Positions 1 through 64,000 of a stretch of DNA of 64,000 nt are shown in pieces; position 1 is the stretch's first letter, and every line of letters starts with the position of its first letter. Where the stretch lies: assembly GCA_024231215.1 (NCBI GenBank), contig JAAEQR010000072.1, positions 65,210 through 129,209 of the forward strand, read 5' to 3'. Both the position numbers and the translations under genes were made by a program. The stretch comes from PVC group bacterium (GTDB lineage: Bacteria; Omnitrophota; Gorgyraeia; B26-G9). The notes below the pieces were generated by a model that did not search any database, was not told where the DNA came from, and was given only the letters and a program-made list of their open reading frames with translations.

Positions 1-673
1 CGGGCAAACGGTTGAAGTTCAGCCAAAAGTAAAAATGAATGGTATGCCGATAACCGGTAATGTGGATTTAATTGATCGCGCTTGCATTGAATATGGAGAG
101 GGAGTGGAAATAAAGAAGGTATTAGAAGCAGTAGGTATTGATACGAATATACTTGAAGACCGGGAAATTGTGGTTCGGGTTAACAGAGAACCAAAGATTT
201 TGTCCCAGAGCAATTATCATCTGTTAGTGGACGGGCAGAGGACTGTTTTGACCACTAAGGTTTGTAATGCAAGTAATATTGAATTTCGGGCAGATAATCC
301 TCAGTTTTATCGTATAAAAGATGTGATTTCCATTCCTGCGGTGGGAAAGAGTATAACGGTACGATTAAATGACAAAGAGTACGTGATTGATGGTAAGCCG
401 GGTAGGATTTCTATGAATGGACACCTTGTTGAGCCGGAGGAGTTTTTGATTGATCGTGCGGAAATTATTACCAGTCCCGGAGAGGATGCATTTCCGATAG
501 TCTCACATATATTAAAGCATTTTCCGGTTAATCCGGAAGACCATAAAGGCGAAATTCTTAAAATTTCAGTTAATGGTAAGCCGGGAGGCTTTACTACGCA
601 ACTGTCTGAGGGGTCAGAAGTTAGGATGCATTTTACACACAGATCCAGCTCTAATATAAAGGAGTTTAGCTAA
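1..673 (+). CDS. hypothetical protein, 5'-partial (reading frame is open to window start); possibly beta-strand-repeat FapA/DUF342-like
   Basis: ORF 35..673 is in-frame open back to nt 2, so the N-terminus lies upstream of the window. No recognisable catalytic motif; repeated G-x-V/I-rich segments. Confidence 0.35.
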   Translation, partial: GQTVEVQPKVKMNGMPITGNVDLIDRACIEYGEGVEIKKVLEAVGIDTNILEDREIVVRVNREPKILSQSNYHLLVDGQRTVLTTKVCNASNIEFRADNPQFYRIKDVISIPAVGKSITVRLNDKEYVIDGKPGRISMNGHLVEPEEFLIDRAEIITSPGEDAFPIVSHILKHFPVNPEDHKGEILKISVNGKPGGFTTQLSEGSEVRMHFTHRSSSNIKEFS

Positions 674-825
674 ATGCCCATCTATGGCGTTATTTTTTCA
701 CTCCCTTGTGCGGCATACTAAAATGTATGCCTCCGCGTTCGTTCAAAAATGCCTTATATCTGAACATCTTCCAACACTCCAGTAGTATATTTACCTTTCT
801 TTAAAGGTTTCTTTGTCCAAAAGTA

Positions 826-854
826 TTGACTATCTCTCTTAAATACGCTATTAT
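826..854 (+). promoter_or_regulatory. sigma70-like promoter upstream of topA (TTGACT-17nt-TATTAT)
   Basis: -35 TTGACT at 826-831, 17-nt spacer, -10 TATTAT at 849-854. Sits ~100 nt upstream of the topA start. Confidence 0.5.
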
Positions 855-950
855 ATCAGCAATTATGGGACTGTTACAAAAAGCACATCTGCCCATTTTG
901 CAGCAGTCCCAATTATGGTATTGTTGTATTATTAATAAGGATAGGTAAGT

Positions 951-2969
951 ATGAAAAAATTAGTTATTGTTGAGTCTCCGACAAAAGCGAGAACAATCGG
1001 CCGGATTTTAGGCAAGGATTTTGTCGTATATTCTTCTATGGGGCATGTTATTGATCTCCCGCGTCGTAAAATAGGCGTGGATGTAGATAATGATTTTGCG
1101 CCAACCTATTCTATTATTCCGGGAAAGAAGAAAGTCTTATCCCAGCTAAAGAAAGAATTAAAGAATTCGGATATTATTTACTTAGCGACTGACCCTGATC
1201 GTGAGGGAGAGGCTATTAGCTGGCACTTAAAGGAATATTTGCAGAATAAGAAGAAAAAAGAAAGCCGTGAGTTTCTGAGAGTTGTATTTCATGAAATTAC
1301 TCCTCAGGCAATAAAGGACTCATTTTTGCATCCAAGGACGGTGGACCAGAGCAAGGTAAATGCTCAGCAGGCAAGAAGAATTCTGGATAGAATTGTCGGC
1401 TATGTTTTGAGTCCGTTGCTTTGGAAGAAGGTAGCTAAAGGCTTAAGTGCAGGAAGAGTACAGTCGGTGGCGTTGAAACTCATTGTTATTCGGGAGCGTC
1501 AGATCCTGAGCTTTAATCCGGAAGAATACTGGAAAATTGAAGCAGAGCTAAAGCGCAGAGAACAAGGGCTTGAAGTTTTTAAAGCAGAGTTGTCCAAGTG
1601 TGACGGAGAAAAGATCAAGATAGAAGATCAGAAAAATGCGGAGAATATACTTACAGAGCTTAAAGAACAGGAATATAATGTTGCATCTGTTAAGAAGAGA
1701 GAGAAAAAACGCAATCCTTACCCCCCGTTTATAACCAGTACTTTGCAGCAGGATGCGTTTAATAAATTAAAATTTACGGCTAGAAAGACAATGCTTATTG
1801 CCCAGCAGTTATATGAAGGGATAGAGCTTGGGGAAGAAGGCCCGATTGGTCTTATTACCTATATGAGAACTGACTCAGTGAAAATCGCAGCAACGGCAGT
1901 GGGTAACCTTAGAGAATTTATTGGCAAAGAATATGGGAAGCAGTATTTACCTGCTAAACCTAATTCTTATAAATCAAAGAGATCTGCCCAAGAGGCACAT
2001 GAGGCGATTCGTACTACTTCGGTTGTTCGTACGCCAGATCAGATAAAGGAATATTTGAGTGAAGATCAGTATAAGTTGTATGAACTTATCTGGCAAAGGA
2101 CAGTTGCAAGTCAGATGAAACCAGCGATATACTCTGCGGTTAGCATTGAAATTGGTGCGGGCAGGTATACACTTGTAACTAGCGGGTCAGTACTTATATT
2201 TGACGGATTTTTGAAGATTTATAACCGGGAAGAAGGACAGGAAAAAGGGACGATTCTCCCGGATCTTAAGAAAGGTGAAGGTCTTGATCTACTTGAACTT
2301 ATTCCATCACAGCATTTTACCCGGCCTCCAGCCAGATATTCTGAAGCGTCTTTGGTAAAAGCATTGGAAGAAAAAGGAATTGGCAGACCAAGTACCTACG
2401 CGCCGATTATTCATACATTGATCTTGCGTAATTATGTGCGAAGAGAAAAAGGATATTTGGTTTGCACAGAGTTAGGGATGAAGATAAGTGATATTTTAGT
2501 CGAGTATTTTCCGAAAATCATAAACATAACTTTTACGGCGACCATGGAAACAGAGCTTGATAAAGTTGAAGAAGGTGAGCTTGAGTGGGTTACTGTATTG
2601 AGGGATTTCTATGTACCGTTTAAAAAAAGGTTAGCTTTTGCTCAGGAAAATTTAAAAAAAGAAGTTATTGAAACAGATGAAGTTTGCGAACAATGCGGCC
2701 GGCCGATGGTGATAAAATGGTCGCGTCGGGGCAAGTTTTTAAGTTGTTCAGGATTTCCGGAATGTCGTAATGCTAAATCAATATCAAGTGGAGTTAAATG
2801 TCCTAACGAAGGGTGCGAGGGAGAGCTAATTCAACGTCGTTCAAAACGCGGCATGCGTTTTTATGGCTGCAGTAAGTACCCGGAATGTCGTTACGTATCA
2901 AGATACCTGCCTAAAGAAGGAAAAGAACAGGACGATAATCCTGAGAACCCAGAATCCAGCAACCAGTAG
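951..2969 (+). CDS. topA: DNA topoisomerase I
   Basis: N-terminal TOPRIM (MKKLVIVESPTKARTIGRILG...DPDREGEAISWH). Conserved topo IA core. C-terminal tandem C4 zinc ribbons (CEQCGRPM...CSGFPEC; CPNEGC...CSKYPEC). Confidence 0.95.
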   Translation: MKKLVIVESPTKARTIGRILGKDFVVYSSMGHVIDLPRRKIGVDVDNDFAPTYSIIPGKKKVLSQLKKELKNSDIIYLATDPDREGEAISWHLKEYLQNKKKKESREFLRVVFHEITPQAIKDSFLHPRTVDQSKVNAQQARRILDRIVGYVLSPLLWKKVAKGLSAGRVQSVALKLIVIRERQILSFNPEEYWKIEAELKRREQGLEVFKAELSKCDGEKIKIEDQKNAENILTELKEQEYNVASVKKREKKRNPYPPFITSTLQQDAFNKLKFTARKTMLIAQQLYEGIELGEEGPIGLITYMRTDSVKIAATAVGNLREFIGKEYGKQYLPAKPNSYKSKRSAQEAHEAIRTTSVVRTPDQIKEYLSEDQYKLYELIWQRTVASQMKPAIYSAVSIEIGAGRYTLVTSGSVLIFDGFLKIYNREEGQEKGTILPDLKKGEGLDLLELIPSQHFTRPPARYSEASLVKALEEKGIGRPSTYAPIIHTLILRNYVRREKGYLVCTELGMKISDILVEYFPKIINITFTATMETELDKVEEGELEWVTVLRDFYVPFKKRLAFAQENLKKEVIETDEVCEQCGRPMVIKWSRRGKFLSCSGFPECRNAKSISSGVKCPNEGCEGELIQRRSKRGMRFYGCSKYPECRYVSRYLPKEGKEQDDNPENPESSNQ

Positions 2970-3032
2970 GGACACAGTATTCTGTGTTCCTAGGTAATAA
3001 AAATCCTGTAGGGGCGGGCCTAGCGTCCGCCC
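2969..3032 (+). terminator. two consecutive GC-rich hairpins after topA (GGGACACAG/CTGTGTTCC; GGGCGG/CCGCCC), no clear U-tract
   Basis: Inverted repeats read directly at 2969-2990 and 3012-3032. Confidence 0.35.
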
Positions 3033-3064
3033 GTAATAGAAAACAGTAAAAATCGGGTTTAAAA

Positions 3065-3937
3065 ATGGAACGTTATATCGATAAATTTTTAAATTATCTG
3101 AAAGTTGAGAAAGATTCGTCTGTTCATACTTTAGTAAATTATAGTGTGGATTTAAAAGAACTTTCTTCTTTTGTAGATCACAAAGAAATTAATGATGTTG
3201 ATGTATTGGATATTCGTAAATTTTTAGTATCCTTAAGACAAAAAGGTTTTAAGAAGGTAAGTATTGCTCGTAAAATGGCCTGTTTGAGGTCATTTTTTAA
3301 ATTTTTATGTCGAGAAGGACATTGTAAGAATAATCCGATGATTGGTTTGGTAGGTCCAAAATTAGATAAGAAATTACCAATTTTTCTGGGTGAAGATGAT
3401 ATGAGCAAACTGCTTGAATCTCCTGAGGAGAAAGATCTTGCAGGATTAAGAGACAAGGCGATATTAGAGACGTTATATAGTACCGGAGTACGTGTAAGTG
3501 AGCTGGTAGGACTTAATATCGAAGCTGTTGATTTTATCGGAGGAGTAATTAAGGTTTTTGGTAAGGGGAAAAAAGAACGGTTGGCTCCGATTGGAGATAA
3601 AGCATTGCGGGCTATAAAGAATTATTTGGATAAACGGGCTCGAGCGGGAATAGCTACTATTCGTGCTTTATTTTTAAATAAAAATAAACGCAGACTTACG
3701 GATAGGGGAGTGCGTAATATTATTGAAAAATATATAAAAGTGGCAAGTGTTCGAAACGATATATCTCCGCATAGTCTTAGGCATTCATTTGCTACTCATC
3801 TTTTGAATCGTGGAGCAGATTTGCGTTCAGTCCAGGAGCTGCTTGGGCATGCCAATCTTTCCACGACGCAGATATACACCCATTTATCCACGGAAAAATT
3901 AAAAAATGTTTATGAAAAAACACATCCGAGAGCTTAA
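3065..3937 (+). CDS. xerC: tyrosine recombinase XerC/XerD family
   Basis: C-terminal catalytic region HSLRHSFATHLLNRGADLRSVQELLGHANLSTTQIYTHL (R-H-R-Y signature). Chromosomal context next to topA, not flanked by IS features. Confidence 0.85.
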   Translation: MERYIDKFLNYLKVEKDSSVHTLVNYSVDLKELSSFVDHKEINDVDVLDIRKFLVSLRQKGFKKVSIARKMACLRSFFKFLCREGHCKNNPMIGLVGPKLDKKLPIFLGEDDMSKLLESPEEKDLAGLRDKAILETLYSTGVRVSELVGLNIEAVDFIGGVIKVFGKGKKERLAPIGDKALRAIKNYLDKRARAGIATIRALFLNKNKRRLTDRGVRNIIEKYIKVASVRNDISPHSLRHSFATHLLNRGADLRSVQELLGHANLSTTQIYTHLSTEKLKNVYEKTHPRA

Positions 3938-3949
3938 AAAGGATGAGGG

Positions 3950-5233
3950 ATGAGATTAATTTTAGACTTAATATATATTGTGCTGGCTGTTTTTTATTTG
4001 CCGGCATTGATCTTTCAGGGTAAGCATAAAACTGGATTCCGGGAACGCTGTGGGATATATTCGGAAAAAGTGAAAGCATGGCTGGCGGATGAAAAACCGG
4101 TTATCTGGGTGCATGCTGTGAGTGTGGGTGAGATAAGAGCAGCAGCTCCACTGATTAAGGTGCTTCGGGAACGTTTTCCGGCTATGAAAATCTTGTTATC
4201 TACAATTACGCCTACCGGCAACGCAGTTGCACATCAGTTAGCAACAGCAAAAGAGTTAGTTATTTTCTTCCCGTTTGACTTAAGCCAGATTGTAGCCAAA
4301 ACAATTAATCTATTTAAGCCGCGTTTCTTTTTGGTCATGGAGACTGAAATCTGGCCGAATATGATTTCATGTGTTTCGACGAAAAAAATACCGTTGGCGA
4401 TCGTTAATGGCCGGATATCAGACAAAGCATTTTCCAAATATAAACTTGGAGCATGGTTTTTTAAATTGATCCTAAAAAAAATTGATTTATTTTGCATGCA
4501 GACAGAACTTGATGCGCAAAGGATAACTCGGATTGGAGCAGACAAGACCAAAGTGCATATAACTGGTAACTTGAAATTTGATCAGATAGTCGAAACATCG
4601 AAGCATAACGATATATCTATAGGTCTAAAAAAAGAAGAAAAGCTTATTGTCGCCGGTAGTACGCATGATCATGAAGAAGAAATTATTGCGAGAGTCTATA
4701 TCAAGCTGAAGAAAACAATTCCGGATATAAGACTTCTGATTGCCCCAAGACATCCCCAGAGGACGGCGGATATTGAGCGTACATTAAAAAATTATAATTT
4801 ACGATGTGTCTATATAAGCACAATTGAGGAACACTTAAAAGACATGAAGGGGGATGAAATATTTATTTTAGATACCATGGGTGTGTTGAATGAATTTTAT
4901 GCTTTAGCAGATATTGTCTTTGTGGGAGGAAGTTTAATTCCGCATGGAGGGCATAATCCTATAGAACCAGCGTTATATGCGAAGCCGGTTATTTTTGGCA
5001 AACATATGTTTAACTTTTTAGATATCACCCGCATATTTTTAAAGCATAATGCAGCAATACAAGTAGAAGATGAAGCGTGTTTAATAGATACATTTACGGA
5101 ATTGCTTACCAATAACCAAAAGTGCCAGATTCTTGCCGAACGAGCTCAGGAGCTTGTTCTGAAAAATAAAGGAACCAGTCAACGCATTATGGGATGTTTA
5201 GAGAAGATAATCAGTAATTTGAGACTTGGCTAA
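3950..5233 (+). CDS. waaA: 3-deoxy-D-manno-octulosonic acid (Kdo) transferase
   Basis: N-terminal membrane anchor plus WVHAVSVGEIRAAAPLIKVL motif typical of KdtA/WaaA. GT30 length. Confidence 0.85.
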   Translation: MRLILDLIYIVLAVFYLPALIFQGKHKTGFRERCGIYSEKVKAWLADEKPVIWVHAVSVGEIRAAAPLIKVLRERFPAMKILLSTITPTGNAVAHQLATAKELVIFFPFDLSQIVAKTINLFKPRFFLVMETEIWPNMISCVSTKKIPLAIVNGRISDKAFSKYKLGAWFFKLILKKIDLFCMQTELDAQRITRIGADKTKVHITGNLKFDQIVETSKHNDISIGLKKEEKLIVAGSTHDHEEEIIARVYIKLKKTIPDIRLLIAPRHPQRTADIERTLKNYNLRCVYISTIEEHLKDMKGDEIFILDTMGVLNEFYALADIVFVGGSLIPHGGHNPIEPALYAKPVIFGKHMFNFLDITRIFLKHNAAIQVEDEACLIDTFTELLTNNQKCQILAERAQELVLKNKGTSQRIMGCLEKIISNLRLG

Positions 5234-5236
5234 AAA

Positions 5237-5265
5237 TTGACGGTAATAATTTTTTTTGTTAAAAT
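5237..5265 (+). promoter_or_regulatory. sigma70-like promoter of bio operon (TTGACG-17nt-TAAAAT)
   Basis: -35 at 5237-5242, -10 at 5260-5265, directly upstream of the bioB RBS GGAGGAG. Confidence 0.5.
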
Positions 5266-5294
5266 GTTAACCAAGTCTAATTTTATGGTTGACA
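5265..5294 (+). promoter_or_regulatory. BirA-operator-like inverted repeat TGTTAACC-N14-GGTTGACA overlapping the bioB promoter/5'UTR
   Basis: Half-sites at 5265-5272 and 5287-5294 (7/8 palindromic). Resembles Firmicute-type BirA bioO half-sites TGTTAACC. Sits between the -10 and the RBS. Confidence 0.4.
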
Positions 5295-5312
5295 ATGGAG
5301 GAGATAAATAAT

Positions 5313-6239
5313 ATGGGATGGGCTGGCAAAGAAGAATGGCAAGCTTTGATTGATATTTCCTTACCTGAATTAATTGCACAGGCGGATAAGGTGAGGAAGC
5401 AATATATAAGTTCGAAGATGGAGCTGTGCAGTATTATTAATGCTAAGTCTGGTGTGTGTGGTGAGGACTGTAAATTTTGCGCGCAATCTTCACATTATAG
5501 TACGGATATTTCTACGTTTTCCCTGGAAAAAGAAGATAAAATTATACAGGAAGCTCAAAAGGCTAAAGATATCGGAGCGGGAAGATTTGGCATTGTAACT
5601 AGTGGGAATAGGTTAAGTGATCAGGAAATATGTCAGCTGAGCACAGTAATTAAAAGGATAAGAAGCGAGATTGGCATTGATGTGTGTGCTTCCTTAGGTG
5701 CGCTTAAAAGAAGTGATTTTGAAACATTAAAAAAAGCCGGGCTTTCCCGCTATCATCATAATATCGAGACTTCGCGGCGGTTTTATCCTCAAGTTGTTTC
5801 AACTCATAATTATGAGGAACGAATTAATACGGTTAAGGCCGCGAAGGAAACAGGCTTGGATATTTGTAGTGGTGGAATTATCGGGATGGGAGAGAGTTGG
5901 CAGGATCGCATTGAAATGGCTTGTACTCTAAAAGAACTGGATGTAGATTCTGTGCCTTTGAATATTCTGGTGCCGATAAAAGGTACGCCTTTTGAGACTG
6001 TTTCGCCTATTTCTTGCAGTGATGTTATTCGGACAATATGTATTTTTCGTATTATTCTTAAAGACAAAACTATAAAGATTGCCGCGGGCAGAGAAGCAAT
6101 ATTAAAGGATTTTCAAGCTGCGGGTTTTATGGCGGGAGCAAATGGTATGCTTATCGGTGGTTATTTAACGATAAAAGGACGCGATGTGCAGGCAGATCAA
6201 CAGCTTTGCCGGGAAATAGAAACATTATGGAAAACATAG
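5313..6239 (+). CDS. bioB: biotin synthase (radical SAM)
   Basis: CGEDCKFCAQSS radical-SAM cysteine triad, and BioB-type auxiliary cluster region. ATG at 5313 is preceded by GGAGGAG at 5297-5303. The ORF track start at 5289 is TTG. Confidence 0.9.
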   Translation: MGWAGKEEWQALIDISLPELIAQADKVRKQYISSKMELCSIINAKSGVCGEDCKFCAQSSHYSTDISTFSLEKEDKIIQEAQKAKDIGAGRFGIVTSGNRLSDQEICQLSTVIKRIRSEIGIDVCASLGALKRSDFETLKKAGLSRYHHNIETSRRFYPQVVSTHNYEERINTVKAAKETGLDICSGGIIGMGESWQDRIEMACTLKELDVDSVPLNILVPIKGTPFETVSPISCSDVIRTICIFRIILKDKTIKIAAGREAILKDFQAAGFMAGANGMLIGGYLTIKGRDVQADQQLCREIETLWKT

Positions 6240-7381
6240 ATAAACTTTTACAATTTAAAAAAGAACAAAATCTTTTGCGGACTTTATATCCCGCTGATAT
6301 GAGAAAGCAGGGGCGGATAGGTTTTGGTACTCAAGATGCTGTTGATTTTTCTTCAAATGATTATTTAGGATTGTCTTCTCATCCGGCGCTTAAGGCAGCA
6401 TTTCAGGCCGCAGGTAATAAATTCGGGGTTGGCACCGCAGGGTCACGGCTTTTAAGCGGAGACCTGAAAATCCATCACCAATTAGAAGAAAGAATTGCGG
6501 TATTTAAAGGCAAGGAAAGAGCATTAGTTTATAATTCCGGATACCAGGCTAATATAAGTATCATTAGTGCTCTTGTTACTAAGCAGGATGTAGTATTTAT
6601 GGATAAGTTATCTCATGCCAGTATCATTGACGGTATAAAGTTATCTGGAGCGAGATTTTTTCGTTTTCAACATAATGATGTGGAACATTTAGAACGGCTT
6701 TTAAAAAAAGAAAGAAACAAATTTAAAGACGCTTTTATTATTACTGAAACTATTTTTAGTATGGATGGTGACCGGTGTCCTTTGCAAGATCTTGTTAGTC
6801 TAAAAAAACAATATAATTGCCGTTTATATATAGATGAAGCGCATGCTACCGGGATTTTTGGAGAAAGAGGTAGTGGTTTAGCTGAGTTAGAAGGAGTGTC
6901 CGCAGATGTGGATTTTATCATGGGAACTTTCAGTAAGGCGCTGGGGAGTTTTGGTGCTTACATTGCAGCTTCATCTAAAGTGATTGAGTATTTAATTAAT
7001 GCTTCCCGTGGGTTTATTTATACTACAGCTCTTCCAGCTGCGGTTATGTCGGCAAATTTAGCGGCTTTAGACCTTGTAGAACAAGAATCCTTCAGGCGTA
7101 AAGTTTTATTGGAAAATGCAGTGTATTTTCGAGAAGAGTTGAAAAAAAGAGGATTTCAGATAAAGGGTGATTCTCAGATTGTTCCCTGGGTGGTGGGAGA
7201 CTCTGAGCGTGCAATGAGTTTGAGCCGGGATTTGAGATCAAGAGGATATTGGGTGCTGCCGATACGGCCTCCAACTGTACCTGCCGGAGAGGCTCGTCTA
7301 AGATTTTCTTTAAATTATGACCATGATAAAGAAACACTGAAGAAATTGATTAATGAGATTGCAGAGATTAAAAATGTATAA
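6227..7381 (+). CDS. bioF: 8-amino-7-oxononanoate synthase
   Basis: PLP-dependent class II aminotransferase fold. SHASIIDG and FSKALGSFGAYIAAS motifs (PLP-lysine region). ATG at 6227 overlaps the bioB stop; the track ORF begins at TTG 6206. Confidence 0.85.
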   Translation: MENIDKLLQFKKEQNLLRTLYPADMRKQGRIGFGTQDAVDFSSNDYLGLSSHPALKAAFQAAGNKFGVGTAGSRLLSGDLKIHHQLEERIAVFKGKERALVYNSGYQANISIISALVTKQDVVFMDKLSHASIIDGIKLSGARFFRFQHNDVEHLERLLKKERNKFKDAFIITETIFSMDGDRCPLQDLVSLKKQYNCRLYIDEAHATGIFGERGSGLAELEGVSADVDFIMGTFSKALGSFGAYIAASSKVIEYLINASRGFIYTTALPAAVMSANLAALDLVEQESFRRKVLLENAVYFREELKKRGFQIKGDSQIVPWVVGDSERAMSLSRDLRSRGYWVLPIRPPTVPAGEARLRFSLNYDHDKETLKKLINEIAEIKNV

Positions 7382-8066
7382 TACAAAATTTGAGCATATT
7401 GATCGAAACTATAAAGATAGTCTGGTTTTGATTCCCGGCTGGGCTACAGATTACCGTATTTTTGAATTGTTTGACTTACCATATAATTATCTTATTCCGA
7501 CGGCGTTTTGGCCGCTTGATTTTGAACAAGAGCTTCTTTTAGTACTGGCGGAAAGAAAGATAGAAGAAATTTCTTTGTTTGGGTATTCATTAGGGGGATT
7601 TTTAGCGGCAGAACTTGCTGTGCGTAATCCTGACTTAATCAGCAAGGTTGTATTAGCCGGAATAAGAACACATTATCCAAAAAAAGAAATTGGACTGGTA
7701 AAAAGACTTTTAAAAAAAGATAAAGTTGGATACCTGGATAAGTTTTATGAACAGTGTTTTTTAGATAATCAGGAATTTTTGCGTTTTAAAGAGAAGCTAA
7801 GCAAAAATTATGTTCAGGAGTTTTCATTAGAGTATTTGCTGAAAACACTAGATTATCTTGAGCAGACATCAATCGACGTAGAATCATTAAATAAGCTTAA
7901 AACAAAGGTGACATTGATTCATGGGGAAGATGATCATATTGCTCCGATTCAAGGAGCCCAGACAATAAAAAATAAGTTGAATAATTGCGGGTTTTTGTTA
8001 CTTGAAGATGTTGGACATTTTCTTTTTTGGGATAAGAAATTTAACGGATTGAATGGATTGTTATGA
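7353..8066 (+). CDS. bioH: pimeloyl-ACP methyl ester esterase-like alpha/beta hydrolase (BioH/BioG-type)
   Basis: GYSLGGFLAAELA nucleophile elbow (GxSxG). Position between bioF and bioC in the operon. Alternative start ATG 7374 overlaps the bioF stop. Confidence 0.6.
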   Translation: MRLQRLKMYNTKFEHIDRNYKDSLVLIPGWATDYRIFELFDLPYNYLIPTAFWPLDFEQELLLVLAERKIEEISLFGYSLGGFLAAELAVRNPDLISKVVLAGIRTHYPKKEIGLVKRLLKKDKVGYLDKFYEQCFLDNQEFLRFKEKLSKNYVQEFSLEYLLKTLDYLEQTSIDVESLNKLKTKVTLIHGEDDHIAPIQGAQTIKNKLNNCGFLLLEDVGHFLFWDKKFNGLNGLL

Positions 8067-8830
8067 GCGTTAAAGAATTGATAAGAAACAATTTTTCTAA
8101 AAGCGCGTCTTCTTATGATGCATATGCACAGGTTCAAAATTTGTGTGCTCGAGAATTGGCTCAAAGGATTAATATTCAGTATCCGGGGACAATTCTCGAT
8201 GTGGGCTGCGGAACCGGTAACTTTAGCCAGCTTTTAAGAACAAAATTTGCTCAGGCAAAAATTACCGGAGTTGATATTTCCGAAGAAATGATTCAACACG
8301 CGAAAATCAGATGTAAGCAGGATGATATTAAGTTTATTGTTGCAGACGCAGAAAGAATGGATTGTTGCGAGCGCTTTGATTTAATTACTTCAAACGCAAC
8401 TATGCAATGGTTTGAAGACCTCCCCGAGGTTTTAAATAAATATAAAAATATGCTTGAAGATCAGGGAATGATAATCATTTCTTTGTTTGGGCCGCAGACA
8501 TTTAGAGAGCTAAATGTCTGCTTGCAGTCTCTATGGGGGACCGAAGATGTTATTTATTCTCAACGATTTCTGGATCAGTATGCGATTGAAGTAATATTTA
8601 AAAAGTTTTTTCAAGAAGTTTTGGTTGAAAAAATAGTGCATAAAGAATGTTTTGATAATGTATGGGATATGTTGTGCAGGATAAAATATACAGGAGTACG
8701 CGGTAATTCTTTTGCCGGGGGAAGCCTTTGGACCCCAAATAGGATTAAGCAGTTGGAGGATATTTATCGGGATAAATTCAAGCGGATAGAAGTAACGTAT
8801 GAGATGTTTTTTTGTCGGGGGGGAAAATGA
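8063..8830 (+). CDS. bioC: malonyl-ACP O-methyltransferase
   Basis: Class I SAM MTase motif ILDVGCGTGNFSQLL. Bio operon context. Start overlaps the bioH stop (ATGA). Confidence 0.8.
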   Translation: MSVKELIRNNFSKSASSYDAYAQVQNLCARELAQRINIQYPGTILDVGCGTGNFSQLLRTKFAQAKITGVDISEEMIQHAKIRCKQDDIKFIVADAERMDCCERFDLITSNATMQWFEDLPEVLNKYKNMLEDQGMIIISLFGPQTFRELNVCLQSLWGTEDVIYSQRFLDQYAIEVIFKKFFQEVLVEKIVHKECFDNVWDMLCRIKYTGVRGNSFAGGSLWTPNRIKQLEDIYRDKFKRIEVTYEMFFCRGGK

Positions 8831-9528
8831 CGGCAATTTTTGTAACCGGAACAGATACCGGAGTAGGAAAAACTATTGTTTGTGGGTTGTTAGGGCGATT
8901 TGCGCAGGATCAGGGGCAGCGGGTGGTTACACAAAAATGGATACAAACCGGAAGTAAGCGTTTTCCTGAGGATATTAGTCGCCATTTACAAATAATGAAA
9001 AGGCATAGACAAGATGTTCGTAAGGAGATTTCTTTTATTTGTCCCTATGTTTTTCCTTTTGCGGCATCACCGCATCTGGCTGCGACGAAGGCTTTAAAAC
9101 GCATTGATAAGAATAAAATAAAACAGGCATTTTGCCGGCTACAGCAGCAGTATGATTGTGTTGTTGTTGAGGGGATTGGCGGTGCGTTAGTTCCTTATAA
9201 TAAAAAAAGATTGGTGATTGATATTGCTAGGGAGTTAAAACTACCGGTATTGATTGTAGTGCAGAATAAACTGGGAGCGATAAATCACACTTTATTAACA
9301 ATTGAAGCTATAAAAAAAAGAAACATGAATCTAATCGGCGTGGTATTTAATACACCAGCCGGGAATGCTCAAAAAATAATTAGAGAGGATAATCGGAAGA
9401 TTATTAATGCTTTAACCGGTATAAAAGTTTTTGGGGAGTTACCATATTCCCAAAATGATGAAGTATTGTATAGTGAGTTTAGGAAATGGGGCAGGAGTAT
9501 TATCAGGAGAAGTAACGATAATGGATAA
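8827..9528 (+). CDS. bioD: dethiobiotin synthetase
   Basis: P-loop MTAIFVTGTDTGVGKT. ATG 8827 overlaps the bioC stop and follows GGGGGGGAAA. The track ORF extends to 8812. Confidence 0.85.
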   Translation: MTAIFVTGTDTGVGKTIVCGLLGRFAQDQGQRVVTQKWIQTGSKRFPEDISRHLQIMKRHRQDVRKEISFICPYVFPFAASPHLAATKALKRIDKNKIKQAFCRLQQQYDCVVVEGIGGALVPYNKKRLVIDIARELKLPVLIVVQNKLGAINHTLLTIEAIKKRNMNLIGVVFNTPAGNAQKIIREDNRKIINALTGIKVFGELPYSQNDEVLYSEFRKWGRSIIRRSNDNG

Positions 9529-10858
9529 GTGGATTAAAAAAGACTTACAATACGTTTGGCATCCTTATACACAGATGAAAGACTGTGAAACATTTCCGCC
9601 GGTTTTAATTGAAAAAGCCAAAGGAATAAAGTTGTTTGATAGTAAAGGAAAGGTGTATTTTGATACCATATCCAGTTGGTGGTGTAATGTTCATGGACAC
9701 AATCATCCACGTATAAAAAAAGCGCTTAAACAGCAGATTGAAAAATTGGACCATGTTCTTTTTGCCGGATTTACGCATAAACCGGCGATTTGTTTAGCGG
9801 AAAAACTGTTGGAGATTAGCCCCCGGAACTTGCGGCGTGTATTTTTTTCAGATAATGGTTCTACAGCCGTGGAATCTGCCCTGAAAATATCATTTCAGTA
9901 TTGGCTGAATAAAGGAAAGAAAGGGAAGAAAAAATTTGTATCCTTAGATCATGCTTATCATGGTGATACGATTGGAGCCATGAACGTTAGCGGTATGAGT
10001 TTATTTAATGAAATGTTTTCCCCGTTATTTTTCTCCTCTTATAAAGTGCCTTCTCCTTATTGTTACCGTTGCCCAGTGAAAAAAAAATACTCTTCTTGCG
10101 GTATTGATTGCATTAGGCCTCTGGAAAAACTACTGGATAAGAAACACCGGGAAATCGCTGCAATTATTCTGGAGCCTTTAGTCATGGCTGCCGGTGGAAT
10201 GATTATTTATCCTAAAGAATATTTAAGAAAAATATCACAGTTGGCTAAAAAGTACGGTACTCATCTGATCTTAGATGAAGTGGCGACTGGTTTTGGGCGT
10301 ACGGGGAAAATGTTTGCTTGTGAACATGCGAATATTAAGCCTGATTTCATGTGTCTTTCTAAAGGAATTACGTCTGGGACGATGCCATTAGCTGCGACGC
10401 TTACTACAGAAAGAATATTCAAGGCGTTTTACGATGATTATCATAAAGGTAAAACATTTTTTCATGGACATACTTATACGGCTAATCCATTAGCTTGTGC
10501 GGCGGCATTAGCCAGCCTGGATATTTTTAAGGAGGAGAAAACGCTGCTTATTATGCAGGATAATATAAGGTTCTTTCATGACGAATTGAAAAAGTTTTCT
10601 GAATTATCTATTGTCGGAGATGTTCGGCAAATTGGTTTTATCGGAGCGCTTGAGCTGGTACAGGATAAAGCAGATAAAACTCCTTTTAAAGCCAGGATCG
10701 GTATGCATATTTATCAGCAAGGGCTTAAACAGGGATTAATTTTACGGCCATTGGGAAATATTGTTTATTTATTTTTACCATTATGTATTAAGAAGAAAGA
10801 GATGGCTGAAGTTTTGCAAAAGACATATAATATTATAAAGGCCTGTAAATGTGTATGA
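9521..10858 (+). CDS. bioA: adenosylmethionine-8-amino-7-oxononanoate aminotransferase
   Basis: Class III aminotransferase (HGHTYTANPLA, DEVATGFGRTG, PLP Lys region CLSKG). Chosen start MDKWIKKDLQYVWHPYTQM at 9521. The track ORF 9431 overlaps bioD in the same frame. Confidence 0.85.
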   Translation: MDKWIKKDLQYVWHPYTQMKDCETFPPVLIEKAKGIKLFDSKGKVYFDTISSWWCNVHGHNHPRIKKALKQQIEKLDHVLFAGFTHKPAICLAEKLLEISPRNLRRVFFSDNGSTAVESALKISFQYWLNKGKKGKKKFVSLDHAYHGDTIGAMNVSGMSLFNEMFSPLFFSSYKVPSPYCYRCPVKKKYSSCGIDCIRPLEKLLDKKHREIAAIILEPLVMAAGGMIIYPKEYLRKISQLAKKYGTHLILDEVATGFGRTGKMFACEHANIKPDFMCLSKGITSGTMPLAATLTTERIFKAFYDDYHKGKTFFHGHTYTANPLACAAALASLDIFKEEKTLLIMQDNIRFFHDELKKFSELSIVGDVRQIGFIGALELVQDKADKTPFKARIGMHIYQQGLKQGLILRPLGNIVYLFLPLCIKKKEMAEVLQKTYNIIKACKCV

Positions 10859-11892
10859 AGAAAAAACATGTTATATCCGGATTATTTCCGGACGAATTAC
10901 AAAAACTACTTAAAGATTTTGTTTCGCAAGCATATCGAGGCAGACAAATTCTTGATTGGATATATGAAAAAAATATTTTATCATTTTCCAAGATGAGTAA
11001 TTTGCCGGATAAGTTGAGAGATGAATTAAAGCTTGTTTTTGAACCGGTAAGTTTGATAGAGGTTGATAAGCAGATAAGCTCTGATAAAACTACAAAGTAT
11101 GTTTTTAAGACTTATGATGATGAATACATAGAATCTGTATTTATACCTACGCGTAAACGTGCGACTATATGTATTTCGACACAGGCAGGCTGTGCATTTG
11201 GTTGTATGTTTTGTGCCAGTGGGAAAAACGGTTTAAAACGCAATCTTTCGGTAGGAGAAATCGTAAGCCAGGTTTTACTTATCCGAAAAGATAACCCGGA
11301 AAATCCAATTACCAATATTGTGATCATGGGAATGGGGGAGCCTTTGGCGAATTATGAAAACACACTAAAGGCAGTAAGAATTTTGAATCATCCGGAATGT
11401 TTAAGATTAGCGGCTCGGCGTATTACGATTTCTACTTGTGGTTTACCTGAACAGATACTTCGGCTGGCAAAGGAAGGGTTACAGATAGAATTGTCGATTT
11501 CTTTACATGCAGCTAATAATGTTCTTAGAAACCGTATTGTCCCGGTAAATAAGAAGTATCCGTTGGAGCATTTAATGCAGACAGCACGGGATTATATAAG
11601 AATTACAAATAGAGTTATTACTTTTGAATATGTGATTATAGATGGGGTAAATGATACTAAAAGAGATGCAGAGCAGCTGATTTCATTGTTAAACGGAATT
11701 AAATGTAAAGTTAATATTATTCCGTTTAATCCAGTGGATGGTACAGATTTTAGACCGCCAAAAGCGTTTAAATTAGAAGAGTTTCAAGAGACACTTCAGG
11801 CTAGTGGTGTGAATGTAACAGTGCGTCGTTCCCGGGGTACAGATATTAAAGGTGCTTGTGGACAATTAGCAGCTCACAGCAATAACGCTTAA
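10849..11892 (+). CDS. rlmN: 23S rRNA/tRNA (adenine-C2)-methyltransferase, radical SAM
   Basis: CAFGCMFCASG radical SAM motif. RlmN/Cfr family length and C-terminal Cys (GACGQL). Confidence 0.85.
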   Translation: MCMKKKHVISGLFPDELQKLLKDFVSQAYRGRQILDWIYEKNILSFSKMSNLPDKLRDELKLVFEPVSLIEVDKQISSDKTTKYVFKTYDDEYIESVFIPTRKRATICISTQAGCAFGCMFCASGKNGLKRNLSVGEIVSQVLLIRKDNPENPITNIVIMGMGEPLANYENTLKAVRILNHPECLRLAARRITISTCGLPEQILRLAKEGLQIELSISLHAANNVLRNRIVPVNKKYPLEHLMQTARDYIRITNRVITFEYVIIDGVNDTKRDAEQLISLLNGIKCKVNIIPFNPVDGTDFRPPKAFKLEEFQETLQASGVNVTVRRSRGTDIKGACGQLAAHSNNA

Positions 11893-11897
11893 AAAAT

Positions 11898-12392
11898 ATG
11901 TCTTTACATTATATAATAGATGGTTATAACGTTATAAAACAGGTGACTTTTTTTACCGGTAAAAAGTTAAGAGCTGGCAGGGATAGTTTGGTGCATTTTA
12001 TCGAACAACATCGGCCTCAAGGCAGTAGTAAAAATGAAGTAACTGTGGTTTTTGATGGGAAAGCGGAGTTTGATAATCCACAGATAAAAAGTGCAACAGA
12101 GGTTATTTTTAGTAAGAATGAAACTGCGGATGATAAGATTAAACGCATGGTTGAGCATTCCCGGAATCCAAAGAGGATTGTTGTAGTTAGTGATGATAAG
12201 GCAATTGTTTTTTATTGCCGTTCTTTAGGAGCTAGGATAAAAACAGTAAAAGAATTTTTAAATGACTCTCGTATCCCTGAAAAAGTTAAGCCGGATTTTG
12301 AGGGAGCAGATAAACCGGATTTAAGTAGTAATGCAGCACAAGAGATTACAGAGCAGTTAAAAGATATTTGGCTTAAAAGTGAAGAAGAGTAA
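11898..12392 (+). CDS. NYN/YacP-like (PIN-fold) RNA-binding/ribonuclease domain protein
   Basis: N-terminal IIDGYNVI motif and ~160 aa size typical of YacP/Rae1-like NYN domain proteins. Confidence 0.5.
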   Translation: MSLHYIIDGYNVIKQVTFFTGKKLRAGRDSLVHFIEQHRPQGSSKNEVTVVFDGKAEFDNPQIKSATEVIFSKNETADDKIKRMVEHSRNPKRIVVVSDDKAIVFYCRSLGARIKTVKEFLNDSRIPEKVKPDFEGADKPDLSSNAAQEITEQLKDIWLKSEEE

Positions 12393-12397
12393 TAACT

Positions 12398-12691
12398 ATG
12401 AAAAATAAATTAGATTCGTTAATGGTCATTGGTAAGATAACACATTTTCTTGGTACATTGTTACTGTTCAATTTCTTTTTCGGGTTGATTCTTTTTGGTT
12501 TTTTTCGTTGGCTTTTATTTGGGAGTGTTTTATTGTTTTTGTTGTTTTTATCTCTTTTAGCCGGTAAAACAGTTATTTTTAAACCAGGTAAACCGCAGGC
12601 AGAAAGCCAATCGGAACAGCCTCATTATCATAGGCGTAATAAAACAAACAGTGATATTATCGATGTAGAAGCAGAAGTTGTTGATGAGTAG
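12398..12691 (+). CDS. small membrane protein, hypothetical (2 predicted TM, acidic C-terminus)
   Basis: Strongly hydrophobic N-terminal 60 aa. No assignable family. Confidence 0.4.
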   Translation: MKNKLDSLMVIGKITHFLGTLLLFNFFFGLILFGFFRWLLFGSVLLFLLFLSLLAGKTVIFKPGKPQAESQSEQPHYHRRNKTNSDIIDVEAEVVDE

Positions 12692-12752
12692 TAAGTTTGA
12701 CAAATATTAAGATTCGATATAATATATAGAAAAATAGAGGAACTTTTCTTCC

Positions 12753-13436
12753 ATGGATAGGAAAATTTTTTGTTTTATCGCAATTCTATGTTTCTTCTGT
12801 AAAGGTGCTTTTGCTATTCCTGCCGAAGGAGAATCCCGGCCAAGTTTACACAAAAGTATTTGGGGTGTGCAGTTTAACCACATATTTTCCAGGGACTTTA
12901 ACAAAGTCGAAGCGAAGGCAAGTACAACTCAGTATTTTATCAAGGCTAGTTACGGTTTAACTGAAAAATTTTTTCTTGATGGTAAGGTAGGCTGGGGAAA
13001 TGTATCTTTTGATCGGGAAGGGCAGGAAAAGCTTAATTTCCCGAATAATTTTGCCGGCGGATATGGGTTTCGTTACTTATTCTATGAAGATGACAGTCAG
13101 GGGTTAAAAGCTATAGCGGGATTTCAGCATATTAGCTGTCATCCGTTTAAAGATGTAGTAAACAATATCGATCATCGGATTATCTGGGATGAGTGGCAGG
13201 GAACATTATTATTGATCAAAAAGTGGAATAGAGTCGGAATATATTTTGGTCCGCAGTATAGTGAGGCACAGCTAAAGTATAAAGAAGGTGATTTGCGACG
13301 CAGGGTAAAGGGCGAAGATATCTGGGGAGCAGTTATCGGTGCGGATTATTATATAAATGAAAAGACCGGAATTAATATGGAAGCGCGGCTTTTTAACGAG
13401 TGGGCATTAAATATCGGAATGAATTATAAATTCTGA
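12753..13436 (+). CDS. putative outer-membrane beta-barrel protein, hypothetical
   Basis: Signal peptide (MDRKIFCFIAILCFFCKGAFA). Alternating amphipathic strands. C-terminal ...NIGMNYKF with terminal Phe, typical of OMP beta-barrels. Confidence 0.45.
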   Translation: MDRKIFCFIAILCFFCKGAFAIPAEGESRPSLHKSIWGVQFNHIFSRDFNKVEAKASTTQYFIKASYGLTEKFFLDGKVGWGNVSFDREGQEKLNFPNNFAGGYGFRYLFYEDDSQGLKAIAGFQHISCHPFKDVVNNIDHRIIWDEWQGTLLLIKKWNRVGIYFGPQYSEAQLKYKEGDLRRRVKGEDIWGAVIGADYYINEKTGINMEARLFNEWALNIGMNYKF

Positions 13437-13461
13437 AAAGTTAAATGAATAGAGGTGCTTT

Positions 13462-14112
13462 GTGAGCGGAATATTTAGATTTAAGAAATTACGGTTATAT
13501 GTGGCATATCCATTTGCCGCAGTATATTTTTTTCTTGCATATTACACAGGTATAGATTTTAGTATCGGAATTTGGAGTGTATTTTTAGGTTTAATTATTC
13601 GTTTCTGGGCGGCAGGTTTTATTCGTAAAAAACGAGAATTAGCTGTGGCCGGGCCTTATGCGCTTGTGCGTAACCCTTTATATCTAGGTAATTTTTTAGT
13701 TGGATTTGGTTTTTCCTGCTTTGTTAACAATATTTTTATTATTTTGGCTTATTGTGTTTTATTTGCGATTTTCTATATTGGGACAATAAGGGAAGAAGAG
13801 ATATTATTGACCGAGCTTTTTGGACAGCAGTATTTGGATTACAAAAAGAGTGTTCCTTCTATTTTTCCGTTATTTAAGACATATAAAACAGACCAGAAAC
13901 CAGAATATAGTTTGCAGCAGGCTAATCGTAATGGTGAATTTATTCGTGTTGCAGTTACGGCAGTTTTGTTATCTATTTTGTACTGTTTTCAAGGGTTTAT
14001 TTTACAAGGAAGTGTGAATCTGGTAGATATTTTGATTTTTGCCGGACTTTTTATAATGCTTATTTTTACCATAATATCTCGAAGAAGATTTTTAAAACGA
14101 GATATTAATTAA
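13462..14112 (+). CDS. isoprenylcysteine carboxyl methyltransferase (ICMT/PEMT) family membrane methyltransferase
   Basis: Multi-TM protein with GPYALVRNPLYLGNFLVGFG and C-terminal EE..L...FG..Y..Y motif typical of the ICMT family. Confidence 0.6.
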   Translation: MSGIFRFKKLRLYVAYPFAAVYFFLAYYTGIDFSIGIWSVFLGLIIRFWAAGFIRKKRELAVAGPYALVRNPLYLGNFLVGFGFSCFVNNIFIILAYCVLFAIFYIGTIREEEILLTELFGQQYLDYKKSVPSIFPLFKTYKTDQKPEYSLQQANRNGEFIRVAVTAVLLSILYCFQGFILQGSVNLVDILIFAGLFIMLIFTIISRRRFLKRDIN

Positions 14113-14127
14113 CCTGAGAATTAAATC

Positions 14128-15810
14128 ATGCAGAAAATTTGGAAATTTAGAGAATTAGATGGTCATAAACATAAAGCATTTGCCGCAGAACTTGGAGTTT
14201 CTCCGATTTTGGCTCAGATATTATTGAATCGTGGTATTTCGGATCCGGATCAAGCCCGGACTTTTCTTAGATGTGATATGAAAGATTGTCATGATCCTTT
14301 TTTACTTAAGGATATGTCTAAGTCAGTTTCTCGCGTTCAGAAAGCAATTAAGTATAAGGAAAAAATAGTTATTTACGGTGATTATGATGTAGACGGAGTG
14401 ACTAGTTGTGCAGTATTGTTTTATGTTCTTTCGGACTTGGGAGCTGATGTATCCTGTTATATCCCGCATAGAATAGAGCAAGGGTATGGACTTAATCTGG
14501 AGTCTTGTCAAACTTTAAAAGAACAAGGTGTATCCTTGGTAATAACTGTAGATTGCGGAGTTAGTGGGTTCCAAGAGATAGAGTATTTAAAGGAGGCTGG
14601 AGTTGATGTTATTATCACAGATCATCATCAGCCTTTAGAGAGGGGAGTGCCTGATGCGTTATGTGTAATAAATCCTTGGCAGAAAAAATGTTCGTATCCC
14701 TATAAAGAATTAGCAGGGGTGGGATTAGCGTACAAACTTGCCCTGGGGGTTTCTGCGGGAACTTTAGATATATCTGAGCACCTAGATCTTGTAGCTTTAG
14801 GAACGATTTGTGATGTTGCGCCGCTAACCGGAGAAAACAGAATTTTGGTTAAGCATGGTCTAGAGAGACTTTCTAATACTAAAAAAGAGGGATTGAGAGC
14901 CTTAAAAGATATAGCTAAAATCAGGGCAAAGAAGCTTTCTACCCATCATGTAGGATTTATGTTTGGCCCTAGACTAAATGCTATGGGAAGAATGGGCTCA
15001 GCTGAGAAATCACTGGAGCTTTTATTAAGTACAGATTATGCTCAAGCATATAAACTGGCCCAAATACTTGATCAGGAAAACCGGACCCGGCAGAAAACAG
15101 AACAAAAAATTTTGAAAGAAGCTCTGTCGATGGTGGAAAGTCAGATAAATTTTAAACATCATCGTACGGTAGTTTTGCATAATGATGCCTGGCATCCGGG
15201 TGTTATCGGCATTGTTGCCTCTCGCATAGCGGAAAGATTTTATCGGCCTACAATCCTGATTTCGACACAAGAAGGTATTGGCAAAGGTTCCGGACGTTCA
15301 ATCAGAGATTTTCATCTATTTGATAATTTATCAAAATGCAATCATCTTTTGGAAGGATTCGGAGGCCATGCGAATGCTGCGGGTATATCTATTTTAGAAG
15401 AAAATCTGGCTGATTTTAAACAGGCATTTAATGATTTAGCCAGTCATGATCTTACCCCGGAAAAATTACAGCCGATAGTGGATGTAGATATGGAAGTTAC
15501 GCTGAGCGCGCTTTCTGAAAAACTGATTAATGATTTGGAAAAATGTGCTCCTTTTGGCATTGGTAATTCACGTCCAGTATTTGCTTCCCAGGATTTAAAA
15601 CTTAAGCAGAGGCCAAAGATTTTGCGCGGAGAAACCTTTAAGTTATGGCTTACCGATGAAAAGATTACGTGTGAGGCGATTGGTAGGCTTAACGGAGTTG
15701 CCCCAACGTCTCTTAATGAGGGATTTTCTATAGTCTATTCGCCGTCTATCAATGACTGGCAGGGGATCTCCACAATACAACTGCAGTTAAAAGACATCAG
15801 ACTCGCCTGA
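14128..15810 (+). CDS. recJ: single-stranded-DNA-specific exonuclease RecJ
   Basis: DHH motifs (YGDYDVDGVTS, ITDHH), DHHA1 region (GGHANAAG), C-terminal OB fold. Confidence 0.9.
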   Translation: MQKIWKFRELDGHKHKAFAAELGVSPILAQILLNRGISDPDQARTFLRCDMKDCHDPFLLKDMSKSVSRVQKAIKYKEKIVIYGDYDVDGVTSCAVLFYVLSDLGADVSCYIPHRIEQGYGLNLESCQTLKEQGVSLVITVDCGVSGFQEIEYLKEAGVDVIITDHHQPLERGVPDALCVINPWQKKCSYPYKELAGVGLAYKLALGVSAGTLDISEHLDLVALGTICDVAPLTGENRILVKHGLERLSNTKKEGLRALKDIAKIRAKKLSTHHVGFMFGPRLNAMGRMGSAEKSLELLLSTDYAQAYKLAQILDQENRTRQKTEQKILKEALSMVESQINFKHHRTVVLHNDAWHPGVIGIVASRIAERFYRPTILISTQEGIGKGSGRSIRDFHLFDNLSKCNHLLEGFGGHANAAGISILEENLADFKQAFNDLASHDLTPEKLQPIVDVDMEVTLSALSEKLINDLEKCAPFGIGNSRPVFASQDLKLKQRPKILRGETFKLWLTDEKITCEAIGRLNGVAPTSLNEGFSIVYSPSINDWQGISTIQLQLKDIRLA

Positions 15811-15883
15811 AATATTTTCAGTCAATAGCCATAACATGTTACCTTGAAAGCACTTAAAGTTTTCAAAAAAGTTGCTTTCGTCC

Positions 15884-15912
15884 TTGCGGGAATTGAAAAC
15901 ATATGGTATACT
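15884..15912 (+). promoter_or_regulatory. promoter of giant gene: TTGCGG-17nt-TATACT with extended -10 (TGGTATACT)
   Basis: -35 at 15884-15889, TGn extended -10 at 15904-15912. Followed by the very strong RBS AAAGGAGG 8 nt before ATG 16007. Confidence 0.45.
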
Positions 15913-16006
15913 TTAAAGAATTTTTTGAACTTTTTCAATCTGCTTTTTAAAGATAATAATAAAAGTTTAGTAATTCAATATATGTGATTTAAAAAGGAGG
16001 ATTATT

Positions 16007-19000
16007 ATGTTTAAGGCTCCACCTAATATGTTTTTGAGGATTACCTCACTAGCAATCATCCAAATATTTTTAATTACTAATGTCTCTTTTGCCGGAGGCA
16101 ATTTTTTTGCCCAAAATCAGGGGGAGGACTGTCTTTCGCCTGCCTTAGAGATCAATGCCGGAGCATTAAAGCAGGGAATATTAGCTGTTATTGAGGGAGA
16201 TAGTATTCCCAATGATGTTTCCAGCTTGGAAATGACCACATTATTGGAAACGGCACTGAGTAATCTTAGTGATATTGAAAATAATTCAGAGGACTTAAAT
16301 CTTGAAGTCTTGGAACAGTCAATAGATCAAGTAAGACAAATTAATGCGCAAATTAATTATCTTACGGGGGGTAGTGACGAGGGAGTAAATGATCTTTATT
16401 CAAGATTTCTTAGTAGACGTTCAGATTTAGCAAAAAAAATATCCGCAATAGTAATAAATGATGTTGCTAAGTATGCAGGTGTTTTAGAAAAGCTAGTTAG
16501 TCAATCAAAAGAGGATATGCATAAGCATATAGCTATGATGGTTGAGAATGAGAAGATAACTGCTACACAGGGAGATGCAACATTAAAAACAGCTATAAAG
16601 TTTCTTGAAGAATGGTTAGCTCCAGGAAATAACATTCCTCAATATATTATTCAGGGTATATATAAGGGGATGTTAGAAGGTCGTTCAGGAGATCTCTTAT
16701 ATGCGTATGGATTTGGCTGGCGTCAGTTTGGTACAGCTGGAATCAGGAATCAGGCGGTGCAAAGTGAATTCCCAGTTTTACTTCAGAAAGAAGTTGATGA
16801 ATTTGCTGAAGATGTGCATGCTCCAATATTAACTGGTCCAAATATGATTAATACAGTTACTTTATTGCAGCAGGTGGCAGCTTTGGTTGGATTGGTCAAA
16901 GATATTAGAACCAAATTGCAGCAAAAACTCAATAAAGGTATGAGTTTGGCAAATGCGGCTGAGGAATGTGGAATAGCTGAAGAATTTGCACAAAACATGT
17001 TGGATAACACGATTACCGTTACCTATGATAGTCGGTTGAATGGGGAATATTTTGCTCAGTTGCTTGGTGCCGCATTTTTGCAGAAAGATATAAAAGTAAA
17101 CCTTATGGATAGTCCATCCGGAGTACCGGCTGGAGTTTCTATTGCAAAAGGTGCTTCTTTTTTTGGTGAATTGGTTAAAGATTCTCGTTTTGCTGAGTTT
17201 GAACAGATAACAGGATCTATTTTTGGAATTCTTATTTCTGCCAGTCATAGTGAAGCAGAATATAATGGGTTTAAAGCATTTTTGGCGTATCAAAAATCAC
17301 AAGTAGATGCTGATAGTAAAAATATGATAATGGATGCCAGGGGAAATGTTAACTATAGCGATATAAACATGCGATTAGATACAGGATCTAAAGAAGATTT
17401 AAGATTGATATTTAGAAAATATAAGAATAATTTAATCTGGCTGGGTGGGGAGAAGAAAGTAGATGGCAAAGATTATTGTGGTGCCAAATTCGTACCTTTT
17501 TATCCGCTTTATTTTGAATATTTACGTAAAAGATCACCGATTCCTTATGCTGAATTGTCAAGTGATGATATTGAATCGATTAATGCAGCGAAAAAAGATC
17601 TAGGCATCTTATATACTGCTTTTTATGGTGGCGGATCTGTTTCTGCTGCTAATCTACCGGGATTTTTCCAGGAAATGGGATATGATAATGTAGCTATTGT
17701 AGATAAACAAACTAAAGTTATGGATGGGAAATTTCCAGGGCATATAATGCCTGATCCGGGTGTTGTAGAAGGATGGATGAGTAATTTGTATCATTTTCTT
17801 CAGCAGATAGCCGGAGAGGATTTGTCGGATATAGAAAAAGCCGTAGAAATGCTTAATAATAGACAGACGGGTGCTGCTACAGACCCGGATGTTGACCGGG
17901 CAGGTATGATGTTGGATTTAGAACCAGGGCAGCAAGGCAATGTGCGGGATGCTTTTATTGACTGGATAAGTCGGAATTTACAATACAGAGATGATATTTT
18001 GCCTGAAAAAAAACAACATATTATTAATGTTTTAACAAATAATTTAAAAGATAAATTGTTATTAACGGCAAATGATTCCTGGACATTTATGGCATATTAT
18101 AAGCTGCAGATCAGGGAAAAATATGGGTTGCTGGATAAAAACAAGCTTTACATCATTGAAAAATCCCATGTTACTACAGACGGGCTTGAAAATGTTGCCG
18201 CATATTATCGCAAGAAAGGTTATCGTGTGTATGTTGTGGATACATATGTAGGATTTACAGAATTGGCTAAAAAAAGCCGGGATTTGTTTGCTATAGCAAA
18301 AAAGGCATGGAAGATCAAAAAAATGTTAGATAAGTTAGATGAGCCAAATGAGCAAGAACTAAGGTGGGGTGAACTAGAAGAATTGCTGATAGAACTTAAA
18401 CAAGAGAATAAGATTTTAAAGACTAATGTTCCGTATGCTACCGCTGGATTACCCATAGTTGATGAGGCTATAGAGGCATTTGAAAATAGTAATTTTCAAA
18501 AAGCGGAAGAACTCTGGAATAGTATTGCCCATATGGAGAATATTTTGGCTTGTGAGGAAAGTAACGGTTATGGAGAGCTGGGGGAATATATTCCGGAAGA
18601 AGATAAAGTAGTGAATGCCCACATATCTGAAAAGGATGGAGGGTTAGCTTTGTTTGAGTTTTTTGAAATACTCTCTTATGGAAAAGCTGTTTTGGGAAAA
18701 TCGGAATATTCGATGTTTTTAGATATGCTTAGCGAAATAGGGTATTGTACAACAGATAACCAGTTTTTAAAATATCCGGGGCTTAGCGGGGTTCAGGAAA
18801 AAGTGGATGCGATTGAGAGTTTTGAAAAGGTATTTGCAGCTTTAATTCAAAAGGCTATTGATCAGGGCCAGGTAGTTACTTTATTTAATGGAAAGTATAC
18901 AGTAGAAGAAGTTATCGTTTACAGAGATAAAAAATATGATATTACTTATAATGGGTTTCCTGAGGAAGGAATCCGTTTAGTTTTGCGTACACAGAAGGGG

Positions 19001-22000
19001 AGCAAAGCGATAACAACATTTAGACCTTCCGGCACCGGTGATAATAACCGGGATTATAACTGGATAGTGGGTTTGATTCCTGAGACTGGGACTGATATGG
19101 AAGTTTATAGGAGAGAAAAAGTACAGGAATTAGAAGAACTCAGGGCTGATTTTTTTGGTGAATTTGGAGTTTCTGTTGGTTATGCAGATTTGCCTAAAGG
19201 TGAATTTTATGGATTGTTGACTGCAATGTGGGAATCAGGCAGTAATAGTCATTTAGCAATATTCAACAAAGCTTTAGACATAGAAGTTAACTTTACTTCA
19301 GCTGAAAACAAGTTACTTGATGCTGTAAAAATGTTTACCTTTGCGACAAGAGATAGAAAACGGGAATATATGAAAATGACTCCGGATCAAATGTGCGAAG
19401 AATTGCGTAAGACTCTTTTGTCCGCAAGGCGAAATCGAGCTGCATGGAATAAATATCTTTCTGCGAAGGAAGCAACAGAGTATAAAGATGTATTTAAGGT
19501 ATATGTTAATGGTGAAGTATTTGCTGAAGTCCCGAAAGTTTTTGTTAAACCGTGGATGATCGGGTTTGCCGGATATATTGCTGAAGAGTTGATCGTAAAC
19601 AGATTGGATTTAACAAGTGCTTGGGTTGATACGGATGATTTGGAAGTGACAGATGAGATACGTTTTCAGATAGATAAATTACAGCAAATAAGGCAGGAAT
19701 TGAATGAAATGCATAGAGCCGAACGTGAAGCAGCAGAAACTCTTTCTGGAAAACTGCATACACCTTTGGAAACAGAAAATCCTGATATGGCGGCACGATA
19801 TCTCAAGGGTGGATATCAGCAAGATGGATATGGTGTTCCATCGGGAGCGGTCATCGACGGCTCCTTTGCGGTGGGTGTTGCAGGGACTCAGGGATACTAT
19901 GTGTATGGAGGCAAAGAGATATTTCAAGGGATTGTTGCAAGTATGAAGAAGTTTTTCAAAAAACGAGCTAAAAGGTTAGGCAAGCCGATAAAATTGGTTA
20001 TAAAGATAGGTATTGGCGGACAGCATACTCCATTTCAAGCGATTGCTGAGGGATTTCAGGTGGTGGATTCTGAAACAGGAATTATTGTCGGGGAGTATGA
20101 GTTAGGGAAGGATTATGAGACATCTCTTTCGGAAATTGTAGAAAAGATGGGTATTGATTGGGATCAGATAGCTGTTATACCGAGCTCTAAATCCGGTTCT
20201 ACGGATGAGACGATGATGATCTTTGATGATGTTTTAGCTGTACTGCTTAAATATATTGCTTCTATGAAATATAACATTGACGGAGAAAAATTTACAGATA
20301 CTGTTTTTCAGGTATTGCATGAAGTGAATTTTGTTGATGGTAAAGAGCGTTCTGGGAAAGATCTTTTTAAGATAAATAAAGAGCGTTTTGGCACGGATAG
20401 TTTGGTAGAAGTGCTCTATGAACGGTTACAAGATAAAAGGATGCAAATAAGTAAAAGCGGAATAAAAGATATATTTGCGATAGTTCTCGGTAATATGTTT
20501 TTTGAGACTACCGATAGAGTAGAAGCAAGCAGATTGTCAGCATTTATCAGAAACTCCGGACTAGATAAGGAGCTTGGTGAAGATGCTCCAGGGTTTGGTG
20601 CAATGTTTGATAATGTCGGTGGCAGATGGACCAGTGATTTGCATATGATGACATTTCTTGCTTTCCATGATTTAAATGAGGAGCTGTATTATAAGAAAAG
20701 GATGGAAGAAATATTTAGGGTTCTTGCCGGTTCACCTTCAGTGAGGCTGTATCAGGATATAAAAGAAAAAATAGATGATGATGGCACACATAAGGGGTAT
20801 ATGTTAGGCAATCGTATTGCTGAGGAAACGATAACGGATATTGCTCTAGTGTTGCCGGATTATTTATTCTGGTTTGGAAAATCAATAGAACAGAATTTTA
20901 ACGAAAGTACTTGGCAGAAAGGCTTTGTAAATCTTGTTGCGATTAAACAAAGCCAATGGGGTGTTCAGAAAAAAAATTATGTGGACAGGTCTGAAAGACT
21001 GGTAATTAACCTGTCTAACTTAGATATTGATGAAAATAGTTTTAATGTGTATACCCGAAATTTCCCTGATTTTACTAAGTTGCAAAAACAGGATATCTCT
21101 GGTCAGTACGCATCTTTATTTAGCATGTTCTATGGAATTACTCATAATTTGGGTAACCGGCTGATTATCAGAGCACTTACAGCTGCCGGATATAATGTAG
21201 AAGATGTTAACTTAAATGATTTAGATAATCCTGCGACTAAAATTGTTCAGCAAAATCTTTATGTATTACAGCCTTTTGTAGAATTAGGGAAGAAACTATT
21301 GGAAAATAGATTAAAAATGCTGCAATCAGCAGAGGTAAAAAGCCCGGGAGTTATTGCTCAGGCTGAAGATGAGATTAAAAGGCTGGCAAGGGAAGGTACC
21401 ATAGAATCAAATATTCCAAGCATGGATATGCCAGATAGTGTGCAGGATATGGGAACACTGGCTAAGGTTATTAAGCAAGCAATTGAACATGCAAGGCAAG
21501 CTAATCGTAAATTTGCGCCGTTTATTTATTTAGAAGGTGGTAAATTTATGGATATGAGGGATTACCTGACAGAGTTGGGTATAGAGTGGGTTATGCAGGG
21601 TACGGGGGATCAGCATATTAGTTATCAGCAGGTATTAGCTCAGCCGCAGAAATATTCTATATTTATTATTTCATTTGTTCCTGAACAATTTATTCCGGGT
21701 AAGCCGGCAATTGGTTTTGCAAAAGGGTATTTGCATAATATTAGTCCTAATATGGTGAGAGATTATTTTGCGGAAGCTTCTTATCGGGCGCTTACTCAGT
21801 TAAGAGTTGAACAGGGTGGGAGAGGGATCTTCCTGCGTTTAATCGACTCACAGGAAAATATATCTATGATAAAAAAGGCAATGGTGGCAGCTCTGAATGA
21901 TGAAGTTCAAAATGAGATGGTAGCTGATTCACCGGCTGTTGCTGAGAATGATTCTGTAAAAACAGAAGAAGTGATAACTGTTATCCAGAGCGCAATTTAA
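16007..22000 (+). CDS. giant (1,997 aa) exported multidomain protein: Sec signal peptide + unknown N-domain + PGM1-like alpha-D-phosphohexomutase (4 domains) + coiled-coil linker + phosphoglucose-isomerase-like SIS module
   Basis: Signal peptide aa 1-30 (h-region ...SLAIIQIFLITNV, SFA-GG). Phosphohexomutase signatures: FGTAGIRN (nt ~16730), catalytic SASHSE-x3-NGFK (nt ~17237), DGKFPGHIMPDP (nt ~17723), Mg loop DPDVDR (nt ~17882), sugar loop CEESNGYGE plus EKDGGLALFEFF (nt ~18551), phosphate loop RPSGTGD (nt ~19022). PGI signatures: IGIGGQ (nt ~20006), SKSGSTDET (nt ~20186), GGRWTS (nt ~20618), GTGDQHISYQQ catalytic-His region (nt ~21599). Confidence 0.8.
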   Translation: MFKAPPNMFLRITSLAIIQIFLITNVSFAGGNFFAQNQGEDCLSPALEINAGALKQGILAVIEGDSIPNDVSSLEMTTLLETALSNLSDIENNSEDLNLEVLEQSIDQVRQINAQINYLTGGSDEGVNDLYSRFLSRRSDLAKKISAIVINDVAKYAGVLEKLVSQSKEDMHKHIAMMVENEKITATQGDATLKTAIKFLEEWLAPGNNIPQYIIQGIYKGMLEGRSGDLLYAYGFGWRQFGTAGIRNQAVQSEFPVLLQKEVDEFAEDVHAPILTGPNMINTVTLLQQVAALVGLVKDIRTKLQQKLNKGMSLANAAEECGIAEEFAQNMLDNTITVTYDSRLNGEYFAQLLGAAFLQKDIKVNLMDSPSGVPAGVSIAKGASFFGELVKDSRFAEFEQITGSIFGILISASHSEAEYNGFKAFLAYQKSQVDADSKNMIMDARGNVNYSDINMRLDTGSKEDLRLIFRKYKNNLIWLGGEKKVDGKDYCGAKFVPFYPLYFEYLRKRSPIPYAELSSDDIESINAAKKDLGILYTAFYGGGSVSAANLPGFFQEMGYDNVAIVDKQTKVMDGKFPGHIMPDPGVVEGWMSNLYHFLQQIAGEDLSDIEKAVEMLNNRQTGAATDPDVDRAGMMLDLEPGQQGNVRDAFIDWISRNLQYRDDILPEKKQHIINVLTNNLKDKLLLTANDSWTFMAYYKLQIREKYGLLDKNKLYIIEKSHVTTDGLENVAAYYRKKGYRVYVVDTYVGFTELAKKSRDLFAIAKKAWKIKKMLDKLDEPNEQELRWGELEELLIELKQENKILKTNVPYATAGLPIVDEAIEAFENSNFQKAEELWNSIAHMENILACEESNGYGELGEYIPEEDKVVNAHISEKDGGLALFEFFEILSYGKAVLGKSEYSMFLDMLSEIGYCTTDNQFLKYPGLSGVQEKVDAIESFEKVFAALIQKAIDQGQVVTLFNGKYTVEEVIVYRDKKYDITYNGFPEEGIRLVLRTQKGSKAITTFRPSGTGDNNRDYNWIVGLIPETGTDMEVYRREKVQELEELRADFFGEFGVSVGYADLPKGEFYGLLTAMWESGSNSHLAIFNKALDIEVNFTSAENKLLDAVKMFTFATRDRKREYMKMTPDQMCEELRKTLLSARRNRAAWNKYLSAKEATEYKDVFKVYVNGEVFAEVPKVFVKPWMIGFAGYIAEELIVNRLDLTSAWVDTDDLEVTDEIRFQIDKLQQIRQELNEMHRAEREAAETLSGKLHTPLETENPDMAARYLKGGYQQDGYGVPSGAVIDGSFAVGVAGTQGYYVYGGKEIFQGIVASMKKFFKKRAKRLGKPIKLVIKIGIGGQHTPFQAIAEGFQVVDSETGIIVGEYELGKDYETSLSEIVEKMGIDWDQIAVIPSSKSGSTDETMMIFDDVLAVLLKYIASMKYNIDGEKFTDTVFQVLHEVNFVDGKERSGKDLFKINKERFGTDSLVEVLYERLQDKRMQISKSGIKDIFAIVLGNMFFETTDRVEASRLSAFIRNSGLDKELGEDAPGFGAMFDNVGGRWTSDLHMMTFLAFHDLNEELYYKKRMEEIFRVLAGSPSVRLYQDIKEKIDDDGTHKGYMLGNRIAEETITDIALVLPDYLFWFGKSIEQNFNESTWQKGFVNLVAIKQSQWGVQKKNYVDRSERLVINLSNLDIDENSFNVYTRNFPDFTKLQKQDISGQYASLFSMFYGITHNLGNRLIIRALTAAGYNVEDVNLNDLDNPATKIVQQNLYVLQPFVELGKKLLENRLKMLQSAEVKSPGVIAQAEDEIKRLAREGTIESNIPSMDMPDSVQDMGTLAKVIKQAIEHARQANRKFAPFIYLEGGKFMDMRDYLTELGIEWVMQGTGDQHISYQQVLAQPQKYSIFIISFVPEQFIPGKPAIGFAKGYLHNISPNMVRDYFAEASYRALTQLRVEQGGRGIFLRLIDSQENISMIKKAMVAALNDEVQNEMVADSPAVAENDSVKTEEVITVIQSAI

Positions 22001-22008
22001 ACAATAAT

Positions 22009-22072
22009 TTAGCTGCAAATACCGACATGCCCCGTCAGGGTTTTTCTGACGGGGTTTTGTTATATAATAAGG
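22009..22072 (+). repeat. ~65-bp intergenic repeat copy A (TTAGCTGCAAATACCGACATG-[hairpin]-TTTTGTTAT-ATAAGG)
   Basis: ~85% identical to the copy at 24712-24777, same orientation. Confidence 0.8.
22030..22060 (+). terminator. rho-independent terminator after giant gene (CCCCGTCAG-loop-CTGACGGGG + TTTTGTTAT)
   Basis: 9-bp GC-rich stem at 22030-22038/22046-22054 followed by a T-tract. Lies inside repeat copy A. Confidence 0.7.
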
Positions 22073-22088
22073 TTAGAGGAGGAAAGGT

Positions 22089-24434
22089 TTAAATTGACTG
22101 TTCATAGATAAAATGATTATTTATTTCATCTTGAATTTTATGATTATTTTTTGAAGACATATTGATATCCTTGTCCCATGAATTTTGTTTTTCTTCTATT
22201 AAGTCTACTATCCGTTTTCCATAGCCGTTGATTCCATCTTCATTTTCAATTGCTTCTAAAGACATCCAAAGCCAATCAATAGCATTTTGCACAGTATCAA
22301 CATCGTCTTTCACATTAGCTCTAGCATTAGCGCTTACTGATTCATACAATTTCTTATTAGTAAATAAGCTGTACAATCTATTCGCTACTTTTAACTCCTG
22401 AGCCCCATTGCGACTAACTATAAATGTCGAACCGGTTATTTTTCCTGCTTTTTTTCTAACAGGCACTGCCTGATCAACCGGTCCCGGGAGATCAGTAATA
22501 ATAGTTGGTATTTCTAGTGAGCCAAGTTCAGAAATTTTTATTTCGTAACCTTCTGCTGTAGATAACTGTGTCCCAACCCAATCATTAGCAGCAAGAACAC
22601 CTAAGATCTGGTCATTATGGCCTATTCGTGCTATTTTGATATCACTGAATAACTCTTTATATTCTAAATATGCTTCTAAGAGATATTTATTATACAAAGG
22701 CATCCCCTCAGGATCATCTATTGCGCCATGCCCGGCAATAACCAACTGTGGTATTTTTGCCTTTGGATAGGTCTCTCCCAATTTATCACGAAAGACTTTA
22801 TAAGCTTTCAAAAGATCAAGGATACCCTTTGCAGGGTCAAAGCGACAAATCTGTAATATATAAGGTCTGGTAAAATCTAATGGCTCCTGTTGAAATTTTG
22901 CTAAAAAGTCTCTTAATTTTTGATCTTCTCGGTCTTTAATATTTACTCGATTGTCATTCTCTAATAAATTTAACAGGTTTTCCTGCTGTTTAGACAATTC
23001 ATTTTTATCTGCTATTTGTAATATTCTTTTATTACTTAGGTTCAGTACTGTATTAAACATATTCATATAATATGATTTGTCGCTTTTACTAAAATAATTA
23101 AATTTGTTAAGTCCGTCAAGACCGCCTAAACCTTGTTTTGAAATATCGGAAGCTGCTCCTTTTTTGATTATTATTTTTTTGTGACGGCGAATATCGTTTG
23201 GGATAAAAGCATCAACTGGATGCGTCACAAAAGCTTCAATGTGAAATTTATTTTTGCGTGCATCCCAAAGATTTTCGAAAATATACTTCCAATTAGTCTT
23301 AGTTGAATTAGAATCATCTAAAGGTAAATCAGTCAAGTTGCTTCTTATCTGGATATGTGATCTATAAAGAATTTTTATATGTGGATATTTTTCTTTAATT
23401 AAAGGTATTAACCCGGATGGTTGATAATCATCAATTATAACTACAGTTGCTCTTTTTATTTTTGGCTCCATTAATTTAAAATTATAATTAGTCCACGCTT
23501 TAAGTCTCTGTTTGTCATGCTCTGTAAGCCTATGATCAAAATTAGCAGCATTTGTATTTTGCAATGCATTATGCATCTTCTTTTTTGTTATGTTCGGAAT
23601 ATCCTCAAACTCTTTACCATCTAGATCCATTGCAAGCCAGTGGGCATCGATACCTAAAAGTTTATAAAGACGAATAAGCGCATGACGCATAAGAGCGACT
23701 CCTCCGCCTTGAGCAGTAGAATTAACAAATACCATATTTAATTTTCTTTTTTTTGCAAGCTTAACAAGATGTAAAAGTGTGTGCCATTTTTTAGGCGGAG
23801 TAATCTTTTTATATTCATCAAGAGTTACTAACGGATTTACTTGGATTTCTCTATTTTTATCGATCATAACTTTGCGTATTACAAGACCAACTTCGTCTAC
23901 TTCAAAGCTATTTGCGGCAAGACTCGCAGCATTCTGAGATATTTGCTCTGATGTGCCATTTGGAAGATTCTCAAATATTTTCACAGGAACAATATCGTTA
24001 TTAAGCCAAAGATTGCTGCCCAGCTTTGCTTTTTCGTTGGCAGATAATCCTTTTCCTTCAATTGCTACGCCATGTACTTTTAAAGGGTTACCCTTCTTGC
24101 GCATGCCCTCAACATCCTCTCTTATAGCTTCAATTATATCCTTATTAGTTCTTAAGAAAGTTTTAGTTTGACCATTCTTACCATTGGAATTAATTGTTAA
24201 GCTAAAGCTATCTTTAGTTATACATATGCCAGCAAAGGCGGGCTCTAAAGATAGCTTATCCAGATAGGCATTCATAACTGTTGACTTGTTTATACTTATG
24301 GAGGGGGATAGCGTGGACATTATGGTGCTATTGGCGGCAAAAGACAAATCCAGATATAAAAATGCCTGGATAATGATAAATGATATTACCTTTAAAAATA
24401 GTCTATTTTTTGATTCGTACTTATACATATACAC
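22089..24434 (-). CDS. TreT-like GT4 retaining glycosyltransferase with signal peptide and ~200-aa N-terminal extension
   Basis: aa 236-300 VNSTAQGGGVALMRHALIRLYKLLGIDAHWLAM...FEDIP...MHNALQN closely matches the N-terminal motif of trehalose glycosyltransferring synthase (TreT). FDPAKGILDLLKAY. E628-x7-E636 (STAEGYEIKISELGSL...ITDLPG) GT4 motif. N-terminal signal peptide MYMYKYESKNRLFLKVISFIIIQAFLYLDLSFA-AN. Confidence 0.75.
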   Translation of the reverse strand: MYMYKYESKNRLFLKVISFIIIQAFLYLDLSFAANSTIMSTLSPSISINKSTVMNAYLDKLSLEPAFAGICITKDSFSLTINSNGKNGQTKTFLRTNKDIIEAIREDVEGMRKKGNPLKVHGVAIEGKGLSANEKAKLGSNLWLNNDIVPVKIFENLPNGTSEQISQNAASLAANSFEVDEVGLVIRKVMIDKNREIQVNPLVTLDEYKKITPPKKWHTLLHLVKLAKKRKLNMVFVNSTAQGGGVALMRHALIRLYKLLGIDAHWLAMDLDGKEFEDIPNITKKKMHNALQNTNAANFDHRLTEHDKQRLKAWTNYNFKLMEPKIKRATVVIIDDYQPSGLIPLIKEKYPHIKILYRSHIQIRSNLTDLPLDDSNSTKTNWKYIFENLWDARKNKFHIEAFVTHPVDAFIPNDIRRHKKIIIKKGAASDISKQGLGGLDGLNKFNYFSKSDKSYYMNMFNTVLNLSNKRILQIADKNELSKQQENLLNLLENDNRVNIKDREDQKLRDFLAKFQQEPLDFTRPYILQICRFDPAKGILDLLKAYKVFRDKLGETYPKAKIPQLVIAGHGAIDDPEGMPLYNKYLLEAYLEYKELFSDIKIARIGHNDQILGVLAANDWVGTQLSTAEGYEIKISELGSLEIPTIITDLPGPVDQAVPVRKKAGKITGSTFIVSRNGAQELKVANRLYSLFTNKKLYESVSANARANVKDDVDTVQNAIDWLWMSLEAIENEDGINGYGKRIVDLIEEKQNSWDKDINMSSKNNHKIQDEINNHFIYEQSI

Positions 24435-24711
24435 CTGCTTTATTATAAAAAAGTGTTAAAAACATATAATATCTCAGAGGGATTCTAAGTACTTTTTAAA
24501 AAAGATAATAAAGTATATCATAAAAGATTTTATTTTGCAAATAAAATACGGTTTGTAGCTATTTAAAGATAAAATAGGTTAGGAAACAGTATTTTGTTAA
24601 AGCTATGGAATTAATTGATTCTTGCCATATTTTTGACTATTTTTCATTTCAACAGAGTATCAATTGTATGTGAAACAAGCTATATAAATATTAATAAAGA
24701 TAAGTAACCGG

Positions 24712-24777
24712 TTAGTTGCAAATACCGATATGCCCCGTCAGGTTTTTTTTGACGGGATTTTGTTATTTTCAATAAGG
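24712..24777 (+). repeat. ~65-bp intergenic repeat copy B with terminator-like hairpin (CCCGTCA-GGTTTTTTT-TGACGGG)
   Basis: Direct repeat of 22009-22072. Located in the divergent promoter region between the GT4 gene (-) and mscS (+). Confidence 0.8.
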
Positions 24778-24852
24778 GGGAATAACCGTAGAAAATCATT
24801 GATTTTTAGATGAATAATGGATATACTAAAAATGTTATTTTAGGAGGAATAT

Positions 24853-25878
24853 ATGAGTGATCTTATAAGATCAGCTATTGGAATTGGTATTATTGTGCTT
24901 TTTGGATTTTCCGGGCTGTATTTGCGTAAAAAGATATTTGGTTTATTGCATAAAATTGCTTCCCGGACTTCCTGGAAAGGTGATGATTTAGTGATTTCTG
25001 CACTTAAATCACCTTTTGTGCTGTGGTGTATTCTCTTGGGTGTGTATGTTGCCATAGTTTATGTACAGATACCCAGCAACATTTCTATAATTGCGAATAA
25101 GGTTTTGTTTTCCACTTTGATCATATCTATTACTGCTGTTATCGCAAAAATTTGTGTTAGTTTCAGTACTTTATATGCGGAGAAGTTGGGGACAAATACT
25201 GATATTGTACGCAGTGTTATTTATGCGATGGTATTTGCGATTGGCTTGATGTTTTTATTTAATGCTTTAGGCATTTCTATTGCACCTTTATTAACAACTC
25301 TGGGTATTGGGGGATTAGCTGTAGCTTTGGGGCTGCAGGATACTCTGGCTAACTTATTCTCCGGATTATATATTACTGCGGCAAAACAGGTGCGCATAGG
25401 TGATTATATAAAGTTAGATAGCGGAGAAGAAGGTTATGTCGTAGATATTAGCTGGCGCACGACAAAAATAAAACCTTTGCATAATAACCTTATTCTCGTT
25501 CCCAATTTCAAATTAGGAGAGGCAATAATAACTAATTATTATCTTCCGGAAAAAGAATTGGCTGTGAAATTAGAAGTAGGGGTGCATTATGACAGTGATC
25601 TGGAGAGGGTAGAAAAGGTGACGGTGGAGACCGCAGAAGAGCTGATGCAGAAAATAAATGGTGCAGTAGCAGGCTTTAAGCCGTTTATTCGCTATCATAC
25701 TTTTGATAGCTCTAGTATTAATTTTACAGTGTTTTTAAGGGCTAAAGAGTTTGTTGATCACTATTTAATTACACATGAGTTTATAAAGGAATTGCATAAA
25801 CGTTATGCCCAGGAAGACATAGTTATTCCTTATCCGATCCGGGCAATTAATTATTCACAAGAGAAGGTAGAAGTTTAA
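24853..25878 (+). CDS. mscS: small-conductance mechanosensitive channel, MscS family
   Basis: TM helices plus the conserved pore-helix region LTTLGIGGLAVALGLQDTLANLFSGLYI. C-terminal beta domain. Confidence 0.85.
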   Translation: MSDLIRSAIGIGIIVLFGFSGLYLRKKIFGLLHKIASRTSWKGDDLVISALKSPFVLWCILLGVYVAIVYVQIPSNISIIANKVLFSTLIISITAVIAKICVSFSTLYAEKLGTNTDIVRSVIYAMVFAIGLMFLFNALGISIAPLLTTLGIGGLAVALGLQDTLANLFSGLYITAAKQVRIGDYIKLDSGEEGYVVDISWRTTKIKPLHNNLILVPNFKLGEAIITNYYLPEKELAVKLEVGVHYDSDLERVEKVTVETAEELMQKINGAVAGFKPFIRYHTFDSSSINFTVFLRAKEFVDHYLITHEFIKELHKRYAQEDIVIPYPIRAINYSQEKVEV

Positions 25879-25900
25879 ACGTAGGGGAGTATTCAGTATT

Positions 25901-26206
25901 ATGTTTGTTTTAGGTTTTATTCTCGATGGCTTAGCAGCAGTAATTAGTATGATATTGACTATATTGTATTGGCTTATTTTAGCACGGGCTTTGATTTCAT
26001 GGGTGAGTCCGGATCCTTATAATCCGATTGTTCGTTTTTTGCGGCAGGCTACGGATCCGATTCTTGAGCCGATACGTAGAGTATTAATGCCGTTGACGTA
26101 TAAAATTCACATTGATTTGTCTACCATAGTTGCTTTTTTTCTTATTGTTTTTTTACAGCGTTCTGTGGTCGGTATACTTTTTACTTTGGCGCGTCAGCTT
26201 AAATAA
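25901..26206 (+). CDS. yggT: YggT family membrane protein
   Basis: ~100 aa, two TM helices, LILARALISWV...TDPILEPIRR motif typical of YggT/Ycf19. Confidence 0.75.
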   Translation: MFVLGFILDGLAAVISMILTILYWLILARALISWVSPDPYNPIVRFLRQATDPILEPIRRVLMPLTYKIHIDLSTIVAFFLIVFLQRSVVGILFTLARQLK

Positions 26207-26215
26207 GAAATATAA

Positions 26216-27928
26216 ATGAAAAATATATTTAATAGATTTTTGGATATCTTAATGAGCGTAACTGCTCTAGTATCTTTTTTGCTTTTACTTATGCAGTGGG
26301 GTGGGGTAGACTTTTCTCAAATAACATCTCAGATAGCTGATGCCGATAAATTATGTGAGACTATTGATGGAATAGTTTTATATATATTTTTGGCGATTGT
26401 TGTCCTTCGATTTTTATTTTCTGGTTCTAAAAAAGAATATTTTAAAAAATACTGGCTTGATTTGCTGGTATTTATACCTATTGCTCAATTTTTCTTGCAA
26501 GGAGTAAGAACGGCAAGATTATTTATTGTAATTAGGCAGGGATTTGTTATCTTTTACAAATTGTTCCGGAGTAATTTGTTAAAAAAGATTATTAGCTTAT
26601 TAGGGCTTAAGCCGGCACAGCTATTGGTAGTCAGTTTCATGATGGCTATTCTGATCGGAGCTTTTTTGCTGACGCTACCCATAGCGACTACAGATGGAAG
26701 AGGCGCTGATTTTATTGATGCCTTATTTACCGCTACTTCAGCTACTTGTGTTACCGGATTAATTGTTAAAGATACCGGTACGTTTTTCTCTCTTTTTGGC
26801 CAGCTGATCATTCTTCTTTTGATTCAGGTTGGAGCGTTGGGAATAATGACTTTTTCTATAACTTTGTTTGTTGCGGTAGGCAAAAAGATATCTAATAAAG
26901 AAGCTATGGCTATGCAGGAAGTTTTAGACCAGGATAGTGTTGCCGATATTTTGGGAGTAGTTAAATTTATTGCGACTATGACAGTTTTTGTGGAATTTTT
27001 AGGTGCAGCTTTTTTGTTTTTTTCCTTTGAGCCGTATATTTCTGATCCGATTCAAAGGTGGTATATATCTGTTTTTCACTCAATTTCTGCGTTTTGTAAT
27101 GCCGGCTTTTCTTTGTTTTCAGATAACTTAACGGGGTTTGCCCTGGATGTTAATATCAATTTATGCATTTCGTTTTTAATAATTTTTGGTGGTATAGGTT
27201 TTATCGTAGTTAAAGACATTTGGGATAAATATATATTGCGTAAACGAGCCAGAAGTATCGGGGTGCGTTTGCATACAAAGCTGGTACTTACCGTTACTTT
27301 GTCTTTGCTTGTAATCGGGACGGTTTTGATCTTCTTCGCTGAGAATAATGTGGGGTTAAACGGGTTAGCCTTAAAAGATAAAATATTAATGAGTTTCTTT
27401 CAGTCGGTTACGACCCGGACAGCAGGATTTAATACAATGGATATTGGCCGTCTTACTAATGCCAGTATTTTTTCGATGATAATTTTAATGTTTATTGGAG
27501 CATCTGCCGGTTCTACTGGTGGAGGGATTAAAACCACGACGTTTTGGATTATTTTAAAAGCATTTACCAGACATATGCAGAACAAAGAGGATATAAGCGC
27601 ATTCAAACGTAAAATTCCGGATGTGCTTTTAGGTAAAGCATTGACAATATTTGTACTTTCTGCTGGTTTGGTTGTTTTATTTACATATTTGCTTTCGATT
27701 TTTGAGTCTTTTTCTTTTCGGGATATAGTGTTTGAAGTAGTATCAGCCTTTGGTACGGTTGGGTTATCTTGTGGGATAACCCCGGATTTTCATATGGGTG
27801 GAAAGATTTTGATTACAATATTAATGTTTTTAGGAAGGCTTGGTCCATTGACAATGGTTCTTGCTTTTGCTGCATATAAGCGAAAGATAAATTATACTTA
27901 TGCCGAAGAGAAGATAATGGTGGGATAA
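26216..27928 (+). CDS. trkH: TrkH/KtrB family cation (K+) transporter with ~100-aa N-terminal extension
   Basis: Four MPM repeats with selectivity-filter glycines (SATCVTG, FCNAGFS, TRTAGFNT, GSTGGGIKTTTF; GTVGLSCG). Confidence 0.8.
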   Translation: MKNIFNRFLDILMSVTALVSFLLLLMQWGGVDFSQITSQIADADKLCETIDGIVLYIFLAIVVLRFLFSGSKKEYFKKYWLDLLVFIPIAQFFLQGVRTARLFIVIRQGFVIFYKLFRSNLLKKIISLLGLKPAQLLVVSFMMAILIGAFLLTLPIATTDGRGADFIDALFTATSATCVTGLIVKDTGTFFSLFGQLIILLLIQVGALGIMTFSITLFVAVGKKISNKEAMAMQEVLDQDSVADILGVVKFIATMTVFVEFLGAAFLFFSFEPYISDPIQRWYISVFHSISAFCNAGFSLFSDNLTGFALDVNINLCISFLIIFGGIGFIVVKDIWDKYILRKRARSIGVRLHTKLVLTVTLSLLVIGTVLIFFAENNVGLNGLALKDKILMSFFQSVTTRTAGFNTMDIGRLTNASIFSMIILMFIGASAGSTGGGIKTTTFWIILKAFTRHMQNKEDISAFKRKIPDVLLGKALTIFVLSAGLVVLFTYLLSIFESFSFRDIVFEVVSAFGTVGLSCGITPDFHMGGKILITILMFLGRLGPLTMVLAFAAYKRKINYTYAEEKIMVG

Positions 27929-27970
27929 CCACAAATTATTATTTTATAGATTTAGTAAGGGAGGCAGATA

Positions 27971-29026
27971 ATGTATTATCCGGTTACAAGATTGAGAAGG
28001 CTTCGTAAAAGTCAAATTCTGAGAGATATGATTCAGGAAACAGATTTAAATGTGCGTTCTTTGATTTATCCGGTTTTTGTTGTCGAAGGGGAGAGTGTAA
28101 AAAAACCGATAAAGTCTATGCCTGGGCATTACAGGGTTTCGACAGACGTTCTGTTGAAAGAACTTAAAGAAATTACGGAATTACATGTTCCGGCTATAAT
28201 GTTGTTTGGAATTCCGGAACGTAAAGATGAACGTGCTACAGCGGCATATGCTAAGAACGGAATTGTACAGACCGCGGTTAAAGCTATAAAAGACAAATAT
28301 CCGAAACTTGTGGTAATTACTGATGTCTGTCTTTGTGCGTATACATCTTCTGGTCATTGTGGGATTGTGAAGAACTGGGCTGCACCAAATAAAGAAGAGA
28401 CAACTGATGAATTACAGAAAACTGAAAGCAGTCAAGCACAGGATATAGTTATTTATAATGACGCCTCTTGTGAATTGCTGGCTAAAATGGCTATTTCCCA
28501 TGCTGAGGCCGGTGCGGATATGGTTGCACCCAGTAGTATGATGGACGGACAGGTAGCGGCGATTAGAGGGGGATTAGATGCGAATAATTTTAAGCATATA
28601 CCAATTTTAGCTTACAGCGCTAAATATTCTTCAGCATTCTATGGACCGTTTCGAGAAGCAGCAAATTCTGCTCCCGGGGCTGGGGATCGCAAGACTTATC
28701 AGATGAATCCGGCGAATGCGGCTGAAGCAATGAGGGAAATGGAATTGGATATCCAGGAAGGTGCGGATATTCTTATGGTTAAACCAGCGCTGGCTTATTT
28801 AGATATAATAGCTAAAGCAAAACAGCGTTTTAATATCCCTTTGGTTGCGTATAGTGTAAGTGGTGAGTTTTCAATGATCAAAGCGGCTGTGGCTAACGGT
28901 TGGGTGGATGAAAAAGAGATTGTATTGGAAACATTGACCAGCATGAAACGAGCCGGAGCGGATTTGATAATTACCTATTATGCCAAAGATGTAGCGCGTT
29001 GGCTGAGCGGAAAGTTTTTACTCTAA
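27971..29026 (+). CDS. hemB: porphobilinogen synthase (delta-aminolevulinic acid dehydratase)
   Basis: Active-site lysine regions (MVAPSSMMDGQV; ILMVKPA) and YSAKYSSAFYGPFREA. Contains a ~35-aa acidic insertion (NWAAPNKEETTDELQKTESSQAQD). Confidence 0.9.
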   Translation: MYYPVTRLRRLRKSQILRDMIQETDLNVRSLIYPVFVVEGESVKKPIKSMPGHYRVSTDVLLKELKEITELHVPAIMLFGIPERKDERATAAYAKNGIVQTAVKAIKDKYPKLVVITDVCLCAYTSSGHCGIVKNWAAPNKEETTDELQKTESSQAQDIVIYNDASCELLAKMAISHAEAGADMVAPSSMMDGQVAAIRGGLDANNFKHIPILAYSAKYSSAFYGPFREAANSAPGAGDRKTYQMNPANAAEAMREMELDIQEGADILMVKPALAYLDIIAKAKQRFNIPLVAYSVSGEFSMIKAAVANGWVDEKEIVLETLTSMKRAGADLIITYYAKDVARWLSGKFLL

Positions 29027-30043
29027 ATGTTGATTTCTTGGAATATTACCAAAGCTTGTAATTTAAAGTGTGAACATTGTTATCGTGATGCCGGAAATTC
29101 TCAGAATAATGAATTAAGTTTGGAAGAGGGGAAGACCTTACTTTCGGATTTAAAGTCACTGGGGTTCCGGCTGATTATTTTTTCCGGCGGAGAGCCTTTG
29201 CTGCGGGATGATTTATATGAGCTGATTAGCTTTTCCCGTAGTTTGGGGTTGATTAGTGTATTAGGAACTAATGGGACATTAATTGATGATAATATTGCGC
29301 AGAAATTAAAGCAGGTGGGGCTTAAGCGTGTGGGTATAAGTCTTGATTCTGTTATTCCCCAGCGGCATGATCGGTTTCGCGGTATTGATAAGTCTTGGGA
29401 GAAAGCGGTCGGTGGTATGAAAAGCTGTAAGAAGGTCGGCCTCGAATTTCAGGTTCATACTACGGTTACGACTAAAAATATAAATGAGGTTTTAAATATA
29501 ACTGATTTTGCTCAAAAGATCGGAGCACAAGCCCATCATATATTTTTTCTTGTTCCTACCGGAAGAGGTAAAAATATCGATACAGTTATTCCTAGTGCTG
29601 CAGAGTACGAATCATTACTTACCAATATCCTAGAGAAACAAAGCAAAGTATCTATAGAATTAAAGCCGGTATGTGCCCCGCAATTTACACGTATTGCAAG
29701 GACTAGGCATATTGATACCCGTTTTGAAAAAGGATGTTTAGCGGGTGTAAGTTATGCCTGTATCTTGCCGGATGGAACAGTTCATCCTTGTCCTTATTTA
29801 CCGATTGATTTAGGGAATGTGCGGGAGCAGGGAATTATTGATATCTGGCAAAAAAATGAAACATTAAAGAAATTACGTGACGCCGAATGGGGAGGTAAAT
29901 GCGGAATATGCGAATTTAAAGATATTTGTTCCGGATGTCGCGCAGCCGCGTTCTATCAATCACAAGGTGACTATTTAGCTGAGGATATAAATTGTTCTTA
30001 TGAACCCAAAAGAAAAAAAATTATTGAAGATCCTGCAATCTGA
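29027..30043 (+). CDS. radical SAM/SPASM enzyme of the AhbC/AhbD/NirJ family (alternative heme biosynthesis)
   Basis: CNLKCEHCY radical SAM motif plus C-terminal SPASM cysteines (CGKCGICEFKDICSGCRAAAF). Sits between hemB and the ahbA/B-like genes. Confidence 0.7.
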   Translation: MLISWNITKACNLKCEHCYRDAGNSQNNELSLEEGKTLLSDLKSLGFRLIIFSGGEPLLRDDLYELISFSRSLGLISVLGTNGTLIDDNIAQKLKQVGLKRVGISLDSVIPQRHDRFRGIDKSWEKAVGGMKSCKKVGLEFQVHTTVTTKNINEVLNITDFAQKIGAQAHHIFFLVPTGRGKNIDTVIPSAAEYESLLTNILEKQSKVSIELKPVCAPQFTRIARTRHIDTRFEKGCLAGVSYACILPDGTVHPCPYLPIDLGNVREQGIIDIWQKNETLKKLRDAEWGGKCGICEFKDICSGCRAAAFYQSQGDYLAEDINCSYEPKRKKIIEDPAI

Positions 30044-30446
30044 GTTTCCTGTAACTATTAATCCGTATAGAGAGATAGCCAGGAAATTGAAGCTTAGTGA
30101 AGATGAGTTGATTAAAAAAATAAAATCATTCAAACTCAGAGGGATTATTCGTAGGGTTGGGGGTAGTGTTAATGCTAAGCAGTTGGGGTTTAAGAGTGTT
30201 TTAGTTGCAGTTCAAGTGAGAGAAGATAACGTAACTAAAGTCGCAGAATTTATTAGTGATTCAGACAATGTTTCGCATAATTATTTGCGTAAAGACGAAT
30301 ATAATGTTTGGTTTACTTTTAGTGCCCGGACAATAAAACAGATGAACGATTTTTTAAGTAAACTAAAACGTAAACGAGGAGTGGTTGATGTCCTGGTGTT
30401 ACCACAGAAAAAGGAATTTAAGATAAACGCAGAGTTTGTATTATGA
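30000..30446 (+). CDS. siroheme decarboxylase subunit (AhbA/AhbB, NirD/L/G/H family, AsnC-like fold)
   Basis: ~150 aa. N-terminal HTH-like KKLLKILQSEFPVTINPYREIARKLKLSEDELIKKIKSFKLRGIIRRVGGSVN pattern typical of NirDLGH/AhbAB. Confidence 0.7.
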   Translation: MNPKEKKLLKILQSEFPVTINPYREIARKLKLSEDELIKKIKSFKLRGIIRRVGGSVNAKQLGFKSVLVAVQVREDNVTKVAEFISDSDNVSHNYLRKDEYNVWFTFSARTIKQMNDFLSKLKRKRGVVDVLVLPQKKEFKINAEFVL

Positions 30447-30922
30447 AAAACAAAATACTAAACGATTTTCAAAAAGAAATTTTGCGGTTTTTACAAAAAG
30501 ATCTGCCGTTAGAGATGTCACCTTATGCGGCATTAGCTGAAAAACTCAATACGGATGAAACTGCTATTATAAGAGAAATTAAGAGACTAAAGGCGCAGGG
30601 ATATATTAGGCGTTTTGGAGCAATATTAAATCATCGCAAAGTAGGACTGAATGCAAACTGTATGTGTGTGTGGAATGTTCCTGAGCAAAAGATAAGTAAA
30701 GTAGCAAAGCTGGCTATAGGTAAGAATCAAATAAGTCATTGTTATTTAAGAAAGATATCTAAAAAATGGTCGTATAATTTTTATACTATGATTCATGGTC
30801 GTTCTAAACAGGAATGTTTTGATGTTGTGGCAGATCTATTGGCTAAGACCGGAGTTGATGATTATAAGATGTTGTTTACAAAGAAACAATTTAAAAAAAC
30901 TAGTCCTGAATATAGATTATAG
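30443..30922 (+). CDS. siroheme decarboxylase subunit (AhbA/AhbB paralog)
   Basis: Paralog of the previous gene (QKEILRFLQKDLPLEMSPYAALAEKLNTDETAIIREIKRLKAQGYIRRFGAILN). Tandem arrangement typical of the heterodimeric AhbA/AhbB. Confidence 0.7.
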   Translation: MKNKILNDFQKEILRFLQKDLPLEMSPYAALAEKLNTDETAIIREIKRLKAQGYIRRFGAILNHRKVGLNANCMCVWNVPEQKISKVAKLAIGKNQISHCYLRKISKKWSYNFYTMIHGRSKQECFDVVADLLAKTGVDDYKMLFTKKQFKKTSPEYRL

Positions 30923-30932
30923 GGGCGAAACT

Positions 30933-32246
30933 ATGTTTTCGCCCGTGACAAAGAAAATTATGAATACAAAAAAATCAGTAACATATTATAAGCAGGCAGT
31001 AAAGCTTATGCCTGGGGGAGTGAATAGTCCAGTGCGTGCTTTTGGTGCGGTTGGCGGTAATCCTATATTTATTGACCGGGCTAAAGGATCTAAGGTATAT
31101 GATGTTGACGGTAATAGTTACATAGATTATGTATTAAGCTGGGGCCCGCTTATTTTAGGCCATGCACAGAAACAAGTTATTAGTATAATTAAAAAGAGTT
31201 TGTCCAGAGGTACTAGTTTTGGTGCTCCGACTAAGGCTGAAGTTGAATTATCGAAGATGATTAATCAGGCATTTCCCAGTATGCAGATGATGCGGTTGGT
31301 TAATTCCGGGACAGAAGCGACAATGAGCGCTATTCGGTTGGCTCGTGGTTATACTAAAAAAGATAAAATTGTTAAGTTTTCGGGTTGTTATCATGGGCAT
31401 AATGACAGCCTTTTGGTCAAAGCGGGTAGCGGTGCTGCGACGTTTGGTGTTCCTTCAAGCCATGGGATCCCGCGTGATCTTACCCGGGGAACGATTGTTT
31501 TGCCCTATAATAATATTGATAAATTAAAGTCAGTGATAAAGTCTCGTTATAAAGAGATTGCTGCGGTGATTGTTGAGCCGATTTGCGGGAATATGGGAGT
31601 TGTTTTGCCGGATAAGGGTTTTTTATCAGAGATGCGCAAAATTACTCGCAAATACGGGGTTTTACTTATTTTTGATGAAATAATCACTGGGTTTCGTTTC
31701 TGTTTCGGAGGAGCTCAGAAGTTATTTAAAGTAAAGCCGGATATTACTTGTCTAGGCAAGATTATTGGCGGGGGAATGCCGATCGGTGCTTATGGAGCGA
31801 GTAAGAAGATTATGCAACATATTAGTCCTCTGGGAGGGGTGTATCAGGCGGGTACGCTTTCTGGGAATCCGATTGCGGTAGCGTGTGGATTAAAAACTTT
31901 ACAGATTTTGCGTGAAATGGATTATAATAAGCTTAATAAGTTATGTGCTTATTTATGTAGGGAAATAACTCAAGCTTGTAACCACCATAGTATGAATATG
32001 CGCATAAACCGTATTGGCTCAATGTTTACGCTATTTTTCAGTCAAGAGCAGGTAGTTGATTTCCGGACGGCTTACAAAGCAGATACGGGAAAATACGCGC
32101 AATATTTTAGACAGATGCTTAAGGCAGGGATATATTTGCCGCCTTCGCAGTTTGAGGCTAATTTTCTGTCATTTGCACATACAGAGAAAGATATAGCATT
32201 TACAATAGCGGCAGTTAAAAAAGTGTTGGAGAAATTGAGGAGATAA
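30933..32246 (+). CDS. hemL: glutamate-1-semialdehyde 2,1-aminomutase
   Basis: Class III aminotransferase: [13 protein letters not shown]-Lys region ([11 protein letters not shown]), AGTLSGNP. Start chosen at MFSPVTKK (ATG 30933); the track ORF 30795 overlaps the upstream gene. Confidence 0.9.
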
Positions 32247-32247
32247 C

Positions 32248-32496
32248 ATGTTTAGTGTTGGGATGCCGGAGCTTATTTTAGTGTTTGTGGTGGCTTTACT
32301 TGTTTTTGGGCCGCGTAAGCTGCCTGAAATTGGTCGTACCCTGGGAAAGGCTATGCGCGAATTTAAGCGTGCAGCCGATGATTTTAAAGAAGCAATAAAT
32401 CAGGAACCTCCAGAAGAATTGGTAAAAGAAGTAGAAGATAAGTTAAAGGCGAATGAAGAAGAGCTGAAAAAAGAAGGGAAGGAGCTTAGTGGTTAA
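32248..32496 (+). CDS. tatA: twin-arginine translocase subunit TatA/TatB family
   Basis: [42 protein letters not shown]: TM helix + hinge Gly-Pro + amphipathic helix. Confidence 0.85.
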
Positions 32497-33223
32497 GACA
32501 AAATCCCGTATGGATAACCCCCTGTCGATTATTCAGCATTTAGAGGAGATGCGTAACCGGATTCTTATTTCTTTGCTTTTAATTATCGTTTGTACTTCTT
32601 TAGGCTATAGTTTTATTCCTCAGATAATGAAGATTATTACGAAGCCTGTAGGTAAACTTTATTTCATGGGGCCGACTGAGGCTTTCTGGGTGCAATTAAA
32701 AGTAGCTTTGTTTGTCGGACTTTATTTTTCTCTGCCGTTTATTTTTTATCAAGTCTGGAAGTTTGTAGAGATTGGACTGAAGCAGAAAGAAAGATCTTTT
32801 CTTGGTCCGTTGAGTTTTTCTTCATTTTTTCTGTTTAGTGTAGGAGGGGCTTTTTGTTATCTGATAGTTATTCCGGTCGCAATGAAATTCCTGCTTTCTT
32901 ATGGATCGTCGATTTTACAGCCATTGATTTCGGTAAGTAAATATGTATCATTTATCGGATGTATGATTTTTGCTTTTGGTATTACTTTTCAGTTGCCGTT
33001 GGTTATGCTGTTTCTCGGTCGGCTGGGGATTGTTCAGGATCAGGCTTTGAGGAAGTTCCGGCGTTTTGCTATTGTCGGTAGTTTTATTATTGCTGCTGCG
33101 CTTACACCTACGCCGGATATGGTGAATCAGACACTTTTGGCTTTGCCGATTATTGTGTTGTATGAGTTGAGTATTTGGTTAGTGAAAATTTTCGGACGCA
33201 AGGAAAATGATAATTTGGAATAA
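32489..33223 (+). CDS. tatC: twin-arginine translocase subunit TatC
   Basis: Six TM helices. N-terminal [15 protein letters not shown]. Conserved TatC P/G-rich loops. Confidence 0.85.
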
Positions 33224-33311
33224 CCCGCCACAAAGATTGGCGAGGTCAATTCACGCGGATTATTTAGGTATATAAATTCCTAAATGATGCGTTCATTGAA
33301 AGGGGGACAAG

Positions 33312-33485
33312 ATGGGTAGATTTGGAGTTCCGGAGCTGGTTTTAATTCTAATTATTTTATTGCTTTTATTTGGGGCAAGTAAATTGCCGCAGATGGCTCG
33401 TGCGTTAGGTGAGAGTATAAAAGAATTTAAAAAGTCAGTTAATAATAAAGAAGAAAAACCACAGGAAAAAAAAGAAGATTCTTAA
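33312..33485 (+). CDS. tatA: second TatA/TatE-family paralog (57 aa), not in ORF track
   Basis: MGRFGVPELVLILIILLLLFGASKLPQMARALGESIKEFKKS..., same architecture as TatA. RBS AGGGGGA 6 nt upstream. Confidence 0.65.
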   Translation: MGRFGVPELVLILIILLLLFGASKLPQMARALGESIKEFKKSVNNKEEKPQEKKEDS

Positions 33486-33497
33486 TAGGATATATTT

Positions 33498-34676
33498 ATG
33501 GCCACAGTTATTCTTAAACCCGCACAGGATAGCCGTATTGCTACGGGTTATCCCCGTGTATTTAATTCACAGATAAGGAATATCCAGGGAAATTTTAAGC
33601 CGGGAGATATTGTTTCGATTAAAAACTCTCAAAGTAGATTTTTAGGACGAGGATATATTAATCCTGGATCTAATATTCCGGTAAGGATTCTAACTCGTGC
33701 GGATGAACCGATAGATAAGGAGTTTTTAACCCGTCGCATAAAACAGGCGATTGACTTTCGCAAGAAAATAATCACAGAAGACACTAACGTTTATAGACTT
33801 GTCTTTTCAGAATCAGATTTTTTGCCAGGGCTTATTGTTGATGTATACGGGAATTGTCTGGTAGTGCAAATTCTTACTTTAGGAATGGAGAGTCGCAAGG
33901 ATCTTATTATTGATATTCTCCAGGAATTCATGAAGCCTAAAGGTATATATTTACGTAATGATACTCCGGCTCGCATGATGGAAGGATTAGTGTTGGAGAA
34001 GAAGGGTATATCAGGGCGTTTTGGTACAAAGGTAGAAGTAAGAGAAAACGGTATTCCTTTTGTTGTAGATATTGAAAACGGGCAAAAGACAGGGTTTTAT
34101 ATTGACCGGCGTGACAATAGGTATTTTTTAAAACAGCTGGTTAAGGATAAGAGTGTGCTTGATTGTTTTTGTTATACAGGAGCGTTTTCGACATATGCTT
34201 GTAGTTATGGAGCTGCTAAGCTTGTGGGAGCGGACATTTCAGCGCATTCTTTAAAATACGCCAGGACAAACATGCGGCTTAATAAGATAAGCTCACGGCG
34301 TTATGATTTTAAGGAAGAAGATGCTTTTAATCTTTTAAGGTCTTTGGACAAGCGCAAGGAGACTTTTGATGTGGTGATTCTTGACCCGCCGAGCTTGGTT
34401 AGTTCTAAAAATAAGATAGCTGGAGGTCTGCGAGGGTACCGGGAATTAAACTTAAGAGCTTTGCGCATTTTAAACAGGGGAGGGACTTTGGTTACGATAA
34501 GCGGATCTTACCATGTCCAGGAGCATCTGTTTAAACAGCTAATTCAGGAAGTTGCGGAAAAAGAAGGGCGTATTGTTCGTGTAATAAATTGGGGGCAACA
34601 GGCATCGGATCATCCTAGTTTTCTGAATATAAAAGAGAATTCTTATTTAAAATGTCTTGTTGCAGAAATATTGTAG
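33498..34676 (+). CDS. rlmI: 23S rRNA m5C methyltransferase RlmI/RlmK-like (PUA + class I SAM MTase)
   Basis: N-terminal PUA-like region. GFYIDRRDNR, LDCFCYTGAFS (SAM-binding), VILDPPS motif. Confidence 0.75.
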   Translation: MATVILKPAQDSRIATGYPRVFNSQIRNIQGNFKPGDIVSIKNSQSRFLGRGYINPGSNIPVRILTRADEPIDKEFLTRRIKQAIDFRKKIITEDTNVYRLVFSESDFLPGLIVDVYGNCLVVQILTLGMESRKDLIIDILQEFMKPKGIYLRNDTPARMMEGLVLEKKGISGRFGTKVEVRENGIPFVVDIENGQKTGFYIDRRDNRYFLKQLVKDKSVLDCFCYTGAFSTYACSYGAAKLVGADISAHSLKYARTNMRLNKISSRRYDFKEEDAFNLLRSLDKRKETFDVVILDPPSLVSSKNKIAGGLRGYRELNLRALRILNRGGTLVTISGSYHVQEHLFKQLIQEVAEKEGRIVRVINWGQQASDHPSFLNIKENSYLKCLVAEIL

Positions 34677-34677
34677 T

Positions 34678-35205
34678 TTACCAGTCGAAATTATTATCGG
34701 AAGAGGTCTGATTGGATCGTATTTTTTTAGTAGGTTGCTTCTTTCGCTTTTTATTTATTTGATTTTTTGTATGGTTAAGTTCTATCTTCAGGGATTTTAA
34801 ATTTTGCTGTAATTTTAGAGTTTTTCCCTTAGCCTTAGTTAATTCGTTACCTAAAGCATCATTAGTTTTTTGGGATTTTTTCAATTCTTTTGCTATCTTA
34901 TTATGTGCATGCTCTGCTTTATTCAAGTCTTTTTTTAGGGATTTATTTTTTTCTCTTTCTTCGGTTAGTTTATTCTTTAGCGTAGTTGTGGATTTTTGCA
35001 GATCTCCGCATCTATTTTTTGTCCGTTTTAGATCATCAGTGATGACAGTATTAGCCTGGGTAAGCTCTTTTACCCGGGTATAAAGATCGCCGCTTTTTTC
35101 TAATTCGACTTTTTTCCTTGAATTTGCTCCTACAGCCCAGATGACGCAGATAACCGTAAGAATAACAAATAGGGTCAAGATGTTTCTTAATACAGAGTTA
35201 TTCAT
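34678..35205 (-). CDS. membrane-anchored coiled-coil protein, hypothetical
   Basis: One N-terminal TM helix followed by a K/E/L-rich heptad-like sequence. No enzymatic motif. Confidence 0.4.
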   Translation of the reverse strand: MNNSVLRNILTLFVILTVICVIWAVGANSRKKVELEKSGDLYTRVKELTQANTVITDDLKRTKNRCGDLQKSTTTLKNKLTEEREKNKSLKKDLNKAEHAHNKIAKELKKSQKTNDALGNELTKAKGKTLKLQQNLKSLKIELNHTKNQINKKRKKQPTKKIRSNQTSSDNNFDW

Positions 35206-35241
35206 ACTTTATAACGGACACAGGTTGTGACCTGTCCCTAC

Positions 35242-35907
35242 CTATTTCATCTCTCCGGGTTGTGGTGCGGATGGTTTTTGTGTACTAGTTTTTTTCTTGA
35301 TAATCTTTTGCGGGAGAATAGTTATTTCCACGCGTCTGTTTTGTTGGCGTCCACTTGTGACGCTGTTGGATGCTACCGGACGATATTCACCGTATCCTAC
35401 GGCAGATAGACGGGTAGGGGCAGTGTTCTTGTTATCGACTAGATAATGTAATACGCTTGTTGCTCTTGCTGTGGAAAGTTCCCAATTAGACTTCCAGGTT
35501 GAACGAACAATAGGCTGATTGTCGGTATGTCCTTCAATAGCAATATCACGGTCTAAAACCTGATTATTTAAAACAGCAGCTACTTTATCCAGGACTGAAT
35601 GCGCTGTTTTTCTGATTTTGGCTTTTCCAGAGTCGAATAAAATTTCAGCGACAAAGGTGATAACAAGTCCTTTATCGAGCATCTGTAAACGAATATTTTT
35701 TTCTTCAATTTCTTTTTTGAACTGTTCTTCAAGTTCTTTTTTTGCTAGTAACAATTCTTCACGGGCTTTTTGTTCTTCTGCCAGCCTGTCACTTAAAGTA
35801 TCAATTTGTTCTAAATCTTTAGGGCTTCTTTTTTGCAGAATAATAGAACATCCACAGAGCCCAACAATTACCGGAATAATAACTAAAAATTTTAATTTGC
35901 TGATCAT
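35242..35907 (-). CDS. OmpA-family peptidoglycan-binding lipoprotein (Pal/MotB-like) with coiled-coil spacer
   Basis: Lipobox (IVGLCGCSI). C-terminal OmpA domain: IEGHTDNQPI...WELSTARATSVLHYLV...RLSAVGYGEYRP...NRRVEI. Confidence 0.8.
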   Translation of the reverse strand: MISKLKFLVIIPVIVGLCGCSIILQKRSPKDLEQIDTLSDRLAEEQKAREELLLAKKELEEQFKKEIEEKNIRLQMLDKGLVITFVAEILFDSGKAKIRKTAHSVLDKVAAVLNNQVLDRDIAIEGHTDNQPIVRSTWKSNWELSTARATSVLHYLVDNKNTAPTRLSAVGYGEYRPVASNSVTSGRQQNRRVEITILPQKIIKKKTSTQKPSAPQPGEMK

Positions 35908-35921
35908 AATCTATCCCTCCT

Positions 35922-36383
35922 TTAAAGATACGTCTTTAATTTTTCCCAGGTTTTGGGGCCGACAACCCCATCTATAGTTAAATTATTTTCTCTCTGAAAT
36001 TCGCGGATTACTTTTTTTGTCTTAGGCCCCATTTGTCCGTCAATATGCCCAGGGTTAAATCCAGCTCCTTTTAACGCTTTTTGTATATCAGTGATGCGTA
36101 TTTTTTTCGCGATAGTCGAAGAGTCTTTTCCCACCGCGGGCAAAACTTCTGCCGGGGATACCGATACCGGATTTTGATAGTCTTGTCCTTGTTCAGAGAG
36201 CAACTTTATATTCATCTCCGGTCTACTAATTATCTGGATTTCCGGAGAAACACATTCTTCAGGCGCTGCTTTTTTAGCCGCCTTCGGGTGTTTTCCCATT
36301 GCCATGACCGGAAGAAGAAGGGATGTTTTCAGCATGAGAGCGACAATTAAAAGTGCTGTGAAAAACAAAAGCCTTCTTTTCAA
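35922..36383 (-). CDS. peptidoglycan-binding (PG_binding_1) domain protein, exported
   Basis: Signal peptide. C-terminal LKGAGFNPGHIDGQMGPKTKKVIREFQRENNLTIDGVVGPKTWEKL matches the PG_binding_1 repeat. Confidence 0.65.
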   Translation of the reverse strand: MKRRLLFFTALLIVALMLKTSLLLPVMAMGKHPKAAKKAAPEECVSPEIQIISRPEMNIKLLSEQGQDYQNPVSVSPAEVLPAVGKDSSTIAKKIRITDIQKALKGAGFNPGHIDGQMGPKTKKVIREFQRENNLTIDGVVGPKTWEKLKTYL

Positions 36384-36439
36384 AGGTGATTCTCCTATAA
36401 ATAATTAATGAGCAATGGAAAGCGATTCTAATGATGCAA

Positions 36440-36523
36440 CTAGCTGCCGCGACATGGTTTACTGCCGTGATTAGCTTTTTTAGACTTCCACTTTAATTTG
36501 CCTTTTCTGGATCTTTTAGCCAT
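36440..36523 (-). CDS. 27-aa highly basic small ORF (MAKRSRKGKLKWKSKKANHGSKPCRGS) with strong SD, not in ORF track
   Basis: AAGGAGG 8 nt upstream of the ATG. Located between tsaD and the downstream PG-binding gene on the same strand. Composition resembles small ribosome-associated basic proteins, but no family could be assigned. Confidence 0.4.
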   Translation of the reverse strand: MAKRSRKGKLKWKSKKANHGSKPCRGS

Positions 36524-36648
36524 TGGTTTTGTGCCTCCTTTAAAAAATCATCACCAAGAAACCATAGCTTAGAAGCACAGCCTCTTATATGATGTATATA
36601 CTATTGTGCCAAAAAAATCGATTTTGTCAATCAGAATTTATTTATTAC

Positions 36649-37641
36649 TTATCTGCTCGTTGCAGCAGCAGTTAACGTGTACTTTGAGCGTACCCCTTTT
36701 TTATAGAGCTGATAACCGAGCATAGCGATCATTGCTGCGTTATCAAGACAGAAATGGGGATCGGAAAATAAGACCTTTATATGCTTTTTTTTGCCGGTTT
36801 CTTGCAGCTTTTCACGTAACAAACTATTGCAGGCTACTCCGCCGCCTACGGATATAATGTTTGTTTTGAATTTTTCGCAGGCGTTTATGCTTTTAGAAAC
36901 AAGACTATCAATTACTTCTTTTTGGAAGGCATACACTATTTGTGTTTTGTGTTTTTTACTGGGATTTTTTAGTTTTTGTGATTGGTAAAGAACAGCTGTT
37001 TTTATTCCGCTAAAACTAAAATCCAGAGTGTTTTCTAACCGTGCACAATTGAACCGGAAAGGAGAGGTGTTTATAGTCTGCGATAATTTGTCAATTACCG
37101 GTCCGCCGGGATACCCTAAATCCAATATTTTAGCTACTTTATCAAAGGCTTCTCCTGCGGCATCATCTCTGGTGCGTCCGATGATTTTTATTTTATTAAA
37201 ATCACTTACATAGGCTAAGCTTGTGTGTCCTCCGGAAACTACAAGCCCAATAAACGGAAACTGAAATTTCTTTTGCTGTAGGAAAGGAGAAAATAGATGT
37301 GCATTAATATGATTTACTCCGATAAACGGAATTTCGGTTGCGAAACTTAATGCCTTAGCAAAAGATACTCCGACTAAAAGTGATCCAACCAGGCCGGGGG
37401 TATTAGTGACCGCGATAAGTTTTATTTTAGCCAGCGGTACGTTGGCTTTTTTCAAGGCTTTATTTACTACCGGGCTTATGTATTCAAGATGGAAACGCGA
37501 GGCTATTTCCGGAATAATACCGCCGAATTTACTGTGTAGATGTACGCTGGAGCTAACGCAGGAAGAAATTACGGTTTTACCGTTTTTTATTACAGCCGCA
37601 GCTGTTTCATCGCATGAGGTTTCAATGCCTAATGTTAACAT
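36649..37641 (-). CDS. tsaD: tRNA N6-adenosine threonylcarbamoyltransferase
   Basis: MLTLGIETSCDETAAAVI N-terminus, Kae1/YgjD metal-binding His pair region (GVNHINAHL), GGVACN motif. Confidence 0.9.
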   Translation of the reverse strand: MLTLGIETSCDETAAAVIKNGKTVISSCVSSSVHLHSKFGGIIPEIASRFHLEYISPVVNKALKKANVPLAKIKLIAVTNTPGLVGSLLVGVSFAKALSFATEIPFIGVNHINAHLFSPFLQQKKFQFPFIGLVVSGGHTSLAYVSDFNKIKIIGRTRDDAAGEAFDKVAKILDLGYPGGPVIDKLSQTINTSPFRFNCARLENTLDFSFSGIKTAVLYQSQKLKNPSKKHKTQIVYAFQKEVIDSLVSKSINACEKFKTNIISVGGGVACNSLLREKLQETGKKKHIKVLFSDPHFCLDNAAMIAMLGYQLYKKGVRSKYTLTAAATSR

Positions 37642-37642
37642 T

Positions 37643-38461
37643 TTAATCTAATAACTCCGATAGGTATACAAATGTAATGCCTTCTTTTTTAAACTCAGGG
37701 ATTGTTTTAGCCAGGACAGACATAGTTGTTGGTTTAGCATGGCCTATGGCAATGGCCTGGCCTTGTCCTAAAGCAATTATTTTGGCTTGTTCTAACTGTT
37801 GTCGGATTGATTCTGCGTCACCATTGTTATCAATGAACACATCGCGTTTTAAAAAGGAAATGTTTATTGCCTGGGCAACTTTTCTACCTACGGATTTTGA
37901 ATCAACGTAGCTGTCTAAGAAAAAAAGCCCGTTATTTTTTAGTTCTGTAAGAACGATGTTCATTATTGTTTCATCTGCGGTTGCCTTAGAACCCATGTGA
38001 TTATTAGCGCCTTTTAAATGCGGAATATTAGTGATAGCTTGTTGAATGATTTTAGTTATTTGTTGTGAGTTCATCGTAGTTAATATTGTATTTTTCTCCA
38101 TAGATATTTGATCAGCGTTATAAGGCTCCATGGGGAGGTGTAAGATAAATTCGTATTTAAGTTTATGCAGTCTATTTGCGATATCTGCTGAATAGGGCAA
38201 GTGAGGTAGAATAGAGCAGGTCATTGGTGTATTAAGGGCTAAAAAGTCTTTAAGAATAGCTTTATTGTATCCCCAATCATCAAGTACAATAGCTAATTTT
38301 GCCACTTTCACATCCAGGGTTTTTTCTTCTGAGACTAGTTCCTCTGGGATGCTTTCGTTTTCCGGTGTGGGAGGAGAATAGTCTTTTTTCTGGAAGATAA
38401 AAAAAGATGCGACCACAGTCGCAATGATAACTGTAATAATAATTATTTTTATTTTAGTCAT
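37643..38461 (-). CDS. divergent polysaccharide deacetylase family protein (YibQ-like), membrane-anchored
   Basis: N-terminal TM. LAIVLDDWGYN motif and overall ~270 aa size as in the YibQ/DUF610 family. Confidence 0.5.
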   Translation of the reverse strand: MTKIKIIIITVIIATVVASFFIFQKKDYSPPTPENESIPEELVSEEKTLDVKVAKLAIVLDDWGYNKAILKDFLALNTPMTCSILPHLPYSADIANRLHKLKYEFILHLPMEPYNADQISMEKNTILTTMNSQQITKIIQQAITNIPHLKGANNHMGSKATADETIMNIVLTELKNNGLFFLDSYVDSKSVGRKVAQAINISFLKRDVFIDNNGDAESIRQQLEQAKIIALGQGQAIAIGHAKPTTMSVLAKTIPEFKKEGITFVYLSELLD

Positions 38462-38494
38462 TATTTATCTTAAAGCTTTAACGGAAAAAGAGCT

Positions 38495-39802
38495 TTAGTT
38501 TGTTTTTTTCATTGAATCGTATATTTTTATGCCGTGCATTAGATTGATCGCTGCTCTGAGCTGGTTGTCATTTTCGATAAATTCTTTTTCTTTCTTTTCT
38601 TTTTCGTTTTGTTCTTTGTCTTTTTTCTCTTCTTTTTTCTCATCTATCTTGTCGAAAATGTTAGTATCTTTTTCATTGGTTTTTTTAGAAGGGACTTCTC
38701 TTTTAACAACAACGTCTGGAGTTACACCTTCCTCATTTATTGTTTTCCCCGAAGGGGTGTAATACTTAGCTGTGGTTAAGCGCAGGGCTGATCCGTCACG
38801 TAAAGGGATTACTGTTTGTACAGAGCCTTTGCCGAATGATTGCGAGCCGACAATAATTCCTCTTTTGTTATCCTGAATTGCTCCGGCAACTATTTCAGAA
38901 GCAGAGGCTGATCCGCCGTTAATCAAAACAATAAGGGGAATGTTTTTAAAAGGAGATTTTCCGGTGGAACGGTATTCAAGGTCCTGTTCTTTATAACGGC
39001 CTTTAGTATAGACAATAAGGTCTCCTGTGGGCAGAAATTTACTTGCTGTTTCAACCGAGGAGATAAGCAGACCACCGGGGTTGTTGCGCAAATCGAATAT
39101 TAAGCTGTCCATGCCTTTTTCTTCCAGTTCTTGCAATGCTGAGTCTAGATTTTCTTTAGTTTTTTCTGAAAAATCAACTAGTTTAATATATCCGATATTA
39201 TCTTCTAGAATTGAAGCTTTTCTTATGGCTTTAATCTCGATGATAGCCCGGGTGATTGTATAATCTTTTAATTCATCTTCACTTTCACGCATGATTGTTA
39301 ATGTAACGTTTGTGCCCGGTTTACCACGCATTTTTTTTACAGCTTCGGTGAGTGTAATATCTCTGGTTATTTCGCCTTCGATTTTTACAATTCGGTCCAT
39401 AGCATGGAGGCCTACTTGATCTGCCGGGGTGCCATCTAGCGGGGTAATGATTGTCAGGAGATTATCTTTGATCGTTATTTCAATTCCCAAGCCGCCGAAT
39501 TCACCTTCAGTTTCCACTCGTAATTCTTTATACATATCAGGATCCATGAATTGACTATACGGATCCAGGGTGGCAAGCATGCCTTTTAATGCTCCGTATA
39601 TAATATCTTTTGATTTTACGTCTTCCACATAATCATGCTGGATAGAAGCAATGACATCAGAAAATAATTCGATTTGAGTATACAGATCTTCTTTGGGGTC
39701 TGTATCTGTCTTAGCGATTACCGTATTATTTAGACATAGCGTTATACAGAAAATTAATATAAATAAAAGGGAAATCTTTTTTCTTAACATTTTTACCTCC
39801 AT
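38495..39802 (-). CDS. ctpA: carboxyl-terminal processing protease (S41, Ctp/Prc family)
   Basis: Signal peptide, PDZ region (GLHAMDRIVKIEG), S41 catalytic motifs LINGGSASASEIVAGAIQD and K in FGKGSVQT. C-terminal K/E-rich tail. Confidence 0.85.
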   Translation of the reverse strand: MEVKMLRKKISLLFILIFCITLCLNNTVIAKTDTDPKEDLYTQIELFSDVIASIQHDYVEDVKSKDIIYGALKGMLATLDPYSQFMDPDMYKELRVETEGEFGGLGIEITIKDNLLTIITPLDGTPADQVGLHAMDRIVKIEGEITRDITLTEAVKKMRGKPGTNVTLTIMRESEDELKDYTITRAIIEIKAIRKASILEDNIGYIKLVDFSEKTKENLDSALQELEEKGMDSLIFDLRNNPGGLLISSVETASKFLPTGDLIVYTKGRYKEQDLEYRSTGKSPFKNIPLIVLINGGSASASEIVAGAIQDNKRGIIVGSQSFGKGSVQTVIPLRDGSALRLTTAKYYTPSGKTINEEGVTPDVVVKREVPSKKTNEKDTNIFDKIDEKKEEKKDKEQNEKEKKEKEFIENDNQLRAAINLMHGIKIYDSMKKTN

Positions 39803-41239
39803 TTATGTTGTTCCTAATTTTTTCCTTAAAATATCGTTTACTATTTGCGGATTAGCTTTTCCGCGAGTCTTTTTCATTACCTGTCCAACCAGAAACATGA
39901 GGGCCTTATCTGTTCCATTTCTAAAATCTTCGGCAACTGAAGCATGTTCCTGAATAACTTCGTCTACGATTGTTTCGATCTGCGATGTATCTGAGATCTG
40001 TACTAGATTTTTTTCTGTAATGATCTGAGTAGCTGTATTTCCACTAGTAAACATATCCGGTAGAATCTTTTTGGCTATTTTACCGCTTATTGTATTATTA
40101 TCAATTAATTCCAGCATTTCAATTAGATATTTAACTGGTAATATTTCTGCTAATTTTTTTGATTCAAGCTGATTGTTGTGTATATAATTCATTATATCGC
40201 CCATGAGCCAATTAGCAATAGTTTTTGGAGATTTATATTCTTTTGCTGCTTCCTCAAAATAGAGAGCTATATATTTGTCGGCGCTGATTACGTTTGCGTC
40301 GTATTCGGTGATCTTGTATTCCGAGACAAGGCGTTCTTTTTTAACAGCGGGTAGTTCAGGAAGTTCTTTTCTTACTGTTTCAATTGTCTTATCTTCTATT
40401 GTAAAGGGAGGAAGGTCGGGTTCTGGAAAATACCGGTAGTCATGAGCTTCTTCTTTAGTACGCATGGTAAAAGTCTTTTGCTTGTTTTCATCCCATAACC
40501 TTGTTTCTTGGACGATCAATTCACCGGCATTAAGTGCTTTTTCCTGGCGGATAACTTCATATTCGAGTGCGTCACGTACGCCTTTAAATGAATTCATATT
40601 TTTAAGTTCTGTTTTAACGCCTAACTTGGTTTCTCCTACAGGCCTAAGTGAAATATTTGCATCACATCTTAAGCTTCCTTTTTCCATGTCGCAGTCGGAT
40701 ACTTCCAGGTATTCAAGGATGCTTTTAAGTCGTGTTAGATAATCGTATGCTTCATGGGCTGAGCTTATGTCCGGTTCGGTAACGATTTCTAATAGACACA
40801 TGCCTGTACGGTTATAATCAACCAGACTGGATTGTGAAGTATGTATAAGTTTTCCGGCATCTTCTTCCATATGTGCGCGTAGAACACGGATTTTTTTTGC
40901 TGTAGAATTTTCCGTTTCTATTTCCAGATAGCCGTGTTCAGCCAGTGGCATATCATATTGAGAAATCTGATAGTTTTTCGGCAGATCCGGATAATAATAA
41001 TGCTTGCGGTCGAATTTTAGATAGTTAGAAACTTTGCAGTTAAGTGCTAAAGCAACCTTGATTGCGTATTGTAGGAATTTTTCATTTAAAACAGGAAGTA
41101 CCCCAGGCAAGCCTAAACATACCGGGCAGGTTTGTGTGTTTGCCGGTTGTCCGAATAGGGTGGAGCAGCCGCAAAACGCTTTGCTTTGCGTATCCATCTG
41201 CACATGTACTTCTAATCCGATTACTGTTTCGTATTGCAT
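39803..41239 (-). CDS. gatB: aspartyl/glutamyl-tRNA(Asn/Gln) amidotransferase subunit B
   Basis: MQYETVIGLEVHVQ N-terminus. GatB/YqeY C-terminal domain. Confidence 0.9.
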   Translation of the reverse strand: MQYETVIGLEVHVQMDTQSKAFCGCSTLFGQPANTQTCPVCLGLPGVLPVLNEKFLQYAIKVALALNCKVSNYLKFDRKHYYYPDLPKNYQISQYDMPLAEHGYLEIETENSTAKKIRVLRAHMEEDAGKLIHTSQSSLVDYNRTGMCLLEIVTEPDISSAHEAYDYLTRLKSILEYLEVSDCDMEKGSLRCDANISLRPVGETKLGVKTELKNMNSFKGVRDALEYEVIRQEKALNAGELIVQETRLWDENKQKTFTMRTKEEAHDYRYFPEPDLPPFTIEDKTIETVRKELPELPAVKKERLVSEYKITEYDANVISADKYIALYFEEAAKEYKSPKTIANWLMGDIMNYIHNNQLESKKLAEILPVKYLIEMLELIDNNTISGKIAKKILPDMFTSGNTATQIITEKNLVQISDTSQIETIVDEVIQEHASVAEDFRNGTDKALMFLVGQVMKKTRGKANPQIVNDILRKKLGTT

Positions 41240-41245
41240 AATTTT

Positions 41246-42694
41246 TTAAATTTCAGCTTTCTTTTTATGCCAGTCTGTATTTTGCTGGTAAGCATAAGCT
41301 ACATTAAACAAAGTTTGTTCATCAAAAGATTTTCCCAGAACCTGCAAGCCGATTGGTAATTTTTCTGCAGTTAGTCCGCAGGGGATAGATAACGCTGGAA
41401 TTCCGGCTAAATTTGCCGATATTGTAAATATATCCGAAAGATACATAGCTAAAGGATCATTTATCCGTTCTCCGAGTTTAAATGCTCCGGTGGGAGATGT
41501 CGGGGTAATGATACAGTCAACGTTTTTAAATGCATCTTTAAAATCCTGAGATATTTTAGTTCTTACTTTAAGTGCTTTTAAATAGTAAGCGTCATAGTAC
41601 CCGCTGGAGAGAGCATAAGTGCCGAGGATAACTCTTCTTTTTGCTTCCGGTCCAAAACCTTCACCCCTGGTTTTTAAATACATATCAATAAGAGGACTTT
41701 CTTTATCCAGCTTATTGTCGGTGCGAAGGCCGTATTGTACTCCATCAAAACGGGCTAGGTTTGAGCTGGCTTCGCTGGGAGCAATAATATAATAGGTTGC
41801 CACAGCGTATTCTGTATGTGGCAGAGATATTTCTTTAAACTGTGCACCTAATGATTTTAGTATTTCGATAACCTGCTGAATACTTTGTTTTACTTCCGGA
41901 TTGCTGTCCACATCAAAATATTCTTTAGGCAGCCCGATTTTTAAGCCTTTTATGTTTTCGTTAAGATTAGCAAGATAATCAGGAGTTTCGATATTAACAC
42001 TGGTGGAGTCTTTTTTATCATAGCCGGCGATAATATTTAAAAGTAACGCTGCATCACGGACATCATGTGTTAGAGGTCCGATTTGATCTAAGCTTGAGGC
42101 AAACGCAATCAAGCCGTAGCGGGATACTCTGCCGTAAGTTGGTTTTAATCCTACAACTCCGCAAAGTGAAGCAGGTTGTCTGATGGAGCCGCCTGTATCT
42201 GAACCTAATGCCCAGGGAGTAAATTGTGCGGCTACTGAGGCTGCAGACCCACCGCTTGAACCTCCGGGAGCACATTCTGTATTCCAGGGGTTATGTGTGG
42301 GGCCGTAACAGGATGTCTCACATGATGAGCCAAAAGCAAATTCATCCATGTTTACTTTTCCGAGAACTAAAGCGCCGGCTTGTTCTAGTTTTTCGATAAC
42401 CGTAGCATCGTAGGGGGGTCTGAACCCGTTAAGTATTTTTGAAGCGCAGGTTGTGAGTTGATTTTTTACGCAAAGATTATCTTTAATTGCAATTGGTAAG
42501 CCTTTGAGTTTGCCCTCAGGTAAGGTCTTGATTTTTTTTAATACCTGTTCTGGGTCAAGATGGACAAAGGCGTTTATTTTTGCATCGGATGATTCTATCC
42601 TTTTTAGATATGCCGATGCGATTTCCCAGGATGTAATTTCGCCTTTTTCTAATAATTCCAATAATTCTATTGCGGTTTTATTAACAATATCCAT
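41246..42694 (-). CDS. gatA: aspartyl/glutamyl-tRNA(Asn/Gln) amidotransferase subunit A
   Basis: Amidase signature GGSSGGSAASVAA with the catalytic Ser-cisSer-Lys region. Confidence 0.9.
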   Translation of the reverse strand: MDIVNKTAIELLELLEKGEITSWEIASAYLKRIESSDAKINAFVHLDPEQVLKKIKTLPEGKLKGLPIAIKDNLCVKNQLTTCASKILNGFRPPYDATVIEKLEQAGALVLGKVNMDEFAFGSSCETSCYGPTHNPWNTECAPGGSSGGSAASVAAQFTPWALGSDTGGSIRQPASLCGVVGLKPTYGRVSRYGLIAFASSLDQIGPLTHDVRDAALLLNIIAGYDKKDSTSVNIETPDYLANLNENIKGLKIGLPKEYFDVDSNPEVKQSIQQVIEILKSLGAQFKEISLPHTEYAVATYYIIAPSEASSNLARFDGVQYGLRTDNKLDKESPLIDMYLKTRGEGFGPEAKRRVILGTYALSSGYYDAYYLKALKVRTKISQDFKDAFKNVDCIITPTSPTGAFKLGERINDPLAMYLSDIFTISANLAGIPALSIPCGLTAEKLPIGLQVLGKSFDEQTLFNVAYAYQQNTDWHKKKAEI

Positions 42695-42781
42695 GAATTT
42701 ATAAAATTGATAGTTTTTATGTTTTTTTATTTATTTTCGTAGTTTGTTTTGTTCTATTGACCATGGACCATGGACTATTAA

Positions 42782-43066
42782 CTATATTATTTTTGGTACT
42801 TCAAATTGTCCGGTTTCTTTTTTTGGAGCGTTTTGTAGTGCTTCTTCATTAGGAAGAGAAGTCTTATTTTCATCTTTTCGGAATACATTTTTCAATTCTA
42901 AAACATGGATAGAAGCAGAAGCCTCACTTGTATCAAGCTGGTTTAGCTTTTCCATATAATTCAGGATTTTATCCAGTTGAGAAGTAAAGTTGTCTAAGTT
43001 ATCCTCTGCAAGCTCGATTCTGGATAGTTTAGCTACGTATTTGACCTGTATTTTATCAAGTGCCAT
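42782..43066 (-). CDS. gatC: aspartyl/glutamyl-tRNA(Asn/Gln) amidotransferase subunit C
   Basis: MALDKIQVKYVAKLSRIELAEDNLDNFTSQLDKILNYMEKLN...HVLELKNVFRKDE aligns with GatC (~95 aa). The track ORF extends 36 codons upstream with no support. Confidence 0.8.
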   Translation of the reverse strand: MALDKIQVKYVAKLSRIELAEDNLDNFTSQLDKILNYMEKLNQLDTSEASASIHVLELKNVFRKDENKTSLPNEEALQNAPKKETGQFEVPKII

Positions 43067-43172
43067 GATTAGAGATTTCTCCTCGTTTAGATTATTTAGT
43101 ATAGCATGAAAAATATAAGGAGACAACGGTTTTTTCTTTCTTCTAGAGGTATTATTTGGTAGAATAAGGGAC

Positions 43173-43667
43173 ATGTATAAAAGGATAACTATTTCTACTG
43201 TTTTGATGCTGGCGTTTATCGTAAGTAGCGTTTTTGCCCAGGTAAATCCGAAATTGGTAAATAGTCTGAATGAAGTTTTGGTTTTGGAGATAAAAGCAAA
43301 GCGTCAGTGTGATTTGCATCGCAGAAAGTTTAAGCTTGCTATCCCATATCATCAAATTGTAGTGGATAAGGGGCAGACAATAGATCAGATTACGGATTTG
43401 ATTATAGATATTGCAGGAACAGTAGATAAGCAATGGCCAGAACCAGCAGGAGCTGCTTTAGTAACAGAGGCAATGAATAATGACGCTTATAATCAAATTG
43501 AGCTTGTGCAGAAGTATGATTATATTCTTAGCCGGTTTGGGCATGCTTCTGTGCAGAGAACCATAAGTGTAGCCAGAAATAACGCAATGTATCATTTTAT
43601 GCTGCTTACTAATACTGCTCAGAAAATCATTGATGAAAATAAAATTAATGAACGTCTCTCCAAATAA
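43173..43667 (+). CDS. exported hypothetical protein
   Basis: Signal peptide MYKRITISTVLMLAFIVSSVFAQ. No recognisable motifs. Confidence 0.4.
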   Translation: MYKRITISTVLMLAFIVSSVFAQVNPKLVNSLNEVLVLEIKAKRQCDLHRRKFKLAIPYHQIVVDKGQTIDQITDLIIDIAGTVDKQWPEPAGAALVTEAMNNDAYNQIELVQKYDYILSRFGHASVQRTISVARNNAMYHFMLLTNTAQKIIDENKINERLSK

Positions 43668-43784
43668 TTAAATGTAAATTTTTTAAACTTTATAATAGTT
43701 TATTTAAAAGAATTATTTTGTAATTATATTTGATTTATCATTGGAGATAGATCACTTATTATATTTAATACTTTTTAGTAAACT

Positions 43785-43814
43785 TGACATATTTATTTGT
43801 CCTAAGGTATAATA
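43785..43814 (+). promoter_or_regulatory. consensus sigma70 promoter TTGACA-18nt-TATAAT upstream of fabG
   Basis: Perfect hexamers at 43785-43790 and 43809-43814. Confidence 0.55.
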
Positions 43815-43844
43815 AATATTCAAGTTAAAATAGCATTGTGCAAA

Positions 43845-43870
43845 AATTGTACTGCACAATAATAATTTTA
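43845..43870 (+). promoter_or_regulatory. perfect 8-bp inverted repeat ATTGTGCA-N10-TGCACAAT (putative operator) between promoter and fabG
   Basis: Read directly. Positioned ~+30 relative to the predicted promoter. Resembles TetR-type (FabR/FadR-like) lipid regulators' palindromic operators in architecture. Confidence 0.4.
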
Positions 43871-43893
43871 TTTTCCAACCAAGGTACACGGTA

Positions 43894-44640
43894 GTGGCTA
43901 ATTTAAAAAATAAAACAGTCATAATCACCGGCGGTTCCAGAGGCATTGGCAAAGCTTGTTGTCTGGCGTTTGCACAGGCAGGTGCTAATGTAATTTTTAC
44001 CTTCAGTAAAAGTAAACAGGAAGCAGACTCTTTAGAAAAACAGATAAATGATATAAATGCAAACTGTTTAGCTATTCAATCCGATATAAAAGACTATGAG
44101 CAATGTCGTGAAGTAGTTGTAAAAAGTATAGAAAAGTTCGAAAAGATTGATATCCTAGTTAATAATGCCGGAATTACTAAAGATAAGGCATTAATGATGA
44201 TGTCTGTAGAAGACTGGAAAGATGTTATTGATACTAATCTGGGTGGAGTTTTTAATATGTCCCGTGCTGTAATTACTACCTTTTTAAAACAAAAAGAGGG
44301 GTGTATTCTTAATATGAGTTCGATTAGTGGAATGGTAGGCATGCCCAGACAGACTAACTATAGCGCGTCTAAAGCAGGTATAATTGGATTTTCTAAAGCA
44401 TTGGCTAAAGAGGTGGCACCTTATAATGTGAGAGTTAATACGGTTTGTCCGGGTTTCGTTGGGACGGACATGGTTGATAATTTGCAGGATAGCGTTAAGG
44501 ATAATATTGCAAAATCTATTCCGGTAAAGAGAATTGGAGATGCCGAAGAAATAGCGGATCTCTGTGTGTTTCTGGCATCGGAAAAAGCACGTTATATTAT
44601 CGGTGAGACGATAAAAATAGACGGTGGTTTGGCAATATGA
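43894..44640 (+). CDS. fabG: 3-oxoacyl-[ACP] reductase
   Basis: SDR: TGGSRGIGKA, NNAGIT, catalytic S-Y-x3-K (YSASKAG), PGFVGTDM. Strong similarity to E. coli FabG throughout. Confidence 0.85.
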   Translation: MANLKNKTVIITGGSRGIGKACCLAFAQAGANVIFTFSKSKQEADSLEKQINDINANCLAIQSDIKDYEQCREVVVKSIEKFEKIDILVNNAGITKDKALMMMSVEDWKDVIDTNLGGVFNMSRAVITTFLKQKEGCILNMSSISGMVGMPRQTNYSASKAGIIGFSKALAKEVAPYNVRVNTVCPGFVGTDMVDNLQDSVKDNIAKSIPVKRIGDAEEIADLCVFLASEKARYIIGETIKIDGGLAI

Positions 44641-44656
44641 AAAATAAAAAAGAGAG

Positions 44657-44920
44657 GTGAATATGGCTGAGACAATTAATTTTGAAGAGGTAAAGACAGA
44701 GGTAAGGAAAATTGTCGCGGAAATTATCGAAACTTCCGAGGAAGAATTGAAAGATGACGCAGAATTTGTGGAAGATCTGGGTGTGGATAGCATGATGGCC
44801 CTGGAGATTGTTGCGGTTATCGAGAAGAAGTTTAAGATAACTATTCCGGAAGAAGAAATCCCGAACATTGGTTCTTTACAGAAGATATATGATATTTTAA
44901 AAAAGAGAATGGCTAGTTGA
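44657..44920 (+). CDS. acyl carrier protein
   Basis: 87 aa, acidic. Phosphopantetheine-attachment site LGVDSMMALEI (DSL-type Ser). Confidence 0.8.
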   Translation: MNMAETINFEEVKTEVRKIVAEIIETSEEELKDDAEFVEDLGVDSMMALEIVAVIEKKFKITIPEEEIPNIGSLQKIYDILKKRMAS

Positions 44921-44931
44921 TCTAACTTGAT

Positions 44932-45528
44932 ATGGGATATTGGATAGTCAGAACGATTTTTGTTGTGATCATAAAGGGATTATTTCGTGTTAAAATAGAA
45001 GGAACTGAACATATCCCGAAAGAGAGCAATTATATCATTGTTGCGAATCACGCCAGCTGGCTTGATCCGATGGTTATGGTTGCGGTAATTCCGTATAAAA
45101 TCTATGGCGTTGCGTTACGTTCTTTATTTCGTATAAAGTGGCTGCAAAGAACGTTAAAAGCACTAGAAGCAATTCCGACTGGTAATTCCTCAGGGCAAGC
45201 ACTTTCTTTATTAATGAAAAACAAGACAGTTGGTTTATTTCCGGAAGCAGGATGTAGTCGCGATGGCAAACTGCGCCGATTTAAAAATGGTGCAGCAGTA
45301 TTGGCTTTAAGAAGCGGTCGGCCTGTTGTTCCCTGTGGGATTAGCGGCTCATATGAAGCTATGCCGCGACATTCTCGATTTCCGAAACTCTTTTCTCGGA
45401 TTACTGTAAAAATTGGCAAACCTTTATATTTTCTCAAAGAATTCGATGAGCTTATTGATCCATTTTTACTGGAAGAAAGTACAGATAAGATAAAGACAGC
45501 GATAGAAAGATTGTGTTATGAACGATGA
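44932..45528 (+). CDS. lysophospholipid/1-acylglycerol-3-phosphate acyltransferase family (PlsC-like)
   Basis: HX4D motif VANHASWLDP, FPEAGCSRDG motif III, PVVPCGISG motif IV. Confidence 0.75.
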   Translation: MGYWIVRTIFVVIIKGLFRVKIEGTEHIPKESNYIIVANHASWLDPMVMVAVIPYKIYGVALRSLFRIKWLQRTLKALEAIPTGNSSGQALSLLMKNKTVGLFPEAGCSRDGKLRRFKNGAAVLALRSGRPVVPCGISGSYEAMPRHSRFPKLFSRITVKIGKPLYFLKEFDELIDPFLLEESTDKIKTAIERLCYER

Positions 45529-47086
45529 TTCGCTAATCCAAATACAATTTAGCCGTGTTATTCACGCGAAGAAATGGAAAGTTATTCGTACACTTACCCG
45601 TGTCTGGGAATTACCCCGCCTTGTGCATAGTATCAAAGAAGTAACGGTACTACAAAGAAGCAAGCGTACTCTGAAGACTAAATGGCATATTGAGGTAAAC
45701 AATGTTCCTATTTCCTGGATTGAGGAGGAAACCTTGTGCTTACAAGAGAACCGGATTTGCTTTCGTGCTGTAGAAGGTGATCTAACTAATTTTTCCGGTG
45801 AGTGGAATTTTCAAGATCATCCGGAAGGGACGCAGGTGTCTCTTAGTGCGAAAGTTCGTTTTGATATTCCGGCAATAGGGCAAGTGAGCGGCCCTTTTAT
45901 TCAACAGCTGTTAACCCGAAACTTTGAAGCAATAATGGATGCTTTTGAACGGCGATTGGTTTCTCTTAGATATTCCGGGTATAAGAAAGGAGATACAAGT
46001 CAACTAGCTGGTTTTGGGGTAATTGGCCACTTATATAATTTTAATCATCTAGAAAAATGTTTGAAAATGTTACAGCCTGATTTTGTAATGCCTTCAAAAG
46101 AATTTTTAAGCCAGCTTTTTTATATCACTCCGTCTTTTAAACTATACGATATTCTGAATTTCAAATCAAAAACAGGCCAAAGCGTTAATGGTTGTTTTAT
46201 TGTGGCTACGTTTATCCCTGAAATGATAGACAAAGATATCTGGGCAGTCTATTCGAAAGTTATAAAAGCTTGTAAGGTTGCGGAAAAGCATGGGACGGGT
46301 ATTGTCGCTCTGGGTGGATTTACTTCGATTGTTGGGGAACGTGTTAGTCAGCAGATGAATGATGATGTTGATGTCCCGGTTACTACCGGCAATGCGTTTA
46401 CTGCAGCAATGACTATTGCCGGAATAGAAAAAGCGGTTTGTCGAATGGAAAAGAATTTGAATCAGATGACCTTAACGATTGTGGGAGGGACTGGAGATAT
46501 CGGTAGTGCCTGTGCTCGTGTTTTTGCTAGTCGTGTAAAAAAATTGATTTTAACGGGCCGGACCAAGGGGCATCTGCGTAATCTGCGCAATGAATTAACC
46601 AAAAATGGATCAGCTCGTGTCATAGAGACTACGGACAATCAATCTGCAGTTAAAGAAGCAGATGTTGTTATAGCTGCGGCAAGTGCTTCAGCGTCTATTC
46701 TTGATATTAACTGGTTTAAACCCGGGGCGATTATCTGTGATGTGGGTTATCCTAAAAATGTTTCTTATAGGTTTAACTCCCGGGAGGATATCTTTGTTTT
46801 TTCCGGAGGGCTTACGAAATCCCCGACACAACTTCAATTACCGATCGATGTGGGATTGCCGAGTCCTGAAACTATTTACGGGTGCTTTGCCGAGGCGATT
46901 ATCCTGGCTTTGGAAAAAAGGTATGAACAGTTTAGCTTTGGCCGGGGCAATATCACAGCGGAAAAGATTGAAGAGATTAGGCTGCTAGGGGCAAAACATG
47001 GATTTGAAACAGCTGATTTTTTCTGGGGACACCAGGCAATTGATGAATCAATGATTGAAAGAATTAAAAAAGCGGCGTATGTTTAA
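45518..47086 (+). CDS. SRPBCC (polyketide cyclase/START-like) domain fused to acyl-ACP reductase (cyanobacterial AAR-like, fatty-aldehyde forming)
   Basis: aa 165-522 align motif-for-motif with cyanobacterial acyl-ACP reductase: FGVIGHL, ALGGFTSIVGE, TTGNAFTA, IVGGTGDIGSACARVF (Rossmann), LILTGRT, DVGYPKN, YGCFAEAIILALE, SFGRGNITAEKIEEIRLLGAKHGFE. aa 1-150 form a Bet v1/SRPBCC-like lipid-binding fold region. Confidence 0.75.
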   Translation: MNDDSLIQIQFSRVIHAKKWKVIRTLTRVWELPRLVHSIKEVTVLQRSKRTLKTKWHIEVNNVPISWIEEETLCLQENRICFRAVEGDLTNFSGEWNFQDHPEGTQVSLSAKVRFDIPAIGQVSGPFIQQLLTRNFEAIMDAFERRLVSLRYSGYKKGDTSQLAGFGVIGHLYNFNHLEKCLKMLQPDFVMPSKEFLSQLFYITPSFKLYDILNFKSKTGQSVNGCFIVATFIPEMIDKDIWAVYSKVIKACKVAEKHGTGIVALGGFTSIVGERVSQQMNDDVDVPVTTGNAFTAAMTIAGIEKAVCRMEKNLNQMTLTIVGGTGDIGSACARVFASRVKKLILTGRTKGHLRNLRNELTKNGSARVIETTDNQSAVKEADVVIAAASASASILDINWFKPGAIICDVGYPKNVSYRFNSREDIFVFSGGLTKSPTQLQLPIDVGLPSPETIYGCFAEAIILALEKRYEQFSFGRGNITAEKIEEIRLLGAKHGFETADFFWGHQAIDESMIERIKKAAYV

Positions 47087-49268
47087 TCAATTATTCTCCT
47101 TATCCAATTATTATTTAAATCCGTTTGCAATGCCGGTATTTCTGGTAAGTATAACTATTTTTTTTATTGGATCGGTTGTATTATTCCAGAACAGGCGGTC
47201 GCTTATTAATATATCTTTCTTTTTAAAATGTTTTAGCGCTGGATTTTGGTTATTTACAGCTTCGATTGTGTATTGTTGTTTGAATGAGGCAGTAGCACAT
47301 ACATTGTATAAATATTTTACTTTTCTCGGTGTTGTTAGCATTGGTCCGAGTCTGTACTTTTTCTCCGTATGCTGGTCTAATGTTGCCAAGCGTCAGAAAT
47401 ATATGATCCCGTTGGTATACATAGCTTTTTATGTTCTTTATGGAGTAACTGTAACTACGGATGTATTTATCCTGCCGGGTATGCGGAAATATTTCTGGGG
47501 GTTGTATCCGATTTATGGGCAGGCAATGGGTGTATTCGTGATAATGTTTACGACTACATATTTACTTTCTTTCATGAATACATTTAATGCGTATCACAGG
47601 GAAACAATTCCGATTAAGAAAAGACAAAAAGGAATTATTGCGTTTGTTCTCGCCTTAGGATATCTGGGATCAATTGATTTTATTTCAAAGTTTTTTGATT
47701 ATACGGTTTTTCCTGTCGGATATCTCGCTATTTTTGTCTATATTTCTCTTGTTGCTTATTCAATTGTGCGCTATCGTGCTTTTGATATTGAAACAGTAAT
47801 ACATAAGACAGCTTTATGGGTTTTGTCTTTTTCTTTTGTTGTTATTCCGGTATTTTTTCTTTACGACTGGTTATTGTCGCATATTGAATTGAAGATTATT
47901 AAATTCGCTTTATGGACTGCGACTTTTCTGATTTTTGCTTTATATCTGCGTGTAGTTCAGCCAAAAATAGACCATATATTTCAACGTCGCAGAGCTGATT
48001 TAGAAATTATTTCCAGAATGTTTATCGAAGAACTGGTGCATTTAAAAGGCCTGAATAATCTTTTGCGTTTGATAAAAGATACGATTGCGGATGTTTTGTA
48101 TTCTCAACAGGTAGATATATTTATTTACAATCAGGAGCGAAAGATTTTTGATTTATTTAACCAGATAAGCGAGGCTAAGCAGAGAGCTTTTCTTAAGGAC
48201 GATGACCGGTTTTTAGAATGGCTGACTAAAAACAACAGAATAGCATATAAAGAGTTTATTTATTTAGATCCCCAATACGCGAAAATAAGACAAGCCGCGA
48301 AGAAATATTTTGCGCTTAATGATGCGGTTTTAGTTATTCCTTTAATTGCAGACGGAAAACTGCTTGGGGTGATTAATTTAGGAAAGAAGGCAAACTTAAA
48401 ACGTTACACGGCAATGGAGTTTAATTTTTTGAATACTTTAAAAAACGAATCAGCTATAGCTATTTCTAATTCTCTTTTATATGAGAATATGGAAGATCAA
48501 GTCAGGCAGCGTTCAAAAGAATTGTTGGAAATGCAGAAACAGCTGGTGCAGGCAGAAAAGTTAGCTACTGTCGGTACTTTAGCCGGTGGGGTAGCACATG
48601 AAATAAATAATCCGCTGGCGGCTATATTGACCAATGTGCAAATGCTTTTGCATTCGGCTGAGATTGCCGATCCATCGGATAAGGAGTCGCTTGAACTTAT
48701 TGAAGAGGCGACGCAACGCTGTCGGGTTATTGTGAAGAAACTAATGGTTTATGCCCGGAAGCCATTGCATTCTTCAGAAATCTCCCGGATAAACCTGTCT
48801 GCAGTGGTGAATAATGTTATTTCATTTCTTGAATATCAATTAACTCAGGAGAATATTGCTGTGGTTATTGATATTCAAGACCTTGGATGTGTTATAAAAG
48901 GTAATCAGAATGAACTAGAGCAGGTAGTTACGAATATGATCCTGAACGCAAAAGATGCTATTAAAAAGGTTAAAAGGGGTGGTACAATAGAAATGTCTTT
49001 AGTTACGAAAGGTAGATGGGTTTGCCTTGAGATTAAAGACGAAGGAGAGGGAATACCCCAGGAAATAAAATCAAAGATATTTGATCCATTTTTTACGACT
49101 AAAGATGTCGGGAAAGGGTTAGGGCTTGGGCTTTCTATTTGTCAGTCTATTATCGAACGTCACGATGGGGTGATTACGGTGGATTCAGAGCCGAACAAGG
49201 GGGCGGTTTTCACGATAAATCTGATTAGAGCAGAAGCAACAGATAAAATTACAAAAAATAAATCTTGA
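47055..49268 (+). CDS. sensor histidine kinase with N-terminal multi-TM (7-8 TM) sensor, GAF-like region, HisKA and HATPase_c
   Basis: H-box VAHEINNPLAAIL, N/G boxes (MILNAKDAI; DEGEGIP; GKGLGLGLSI). Paralog of the HK at 53875-56064. Confidence 0.8.
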   Translation: MKELKKRRMFNQLFSLSNYYLNPFAMPVFLVSITIFFIGSVVLFQNRRSLINISFFLKCFSAGFWLFTASIVYCCLNEAVAHTLYKYFTFLGVVSIGPSLYFFSVCWSNVAKRQKYMIPLVYIAFYVLYGVTVTTDVFILPGMRKYFWGLYPIYGQAMGVFVIMFTTTYLLSFMNTFNAYHRETIPIKKRQKGIIAFVLALGYLGSIDFISKFFDYTVFPVGYLAIFVYISLVAYSIVRYRAFDIETVIHKTALWVLSFSFVVIPVFFLYDWLLSHIELKIIKFALWTATFLIFALYLRVVQPKIDHIFQRRRADLEIISRMFIEELVHLKGLNNLLRLIKDTIADVLYSQQVDIFIYNQERKIFDLFNQISEAKQRAFLKDDDRFLEWLTKNNRIAYKEFIYLDPQYAKIRQAAKKYFALNDAVLVIPLIADGKLLGVINLGKKANLKRYTAMEFNFLNTLKNESAIAISNSLLYENMEDQVRQRSKELLEMQKQLVQAEKLATVGTLAGGVAHEINNPLAAILTNVQMLLHSAEIADPSDKESLELIEEATQRCRVIVKKLMVYARKPLHSSEISRINLSAVVNNVISFLEYQLTQENIAVVIDIQDLGCVIKGNQNELEQVVTNMILNAKDAIKKVKRGGTIEMSLVTKGRWVCLEIKDEGEGIPQEIKSKIFDPFFTTKDVGKGLGLGLSICQSIIERHDGVITVDSEPNKGAVFTINLIRAEATDKITKNKS

Positions 49269-49360
49269 GGGTCGATTTGTTCAGCCTGGATATTTCATGA
49301 ATTATTTAGGCTATGGAAAGGAACGGATTTTCACGGGGATGATGTAGGGAGGAACCTAAG

Positions 49361-49747
49361 ATGAAGGGCCGGATTTTAATTATTGATGATGAGGTGATTA
49401 TCACCAAAAGTCTGCAGAAACTTCTCTTAAAACAGAAGTTTGAAGTTATTGTTGCTAATAATGGGACAGAGGCGATGCAGGCAGTACAAAATGAAAAAAT
49501 TGATTTAATTGTCTGTGATGTGATGATTCCGGAAATGGACGGGATTGAGATCATAAAGCTAATAAGAGAATATCTTACCCAACAAGCAAAACCCCTGATC
49601 CCAGAAATATTGATTACCGGTTATGCGGATGAGGAAAAGTATAAGAGTGCGGTAGATTTAAAAGTTGCGGACTACCTGTATAAACCTTTTGATACGAGTG
49701 AATTCCTGGAGGTTATTGAAAAGAATTTAAATGGTGTTAAAAGATAA
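49361..49747 (+). CDS. stand-alone CheY-like response regulator receiver
   Basis: ILIIDDE...DLIVCDVMIPEMDG (phospho-acceptor Asp), conserved T/K positions. RBS GGGAGGAA. Confidence 0.8.
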   Translation: MKGRILIIDDEVIITKSLQKLLLKQKFEVIVANNGTEAMQAVQNEKIDLIVCDVMIPEMDGIEIIKLIREYLTQQAKPLIPEILITGYADEEKYKSAVDLKVADYLYKPFDTSEFLEVIEKNLNGVKR

Positions 49748-49759
49748 GGACAGATTGCA

Positions 49760-50992
49760 ATGGAGAAAAAGCGGGTAGTGATTACAGGAATCGGTGTTAT
49801 TGCGCCAAACGGGATGGGCAAAGATGCGTTTTGGCAGGCATTAAAAAAGGGCAAGTCCGGGATTAAAGAGCCAACGCTTATAGATGTAACTTATTTTAAA
49901 AATAAATTAGCTGGTGAATGCAGTGATTTTGATGCGGAAACATTTTTAGGTAAAAAAGGTTTGCGTAATTTAGACCGGAGTACAAAACTTGTTTGCTCTG
50001 CGGCAAAAATGGCTTTAGAGGATGCTTCTTTTGAAATGACTGATGATAATAGTGACGATGTTGGAGTGGTGACCGCAACGACTTTGTCTATCAGTGCGGA
50101 TATTGCTAAGTTCAGCAAAGAAATAGCAGATGAAGGATTTAAGTTTACTAATCCGGCGTTATTTCCTCCGACAACAATGAATTTCCCTTCCAGTCAGATT
50201 TCTATCAGGAATAAAATAAAAGGGTTTAATACCACGGTGGCCTCAGGATATACTGCAGGCTTAGATGCTCTTAAATACGCGGTAAATTTTATAAGCTTAG
50301 GAAGGACAAAAGCAGTATTGGTAGCCGGGGTAGAAAGCCTCGTCTTTTCTAATTACGTAGGGTTTTCTAAGGTTGGGTTTCTGGCCGGAGCAAAAGGTCC
50401 GGAACTATCCTGTCCTTTTGATAGCCGACATAACGGAATTATTCTTGGGGAAGGGACAGCGGCTTTATTAGTTGAATCTGAAGATAGTGCTTTAGAACGC
50501 AATGCGCGGATTTACGGAGAAGTGTTGGGGGTAAAGACATTTTTTGACGCGTATAAGCCGGCAAAATATGACCCTAAGGTTCGAGGTTTAAAACAGAGTA
50601 TGACTAAGGCTTTGGAGAGTTCTGGTTTGAGTGAAGAAGATATTGATTATATTTGTGCTTCGGCAAATTCTGTGGAAGAACAGGATAAATTAGAGACTCT
50701 AGCTATAAAAAATGTATTTGGTCTTTACGCAGAAAATATCCCCGTGAGTTCTATAAAGTCTATGATTGGAGAAAGCATTAGTGCTAATGGAGTACTGCAG
50801 ATCGCGGCAAGCCTAGGGGCAATCAACGAAAGTTTCATTCCTCCGACGATTAATTATGAGAATCCTGATCCGGAGTGTGATTTAGATTATGTGCCCAATA
50901 CTTTCCGAAAACAAACCGTAAATAATGTGTTAATTAATAATTTCGGTCCGGGAGGCAATAACGCAGCAGCAGTGATTGCTAAATATGATTAA
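49760..50992 (+). CDS. ketosynthase-like protein lacking the Cys-His-His triad (chain-length-factor-like KS partner)
   Basis: Thiolase/KAS fold throughout, but the active-site Cys position reads TTVASGYTAG and the His motifs read CASANS / GESISANG. Confidence 0.7.
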   Translation: MEKKRVVITGIGVIAPNGMGKDAFWQALKKGKSGIKEPTLIDVTYFKNKLAGECSDFDAETFLGKKGLRNLDRSTKLVCSAAKMALEDASFEMTDDNSDDVGVVTATTLSISADIAKFSKEIADEGFKFTNPALFPPTTMNFPSSQISIRNKIKGFNTTVASGYTAGLDALKYAVNFISLGRTKAVLVAGVESLVFSNYVGFSKVGFLAGAKGPELSCPFDSRHNGIILGEGTAALLVESEDSALERNARIYGEVLGVKTFFDAYKPAKYDPKVRGLKQSMTKALESSGLSEEDIDYICASANSVEEQDKLETLAIKNVFGLYAENIPVSSIKSMIGESISANGVLQIAASLGAINESFIPPTINYENPDPECDLDYVPNTFRKQTVNNVLINNFGPGGNNAAAVIAKYD

Positions 50993-51021
50993 TGAGAAAG
51001 GTTATTTGAGAAAGGTTATTA

Positions 51022-52230
51022 ATGAATAAAAAACGCAGGGTGGTTGCAACAGGACTTGGAGTGATATCCTCGGTTGGCATTGGCAAAGACGCGTTTTGGA
51101 AAAGTGTAACCAGCGGGACTTCCGGAATTACGGAAATTACTTCAGTTGACACCACAGAGTTTAACTGCCATTACGGTGGAGAAGTTAAAAAATTTAACCC
51201 TGAAGAATTTATTCCCAAAAGAAAAGTTCCTTTTTTAGGTAAAACTTCGCAATTAGCATTATCTGCGGCATCACTTGCATTAAAAGATGCTGGATTTTCT
51301 GAAAAGAAAGTTCCTTCTCAAAAGTTTGGGGTGATTATCGGGACTACTGTTGGCGAAAGACCTTTAGAAGAATTGGTGCAGGCTTGGGCCAGAGGCGGGT
51401 TAAAAGAGGTAGATCGAGGAAGGGTTTTTCAGGCTTCGGTGAATAATATTTCGGCTAATGTTGGGATTCATTTTAAAGCCATGGGGTTGAATCATGTGTT
51501 TCCGACAGCTTGTGCTGCCGGTAATTATTGTATTGGCTATGGGATGGATTTAATCCAGAGCGGTGATTTGAATTTTGTTCTAGTCGGAGGTGCGGAAGCA
51601 TTTTCACGGGTGGCTTATGTCGGATTCCAAAGGCTTTACGCAATGTCTCCGGATAAATGCCGGCCGTTTGATAAAAACAGAAAAGGGATGCAGTTAGGAG
51701 AAGGCTCGGGTGTTTTGCTTTTAGAATCAATGGAGTCTGCTATAAAACGAAAAGCACATATTTACGCGGAAGTTTTAGGCTACGGTCTTTCCTGTGATGC
51801 TTATCATGCTACAGCTCCGGATACACAAGGTATTGCTAAAGCCATGGGCAAGGCTTTAAAAGATGCGGATACATTACCCGAAGATATAGATTATATTTGC
51901 ACACATGGAACCGGTACTCCGATGAACGACAGAATAGAAACTGCGGCAATAAAAGAAGTGTTCAAAGATAAAAGTAAGGATCTTGTGATTAATTCTCTGA
52001 AATCCATGCTTGGGCATACCATGGGTGCGGCTTCGGCAATTGAAGCAGCGGCGTGTTGTATGGCATTGGAAGATGGGATAATTCCTCCGACAATCAACTA
52101 CGATGAATCCGATCCTGAATGTGATTTAGATTGTGTACCGAACAAAGCAAAAAAGAAGAAAATAAAAGTAGCTTTAAATAACGGGTTTGCCTTTGGCGGC
52201 AATAACTGTAGTGTGGTGTTTGGAAAATGA
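51022..52230 (+). CDS. beta-ketoacyl-[ACP] synthase (FabF/FabB-like), catalytically complete
   Basis: Active Cys in PTACAAGNY (codon at 51511-51513), His motifs CTHGTGTP and SMLGHTMGAAS, C-terminal NxFGFGGxN. Confidence 0.8.
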   Translation: MNKKRRVVATGLGVISSVGIGKDAFWKSVTSGTSGITEITSVDTTEFNCHYGGEVKKFNPEEFIPKRKVPFLGKTSQLALSAASLALKDAGFSEKKVPSQKFGVIIGTTVGERPLEELVQAWARGGLKEVDRGRVFQASVNNISANVGIHFKAMGLNHVFPTACAAGNYCIGYGMDLIQSGDLNFVLVGGAEAFSRVAYVGFQRLYAMSPDKCRPFDKNRKGMQLGEGSGVLLLESMESAIKRKAHIYAEVLGYGLSCDAYHATAPDTQGIAKAMGKALKDADTLPEDIDYICTHGTGTPMNDRIETAAIKEVFKDKSKDLVINSLKSMLGHTMGAASAIEAAACCMALEDGIIPPTINYDESDPECDLDCVPNKAKKKKIKVALNNGFAFGGNNCSVVFGK

Positions 52231-53270
52231 GTGAAATAGATCAGAAAATTAGTAGTTTGTTGAAAAAATACAAAGTTTCTGCAAAAGATAAAAAAGTGAT
52301 TGATTCTTTTGTTAAGCAAGCAATAGAGTATATTGCTTGCTTTCAGCAATTTGAGCAAAAAATAAAAGGCAAGCCCTATAAAAAATCACTCCAAAGAATA
52401 TTTGATAAAGAACAGAACAAATTAATTACCACGTTATATACGGTTGATCGAAAAATTAAATCTTCCGGCGTTAAATTTAAAATGAGGGCATTATTTAGAG
52501 AGATAGGAAAAAAATATATTTTCAAATCAGGAATAGCAAAACGCATTTATGATCGTCCCCAAGGTTATCCTGGGGATTTTTTAACATTCGAAATATTCTA
52601 TGACAACAAACCGATATCTAAAGGCGCAGGAGAATATTTAGATGTCTGGGCATTAAGACACGTGCTATCTTTAGCAGCTACGTATAGGAAAAACAACATG
52701 CAGGAGATATTGAAAAAGATCATTAGTGGAAAACGTAAAAAAATAAAGATATTAAACGTAGGTTGTGGTTCGTCCAGGGAAATTCGTGATTTATTGACCG
52801 AAAATATGAATCTTAGCAAAAAGCTTTCGATTATCTGTTTAGATCAGGATAAAGATGCATTAAATTATTCAAAAAAATGTATTAAAGCCTTGGGGAATGA
52901 TATAGATGTTAAGTTTTTGCAGGAGGATATTTTATCTCTAATTGGGGTAAGCAAGAAACAATTATTAATAGGTCGACAGGATATAATTTATAGTTTAGGG
53001 GTTGCAGATTACTTTTTAAAAACAGCTTTGGGTAATTTTATAAAATTTTGTTATAGTAGATTAAATCCAGGAGGAAAACTTATAATTGCTTTTTGTAGTT
53101 CGCATAATCCTAAATTATATGTTCATTTGCGATGGTTTTGCGAATGGAACTTTTTCATTAATGATGCGAAAAAAATACGTGATTTTATAGTTAAAGATTT
53201 GGGGATTAAGAAAACTAAGATTGTGTGGGAAAAGCCAAAACCTGTTTTTCTCGCATTAATGGAGAAGTAG
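52227..53270 (+). CDS. class I SAM-dependent methyltransferase with ~150-aa N-terminal extension
   Basis: ILNVGCGSSREIRDL (motif I), acidic motif II (LDQD), YSLGVADYF. Start overlaps the KS stop (ATGA). Confidence 0.65.
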   Translation: MSEIDQKISSLLKKYKVSAKDKKVIDSFVKQAIEYIACFQQFEQKIKGKPYKKSLQRIFDKEQNKLITTLYTVDRKIKSSGVKFKMRALFREIGKKYIFKSGIAKRIYDRPQGYPGDFLTFEIFYDNKPISKGAGEYLDVWALRHVLSLAATYRKNNMQEILKKIISGKRKKIKILNVGCGSSREIRDLLTENMNLSKKLSIICLDQDKDALNYSKKCIKALGNDIDVKFLQEDILSLIGVSKKQLLIGRQDIIYSLGVADYFLKTALGNFIKFCYSRLNPGGKLIIAFCSSHNPKLYVHLRWFCEWNFFINDAKKIRDFIVKDLGIKKTKIVWEKPKPVFLALMEK

Positions 53271-53271
53271 T

Positions 53272-53865
53272 ATGGATTTTTTATGTATGATAAAAAATAG
53301 AGCAGTTACAAGGAGATATGAGGATAAATCAGTTCCTGTTGAAATTGTTGAAAAGATTATTGATTCAGGTGTATGGTCTTCATCAATACACGGTTTTCAA
53401 CCATGGAAATTTATGGTTATAAATGGTAAGGATAAAATTAAAAAAATATCAGAGATTGTTTCTGATGTGCCAGTAGATATAGCTGGTGATAGTATGGGGA
53501 AATTGGTGAATTTTTCAGCAAGGGTTATTGCCGATGCGCCTTTATTGATTATGGTGTATAATACAAAAGCATTTACTAATGCTGCTGGTAAATTTTTTAA
53601 AATCAATCGGGAATATATAGAAATAGCACAAATGACAGAAATTGAAGGTATCTCCGGAGCGATTCAAAATATGATAATGATGGCGGAAAGCTTAGGAGTT
53701 GGGAGTTGTTGGTTAACTACTCCTTTGTTTTGCGAAAGCAAAATAAACGATTTTTTAAATATTACAGATAGGTTAGTTGCAGTAATAACATTTGGTTACT
53801 CGATGCAGAAAGAAGTTCGTTCTCCCCGAAAGAATGTTGAGACCAAAGTTAATTACGTGCGATAA
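53272..53865 (+). CDS. nitroreductase-family (FMN-dependent NAD(P)H oxidoreductase) protein
   Basis: RAVTRRYEDKSVP N-terminal motif. ~200 aa. Conserved GxxSCW-like region (GVGSCWLT). Confidence 0.6.
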   Translation: MDFLCMIKNRAVTRRYEDKSVPVEIVEKIIDSGVWSSSIHGFQPWKFMVINGKDKIKKISEIVSDVPVDIAGDSMGKLVNFSARVIADAPLLIMVYNTKAFTNAAGKFFKINREYIEIAQMTEIEGISGAIQNMIMMAESLGVGSCWLTTPLFCESKINDFLNITDRLVAVITFGYSMQKEVRSPRKNVETKVNYVR

Positions 53866-53874
53866 AATTTTATT

Positions 53875-56064
53875 ATGAATTTATTTACAATATCTTCGGT
53901 ATTAATATTTACTTTTACTTTATTAATAGGTATTATTGCTTATTGGAAAGGTACAGATAAGAAAATAACAAAGGTTTGGGCTTTGTTTTGTCTTTCTATA
54001 TCTATTTGGGGGATGGGCGGGTATATATTTTCATCAACAATATCCAAAGATGTAGCTCTTTTAGGATGGAGGATTACTAATATCGGTGTTATCCTTATCC
54101 CTGTGACTTTTTACCATTTTATCTATCTTTTTCTTCGGCTGCACAAGAAATCACATAGAAGAATTTTGATCGGATCATATGTTCTGGGTAGTCTGTTTTT
54201 AGTATTTAATTTTCTGCCACGGCAGTTTTTTGTAGGGGATGTTAGTTGGGTATTTGGTCAGTTTTATTATGGCGATTGGTGGATATGTAAAAGTCCATTA
54301 TATTTATTACTTTACATCCTTTTTTATTGGGTATTACTTTTATATGTATTTACATTGCTTATCACCCAGTATAATCATTTTAGCGGGAATAAAAGAGAGC
54401 AGTTGAAATATTTTATACTGGCTGCTATAGTTGGATGGGTTGGCCCGACTTTAATGTGGCCGATTTGTTTTAGGATATATATATATCCCTATTCAAATTT
54501 TCTCATAGCGTTCTTTCCTTTTATAATTGCTTATGCCATTATAAAACATCGTCTCATGGATATCAAAATTGCACTTACCCGTGGGGCGATATTATTGATT
54601 GTATACGCGTTTATTGTGGGCGTGCCGTTGTTATTTGTTGCTTCCGGGAGGACTTGGCTGACCGGATTATTTAATGATAAATGGTTTTATCCGCCACTGA
54701 TAATGTATACAGTATTGGCATTGCTGGCACCGTATATATATCTTCGTTTGCAGGCAAAGGCTGAGGCAAAAAGAATGCTTGAACAATATCATTTGCATCA
54801 GTCTCTTAAAGCTGCGTCAAAAACTACAATTGAAGTCCAGAGCGTTAAAAAACTATCCAAAATAATTCCTAGATATTTACTTCGTTTATACGGGAGGTTA
54901 AATAATAAAATAACTCACATTAGTTTGTTTCTTATGGATAAAAACAAAAAGATATATCGGTTGAAATCTTCTGTAGGGGATGAGAAACTGCCCAAGGATC
55001 TGAGCATCTCAGAAAACAGTATTTTAGTAGATTGGTTTACAAAAATAAGCCATGAGGTGGTAGAGCAGGGAGTATTAAAAGCCAAAGAAGTGGAAGTCTT
55101 AGTATATGAAGATATAGATTATTGGATGAACGAAGCTAATGTTTTACGTGCGCCATATCGCGGCTTAAAGAAAATCTTGAGAGACTTAAAAAAAACCATG
55201 GAAAGCTTAAACGCGCAGATAATCCTACCTTCTGTATATCAGCAGGAACTGTTAGGATTTTTGATCTTGGGGGAGAAGACTCCTGATTTATATACGAGAA
55301 ATGATATTGATACGTTTTCTATTCTGGCGAATGACAGTGCTATGGCGTTTAAAGCGGCGCGATTGTTTGAAGACTTGAAAATGACTCAAGCCCAGCTTAT
55401 TCAGTCTGAAAAATTAAACCTTTTAGGCCAGTTGGCATCATCCATGGCCCATGAAATTAATAATCCATTAGCGATCATTTCCGGAAATATCCAGCTTTTA
55501 CTTATGGATGTAAAAGACGAAGGGATTCGTGAATTACTTAAGAAAATAGATGAACAGACCGAAAGAGGGTATAAGATAATCCATAGGCTGCTGAATTTTT
55601 CAAAATTGCCGAAAGAAGATATTAAAGATATTGATATGCATGAGACCATAAATGAAACACTGGAATTGGTCAATCATAAAATTATCCATGGCAATATCAT
55701 GCTGGAAAGACACTTTGATGAGGTAAAGATAATAAAAGGCAATCCTATTCAGATACAAGAGGTTTTACTGAATTTGTTTGTTAATGCCATCCAGGCTATG
55801 CCCGAGGGCGGAGATCTAAAGATATATACCAAACAGCTGGATGGTTTTGTCCAGGTTGTGGTTGAGGATAATGGCAAAGGAATAGAAGCGGAAGATGTAG
55901 CTAATATCTTTGATCCTTTCTATACCAAAGGCAAAAAAGACGGAACCGGCCTTGGATTATTTGTCGCCGACCAGATAATGAAGCTTCATAAAGGTAGTAT
56001 TGAACTAAAAAGCAAGTTAGGCGAAGGTACTACATTTACCCTCAAATTCGCGGAGAAATTGTAA
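53875..56064 (+). CDS. sensor histidine kinase, paralog of 47055-49268 (multi-TM sensor + HisKA + HATPase_c)
   Basis: H-box MAHEINNPLAIIS, N box LLNLFVNAIQAM, G boxes DNGKGI / GTGLGL. Confidence 0.8.
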   Translation: MNLFTISSVLIFTFTLLIGIIAYWKGTDKKITKVWALFCLSISIWGMGGYIFSSTISKDVALLGWRITNIGVILIPVTFYHFIYLFLRLHKKSHRRILIGSYVLGSLFLVFNFLPRQFFVGDVSWVFGQFYYGDWWICKSPLYLLLYILFYWVLLLYVFTLLITQYNHFSGNKREQLKYFILAAIVGWVGPTLMWPICFRIYIYPYSNFLIAFFPFIIAYAIIKHRLMDIKIALTRGAILLIVYAFIVGVPLLFVASGRTWLTGLFNDKWFYPPLIMYTVLALLAPYIYLRLQAKAEAKRMLEQYHLHQSLKAASKTTIEVQSVKKLSKIIPRYLLRLYGRLNNKITHISLFLMDKNKKIYRLKSSVGDEKLPKDLSISENSILVDWFTKISHEVVEQGVLKAKEVEVLVYEDIDYWMNEANVLRAPYRGLKKILRDLKKTMESLNAQIILPSVYQQELLGFLILGEKTPDLYTRNDIDTFSILANDSAMAFKAARLFEDLKMTQAQLIQSEKLNLLGQLASSMAHEINNPLAIISGNIQLLLMDVKDEGIRELLKKIDEQTERGYKIIHRLLNFSKLPKEDIKDIDMHETINETLELVNHKIIHGNIMLERHFDEVKIIKGNPIQIQEVLLNLFVNAIQAMPEGGDLKIYTKQLDGFVQVVVEDNGKGIEAEDVANIFDPFYTKGKKDGTGLGLFVADQIMKLHKGSIELKSKLGEGTTFTLKFAEKL

Positions 56065-56172
56065 GTTCTTATTTAGCAATATGGATATTGTTTTTCTCTT
56101 GTAGAGGCTGAAATTATGCTATACTTGTAGTATAAGGGTAATAGCTCGATAAATGCCGGAGGAGGCCTGTAG

Positions 56173-56694
56173 ATGGGTAGAAGAAAGAATGTTCTACTTC
56201 TGAGTATGGTATTTGTACTTTTGTTAACTGTTTGTGCGTTTGCAGTTGATGGTGGGGGGATTCAATGGCGCATGTATTTTTCCGACCTGTTTAAAATCAA
56301 ATTTTATATTCCTGTAAATCTAAACTTAAGCAAAGTTACCAGTTCAGAATGGACCAGGCTGCAGGGGCGCACCAGCTCCGGGATTGAAGTTGAAGCGCAT
56401 TTTGATAATAAAAATCAATATCTGATTTTTATTAAAGAATATGCGGCGGAGACTCTGGGGATTAGCCATAAAGCATTTAGGATGATTAATAAAAGCAAGA
56501 AGAATGCGCTGGAGTATCGTGTCTATCTTGCGGATATGGAACGTAACGGTAAGAACTATAGGGTGGGGGTTATTGTTGCGAAGCATATAGATTATAAAAT
56601 CTCATATATGCTTTATTTATTAATGCCATATGATATGTGGGAAGATCGTCGTGAAGCTTTTACTTTTTGGTATGAAAACATAACTGGCCTTTAA
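56173..56694 (+). CDS. exported hypothetical protein
   Basis: Signal peptide (MGRRKNVLLLSMVFVLLLTVCAFA). No motifs recognised. Confidence 0.4.
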   Translation: MGRRKNVLLLSMVFVLLLTVCAFAVDGGGIQWRMYFSDLFKIKFYIPVNLNLSKVTSSEWTRLQGRTSSGIEVEAHFDNKNQYLIFIKEYAAETLGISHKAFRMINKSKKNALEYRVYLADMERNGKNYRVGVIVAKHIDYKISYMLYLLMPYDMWEDRREAFTFWYENITGL

Positions 56695-56836
56695 AACTAT
56701 TTAATCCTTCCAGTTTATTTTAACTTGCCTTAATTCTTTTTGTTTTATTATATTTTTTTGCTTGTCAAATAAAGTAAATCGTATTAAACTCTTCCTTTGC
56801 GTCTATTGAATTGCGTAAGTATTAACAGGGAGGTTA

Positions 56837-57733
56837 GTGATGGTTAAAAAGGATAATGATTATAATACAATTCTGCAAGAATGGAAAACCCTTCGTGGGG
56901 AAACTCTCCAATCTCAAAAACAAAGACTGAATACTTTCAGGACATCAATAATAATATTAGCGGTTATTTATATTGCGTATTTAATCCCGGGATTGAAGCT
57001 ATATAAACAGCCGTTATTTTTTCAGACATTCATTTTATTGTTTCTTACCCCGATTGTTCGTTTTGTTAGTTCTCTCAGGTTGCGGGATAGTTTTCATGCT
57101 TGCTATATTGAAAATTTCATCAAGATGCAATTACCGCAGGTGCGTTATATTGCCCGGTTCAGTGAATTTAAAAAGAATTTTCGCAATCAAATATCAGCCG
57201 CGGAAAGAATCAGATGTACTTATTTGCAAATAGGCATATCAACTATACCTTTTACAATCGGGTATTCGTTTTTTTTATTTGAGCCGGGGACTCTATGGTA
57301 TGTTCGTTTAGGTGCGTATACTCCTTATCATGACTTGTGGCTGCGGGTTGGTTTTTTCGTAAGCGCATTGATTTATTTTATTTGGACGATTTATGTTTGT
57401 CGTTATGATACGCAGAAAACAACTAAATTTTTTAATGAATTAAGGCAAATTCTGATCAAGGAATTGTTGACCGGAGAGATTGTTCCTTATGGCTTTAACA
57501 CTGGTTCGTTTCAGCATCCGGAAGCTTGGCATTCGCTTTTTGGGAAGGAAAATATTACGCAGAAGAAAGATATTTTATTGTCTCTAAAAAAGCTAGAAGA
57601 TGAATTCGCGGGAGTGAAATTTCTGATTAAATCTTTAAATAAAATGTGGTTTAAAAATCCAGTTAAAGATTTATTGTATTATGATCTAGAGAAAGAAGAG
57701 TATGGAGATAAAACGCGGTTGATATTAAATTGA
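56837..57733 (+). CDS. hypothetical integral membrane protein (4-5 TM)
   Basis: Hydrophobic segments. No motifs recognised. Confidence 0.4.
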   Translation: MMVKKDNDYNTILQEWKTLRGETLQSQKQRLNTFRTSIIILAVIYIAYLIPGLKLYKQPLFFQTFILLFLTPIVRFVSSLRLRDSFHACYIENFIKMQLPQVRYIARFSEFKKNFRNQISAAERIRCTYLQIGISTIPFTIGYSFFLFEPGTLWYVRLGAYTPYHDLWLRVGFFVSALIYFIWTIYVCRYDTQKTTKFFNELRQILIKELLTGEIVPYGFNTGSFQHPEAWHSLFGKENITQKKDILLSLKKLEDEFAGVKFLIKSLNKMWFKNPVKDLLYYDLEKEEYGDKTRLILN

Positions 57734-58912
57734 AGATCCAATAATATCTGTTTGCATCGGTAAATCGTGTCTTAGACTTTCGATGCTGAGAGAATTGGCG
57801 ATTGCTCTAATTGTTATTACGGGAGGAAAAGAGTTAAGCATTAGTAAAAGATGGTTATTAAAATCATTAAAAGAGGGGAAGAAAGGTTCTACTAGCCGGG
57901 GCGACAATTGATGTATAAGTGCAAACTTGTTAGAGTTTGCTATTATTCCTAATCTGACAGTTTCGGGCAGATCTTCTGTAGAAGATACAAATATCGATAA
58001 CAGGTCAATTAAATACGGAGCATATCGCGTTCCTCGATTGCTTATAAGGTCTATAAAAGTCGCGGCAATGCTTTTTTGAGCCTTGTGCAGTGCCATCTGA
58101 TATGGCCGGTAACCAGCCATGGCATCGCCGGAATCAACAATACTTAGTAGTTGAGCTTCGATGGTGGTATTTTCGCCTGTTTTTTTATGAGGGTATCCTG
58201 TCCCGTCAAAAGATTCATGATGTTCTTCCATTATTCGTTTTAGATTTTGGGTGAGTATTGAGTTTGGAAGAGGGAGTTGATAGGGGATTATAACGTGGCC
58301 TTGCATTATGGCGTATTCGTCGTCAGTTAGTGGCCCATCGGTTTTATTTATAATATGACTAGGTATTTCCGCTTTCCCGATATCGTGATAACGAGCTGCA
58401 AGGACTAAAAGTCCTAAATCTACAGCTGGAGGGATAGTAACAGCATTGAATCTTAGTCCATAGTGATAAGCCAGGATCATAACTCTTTTTTTATGATTAA
58501 CCGTCCATTCATCCAGGTTTTTATTATTTATTTCCTCTTTTTCTTTAGCTTCAAAAAAATCTATTAGATAATGTAAATCAGGTTTGGTGGCCTTAATTGA
58601 AGCCATAATTTTGTTTACTTTTAAATCAATATATTCTTGAGAGTTTCTCTCATAAAGAGCGTCTATGTCTTTTCGGATTTTTTGTGCTTGGTAATTTTCA
58701 ATTATTTTTAATCGTTCGGCTCTAGGCAAGTTTCTGTTTCCGGAGCTCTTTTTGAAGACAGATTTAAGCGATTTTTCCGAGATGGTTAAAGGAGCATTGA
58801 TATTATTGCGTGCATGTGGGCATAGTTGTGCGTTTGCAGCAGGAGCGGAAGTTAGCCAAACCGCGAGCAAAAGAATATAGACTGTAGTTTTTAGTAATAT
58901 TGAGTTCTTCAT
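57725..58912 (-). CDS. HD-GYP domain protein with N-terminal signal peptide/anchor and ~180-aa N-domain
   Basis: HD motif (LAARYHDIGKAEIP), GYP motif (HHESFDGTGYPH). N-terminal MKNSILLKTTVYILLLAVWLTSAPAANA. Confidence 0.75.
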   Translation of the reverse strand: MKNSILLKTTVYILLLAVWLTSAPAANAQLCPHARNNINAPLTISEKSLKSVFKKSSGNRNLPRAERLKIIENYQAQKIRKDIDALYERNSQEYIDLKVNKIMASIKATKPDLHYLIDFFEAKEKEEINNKNLDEWTVNHKKRVMILAYHYGLRFNAVTIPPAVDLGLLVLAARYHDIGKAEIPSHIINKTDGPLTDDEYAIMQGHVIIPYQLPLPNSILTQNLKRIMEEHHESFDGTGYPHKKTGENTTIEAQLLSIVDSGDAMAGYRPYQMALHKAQKSIAATFIDLISNRGTRYAPYLIDLLSIFVSSTEDLPETVRLGIIANSNKFALIHQLSPRLVEPFFPSFNDFNNHLLLMLNSFPPVITIRAIANSLSIESLRHDLPMQTDIIGSSI

Positions 58913-59083
58913 AAATGCCTAAGCAGTAACCTGATATATAAATACTTTTATAAAGTATATCATATAATGAGGTGTTTTTCAAGTTCAAGCTGGTTTTTAA
59001 TAATTGAAAAAGCCTGATATTTATGTTAAAATCAATATTTATAAAACTCGCAATTTAATAACTAAGTTACATGGAGGTTTACG

Positions 59084-60139
59084 ATGCTGGAAATTTTAAT
59101 AGTTGATGATGAACAGGAAATTTCAGGGGCGTTAAAGGATTTTTTTACAGCCAAGAGTTATAAGGTATTAGTTGCTAATAATGGGGAAGAAGCACTAAAT
59201 ACTGTACGTAAGCATCGACCGCATCTTGTGTTTTTGGATATTCGCATGCCGAAAATGGATGGCCTTTCAGTCCTACGCAATATTCGTGAATTGGATAAAT
59301 CGATTAAAGTAATTATGGTAACTGCTTTTGGCACAAGAGAGATTGTAAATGAAGCTATGCGTTTGGGTGCAGTTGATTTTATCCGGAAACCGTTTACACT
59401 TGAATATCTCGAACATGATGTTATGGAAAAGGTCAATGTTCAGTTATTTGAAGATCTTCGTAATGAAATAGATGGTAAGGACGAACTTATTGACCAGTTG
59501 CAAAAATTGAATAAAAGGGTTTCCCGTAATTTTTATCAAACAATGCTTTCTCTGGCAACGGCTTTAGAAGGCAGGGATCAGTATACACATGGACATTCAG
59601 AACGGGTTGATTTATATAGTAAGCTGATTGCGGAAGAATTAAAAGATAAAAAAACTACAGCGATAACTAATAAATTCTTAGATGATTTGCATATTGAGTC
59701 CCGGTTACATGATATCGGCAAAATTGCGGTTCCGGATGGTATTTTAAATAAACCTAATCGCTTAACTAACGAAGAATTTAATGAAATCAGAAGACACCCT
59801 GGAGAAAGTGCACGTATCTTAGCACCGCTAGAGGGTATTAAAGACCACATTGATGTTGTTTATAGTCATCATGAACGTGTAGACGGGACGGGTTATCCGG
59901 AGCGGAAAACTAAGGAATCAATACCTTTAAGGGCAAGGATTATTGCGGTTGCCGATGCTTTTGATGCAATGACTTCAGATAGACCGTATCGTAAAGCTAT
60001 GACTCGTAAAGCAGCATTTACGGAACTCGAGAAGAATAAAGACAAACAATTTGATGCAACGGTTGTAGATGCATTTTTCAACGCATATAACAAGAAAAAG
60101 GACAAAAGCAATAAAGAAGCAATGGAGTTAATACTCTAA
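59084..60139 (+). CDS. response regulator receiver + HD-GYP (RpfG-like c-di-GMP phosphodiesterase)
   Basis: Receiver (ILIVDDE...LVFLDIRMPKMDG). HD-GYP (HGHSERV, LHDIGKIAVPD, HHERVDGTGYP). Confidence 0.85.
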   Translation: MLEILIVDDEQEISGALKDFFTAKSYKVLVANNGEEALNTVRKHRPHLVFLDIRMPKMDGLSVLRNIRELDKSIKVIMVTAFGTREIVNEAMRLGAVDFIRKPFTLEYLEHDVMEKVNVQLFEDLRNEIDGKDELIDQLQKLNKRVSRNFYQTMLSLATALEGRDQYTHGHSERVDLYSKLIAEELKDKKTTAITNKFLDDLHIESRLHDIGKIAVPDGILNKPNRLTNEEFNEIRRHPGESARILAPLEGIKDHIDVVYSHHERVDGTGYPERKTKESIPLRARIIAVADAFDAMTSDRPYRKAMTRKAAFTELEKNKDKQFDATVVDAFFNAYNKKKDKSNKEAMELIL

Positions 60140-60157
60140 GGTGTCCGGAGGATTATT

Positions 60158-61207
60158 ATGTTGAAAATTCTAGTAGTGGATGATGAGCCGGAAATAACGC
60201 AGCTTTTGAAAAACTTTTTTCTGCGTAAAAATTATGATGTTTTAACTGCTAATAACGGTAGTACAGCGGTTGAGTTGGTAAAAACAGAAAGGCCGCATCT
60301 TGTGTTTTTAGATATACGTATGCCGCAAATGAACGGCTTGACTGCATTACGTCATATTCGGGCATTGGATAAATCGGTCAAAGTGATTATGGTAACGGCT
60401 TTAGAAGACGAGAAGATGGTGCAGGAAGCAGCGGAATTAGGTGCGGTTGATTATGTGCGAAAGCCATTTAATCTGGATTATTTAGAACGCGATGTTATTG
60501 AAAAAGTAAATGCAAAACTTTTTGTCGATCTGCGTTCTGAATTGGAAGAAAAAAGTAAATTAATTGATCAGCTGGCTAATCAGGTAGAGCAGATCAGTGA
60601 TTTGAATGAAAAATTAAAACGCAATTTTTATCAAACGATAGTATCTTTGGCAACCGCATTGGAAGCCCGGGACCGGTATACACATGGACATTCTGACCGG
60701 GTTGATTTATATTCAAAAGTTATTGCCGAGGAATTAAGGGATTCAAAGCAATGGGAAATAGACGATTTGTTTCTGGATGCTTTACATGTTGAATCGCGGT
60801 TGCATGATATTGGTAAGATTGCTATCCCGGATATGATATTAAACAAACCCGGGGTATTGACCGAAGATGAGTATGCACAGATTAAAAATCATCCGGTACA
60901 AAGTGCAAAGATTTTAACTCCCTTAGAAGATCTTAAGAAAAATATTGAAGTAATTAGACATCATCATGAGCGTGTTGACGGCAGGGGATATCCTGATGGG
61001 TTAAAGCATGACGAAATCCCGGCCAGAGCTAGGATTATTGCGATTGCTGATGCTTTTGATGCGATGACTTCGGATCGGCCGTATCGTAAAGCCATGTCGA
61101 TTGCAGAGGCCACAGATCAGCTGGAAAAAGGTAAAGGCGCTCAGTTTGATGCGGAAGTAGTGGATGCATTTAAGAATGCTATAGCACAGGGGAAAATACC
61201 AAACTAA
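60158..61207 (+). CDS. response regulator receiver + HD-GYP, tandem paralog of 59084-60139
   Basis: Same architecture and ~65-70% identical by eye (ILVVDDE...LVFLDIRMPQMNG; LHDIGKIAIPD; HHERVDGRGYP). Confidence 0.85.
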   Translation: MLKILVVDDEPEITQLLKNFFLRKNYDVLTANNGSTAVELVKTERPHLVFLDIRMPQMNGLTALRHIRALDKSVKVIMVTALEDEKMVQEAAELGAVDYVRKPFNLDYLERDVIEKVNAKLFVDLRSELEEKSKLIDQLANQVEQISDLNEKLKRNFYQTIVSLATALEARDRYTHGHSDRVDLYSKVIAEELRDSKQWEIDDLFLDALHVESRLHDIGKIAIPDMILNKPGVLTEDEYAQIKNHPVQSAKILTPLEDLKKNIEVIRHHHERVDGRGYPDGLKHDEIPARARIIAIADAFDAMTSDRPYRKAMSIAEATDQLEKGKGAQFDAEVVDAFKNAIAQGKIPN

Positions 61208-61267
61208 AGGCAAAAGTCAAAAATCAAAATGCAAAAATAAATAAAAAATTAAAAAGGGGATAAATAG

Positions 61268-62128
61268 GTGGAAAAAATTAAAATAGGAATTATCGGTGGG
61301 AGCGGGCTTTATGATATCGAAGGAGTAGACGATGTAGATACAGTAGCAGTAGATACTCCCTTTGGTGCTCCTTCAGATAAGATTATTTGCGGGACTTTAG
61401 AAGGTGTGAGGTTTGCTTTTTTACCTCGGCATGGTCGCGGTCATAAGATTTCGCCAACAGAGTTAAATTATCGGGCAAATATTTATGCTTTAAAGAGTTT
61501 AGGTGTGGAACAGATAATATCTATATCTGCGGTAGGCAGTCTTAAAGAGGAATTAAAACCACGTGATTTTGTGATTCCGGAACAGTTGTTTGACCGGACT
61601 AAAAGCAGAGTAAGTACTTTTTTTACAGAAGGTATAGTTGCTCATGTAGGGGTGGCTGACCCTTTTTGTCCGGATCTAAGTACTATGGCTTATGAGACAG
61701 CAAAAGAGATTGGAATTTCCGTGCACAAAGGGGGAACTTATGTTTGTATTGAAGGCCCTCAATTCTCAACGCGGGCTGAGTCTAATGTTTATCGTCAGCT
61801 GGGATTCTCAATTATCGGCATGACTAATATCCCGGAAGCAAAGCTGGCCAGAGAAGCAGAGATTTGTTATGTGACTGTTGCGTTGGTTACAGATTATGAT
61901 GTGTGGAAAGAAGATGAAGAGGTTAGTGTGGAAAAAATAATTGCAAATCTAACTGCAAATTCATCCAAGGCCAAAAAGTTCATTCGAGTTATATTGCCAA
62001 AACTTAAGCGTAGCCGCACTTGTGGCTGCCCCGATGCATTAGCTACGGCAATTGTTACGGCGCCGGATGCTATGCCGCAAAAGATCGTTAATAAGCTCAA
62101 GCTTTTGATTGGAAAGTATATTTCATGA
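61268..62128 (+). CDS. mtnP: S-methyl-5'-thioadenosine phosphorylase / purine nucleoside phosphorylase (PNP/MTAP family)
   Basis: IGIIGGSGL phosphate-binding N-terminus. MTAP-like core. C-terminal CGCPDALATAIV. Confidence 0.75.
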   Translation: MEKIKIGIIGGSGLYDIEGVDDVDTVAVDTPFGAPSDKIICGTLEGVRFAFLPRHGRGHKISPTELNYRANIYALKSLGVEQIISISAVGSLKEELKPRDFVIPEQLFDRTKSRVSTFFTEGIVAHVGVADPFCPDLSTMAYETAKEIGISVHKGGTYVCIEGPQFSTRAESNVYRQLGFSIIGMTNIPEAKLAREAEICYVTVALVTDYDVWKEDEEVSVEKIIANLTANSSKAKKFIRVILPKLKRSRTCGCPDALATAIVTAPDAMPQKIVNKLKLLIGKYIS

Positions 62129-63240
62129 AACGGATTTTACTTCTTTATATCTCCAACAATTCAGGTCATCATCGTGCTACTATGGCGATTGAAGAAGCAT
62201 TATATTCTTTGTCGCCTGAGATTAAGGTGATGAATATAAACTGTTTTAATTATACTAATCCAATGCTTGAAAAAGTAATAAACAGTGTGTATAACAAAGT
62301 AATTAAAATTAAGCCGGAAGTTTGGGAATATTTATATGATAATCCTAAGATTGTGCGTCGGTCCAAAAAATTACGCAGGCTTATTCACAAATTCAACTCT
62401 AAAAAACTTAAAAAATTAATTTACAATTTTAAACCAGAGGCAATTGCCTGTTCCCAGGCGTTTCCCTGCGGGATGGTGGCTGATTTTAAAAAAACATATG
62501 CTTTAGATATTCCACTAGTTGGTGTGCTCACAGACTATTATCCGCATTCTTATTGGATGTACGATAATATAAATGGGTATGTTGTCCCGAGTGAACAAGC
62601 TAAAAAACGTTTAGTAGATAACGGTGTGGAAAAAGATAAAGTGTTTGTGTATGGAATTCCGATCAGCCCGACGTTTTCCAATAATCATGACAAGGAATTT
62701 ATTCTTAAAAGCCTGCATTTAGAACCTGATGTGCCTACGATTTTAATTATGGGAGGTGGGCAGGGATTAGGTCCGATAGAAGATCTGGTTTTTGCGGTAA
62801 ATACAATTGAAAAACCATTTCAAATTATTATAATCTGCGGTACGAATAAAAAACTAAAAAAATGGCTGGAAAAGCGTAAAACCCTGTTTAAGAAAAAAAT
62901 GGCAATACTTGGTTATACAAAGCAGATAAACATACTTATGGATATTGCAGACTTGTTGGTAACTAAACCGGGCGGTCTTACTACTGCAGAAGCGCTTACA
63001 AAAAGTCTGCCTGTAGTGATTGTCAATCCTATCCCCGGACAGGAAGCAAAGAATACTGAGTTTCTTTTAAGTGAGGGGGTAGCTGTTAGAGCTAGAAATA
63101 CGCTGGATGCAGCGATTTTGATTGAAGATCTTTTGAATACAACCGGTAAATTAAATAAGATGAAAAAGGCGGCATTAAAACATGCAAAGCCGCAATCTGC
63201 GGTTGATACAGCAAAATTATTATTAAATCTTGTTCAGTAG
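62125..63240 (+). CDS. GT28 MGDG-synthase/UgtP-like diacylglycerol glycosyltransferase
   Basis: N-terminal LLLYISNNSGHHRATMAIEEAL (MGDG_synth domain). C-terminal GT-B half with LVTKPGGLTTAEAL. Confidence 0.65.
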   Translation: MKRILLLYISNNSGHHRATMAIEEALYSLSPEIKVMNINCFNYTNPMLEKVINSVYNKVIKIKPEVWEYLYDNPKIVRRSKKLRRLIHKFNSKKLKKLIYNFKPEAIACSQAFPCGMVADFKKTYALDIPLVGVLTDYYPHSYWMYDNINGYVVPSEQAKKRLVDNGVEKDKVFVYGIPISPTFSNNHDKEFILKSLHLEPDVPTILIMGGGQGLGPIEDLVFAVNTIEKPFQIIIICGTNKKLKKWLEKRKTLFKKKMAILGYTKQINILMDIADLLVTKPGGLTTAEALTKSLPVVIVNPIPGQEAKNTEFLLSEGVAVRARNTLDAAILIEDLLNTTGKLNKMKKAALKHAKPQSAVDTAKLLLNLVQ

Positions 63241-63254
63241 GGGTAATAAGATAG

Positions 63255-64000
63255 ATGTTAATCTATTTTTTATACAGAATAGCACAATGGCTTGCCTGGA
63301 ATCTTCCAATTCGTGTAGGATATCGTATCGCCGATTTTTTTACATGGATAAAGTTTTTTTTTGCAGGAAAAGAACGCACTTTTATAAATAATAATTTAAA
63401 GATAATTTTAGGGGAGAATAATCCTAAAATTAAAAAAGATGTTTGGTGTGTATACAGCAATTTTGGCAAATATTTAATTGATTTTTTCCGTTCCGGAAAA
63501 ATGAACAAGCAGTTCATTGACAGATTTGTAAAAGTTGATAAATTAGAATATATGGATGAAGCTTTAAGCCGGGGCAAAGGGGCAATCGGACTTACCGCAC
63601 ATCTTGGCAATTGGGAGCTTTGTGCACAAATCCTTGGGGTGCTGGGATATAAAATGAACGCAATTGCTTTGACTCACCAGAATGAAAAGATTAATGATTT
63701 TTTCAACTATCAAAGAGAGCTTAGCGGTATTAAAGTTGTTCCGGTAGGGATTAGTGTTCGCCGGTGTTTTGCTGCTTTAAAACGTAATGAGATTGTGGGG
63801 ATCCTGGGGGATCGTGATTTTTCCGGAGCTAATGGTATTTTTATGGATTTTTTGGGAAAGCAAATGCTTATACCACGTGGACCGGCAGTATTGAGTTTGA
63901 GGACAGGCGCTGCTATTGTTCCGGCATTTGTAGTTCGGGATGAGCAGGATGAGCGTTGTTTTAAATATATTTTTGAGAAACCTATTTATCCGCAGAAAAC
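63255..64000 (+). CDS. lipid A biosynthesis acyltransferase (LpxL/HtrB/MsbB family), 3'-partial at window end
   Basis: MLIYFLYRIAQWLAWNLPIRVGYRIADFF... N-terminus and TAHLGNWELCAQ (HX4E/D) motif. Runs off the window. The antisense ORF 63263-63610 is spurious. Confidence 0.7.
   Translation, partial: MLIYFLYRIAQWLAWNLPIRVGYRIADFFTWIKFFFAGKERTFINNNLKIILGENNPKIKKDVWCVYSNFGKYLIDFFRSGKMNKQFIDRFVKVDKLEYMDEALSRGKGAIGLTAHLGNWELCAQILGVLGYKMNAIALTHQNEKINDFFNYQRELSGIKVVPVGISVRRCFAALKRNEIVGILGDRDFSGANGIFMDFLGKQMLIPRGPAVLSLRTGAAIVPAFVVRDEQDERCFKYIFEKPIYPQK

Follow-up and report, generated by a model that had tools for sequence, protein, structure and literature searches.

A leader-bearing phosphoglucomutase–isomerase fusion protein of an Omnitrophota-type bacterium with a predicted role in hexose-phosphate interconversion

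Introduction

Cytoplasm-type metabolic enzymes that are preceded by signal peptides raise the question of what such proteins do and where they do it. For Omnitrophota, this puzzle has been flagged in two preprints, which describe long multi-enzyme proteins that contain phosphoglucomutase (PGM), phosphoglucose isomerase (PGI), and other glycolytic domains and that are predicted to be extracytoplasmic, a location that is puzzling to their authors (10.1101/2023.11.21.568195; 10.64898/2026.06.07.730766). Names that appear there are 'Archaeovorins' (West-Roberts et al. 2023, 10.1101/2023.11.21.568195) and 'Module 2 sugar metabolism' and 'multi-enzyme metabolic clusters' (2026 preprint, 10.64898/2026.06.07.730766). 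The published examples comprise 10-150 kaa and are experimentally unmanageable.

The same question arises for a gene at positions 16007-22000 (+ strand) of a 64,000-nucleotide stretch of DNA, here referred to as the window, from a PVC group bacterium (GCA_024231215.1, JAAEQR010000072.1:65210-129209). In a preliminary description based on the sequence alone, its product was read as an exported protein that fuses a phosphohexomutase to a PGI-like isomerase and that could not be placed in known biology; the signal-peptide-bearing multi-enzyme Omnitrophota proteins of the two preprints do provide such a place. In this study, the protein, from an Omnitrophota-type (PVC) bacterium, is assigned, with a probability of roughly three in four, as a bifunctional enzyme of hexose phosphates with a modular build: a leader, a PGM, and a divergent glucose-6-phosphate isomerase (dPGI).

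Results

An intact gene with its own signals

The region 16007-22000 is one genuine gene with an intact ORF of 1997 codons plus a stop, read directly from the sequence, and NCBI lists the identical product as 'hypothetical protein GY853_02950 [PVC group bacterium]'. A strong ribosome-binding site, AAGGAGG, is located 6 nt 5' of the ATG (15994-16000, + strand), and a hairpin terminator (22029-22055, no strand assigned), with a 12-bp stem of which 7 pairs are GC, followed by a T-run, lies between this gene and a convergent one; a hairpin pattern of this kind was not found in shuffled sequence. The 1,997-aa ORF of the preliminary description is therefore in place, as are all nine motifs quoted there, from SASHSE (aa 411-416) through GTGDQHISYQQ (aa 1865-1875).

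The source is a metagenome-assembled genome, which leaves room for an artefact, e.g., an assembly chimera, a frameshift or missing stop that joins two genes, or a mis-called start that gives a false leader; a frameshift or chimera had also been named in the preliminary description as grounds for abandoning its reading. The chance of any of these is negligible. Composition is uniform along the whole gene, the annotated start has the strong ribosome-binding site, and the leader is kept in relatives. An assembly chimera is excluded because P0002, a JGI homolog from an independent metagenome, has the matching order of PGM core followed by dPGI (40% and 55% identity, respectively), and a canonical PGM followed by dPGI is also found as a fusion in P0040, L023, and L028.

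An insertion-expanded four-domain phosphoglucomutase

In the Pfam search proposed in the preliminary description, PGM_PMM_I was the only PGM model above threshold (E 9e-8, 32.3 bits vs. a gathering score of 22.5); PGM_PMM_II was weak and below threshold (E 0.0026, 18.7 bits vs. 29.3), domains III and IV were not found, and neither Pfam PF00342 nor the NCBIfam PGI models matched. The whole protein gave only a fragmentary GlmM match in NCBIfam and no match in a direct sequence search against the PDB. Because Pfam and NCBIfam were nearly empty, structure prediction with fold search and profile-profile comparison were needed for both halves, and the structure predictions recovered a PGM fold and a double-SIS fold closest to PGIs.

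The PGM spans aa ~236-1030 (16712-19096, + strand), as delimited by Pfam, AF2, and Foldseek. The AF2 model of the PGM region reached pLDDT 83 and pTM 0.81, and its top 10 Foldseek matches in the PDB were all phosphohexomutases (E 1.5e-11 to 7e-7; TM 0.60-0.68 on the target), which establishes the four-domain fold of three alpha/beta/alpha domains and a TBP-like domain 4. All four catalytic loops are invariant across 10 relatives that are 35-58% identical to the protein (PGM-core alignment A2). These are the phosphoserine loop SASHSE with the putative catalytic S413 (aa 411-416, 17237-17254, + strand), which aligns with the 'SASHNP' loop of GlmM; the Mg2+ loop DPDVDR (aa 626-631, 17882-17899, + strand), invariant as D-P-D-x-D-R; the sugar-binding loop CEESNG (aa 849-854, 18551-18568, + strand), invariant as E-E-S-N-G-Y-G-E; and the phosphate-binding loop RPSGTGD of domain 4 (aa 1006-1012, 19022-19042, + strand), invariant as R-x-S-G-T-G. 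The E-E-S form of the sugar loop is PGM-type, as in glucose-specific PGMs, and EKDGG is located at aa 875-879. The superfamily patterns (T/S)-A-S-H, D-x-D-x-D-R, E-x-S, and R-x-S-G-T are all present. Fold and loops together uphold the four-domain phosphohexomutase proposed earlier.

The four-domain fold and the four loops, including the E-E-S sugar loop, are shared with Salmonella Pgm (3olp/2fuv). However, bacterial Pgm comprises about 545 residues vs. about 800 here, just domain I exceeds the Pfam thresholds when compared with the phosphohexomutase superfamily, and further elements here are a conserved helical domain N-terminal to the PGM and a 200-aa extension C-terminal to it. The helical domain (aa ~51-235, 16157-16711, + strand), delimited by the BLAST coverage of relatives and by AF2 helices, shows conservation across the PGM-core family that starts near aa 100, and no Pfam match was found for it. 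The extension after domain 4 (aa 1031-1238, 19097-19720, + strand) consists of helices and a beta-hairpin, is family-specific, and could be aligned in 24 PGM-core relatives to about aa 1190-1225. The preliminary description had taken this stretch for a coiled-coil/low-complexity linker of ~250 aa, but it is structured (mostly pLDDT 85-90 in the AF2 model) and conserved.

A double-SIS module closest to phosphoglucose isomerases

The conserved part of the dPGI begins at aa 1239, directly abutting the PGM extension, and comprises 728 aa (aa 1239-1966, 19721-21904, + strand); it is followed by an acidic, non-conserved C-terminal tail (aa 1967-1997, 21905-21997, + strand) that is unaligned in relatives. 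The AF2 model (pLDDT 89.5, pTM 0.90) has a double-SIS fold that is closest to PGIs; both structure searches placed PGIs ahead of every other SIS enzyme, and PGIs were the sole matches of the dPGI profile in the PDB (E 0.036). When the 15 sequences of the dPGI family alignment (A1) were scanned with Pfam PGI, 2 reached E 0.007.

In human PGI, the catalytic residues are the Glu E357 (in 'Q-x-x-x-E-S'), the His H388, and the Lys K518. The equivalents of the catalytic R, Q/E, K, and H are invariant in all 15 sequences of A1, and the PGI-like module of the preliminary description is thus confirmed in fold and motifs. The first SIS phosphate loop, IGIGGQ (aa 1334-1339, 20006-20023, + strand; G-I-G-G invariant), aligns to GIGGS of PGI 3ujh, with Gln in place of the classical Ser. 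The phosphate-binding Ser/Lys/Thr motif SKSGSTDET (aa 1394-1402, 20186-20212, + strand), itself invariant, fits the PGI pattern S-K-(S/T)-x-(S/T)-T-x-E-T and aligns to SK(T/S)xT(x)ET in 3ujh and 7e76. GGRWTS (aa 1538-1543, 20618-20635, + strand; G-G-R-W invariant) fits the pattern G-G-R-(Y/F/W), has R1540 in the place of the catalytic Arg of PGI, and aligns to GGRY in P0003 and P0025, while EQNFNES (20888-20908, + strand; E, Q, N, E, and S invariant) contains Q1629 and E1633, which correspond to the Gln and the catalytic Glu of PGI; its counterparts in Pfam-positive PGIs are EQLLEES and QISTES. The 'Q-x-x-V-E-x-x-K' motif QPFVELGK with K1762 (aa 1755-1762, 21269-21292, + strand; Q, V, E, and K invariant) aligns with DQPAVEGYKK in P0025, and that segment aligns with DQPGVELGK in T. 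thermophilus PGI 1zzg. Residue 1918 (R680 in the numbering of the module) had been considered as a replacement for the catalytic Lys and was rejected, as QPFVELGK matches the PGI Lys motif. Lastly, the catalytic His motif GTGDQHISYQQ with H1870 (aa 1865-1875, 21599-21631, + strand; G, T, Q, H, I, S, and Q invariant) aligns with G-PDKNHSFHQN in P0025 and with 'DQH' in PGI 7e76.

The Lys motif precedes the His motif, an arrangement of the transaldolase/PGI type that no solved PGI has. In a comparison with a mixed set of classical and Lys-before-His PGIs, the dPGI profile reached 27-42% probability and the alignment failed in the C-terminal half, because two PGI types had been pooled; splitting the set by type before the final profile-profile alignment fixed this. 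With the PGIs that match NCBIfam NF007080, the dPGI aligned end-to-end with six colinear motifs (hhalign probability 68%). The PGI half of these bifunctional transaldolase/phosphoglucose isomerases (NF007080/PRK09533) has the double-SIS fold, the same motif order (GxGG, SKSGxT, GGR(Y/W), E-x-x-x-x-E-S, Q-x-x-V-E-x-x-K, His motif), and a His motif in the C-terminal alpha/beta unit. It is proposed that the dPGI is a lineage-specific offshoot of this PGI type. Differences are the absence of a direct NCBIfam sequence match, about 160 aa of additional length through insertions, the Gln for the GIGGS Ser, PGM rather than transaldolase as partner, and the leader in front. Classical PGIs (PF00342; T. 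thermophilus 1zzg, Bdellovibrio 7nss) are more distant, with 12-19% identity, a reversed order in which His does not follow the Lys motif, and about 300 residues fewer than the Pfam-negative dPGI.

Modules with a cassette-like distribution

The dPGI cassette was found in >60 mostly Omnitrophota genomes, with a family length of about 720 aa, and in at least 10 genomes it forms a leaderless stand-alone enzyme. It is also fused, leaderless, to a canonical four-domain PGM (P0040) or to transaldolase (P0062), and further to PGM (P0051 and P0057) or UDPGP (P0052). The PGM core, in turn, is fused to classical PGI (P0003), transaldolase-type PGI (P0016, P0018, P0025), or cupin PGI (P0009), and elsewhere to UDPGP and PFK; members of its family also carry UDPGP, PFK, hexokinase, and iPGM modules. 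A C-terminal extension in P0002 resembled transaldolase by eye only and was discarded, as Pfam did not confirm the likeness. Although the preliminary description called a PGM-PGI fusion unusual, such fusions recur with four PGI types, with and without leader; no description of a PGM-PGI fusion enzyme was found in a literature search. The relatives are almost all Omnitrophota MAG proteins, and all close ones are, which agrees with the earlier guess of a nano-sized symbiotic or predatory lineage. The best match among the GTDB representatives scanned is 60% identical.

A Sec-type leader with an additional motif

The leader comprises aa 1-29 (16007-16093, + strand), with predicted cleavage at A29|G30 in a manual rule check. 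Its n-region contains K3 and R11, the h-region of 13 residues reads ITSLAIIQIFLIT, and the c-region NVSFA, in which -3 is S and -1 is A, is followed by GG. In hydrophobicity windows, the N-terminus is the sole hydrophobic segment of the 1997-aa protein, which has no TM helix. By manual rules (positive n-region, h-region of 7-15 residues, small residues at -3/-1, no further TM), the N-terminus fits the canonical cleavable Sec-type pattern, as had been claimed. A lipoprotein signal is rejected because no lipobox follows the h-region, and a Tat signal because the leader has no twin-Arg. The tripartite pattern was present in 19/25 family members.

Past the cleavage site, the motif CLSPALEIN (aa 42-50, 16130-16156, + strand) is common to the neighbouring GT4 and other leader-bearing Omnitrophota proteins, with a shared pattern of phi-phi-Q/H-x-F-L inside the h-region and L-S/A-P-x-phi-x-I-N after the cleavage site. 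The post-leader motif also occurs in P0003, P0127, P0128, and ORFs of L002, L005, and L006, and it is enriched in SP-like ORFs (10/56 vs. 5/148; Fisher p 0.001, or 0.016 after removal of duplicates). Extra conserved motifs in the signal peptides of a subset of large surface proteins are known, e.g., YSIRK/GxxS in staphylococci and ESPR in autotransporters. The leader found here resembles these in principle but is unrelated in sequence, and its motif tags metabolic enzymes.

A neighbouring glycosyltransferase with the same leader

The convergent gene (22089-24434, - strand) encodes a GT4 of 781 aa that is TreT/retaining-trehalose-phosphorylase-like (Pfam TreT_GT1, E 9e-26, plus Glycos_transf_1) and that carries the same leader with the motif LSPSISIN; the N-termini of both proteins match in BLASTP (E 9e-6). 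Leaderless homologs of the GT4 align from aa 118 on, and several homologs have been named 'alpha,alpha-trehalose phosphorylase (configuration-retaining)' by JGI. A conserved operon was ruled out: in two other genomes, the two closest GT4 orthologs are not beside PGM giants, though the GT4 shares the leader. Neighbours in the window include recJ, a PEMT-like gene, an OMP gene (at 12753), the GT4, mscS, and trkH. A hexose-phosphate transporter was not found in the window, nor were adjacent secretion-system genes (T2SS/T4P-like, pilZ) among these neighbours.

Discussion

The proposed polypeptide would run from a Sec-type leader (aa 1-29) with CLSPALEIN through the helical N-domain and the PGM (aa ~236-1238) to the dPGI (aa 1239-1966), and it would interconvert fructose-6-P, glucose-6-P, and glucose-1-P. 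In this way, the protein may link glycolysis/gluconeogenesis to a glucose-1-P pool that is made or used by UDP-glucose pyrophosphorylase, TreT/TreP-like GT4, and glucan synthases, i.e., glucosyl-transfer enzymes that in Omnitrophota are built into similar leader-tagged multi-enzyme proteins. We infer the PGM and PGI activities and the direction of flux from sequence. The predicted PGM reaction, between glucose-1-P and glucose-6-P, would require Mg2+ and glucose-1,6-bisphosphate. For the dPGI, the predicted isomerization between glucose-6-P and fructose-6-P is supported by the fusion partners PGM, transaldolase, and UDPGP, and the combined function is well supported because the dPGI cassette is fused to PGM, transaldolase, or UDPGP and the PGM core to three other PGI types.

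Since Pfam PGI is not recovered and Gln replaces the GIGGS Ser, the C-terminal module could be a double-SIS enzyme of other activity, e.g., a phosphomannose isomerase, a glucosamine-6-P deaminase or synthase-type isomerase, or a tagatose-/psicose-6-P isomerase. This is improbable given that PGIs rank first in both structure searches, that the Glu, Lys, and His motifs specific to PGIs do not vary here and are missing from other SIS enzymes, and that the module is repeatedly joined to enzymes of glucose-6-P (PGM) and fructose-6-P (transaldolase) as well as to UDPGP. The large insertions and extreme divergence, and the view that many Omnitrophota long proteins are adhesins or scaffolds, might instead suggest that one or both modules are catalytically dead and serve as a sugar-phosphate-binding scaffold or sensor in a structural or adhesive giant-protein system. 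Such a role is very improbable: every checkable catalytic residue is invariant across relatives that are just 35-60% identical, and stand-alone copies of about 720 aa exist. An active bifunctional enzyme is thus preferred.

Where this enzyme would work is more evenly balanced. Its export, as claimed earlier, is plausible from the fit of the leader to the rules, but the same dPGI is leaderless and stand-alone elsewhere; judged from sequence features, translocation of both the PGM-PGI protein and the GT4 is the favoured reading, with about an even chance. The chance is slightly below even that, after cleavage of the leader, the enzyme is active beyond the cytoplasm of the producing cell (periplasm, surface, or in/on prey), with the co-targeted GT4 acting as a phosphorylase. 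The ATP-independent line that may result, in which alpha-glucoside or trehalose plus Pi would yield G1P, then G6P, then F6P, followed by hexose-phosphate import, is about equally plausible. The signal is canonical in all three parts, with K/R in the n-region, its c-region resembles that of the OMP and of other proteins in the window that are evidently exported, and it is kept in most relatives; the presence of the conserved motif after the cleavage site in unrelated enzymes points to sorting once translocation has taken place. All three reactions are NTP-free, and GT4 homologs bear the name of retaining trehalose phosphorylase. In published DeepTMHMM surveys, most long proteins of Omnitrophota are classed as SP and/or TM (10.64898/2026.06.07.730766), and an extracellular location was predicted for such glycolytic domains by West-Roberts et al. 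(10.1101/2023.11.21.568195). Against this, the same type of leader precedes sister proteins with UDPGP, PFK, hexokinase, and methyltransferase, which need NTP or SAM, the dPGI also occurs in leaderless PGM-dPGI and dPGI-transaldolase fusions, the window holds no hexose-phosphate transporter, and GT4 adjacency is not conserved. Moreover, sugar phosphates are established metabolites of the cytoplasm, and so is the activator of PGM, glucose-1,6-bisphosphate.

These NTP-dependent partner modules and leaderless versions would be accommodated if the leader were not an export signal in practice but a membrane-targeting or anchoring tag. Non-Omnitrophota GT4 homologs are ordinary and leaderless, with about 55 aa of leader simply added in front in the Omnitrophota form, and the 2026 preprint finds its own sugar-metabolism module compatible with the cytoplasmic face (10.64898/2026.06.07.730766). 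This is nevertheless unlikely, as an h-region of 13 residues is too short for a stable transmembrane anchor and the conserved small residues at -3/-1 are meaningful only with signal peptidase cutting. Because positive charges precede and acidic residues follow the hydrophobic segment, the bulk of the protein would, by the positive-inside rule, lie outside. The fullest version of the extracytoplasmic reading remains doubtful, namely that leader-tagged enzymes are translocated, that an ATP-independent line of phosphorolysis, mutase, and isomerase turns external alpha-glucosides into importable fructose-6-phosphate, and that L-S/A-P-x-phi-x-I-N is a new post-Sec sorting signal. If this is true, bacteria would have their first described pathway for the interconversion of sugar phosphates outside the cytoplasm.

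With its Omnitrophota-origin relatives, two enzymes, and a leader, the PGM-PGI protein is a small member of the recently described Omnitrophota multi-enzyme long proteins. It has in common with them the phylum, the mix of PGM, PGI, and sugar-metabolism domains, and the N-terminal signal peptide; the surveyed proteins, however, have >=10,000 or >=30,000 aa, and many of them contain numerous TM helices, vs. 1997 aa and no TM helix here. A size of at least 10 kaa and flanking T2SS/T4P-like genes and pilZ are features that the protein lacks. The dPGI family, the recurrent PGM+PGI pairing, and the shared leader motif are not described in the text available from either preprint. The long-protein puzzle becomes testable with this protein of 2 kaa, which has a single leader and two enzymes and is small enough to express, assay, and localise, and for which leaderless relatives, both stand-alone and fused, offer natural controls. 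In addition, a PGI family that is missed by Pfam and NCBIfam is now defined. KEGG-based surveys report PGI in only 67/176 complete Omnitrophota genomes (10.64898/2026.06.07.730766). The dPGI family may be the 'missing' Omnitrophota isomerase, in which case metabolic reconstructions of this phylum would change.

The fusion gene and its integrity

The fusion protein is encoded by an uninterrupted open reading frame (ORF) of 1997 codons on the forward strand (16007..22000), which follows a 196-nt intergenic gap, carries a ribosome-binding site (AAGGAGG) 6 nt 5' of its ATG, and is parted from the convergent GT4 gene by a GC-rich 12-bp hairpin with a T-run (22029-22055). Its base composition is even from end to end, and the product is identical to the NCBI entry 'hypothetical protein GY853_02950 [PVC group bacterium]' from a 708-kb contig. 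The ORF named in the preliminary description is thus real, and all motifs quoted there were located in their expected places. Overall, that observation is confirmed with corrections and its interpretation partly supported. An antisense ORF of 143 aa within the phosphoglucomutase (PGM) region (16862-17293, minus strand) is most likely spurious.

Two predicted catalytic modules in one polypeptide

The only Pfam matches in the fusion protein were PGM_PMM_I, above threshold, and PGM_PMM_II, weakly. The proposed domain content was recovered by profile for part of the mutase half only, and the isomerase half matched nothing in Pfam, NCBIfam or, by phmmer, the PDB. In an alignment of residues 100-1240 with nine relatives (35-58% identical), the loops SASHSE, DPDVDR, CEESNG(YGE), and R-x-SGTG were invariant throughout. 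When the AlphaFold2 model derived from it (pLDDT 83, pTM 0.81) was compared with the PDB by Foldseek, everything at E < 0.001 was an alpha-D-phosphohexomutase (target-normalised TM 0.60-0.68), with Salmonella PGM (3olp and 2fuv, E 1.5e-11) at the top and no other fold at E < 0.5. Because of the Pfam domain I match, the invariant loops, and the predicted structure with its Foldseek matches, this half is read as a complete phosphoglucomutase, in which insertions raise the length from ~545 to ~800 residues. A conserved helical domain stands before it, and after it comes an extension (aa ~1031-1238) that had been described as a low-complexity linker; alignment and AlphaFold2 instead indicate a structured, helical plus beta-hairpin segment that is conserved family-wide.

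For the isomerase half, an exhaustive HMMER search with residues 1239-1997 against 1.8 billion representatives retrieved 102 proteins, ~60 of which contain a complete module of ~720 aa (45-62% identity), mostly within proteins of 1,000-7,900 aa. The profile of a 15-sequence alignment of this divergent glucose-6-phosphate isomerase module (dPGI) matched only glucose-6-phosphate isomerases (PGIs) in the PDB (3ujh, E 0.036; 7e76, E 2.5), and with its AlphaFold2 model (pLDDT 89.5, pTM 0.90), Foldseek ranks 1-25 were all PGIs (E from 3e-7), so that structure prediction bore out the assignment of both halves. Invariant in the alignment are SKSGsTDET (phosphate site), GGRW (Arg), EQNFNES (Gln and catalytic Glu), QPFVELGK (Lys motif), and GTGDQHIS (His motif), residues that appear to reproduce the PGI active site.

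An oddity of dPGI is its motif order, Lys before His, with the His motif lying within a C-terminal alpha/beta unit. The same order is found in the PGI segments of three relatives of the fusion protein (P0016, P0018, and P0025). For the P0025 segment, there is a match to NCBIfam NF007080 ('bifunctional transaldolase/phosoglucose isomerase') that covers the entire PGI half (E 1.7e-51); its alignment with Thermus thermophilus PGI extends as far as the Glu motif and resumes at the Lys motif, with ~190 residues beyond. A profile-profile alignment of dPGI with these three segments was colinear over 515 columns and included six of six motifs (E 4.8e-5, probability 68%), which leads us to read dPGI as having branched off from the transaldolase/PGI-type isomerase, diverged strongly, and grown by insertions.

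Distribution and fusion partners

Among 24 whole-protein relatives, the common part comprises only residues ~100-1220, i.e., the PGM core, and a single one, P0002 from a JGI metagenome, has dPGI besides it in the same order. In others the PGM core is joined to a classical PGI (P0003; Pfam PGI, 22.6 bits), a transaldolase-type PGI (P0016, P0018, and P0025), a cupin PGI (PF06560; P0009), or to UDP-glucose pyrophosphorylase (UDPGP), phosphofructokinase, hexokinase, or cofactor-independent phosphoglycerate mutase. Likewise, dPGI is fused to a canonical four-domain PGM in a compact, leaderless protein of 1269 aa (P0040; same architecture at loci L023 and L028), to transaldolase in a leaderless protein of 1235 aa (P0062), to a further type of PGM in P0051 and P0057, and to UDPGP in P0052. 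Scanning GTDB species genomes for dPGI yielded 72 loci, ~53 of them essentially full-length, most in Omnitrophota MAGs and some labelled Elusimicrobia, Planctomycetia, Goldiibacteriota, and Sumerlaeota. Stand-alone forms of ~700-740 aa without a hydrophobic N-terminus occur in at least ten loci (L010, L015, L024, L026, L029, L032, L034, L048, L057, and L058).

Judged from these architectures, both halves are mobile cassettes, and the pairing of PGM with PGI recurs with four PGI kinds. The enzymes to which dPGI is fused produce or consume G6P, F6P, and G1P, which is strong indirect evidence that dPGI is a G6P/F6P isomerase, and the fusions indicate that F6P<->G6P<->G1P coupling is selected for in this lineage. 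On the metagenome contig encoding P0002 (L001), the directly upstream gene (244-5073) encodes a leader-bearing UDPGP protein of 1609 aa, and a G1P-consuming step therefore adjoins the PGM-dPGI gene there.

Leader and shared N-terminal motif

The sole hydrophobic segment of the fusion protein is N-terminal, in agreement with the Sec-like leader described initially. In residues 1-29, a positively charged n-region (K3, R11) is followed by an h-region of 13 residues and then by the c-region NVSFA|GG. This design (K/R, ~13 hydrophobic residues, N-x-(S/A)-(F/Y)-(A/G)) is found in 19 of 25 family members, and x-F-A-like leader ends also occur in evidently exported proteins of the window, e.g., the beta-barrel outer membrane protein (OMP) at 12753. 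The N-termini of the fusion protein (...LRITSLAIIQIFLITNVSFA...CLSPALEIN; 16007-16156, plus strand) and GT4 (...LKVISFIIIQAFLYLDLSFA...TLSPSISIN; 24279-24434, minus strand) are strikingly alike (BLASTP, E 9e-6). Their shared element consists of a signal peptide (SP)-like part, whose h-region has a polar Q/H/W at its centre (phi-phi-Q-x-F-L) and which ends in (S/A)-(F/Y)-A, and, 8-20 residues on, the motif (C/T/Y)-L-(S/A)-P-x-phi-x-I-N. Matched by no Pfam or NCBIfam model, it is lineage-specific and common to unrelated enzymes (PGM-PGI, GT4, UDPGP, and proteins of unknown function). Elsewhere it lies at L001:244, L002:9088, L002:12902, L005:12639-14399 (minus strand), and L006:7825; leader plus L-(S/A)-P-x-phi-x-I-N was found in two ORFs adjoining P0003, a 586-aa ORF beside a GT4 ortholog (L005), and a 1064-aa ORF in L006, and the UDPGP protein beside P0002 has the leader without the strict motif. 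Among 204 ORFs, the strict motif is present in 10 of 56 SP-like N-termini versus 5 of 148 others (Fisher p 0.001; 0.016 without duplicate loci).

Another cytoplasm-type enzyme with a leader in the window is an HD/HD_5 phosphohydrolase of 395 aa (57725-58912, minus strand), with an SP-like start (…LLLAVWLTSAPAANA) followed by 'NAPLTISEK'. HD domains usually serve cytoplasmic signalling.

The neighbouring GT4 gene

GT4 (22089..24434, minus strand) is a TreT-like protein of 781 aa. Leader and motif are kept in both Omnitrophota orthologs and are missing from the ~610-aa homologs of other phyla, several of which are named retaining trehalose phosphorylase by JGI. As to the co-occurrence that the preliminary description wanted checked, adjacency of GT4 to PGM-fusion genes is not conserved in two other genomes. 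The gene is flanked by two related GC-rich hairpins (22029-22055, GCCCCGTCAGGG…CTGACGGGGT; 24734-24756, CCCGTCAGG…TTGACGGG), which probably act as terminators and may represent a small repeat.

Proposed function and location

On this single polypeptide, a PGI-type isomerase directly adjoins a catalytically complete PGM. The protein would interconvert F6P, G6P, and G1P, linking glycolysis/gluconeogenesis with the pool of G1P that serves glucosyl-transfer enzymes. As a phosphorylase, GT4 would provide or use G1P, and as a synthase, it would provide or use trehalose via NDP-glucose.

Whether the protein is truly translocated is close to an even bet (0.45-0.5). The leader conforms to every Sec and signal-peptidase rule, its h-region is shorter than a transmembrane anchor needs, unrelated enzymes share the conserved motif that lies beyond the cleavage site, and the phosphorylase, mutase, and isomerase steps require no ATP. 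However, PGM and PGI act on metabolites of the cytoplasm, the same modules also occur without a leader, and sister proteins with the same leader type include NTP- or SAM-dependent enzymes. That the leader instead tethers the protein at the membrane's cytoplasmic face is considered less likely, and translocation remains the reading we lean towards.

Relation to published Omnitrophota proteins

West-Roberts et al. (10.1101/2023.11.21.568195) describe domains of long Omnitrophota proteins as 'predicted to be in an extracellular region' and name possible mislocalisation as a caveat. A 2026 preprint (10.64898/2026.06.07.730766) defines 'multi-enzyme metabolic clusters' and a domain module for 'sugar metabolism' (starch synthase, GT1, PGM, and ROK kinase), and reports an SP or TM on 94% of proteins >= 10 kaa and PGI in only 67/176 complete genomes by KOfam; giant ORFs are called poorly understood by Seymour et al. 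2023 (PMC10066038). Given these published long multi-enzyme proteins, the fusion protein is a small member of an already known class and not, as it first seemed, impossible to place in known biology, although our literature search found no description of a PGM-PGI fusion enzyme. The accessible portions of these papers do not describe the dPGI family, the transaldolase/PGI-type topology, the leaderless stand-alone proteins, the recurrence of PGM alongside four PGI kinds, or the leader and motif common to the adjacent GT4. As a tractable test case, the fusion protein could help to show why central-metabolism enzymes of Omnitrophota carry signal peptides. dPGI may be an overlooked housekeeping PGI of Omnitrophota, and its compact leaderless relatives (P0040, P0062, and the stand-alone forms) could be the 'missing' PGI of KEGG-based reconstructions.

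Genomic context

The fusion gene is surrounded by housekeeping genes, namely, topA, xerC-like, kdtA, a biotin operon, rlmN, YacP-like, OMP, PEMT-like, and recJ upstream, and mscS, trkH, hemB, radical-SAM genes, tatC, and others downstream. No secretion-system genes or hexose-phosphate transporter were found near it, and no tRNA or Rfam family in the window. The apparent biotin synthesis operon (5289-10858) encodes a BioB-like radical SAM/BATS protein, BioF-like aminotransferase, BioH-like hydrolase, BioC-like methyltransferase, BioD-like AAA_26 protein, and BioA-like class-III aminotransferase. The stretch 27971-32246 (HemB (ALAD), radical SAM/SPASM, two small, putatively Lrp/AsnC-like ORFs at 30000-30922, and a class-III aminotransferase) is laid out like the alternative, siroheme-dependent haem pathway. 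Across the window (1-64000), nearly all genes are on the plus strand and GC skew is strongly positive (0.16-0.33), dropping to ~0.02-0.1 in the sole long minus-strand block (34678-43174), which is consistent with one replichore with a strong gene-strand bias.

Follow-up and report, generated by a model that had tools for sequence, protein, structure and literature searches.

Motifs within a standard signal peptide define the YSIRK-G/S, KxYKxGKxW (accessory Sec) and ESPR (large type V secreted proteins) classes, which are limited to certain lineages, mark cargo that is often very large and presumably adjust the route or timing of export. The leader described here is like them in its intra-signal motifs, lineage restriction and cargo size, but has other motifs at other positions in another host phylum, an extra conserved box downstream of the putative cleavage site, and cytoplasmic-type enzymes instead of adhesins as cargo. 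Sortase signals of the LPXTG and PEP-CTERM type also mark a lineage-specific protein set, with a topology (outer motif, helix, cytoplasmic basic cluster) that mirrors that of the leader; however, they are C-terminal and their motif abuts the helix, whereas the leader is N-terminal, with an SPase-I-like site and a spacer of 8-16 residues. The PTS1 and PTS2 signals of kinetoplastid glycolytic enzymes offer a functional analogy only, in that a short tag on many enzymes relocates part of sugar metabolism to the glycosome; they are eukaryotic, their signals and machinery are unrelated to the leader, and no compartment is known in Omnitrophota.

In the same phylum as the leader carriers, PGM, PGI, FBPase, aldolase and GT1 domains of long or giant Omnitrophota proteins have been predicted to be extracytoplasmic or membrane-associated (10.1101/2023.11.21.568195, West-Roberts et al. 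2023; 10.64898/2026.06.07.730766). Those giants raise the same location paradox, although they exceed 10,000 aa and the leader carriers span 350-3400 aa. The passages of both sources that are retrieved by term searches give topology classes and contain neither a conserved leader sequence nor an LSP box, and the same searches find no 'motif' in the 2026 text; the Omnitrophota leader is apparently undescribed so far.

Two convergent genes share an N-terminal module

In the window, the whole 64-kb stretch of DNA analysed, which is part of a contig of at least 708 kb from an uncultured Omnitrophota-like bacterium, a giant PGM-type protein and a convergent TreT-like GT4 (Table 1) have approximately 55 N-terminal residues in common, consisting in order of a basic n-region, an 18-residue core, the spacer and the LSP box. 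The indel-free core conforms to [IV][IV]S....[QH]xFLxx[ND]x[SAC][FWY]A and the box, 8-16 residues past it, to [DN][CT]L[SA]Px[LI]xI or, in its longer form, [DN][CT]L[SA]Px[LI]xI...[LF]...F. The giant ORF starts with MFKAPPNMFLRITSLAIIQIFLITNVSFAGGNFFAQNQGEDCLSPALEINAGALKQ; the GT ORF, on the minus strand, opens with (V)YMYKYESKNRLFLKVISFIIIQAFLYLDLSFAANSTIMSTLSPSISINKSTVMNAYL, its listed start (GTG 24434) being two codons ahead of the NCBI ATG (24428).

The sequence-only reading had proposed that these N-termini are alignable past generic hydrophobicity, and the comparison bears this out. Both of the strings it quoted are present, BLASTP aligns 58 residues with 18 identities (E=9e-6), and the likeness extends beyond the hydrophobic helix into a second block, LSPxxxIN. 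The two alternatives raised with that proposal, random-level similarity and wrong start codons, do not fit the data. The Smith-Waterman score of the two leaders is 70, as compared with a maximum of 50 and a median of 24 for the 66 pairs among 12 other signal-peptide or transmembrane N-termini of the window, and was reached by 0/5000 whole-sequence and 0/5000 region-preserving shuffles of the pair. Both starts hold, judging from the ribosome site, the NCBI start and the orthologs, which retain the leader in frame. A profile drawn up without the two window proteins and their orthologs, on the basis of 13 leaders from other proteins, gave 59.0 bits for the GT and 56.3 bits for the giant, and 8.0 bits for the next-best window ORF (all ORFs of at least 40 aa). 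Ordinary signal peptides of the window scored at most 7.3 bits with a broad leader profile (4.2 bits for an OMP beta-barrel protein).

The giant and GT cores are identical at 9/18 protein positions, which is the level found between orthologs (50%), although the two proteins are unrelated; we read this equality as selection on fixed positions. Recent gene conversion between the two leaders was rejected because their cores are only 61% identical at the DNA level.

Table 1. Coordinates of the leader-bearing genes, their leader elements and other features of the window
Feature	Position	Strand	Details
Shine-Dalgarno AGGAGG	15995..16000	+	Read from sequence; 6 nt before giant ATG 16007
Giant ORF	16007..22000	+	1997 aa; identical to NCBI GY853_02950 (P0121)
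Giant n-region	16007..16039	+	Residues 1-11, MFKAPPNMFLR; net charge +2
Giant 18-residue core	16040..16093	+	ITSLAIIQIFLITNVSFA; h-region with Gln19, F21-L22, Asn25; S-F-A ends at invariant Ala29
Giant LSP box	16127..16180	+	Residues 41-58, DCLSPALEINAGALKQGI
Phosphohexomutase module	16970..19096	+	Pfam PGM_PMM_I, 9.1e-8; four canonical loops, in order
Giant C-terminal ~700 aa	19877..22000	+	SIS/PGI-like motifs SKSGSTDET (residue 1394), GGRWT (1538)
Terminator-like hairpin	22029..22055	+	Between the convergent genes; 12 bp, GC-rich, then T-run
TreT-like GT4 ORF	22089..24428	-	779 aa from ATG 24428; identical to NCBI GY853_02955 (P0001)
GT LSP box	24261..24317	-	Residues 38-56, STLSPSISINKSTVMNAYL
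GT 18-residue core	24336..24389	-	VISFIIIQAFLYLDLSFA
GT n-region	24390..24428	-	Residues 1-13, MYKYESKNRLFLK; net charge +3
TatC	32489..33223		PF00902, 5.1e-66
Peptidoglycan-binding protein	35922..36383		Ordinary signal peptide, then LSP-like box ECVSPEIQI (8 bits, E=0.04)

The catalytic module of the giant is that of an alpha-D-phosphohexomutase, containing SASHSE (residue 411), DPDVDR (626), CEESNG (849) and RPSGTG (1006), which we take to be the phosphoserine, metal (DxDxDR), sugar (EES) and phosphate (RxSGT) catalytic loops of these enzymes. Its C-terminal ~700 aa had no match in Pfam and PDB sequence searches. The C-terminal half shows homology to P0122 only; its AF2 model (pLDDT 49) has no significant fold match, the best Foldseek E being 0.13, and the weak matches include a few SIS proteins. 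The GT combines a TreT N-domain (Pfam TreT_GT1 PF21269, 8.8e-26), a GT1 C-domain (Glycos_transf_1 PF00534, 1.6e-5, under the Pfam gathering cutoff) and an EX7E-type motif, AEGYEIKISE, at residue 625, as in retaining TreT-like GT4 enzymes. It matches the PDB TreT 2x6q with E=3.9e-20 and may act either as a synthase or as a phosphorylase. The two neighbours had also been called functionally related; this stands for the PGM module and the TreT-like GT, and the C-terminal half of the giant contributes nothing to it because it is without assignment.

The leader recurs on unrelated enzymes

An exhaustive search of 1.84 billion protein representatives with the leader, using the first ~50 residues only and a carrier sample seeded from relatives of the giant protein, yielded 42 matches at E<=1e-3, 41 of which begin within the first 25 residues. 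All named carrier sources are Omnitrophota or PVC-group bacterium. The suggestion that the leader is either a dedicated, recurrent signal or a spreading cassette thus gains support as regards a distinct recurrent class, since it stands at the front of 40 or more protein clusters whose catalytic domains are unrelated and is missing from the ordinary envelope proteins of the window, which have different signal peptides. We conclude that the leader module exists, is specific and N-terminal, is conserved over unrelated cargo and differs from the ordinary signal peptides of the same DNA.

Among the carriers are PGM, PGI, transaldolase, FBPase, aldolase, PFK, PGK, UGPase, NUDIX, SAM methyltransferase and HATPase_c proteins, which use sugar phosphates, ATP, UTP or SAM, as well as a sugar epimerase/dehydratase. 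Many are related to one PGM-type family, and among the newly found carriers that were scanned, approximately half lack a recognisable domain. In the giant, the GT and the FBPase, PGM and UGPase carriers, no hydrophobic segment other than the leader is present. The leader is kept by orthologs in other genomes, where the giant and GT genes are not adjacent, and is an add-on to the GT, because leaderless homologs of ~600 aa from Patescibacteria and Chloroflexota begin straight at the N-domain.

Anatomy and signal class of the leader

Among 38 distinct leaders, the n-region has the class pattern K-N-[RKN]-x-[FIY]-[LFV]-[KR], with a Lys or Arg immediately before the core in all 38. The n-regions of 18 leaders carry net charges of +1 to +5, and the 20 residues after the core carry -3 to +1. 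The core measures 18 aa with zero indels in 41 leaders and comprises 13 mostly hydrophobic residues followed by a polar c-region, [ND]-x-[SAC]-[FWY]-A; Kyte-Doolittle 19-residue maxima are 1.6-2.25. Alignment A2 shows no variation at F21, L22, A29, L43 and P45 (giant numbering) and a conservation of at least 90% at S44, and the strict box L[SA]Px[LIVM]x[IVL] occurs 8-16 aa beyond the core in 18/38 leaders. The length of the core and at least seven of its positions are constrained far beyond the needs of export alone.

This anatomy agrees with the sequence rules for Sec and SPase I: a basic n-region, an h-region with a short polar c-region, small residues at -3 (chiefly S/A/C, mostly) and -1 (Ala, invariant in A2) of the putative cleavage site, and A, G, S or F, not Pro, at +1. 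None of the Pfam and NCBIfam models covers the leader; five leaders scanned at E<=10 returned only chance matches to unrelated transmembrane families, and neither family motifs nor HMMs of the YSIRK-G/S, KxYKxGKxW or ESPR classes. The lipoprotein (signal peptidase II) class was discarded because +1 is A/G/S/F and not Cys, the box Cys lying 7-15 residues further on, mostly after Asp or Gly. For type IV pilins and pseudopilins, G-F-x-x-x-E is found in no leader and no pilin N-terminal model matched. A double-glycine (C39 peptidase) leader was rejected on the spacing of the box (L-S-P-x-L-x-I versus L-S-x-x-E-L-x-x-I-x-G-G) and on the GG, which is not conserved.

Possible roles of the leader

We favour, with a probability of about 45%, a lineage-specific two-part module in which a specialised N-in Sec-type signal peptide and an LSP address box would lead to a common extracytoplasmic destination or partner. 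Omnitrophota would attach these ~55 residues to a particular protein set, most members of which are large proteins that fuse sugar-phosphate and sugar-nucleotide enzymes. Sec would insert the leader N-in/C-out and a cut, probably of the SPase I type, would follow the invariant Ala; the LSP box, then near the new N-terminus, could serve as a second element to be recognised, whether in docking, in further sorting or in modification. In this scheme, the orientation in the membrane, the cleavage, what the box does, the destination and export itself are all predictions from the protein sequences. The cargo is the main problem for export, because its substrates and cofactors (sugar phosphates, ATP, UTP and SAM) are not expected outside the cytoplasm, and exporting nucleotide-dependent enzymes would conflict with this. 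A further-reaching version, which we consider doubtful, holds that leader and box relocate a large part of upper glycolysis/gluconeogenesis and of sugar-nucleotide synthesis (PGM, PGI, PFK, FBPase, aldolase, transaldolase, PGK, UGPase, GT4) from the cytoplasm to the periplasm, the cell surface or an attached cell, be it host or prey, and that the reader of the box is a sorting or modifying machine acting perhaps at its conserved Cys/Thr. If true, this would be a prokaryotic counterpart to the glycosome-type relocation of sugar metabolism. The recurrence of one leader on dozens of normally intracellular enzymes sharpens the question of where Omnitrophota run their sugar chemistry.

An uncleaved signal-anchor is a possible, if rather improbable, alternative: the helix would stay in the cytoplasmic membrane and tether the enzymes, the LSP box would be a juxtamembrane docking element, and Ser3, Gln/His8, Phe10-Leu11, Asn/Asp14 and aromatic17 would pack on a partner membrane protein or on each other. 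Sugar would then be metabolised by an assembly bound to the membrane, which might supply a machine for glycan export. A length fixed at 18 residues, and conserved polar Gln/His and Asn/Asp within the helix, are less typical of a disposable signal peptide than of a helix that packs specifically; yet the conserved core positions show no significant clustering on a single helix face (conservation moment, p=0.09), and in ending with [SAC]-[FWY]-Ala the core has a textbook cleavage site. Leader genes are often in tandem, which suits co-assembly, and the cargo includes UGPase, Polysacc_synt_2 and GT4, which belong to the synthesis of NDP-sugars and glycans. PilZ and HD-GYP-type genes lie inside two syntenic leader-gene clusters, also in favour of an anchor, exopolysaccharide synthesis being classically controlled by c-di-GMP. 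The view of the sugar-metabolism modules of long Omnitrophota proteins as membrane-anchored, in the searched passages of the 2026 preprint, points the same way (10.64898/2026.06.07.730766). Nevertheless, the positive-inside rule (basic N-tail, neutral or acidic C-flank) places the catalytic part of an anchored enzyme outside, and the cofactor problem therefore persists.

The full agreement with generic Sec/SPase I rules would also be expected from an ordinary Sec signal peptide that has no route of its own, spread by cassette descent and shuffling in a fast-expanding fusion family and kept by inertia. The kinship of many carriers to one PGM-type family is consistent with this, and no dedicated machinery, whether a sortase-like partner or another candidate sorting machine, was found in the 64-kb window. 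We consider such an origin unlikely, however, given the unrelated cargo domains (TreT-GT4, FBPase, aldolase, PGK, methyltransferase, NUDIX, epimerase), the second conserved box beyond the predicted cleavage site and the other signal peptides on the window's ordinary envelope proteins. Moreover, signal peptides normally drift fast, yet the same leader positions are held across families and orthologs alike. Export of folded, cofactor-loaded enzymes by a divergent Tat signal is very improbable. The leader does resemble Tat signals in its basic n-region, ending x-[FIY]-[LFV]-[KR] as compared with x-F-L-K in the Tat consensus, in its length (29-34 residues to the Ala), in a moderately hydrophobic core with polar residues and in an AxA-type end, and TatC is encoded in the window. 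But the twin arginine is missing from the consensus positions in 38/38 leaders (RR occurs anywhere in the n-region in 3/38), no Tat-signal model matched at E<=10, and Tat would have to carry very large cargo, of 200-350 kDa.

Individual proteins bear on the side of the membrane on which the two-part module would act. In the P0161 carrier, a SAM methyltransferase domain follows a second hydrophobic segment, a predicted topology that fits a leader pointing outward with the enzyme back in the cytoplasm. A weak match to PG_binding_1 in one of the leader-bearing genes of L004, taken with the LSP-like box of the window's peptidoglycan-binding protein (Table 1), weakly favours an extracytoplasmic location of the LSP box.

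Two convergent genes share an N-terminal leader

The window is part of a MAG of low GC content (~37%), submitted under the name 'PVC group bacterium', and lies on a 708-kb contig; all of its closest relatives are Candidatus Omnitrophota. The two genes of interest carry the locus tags GY853_02950 and GY853_02955. The giant protein has a single Pfam match above the gathering cutoff, PGM_PMM_I, and contains the four phosphohexomutase loops in the right order (SASHSE 411, DPDVDR 626, CEESNG 849 and RPSGTG 1006). Homology of its C-terminal ~700 aa is limited to one protein, P0122; this region includes the SIS/PGI-like motifs SKSGSTDET and GGRWT, gave no match in Pfam and PDB sequence searches and, as a low-confidence AF2 model (pLDDT 49), gave no significant match in a fold search. 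The convergent gene encodes a TreT-like GT4 (TreT_GT1, 8.8e-26; PDB 2x6q, 3.9e-20) with an EX7E-type motif. Its ~600-aa homologs from Patescibacteria and Chloroflexota have the N-domain and lack the first ~55 residues, indicating that the leader is an addition in the Omnitrophota GT proteins. Neither window protein has a hydrophobic segment other than the leader.

From the sequence-only reading came the claim that the two N-termini are alike beyond hydrophobicity, with a dedicated targeting signal or the duplication of a leader cassette as possible explanations. The quoted N-terminal sequences are present exactly as given in both ORFs, and BLASTP aligns them over 58 residues (18 identities, E=9e-6), reaching a second block that reads DCLSPALEIN in the giant protein and STLSPSISIN in the GT. 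Their Smith-Waterman score was 70, a value reached by 0/5000 whole shuffles and 0/5000 region-preserving shuffles; 66 pairs from 12 other signal-peptide or TM N-termini of the window scored 50 at most (median 24). Similarity is therefore above random level, and both start codons are well supported: an AGGAGG precedes the giant's ATG (16007) by 6 nt, and the deposited protein and the orthologs concur on the GT start, ruling out a wrong start codon or other artefact as the source of the likeness. The shared leader is thus a real and statistically solid observation. The DNA sequences encoding the two cores have 61% identity, which rules out a recent duplication or gene conversion between them.

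The intergenic region contains a 12-bp GC-rich hairpin with a T-run, and a second GC-rich hairpin with a T-run lies on the other side of the GT gene. The arms CCCGTCAGG...TGACGGG are common to both, which may represent a repeated terminator or palindromic element. Elsewhere in the window, ORFs resemble by their N-terminal motifs (e.g. CGEDCKFCAQSSHY and GTDTGVGKT) what we take to be a biotin-synthesis cluster (bioB, bioF, bioC, bioD, bioA).

Coordinates of features in the window and in loci from other genomes or metagenomes
Feature	Sequence	Coordinates	Strand	Remarks
Presumed biotin-synthesis cluster	window	5289..10858	+	
Giant ORF	window	16007..22000	+	1997 aa
Residue preceding LSP-box Leu, giant	window	16130..16132		alignment A2
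Hairpin + T-run	window	22029..22055		between giant and GT genes
GT ORF	window	22089..24434	-	781 aa from GTG; 779 aa from ATG 24428 (deposited start)
Residue preceding LSP-box Leu, GT	window	24312..24314		alignment A2
Hairpin + T-run	window	24734..24756		
TatC gene	window	32489..33223	+	PF00902, 5.1e-66
Peptidoglycan-binding protein	window	35922..36383	-	153 aa; PG_binding_1, 4.7e-18
HD/HD_5-domain protein	window	57725..58912	-	
Convergent neighbour of GT ortholog	L001	12639..14447	-	~590 aa
Leader protein P0175	L002	3473..3823		HAD-like motif I
PAS/HD_5, PAS or receiver genes beside leader genes	L003	6289..7208		
PAS/HD_5, PAS or receiver genes beside leader genes	L006	8403..9752		
PGK-containing gene	L007	6231..9935		1211 aa
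Leader genes with PilZ and PAS + HD_5 genes	L009	2397..12934		
Leader protein	L009	2787..6197		HAD-like motif I near C-terminus
Leader genes with PilZ and PAS + HD_5 genes	L012	1312..11971		
Leader proteins	P0129, P0131			HAD-like motif I in N-terminal regions
Leader protein	P0151			HAD-like motif I near C-terminus

The leader recurs on other Omnitrophota proteins

The GT orthologs P0002 and P0003 retain the leader (...RLIPLIFVQIFLCLSLSYAGN...TLSPQLILN), as does the giant's ortholog P0123 (VKVISVFIVHTFLISNVSWAF...DCLSPALKI), and related leaders, reached via the PGM module, head other large Omnitrophota fusion proteins. An exhaustive search of 1.84 billion representative proteins with an 18-leader profile yielded 42 matches at E<=1e-3, and in 41 of them the match starts no later than residue 25. 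The carriers with a source name, in a small sample partly seeded from one family, are all Omnitrophota. With the same profile, a word-indexed protein search, a method ill-suited to a 50-residue leader, returned 108 candidates and 3 short matches; a scan of GTDB genomes for the pattern DCLSPALxI[NI] found a single 3.8-kb contig, and a metagenome scan added four loci informative on synteny.

Among the 18 aligned leaders, which precede differing catalytic domains, F21, L22, A29, L43 and P45 are invariant and S44 nearly so. The stretch from Lys/Arg to Ala is exactly 18 residues long, with no indel, in 41 leaders, and follows the consensus [IV][IV]S[FLI][IV][IL][IV][QH]xFLxx[ND][IVL][SAC][FWY]A; the n-region pattern is K-N-[RKN]-x-[FIY]-[LFV]-[KR]. 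In 18/38 leaders the strict box L[SA]Px[LIVM]x[IVL] lies 8-16 residues past the Ala, and other subclasses have LRP or LAP in place of LSP. The residue preceding the invariant Leu of the box is Cys (6/18) or Thr (10/18), mostly after Asp or Asn, and such a conserved nucleophile suggests that the site is modified or processed. The giant protein and the GT, two unrelated proteins, have cores identical at 9/18 positions, equal to the 50% found between orthologs whose catalytic domains are 60-75% identical, indicating that the same core positions are held everywhere.

When the window proteins and their orthologs were left out of the profile, it gave the GT 59.0 bits and the giant protein 56.3 bits; no other ORF in the window exceeded 8.0 bits, a score that came from the LSP part alone. 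With a broad leader profile, ordinary signal peptides of the window, among them that of an OMP beta-barrel protein (4.2 bits), scored at most 7.3 bits. Signal-like N-termini of at least two kinds therefore occur in this organism, and within the 64 kb searched, the special kind is, as judged by these profiles, on the giant protein and the GT. This comparative evidence bears out a shared, non-generic leader, and we consider it highly probable (about 90%) that this is a genuine leader module, under selection and specific to its cargo.

In the window's peptidoglycan-binding protein, an ordinary signal peptide precedes an LSP-like box, ECVSPEIQI, and the match to the leader profile is confined to the LSP part (8 bits, E=0.04). 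The HD/HD_5-domain protein starts with a signal-peptide-like sequence (MKNSILLKTTVYILLLAVWLTSAPAANAQLCP...) outside the leader class, the window's second combination of an export-type N-terminus with a normally cytoplasmic-type domain.

Relation to known signals and possible mechanism

Pfam and NCBIfam models did not match the leader even at E<=10. A Tat signal was rejected for lack of a twin arginine (0/38 leaders), though a TatC gene lies in the window; a lipoprotein signal for lack of Cys at +1; and pilin-type, YSIRK, ESPR, KxYKxGKxW and double-glycine signals because their motifs are missing. Judged by the classical rules, the leader qualifies as a Sec-type signal: the net charge is +1 to +5 in the N-tail and -3 to +1 in the flank past the core, and a 13-residue hydrophobic stretch is followed by a polar c-region whose -1 position is Ala and whose -3 position is a small residue. 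These features predict N-in/C-out insertion with probable cleavage after the invariant Ala. Constraints exceed the needs of export, comprising the fixed length, the core Gln/His, F-L and Asn/Asp, the aromatic residue at -2 and the box past the cleavage site; a one-sided conserved helix face was dropped (conservation helical moment, p=0.09). The leader is similar in kind to motif-bearing specialised signal peptides and the topological mirror image of C-terminal sortase-type signals, and is best classed as a lineage-specific signal peptide that bears a motif and has a further box downstream.

We infer orientation, cleavage, destination and the role of the LSP box from these sequence features. 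The specialised signal peptide and a second recognition element, the LSP box, would mark a set of proteins for a common fate, an export plus second-address mechanism that we regard as tentative, at slightly less than even odds. A serious objection to export is that the cargo enzymes depend on sugar phosphates, ATP, UTP or SAM. Possible ways out are a membrane-tethered assembly with unexpected topology, chemistry outside the cytoplasm that a host cell feeds, or delivery into a host.

Cargo and gene neighbourhoods

The Omnitrophota are a widespread group of ultra-small bacteria, so far uncultured, that are presumed to live on other cells. Two preprints describe long Omnitrophota proteins in which PGM, PGI, FBPase, aldolase or GT1 domains occur together with a signal peptide or TM helix, leaving their localisation unsettled (10.1101/2023.11.21.568195; 10.64898/2026.06.07.730766), and the second reports that hexose-entry enzymes are apparently absent from many Omnitrophota genomes (10.64898/2026.06.07.730766). 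Divergent leader-bearing PGM/PGI fusions might contribute to this apparent lack. Full-text searches, and term searches of both preprints and of other Omnitrophota papers, found neither a conserved leader sequence nor an LSP box described. The interest of the leader lies in the attached cargo. Being compact and searchable and marking exactly this set of proteins, the leader makes the localisation puzzle testable.

Domains found on leader-bearing proteins
Domain	Carriers
PGM	many
PGI / GPI	P0129, P0145, P0154, P0166
Transaldolase	P0154
FBPase class II	P0168, P0180
Class II aldolase	P0180
PFK plus methyltransferase	P0144
UGPase	P0135, P0137, P0144
PGK	L007
Polysacc_synt_2 / epimerase	P0174
NUDIX	P0158
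SAM methyltransferase	P0161
HATPase_c	L009
TreT-GT4	P0001 (window GT), P0002, P0003

About half of the newly found, scanned carriers have no Pfam domain, and the sampled carriers contain no typical secreted-enzyme or envelope domain except for one weak PG_binding_1 match. Several leader proteins contain a HAD-phosphatase-like motif I (DxDxT; e.g. VFDLDETL, FDIDDTL, FDLDNTL) with no Pfam HAD annotation.

Leader genes are frequently neighbours: L004 and L007 each contain a run of three, L008 a pair, and both L009 and L012 three or four. In L001, the gene convergent with the GT ortholog encodes a protein that is unlike the window's giant protein and has no Pfam domain; its N-terminus has a different hydrophobic segment, followed by a box identical to that of the giant protein, GDCLSPELHIQAPDLRQ. 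Called starts can fall within the leader, with consequences for annotation: in the PGK-containing gene of L007, the in-frame upstream sequence MSFKLLKKIVLIFTLAAF completes it, and gene callers may truncate such leaders systematically. In the syntenic metagenome loci L009 and L012, leader genes are interleaved with PilZ and PAS + HD_5 (HD-GYP-type) genes, and those in L006 and L003 are flanked by PAS/HD_5, PAS or receiver genes; these neighbourhoods hint at a link to c-di-GMP-type signalling.

Follow-up and report, generated by a model that had tools for sequence, protein, structure and literature searches.

A TreT-like GT4 glycosyltransferase (GT) gene is enclosed, between a gene of 1997 aa and mscS, by two direct copies (A and B) of a repeat of around 65 nt, and this repeat pair is most likely an ordinary scar of the insertion of the GT gene and not a new kind of element. 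To the more specific reading that one ancestral terminator was duplicated upon insertion of the 2.64-kb GT segment, we give about even credence. The window (i.e., the whole stretch of DNA analysed, 64 kb in length) contains the following features concerned here:

14128-15810, plus strand: recJ, left anchor of the conserved synteny
15884-15912, plus strand: promoter of the 1997-aa gene, TTGCGG-17-TATACT
16007-22000, plus strand: 1997-aa gene with a PGM_PMM_I domain, an Omnitrophota-type large fusion protein
22009-22072 (64 nt), plus strand: repeat copy A, with the 21-nt 5' arm TTAGCTGCAAATACCGACATG, hairpin, T-tract and a tail ending in AATAAGG
22029-22055, plus strand: copy A hairpin with 11-12 pairs, of which 7 are G-C, at -19.5 kcal/mol; TTTGTTAT follows it
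22089-24434, minus strand: TreT-like GT4 glycosyltransferase gene, 781-aa open reading frame (ORF) from GTG
24512-24540, minus strand: promoter of the GT gene, TTGCAA-17-(TG)TATACT
24541-24711, no strand: AT-rich spacer from the GT promoter to copy B, without similarity to any other fetched sequence
24712-24777 (66 nt), plus strand: repeat copy B, oriented as copy A
24734-24756, plus strand: copy B hairpin with 9 pairs, of which 5 are G-C and two G-U, at -13.6 kcal/mol; ATTTTGTTAT follows it
24799-24827, plus strand: promoter of mscS, TTGATT-17-TATACT, right-hand edge of the conserved backbone
24853-25878, plus strand: mscS, right anchor of the conserved synteny (mscS-yggT-trkH-hemB...)

The repeat unit and its predicted role in termination

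Concerning the two same-orientation, hairpin-bearing copies at these positions, which a preliminary description had reported, the alignment, pattern and profile searches all agree. Over their full length, A and B are about 90% identical and differ by 6 substitutions and one 2-nt indel (91% identity in a gapless alignment of the first 55 nt), the longest identical run common to both being 13 nt. A 27-nt core pattern allowing up to 3 mismatches matched only A and B in the 64-kb window, and none of 100 shuffles contained two or more matches to it; a profile built from the two sequences (nhmmer) recovered each copy at E ~5e-20, with the next-best match in the window at E 0.44. Two terminators that are 90% identical over 65 nt are homologous copies and not independent inventions.

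The similarity between the copies ends sharply on both flanks, and the conserved unit reaches 21 nt upstream and around 15 nt downstream of the hairpin plus T-tract. Conservation of the 21-nt arm 5' of the hairpin equals that of the hairpin, and the divergence is spread evenly across arm, hairpin and tail. Copy A starts 8 nt past the stop codon of the 1997-aa gene, and 16 nt separate its end from the stop of the convergent GT gene. Copy B ends 11 nt before a block conserved with relatives, TAGAAAATC-TTGATT...TATACTAAA, and 22 nt before the mscS -35 box. Terminal inverted repeats are absent, as the ends (TTAGCTGCAAATA... and ...TATAATAAGG) show no complementarity and the internal hairpin is the sole dyad. 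Likewise, no target-site duplication is found at the flanks of copy A (ACAATAAT and TTAGAGGA) or of copy B (GTAACCGG and GGGAATAA).

Both copies exhibit the anatomy of an intrinsic terminator, i.e., a GC-rich hairpin with a T-tract directly after it, and transcription termination is predicted for both A and B. They are the sole strong intergenic sites of this type on either strand of the 64 kb, with which terminator tool scans of positions 1-20000, 21700-25000 and 45000-64000 agree, so copy B is not merely one among many similar terminators. Strong canonical terminators otherwise seem to be very rare in the window. From its anatomy and its position, copy A is predicted to be the intrinsic terminator of the 1997-aa gene, in accordance with the preliminary description. 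Like a Rho-independent terminator, it has a GC-rich stem-loop directly before a T-tract and follows the stop codon by 8 nt on the coding strand; unlike such a terminator, the conserved unit is longer than hairpin plus T-tract, and no annotated gene precedes copy B. The copy A hairpin has no T-tract when read on the minus strand and would therefore terminate GT transcription only weakly, if at all.

On the plus strand upstream of copy B, no annotated gene ends. The earlier placement of this orphan copy in the region upstream of mscS holds and can be refined, as it lies just 5' of the mscS promoter and hence outside the mscS leader. Its hairpin is 6 kcal/mol weaker than that of copy A, and each of the five GC-changing differences shows G or C in A and A or T in B. 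Taken together, these two observations fit a constrained original and a decaying duplicate in a genome of 36% GC; copy B looks like the decaying copy, less constrained and drifting towards AT.

The possibility that the repeat constitutes an old 3' UTR of the 1997-aa gene was considered and rejected: homologues of this gene have just the N-terminal two-thirds in common, with unrelated C-termini and downstream regions. The E-value of 0.016 for an 11-mer match 3' of one homologue (L033), obtained in a very small search space, is no better than chance.

The GT gene and the recJ-mscS slot

The GT gene, for which the public record gives a start at an ATG at 24428 (779 aa), is the only gene and the only ORF of at least 80 aa between A and B, and the ORF layout thus agrees with the earlier statement that the copies enclose nothing but this opposite-strand gene. 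Its promoter is of a shape typical of the lineage, which recurs upstream of the 1997-aa gene and of the variable-slot genes of the relatives. The spacer contains an ORF of 30 codons with a TTG start (24615-24707), which ends 4 nt before copy B and is otherwise unsupported. Neither blastn nor tblastx similarity was found for the spacer as a decayed gene or as a duplicate of the 3' end of the 1997-aa gene, and this origin was discarded; the spacer searches matched only promoter regions of the relatives, thereby revealing the motif of the GT promoter.

Within a co-directional block of around 34 kb (positions 1 to 34.7 kb), the GT gene is the only ORF on the minus strand. Its third-position skews (GC +0.08, AT -0.05) are intermediate between the means of minus-strand genes (GC -0.18, AT +0.13) and plus-strand genes (GC +0.41, AT -0.15), and have not equilibrated to the minus strand. 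With around 210 G/C third positions, its GC3 skew lies more than 4 standard errors from the plus-strand mean as well as from minus-strand genes longer than 270 aa. GT homologues elsewhere resemble it in this respect (GC +0.15 to +0.19, AT -0.02 to -0.03), and the intermediate composition could reflect a foreign origin rather than age. The GC content of the gene differs only slightly from that of its surroundings.

In the related loci L003, L004/L005 and L006, the gene order recJ...mscS-yggT-trkH-hemB-radical SAM is retained, and the mscS promoter together with the upstream TAGAAAATC is conserved in L003, L004 and L006. The GT gene is absent from the recJ-mscS interval of all these loci; in L003 and L004/L005, other genes occupy the slot and no recognisable copy of the repeat is found. 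The interval between recJ and mscS is a variable slot in the relatives. In the comparison of synteny proposed earlier, the GT gene is indeed missing from the interval; however, the relatives are distant (MscS 67-70% identical at the amino acid level, with no close relative in the databases searched) and the whole slot differs among them, such that the absence of the gene demonstrates a variable slot and not a clean empty site. The nearest GT homologues (63-65% amino acid identity) are situated in unrelated neighbourhoods.

Of the two events between which the preliminary description had left the choice, insertion of the GT gene looks correct, given its absence from the recJ-mscS interval of the relatives, its position as the lone minus-strand gene in around 34 kb, and its intermediate skews. 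Inversion by recombination between the repeats is impossible: recombination between direct repeats leads to deletion or integration, not to inversion, and A and B are in direct orientation.

No integrase or recombinase is present within or beside the insert, whose neighbours are the large PGM-domain gene and mscS, and no tRNA or tmRNA gene that could have served as an integration target occurs in the window. The sole recombinase in the scanned part of the window is a tyrosine recombinase of the XerC/D type (3065-3937), 19 kb from the repeats, which passes the XerC and XerD cut-offs and scores 122 as an integron integrase (cut-off 265). Among the 26 window ORFs scanned with Pfam (up to around 35 kb), there is no RAYT (Y1 transposase).

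Proposed origin of the repeat pair

In the scenario proposed here, the repeat unit would be an intrinsic-terminator module in which the 21-nt arm is followed by the GC-rich hairpin, the T-tract and a short tail. A single copy would originally have separated the conserved mscS promoter from the gene at the end of the variable recJ-mscS slot, at present the 1997-aa gene. A segment of 2.64 kb (22073-24711), comprising the GT4 gene and its own promoter, would then have been inserted backwards at this ancestral terminator, leaving one terminator copy at each junction. Same-orientation copies are indeed found at exactly both borders of the non-conserved segment, with A at the 3' end of the large gene and B before the mscS promoter block. 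The insertion may have proceeded by a Campbell-type single crossover of a circular or looped intermediate bearing a homologous copy, or through duplication of the target during repair or replication. Both the mechanism of the duplication and the direction of the event, i.e., insertion rather than loss in the relatives, are inferred from this arrangement.

As in a Campbell-type or other duplication-generating insertion, copies in the same orientation bound the insert, the sequence would be single in the uninterrupted site, and the insert is absent from relatives and compositionally out of equilibrium. Unlike in described cases of Campbell-type integration, no donor molecule, empty-site allele or integrase is seen in the sequences examined. 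A Campbell-type event requires a donor that already bears a similar sequence, and we know of no mechanism that routinely duplicates 65 bp on insertion. From the divergence of around 9% between A and B, it follows that the event lies some time back or that the donor copy differed from the outset; this divergence agrees poorly both with a recent origin and with prolonged neutral evolution.

After the insertion, copy A would still terminate transcription of the 1997-aa gene and thereby shield the convergent GT gene from antisense read-through, and its hairpin would probably provide the sole, weak stop for GT transcription. Copy B could halt plus-strand transcripts that leave the insert ahead of the mscS promoter. 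Recombination between A and B would excise the GT gene precisely and leave a single terminator, with a predicted empty-site junction of ...GCGCAATTTAAACAATAAT-[one repeat]-GGGAATAACCGTAGAAAATCATTGATT.

Further copies, alternative explanations and significance

The copy number of two was counted within the 64-kb window, which is part of a source contig of 708 kb. Searches of 185,579 species-representative genomes, of JGI metagenomes and of 35 fetched loci yielded no further copy of the repeat, and the 2.8-kb segment had no match in plasmid and phage collections. A 21-nt pattern that matches the window exactly is absent from the genome and metagenome contig collections searched. A hairpin-centred pattern yielded 20 matches in genome contigs (Enterobacter, Cupriavidus, Clostridia, a Victivallales MAG and others), all of which are bidirectional-terminator stems (AAAATGCCCCGTCAGG...CCTGACGGGGCATTTT) without the 21-nt arm, and which were dismissed as convergent stems and not relatives; 4 matches of a left-arm pattern in metagenome contigs have flanks without a hairpin and look like chance matches within coding sequence. 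Rfam 15 gave no gathering-level match in the window, and in permissive scans of A and B the best E-value was at least 0.12, at least 30 bits under the threshold.

It is unlikely, albeit with an appreciable chance, that A and B belong to a genome-specific dispersed intergenic family of low to moderate copy number (REP-, MITE- or 'portable terminator'-like), two members of which would flank the GT gene by happenstance, perhaps as such elements accumulate at recently rearranged junctions. Some small dispersed intergenic repeats function as terminators, and the present unit resembles REP/BIME, ERIC, Correia and RUP (MITE-like) elements in being short, intergenic, discrete on both sides and located at gene ends, with a stable hairpin core as is typical of REP-like elements; an identity of around 90% is usual in such families, and the only strong terminator type in 64 kb could be a spreading module. 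It differs from them in that just two copies exist in 64 kb, that neither terminal inverted repeats nor a target-site duplication nor a RAYT or other transposase is in view, the only recombinase in the scanned part of the window being the XerC/D-type enzyme 19 kb off, and that no copy occurs in the genomes, metagenomes and loci searched. Moreover, the two copies are only 2.7 kb apart (estimated probability around 8% for random placement) and lie exactly at both borders of the one lineage-specific, opposite-strand gene. The REP- or MITE-like family suggested earlier is hence unsupported, and the assignment to MITEs was rejected on their defining features, terminal inverted repeats and target-site duplication, both of which are absent here. 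Improbable as well is that copy B acts as the working terminator of an unannotated small plus-strand gene or sRNA in 24541-24711, e.g., the 30-codon ORF, with arm and hairpin retained on two transcripts for a function at the 3' end, for instance as a site of processing or binding. The ORF stops 4 nt before B, comparable to the 8 nt between the large gene and A, and the arm is as conserved as the hairpin; yet no promoter-like site on the plus strand of 24435-24711 reached the scan threshold, the ORF begins with TTG and lacks a clear ribosome-binding site, no Rfam family matches, and a divergence that is even and directed towards AT in B is expected of decay rather than of selection.

Very improbable, in our view, are attL/attR-like sites, in which the hairpin arms (9-10 bp, with a spacer of 5-7 bp) would be the inverted repeats bound by a recombinase and the GT gene a promoter-carrying cassette mobilised in trans into the recJ-mscS slot. 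This geometry, which resembles the core site of a tyrosine recombinase, is common to any intrinsic terminator, and the T-tract is here on the expected strand; T-tract and position after a stop codon indicate a terminator rather than an attC or dif site. Direct repeats with an internal dyad around a single gene, together with a XerC/D-type recombinase in the window, are shared with integron attC sites and with Xer-dependent, dif-flanked IMEX, and the slot is variable in relatives, each variable gene having its own promoter. However, the insert neither contains nor adjoins a recombinase, the one found passes the XerC/XerD cut-offs and fails that for integron integrases, and no other cassette bearing the site occurs in the genome or metagenome collections searched. 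An integron origin was discarded, as neither copy has the R''/R' core pair of attC (RYYYAAC...GTTRRRY) and there is no IntI in the scanned part of the window and no cassette array; unlike in IMEX, no dif-like 11-6-11 site exists outside the terminator hairpin. A chance resemblance or an artefact of assembly has a practically negligible probability, even for a source that is a metagenome-assembled genome, considering the E-value of each copy and the outcome of the shuffles; exact matches of at most 13 nt would not cause mis-joins in assembly graphs built with the k-mer sizes commonly used, and 6 differing positions plus an indel do not correspond to a collapsed or duplicated read path.

We consider it rather improbable that the 65-nt unit represents a module confined to this Omnitrophota lineage and capable of moving or recombining, i.e., either a spreading 'portable terminator' miniature element or a crossover site at which promoter-bearing single-gene cassettes are swapped in the recJ-mscS slot, and the finding would have greater importance only if the unit were such a spreading terminator element or cassette recombination site. 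As it stands, it opens no new question, but it aids the annotation of an uncultured Omnitrophota-like lineage and flags recJ-mscS as a variable slot. If the repeat pair is indeed the scar of a GT insertion with duplication of an ancestral terminator, the locus would constitute a clean small example of an accessory gene slotted into a conserved row of operons, by which a trehalose-synthase-like enzyme would have been placed beside osmotic-stress genes. The transcription units of the host would remain insulated, and the arrangement would be reversible through recombination between the repeats.

Gene layout and anatomy of the repeat

The DNA comes from the MAG of an uncultured 'PVC group bacterium' (locus tags GY853_), whose closest relatives are Omnitrophota MAGs. 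In the first part of the window (1-34.7 kb), the gene of a TreT-like GT4 glycosyltransferase (GT gene; protein MCP4649030.1, on a 708-kb contig) is the sole minus-strand ORF of at least 100 aa that is not overlapped by a larger plus-strand ORF. The two same-orientation repeat copies around it, which the preliminary description had reported, are borne out by the sequence.

Features of the recJ-mscS interval (coordinates, strand, feature)
14128-15810, +, recJ, left of the putative variable slot
15884-15912, +, predicted promoter of the 1997-aa gene, lineage-typical shape
16007-22000, +, 1997-aa gene with PGM_PMM_I domain, between recJ and copy A
22009-22072, +, copy A, 64 nt
22089-24434, -, TreT-like GT4 glycosyltransferase gene, convergent with the 1997-aa gene
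24540-24512, -, good predicted promoter of the GT gene, TTGCAA-17-(TG)TATACT
418 nt between GT gene and mscS, AT-rich intergenic region, contains copy B
24712-24777, +, copy B, 66 nt
24799-24827, +, predicted promoter of mscS, TTGATT-17-TATACTAAA
downstream of the intergenic region, mscS, yggT and trkH, then hemB and heme-related genes

Each copy consists of a 21-nt arm (TTAGYTGCAAATACCGAYATG), a GC-rich hairpin (predicted folding -19.5 kcal/mol in copy A, -13.6 kcal/mol in copy B) and a T-rich tail. The copies are 91% identical, ungapped, over the first 55 nt and differ over their full length (64/66 nt) by 6 substitutions and one 2-nt indel; their likeness stops sharply at both ends. With up to 3 mismatches, the 27-nt core of the repeat matches the window at copies A and B alone and shuffled sequences nowhere, and a two-copy profile finds both at E about 5e-20, no other match in the window being better than E 0.44. 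Given the alignment, shuffles and profile E values, chance resemblance or an assembly artefact is excluded for practical purposes, and we regard the pair as a real two-copy direct repeat of a putative intrinsic-terminator module. The 5' arm also has a perfect 13-nt reverse-complement match (AGCTGCAAATACC) at 18829-18841, within the 1997-aa gene, which is no better than chance (blastn-short E about 0.1). Adjacent paralogues occur at 59084-60139 and 60158-61207 (patches of about 71-81% nucleotide identity, spacing 1074-1095 nt) and at 49760-50992 and 51022-52230 (one 81-nt patch in common).

Both strands were scanned for perfect stems with 7 or more pairs (G-U included), 4 or more of them G-C, and with at least 6 T within 9 nt after the stem. 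Exactly two intergenic sites in the 64 kb passed, copy A and copy B; looser scans of 1-20000, 21700-25000 and 45000-64000 yielded elsewhere only weak candidates with at most 4 G-C pairs, mostly intragenic. The copies are thus no chance pair out of a larger set of similar terminators: they are the only strong sites in the window, and they are homologous to each other. The intergenic DNA of the window has many gene ends but hardly any strong canonical terminators of the intrinsic type.

All five GC-changing differences (unit positions 5, 18, 31, 37 and 45) have G or C in copy A and A or T in copy B, where one converts a G-C pair to G-U and another opens the basal pair of the stem. In a genome of 36% GC, this one-way pattern (two-sided probability about 0.06) is only suggestive: it would fit a constrained original in copy A, at work as terminator of the large gene, with copy B as its less constrained duplicate.

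The interval in relatives and its composition

The closest MscS proteins show 67-70% identity, and the recJ/mscS loci of relatives (L003, L004/L005, L006) keep the order recJ ... mscS-yggT-trkH-hemB-radical SAM-AsnC-type regulators-hemL-tatABC. Both flanks of the recJ-mscS interval (14128-24853 in the window, 1145-10001 in L003, 1-3603 in L004) are syntenic for >10 kb. The interval itself holds differing, unrelated plus-strand genes in these relatives (930, 576 and 701 aa in L003; 370 and 593 aa in L004) and lacks the GT gene, in agreement with the earlier suggestion that this gene was inserted. Its nearest homologues (L001, L002; 63-65% aa identity) lie in unrelated neighbourhoods. The 1997-aa protein is a member of an Omnitrophota-centred family whose proteins, of 1100-3400 aa, are organised around the PGM_PMM_I domain and in some cases also contain a fused UDP-glucose pyrophosphorylase, PGI or methyltransferase domain; its homologues, encoded elsewhere, have only the N-terminal two-thirds in common with it, and none was found for residues about 1320-1997. 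Because the slot genes differ among relatives and the homologues of both present occupants are located elsewhere, the interval is, judging from gene content, a variable slot with two accessory occupants. None of the fetched loci contains a copy of the repeat unit.

A similarity search with the spacer unexpectedly matched promoter regions of relatives. The alignment gave a lineage-typical shape, TTGCAA-N14-TATGGTATACTTTA...TTTTTTAA (extended -10 and conserved downstream T-run), present upstream of both slot genes of the window (GT and 1997-aa) and, in relatives, of several large variable genes (sites at about 1550-1600 and 269-317 in L004, 2909-2938 in L003 and 7747-7781 in L002), such that each variable gene seems to possess its own promoter copy. 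The mscS promoter is kept in L003, L004 and L006, together with the adjacent upstream TAGAAAATC. Its position and conservation place copy B, which ends 22 nt before the -35 box, upstream of it, and a role of copy B as mscS leader or attenuator is thereby ruled out.

Third codon positions differ very strongly between the strands of the window: in plus-strand genes the GC3 skew is +0.41 (sd 0.12) and the AT3 skew -0.15, against -0.18 and +0.13 in minus-strand genes other than the GT gene (GC3 skew -0.19 to -0.39 in those >270 aa). This asymmetry suggests that mutation is strongly biased by replication strand, the + strand being the leading one across the window. The GT gene (782 codons; GC3 skew +0.08, AT3 skew -0.05) lies >4 standard errors from both the larger minus-strand genes and the plus-strand mean, and close to what its homologues show in the genomes that carry them (+0.15 to +0.19 for GC3 skew, -0.02 to -0.03 for AT3 skew); its GC content and codon usage depart only mildly. 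By its skews the gene is not equilibrated to its present strand, which fits a comparatively late arrival or re-orientation.

Origin of the repeat pair

The repeat pair is best read as what an inserted gene left behind in the variable slot, a reading to which we give about an even chance. The most economical account would start from one terminator between the last variable-slot gene and the mscS promoter, at which the 2.64-kb GT segment (22073-24711) would have entered, leaving one copy per junction: either a circular intermediate already bearing a homologous copy recombined by single crossover, or the target was duplicated by a repair or replication event. Copy A, the predicted terminator of the large gene, would shield the convergent GT gene, for which its hairpin would be at best a weak stop, as the minus strand has no T-tract; copy B could stop plus-strand transcripts from the insert ahead of the mscS promoter. 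We infer how the duplication came about, which way the event went and that the copies terminate transcription. Inversion by recombination between the repeats, a variant proposed earlier, is rejected, since recombination between repeats in direct orientation can lead to precise deletion or to integration but cannot invert the segment between them.

That two members of a dispersed REP/MITE-like family flank the GT gene is rather unlikely: only two adjacent copies exist in 64 kb, exactly at the insert junctions, with neither terminal inverted repeats nor a target-site duplication at either copy, and no transposase nearby, and searches of species-representative genomes, JGI metagenomes, plasmids and phages gave no further copy. 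It is improbable that copy B ends the transcript of a small gene or sRNA in the spacer; a 30-codon ORF does stop 4 nt before it, but shows neither a promoter-like site at the scan threshold nor a clear ribosome-binding site. Even less credible are att- or attC-like recombination sites, whose defining features fail here: core motifs are lacking, no recombinase lies within the insert or next to it, and a scan of part of the window found just one, of XerC/D type, 19 kb away. This XerC/XerD-type tyrosine recombinase (3065-3937, immediately downstream of topA) exceeds the curated cut-off of the XerC equivalog model as well as that of the XerD model.

Functional context

The GT protein carries a ~200-aa N-terminal extension with a hydrophobic segment (MYKYESKNRLFLKVISFIIIQAFLYLDLSFA...). 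Matches over its full length (99% of query) were seen with two 802-aa homologues only, most relatives having about 600-650 aa. The region 22089-27928 is a possible functional cluster, in which a trehalose-synthase-like GT4 adjoins mscS, yggT and trkH, all tied to osmotic adaptation, and the sugar-phosphate mutase fusion protein on the other side of the GT gene could supply NDP-glucose to the GT4 enzyme.
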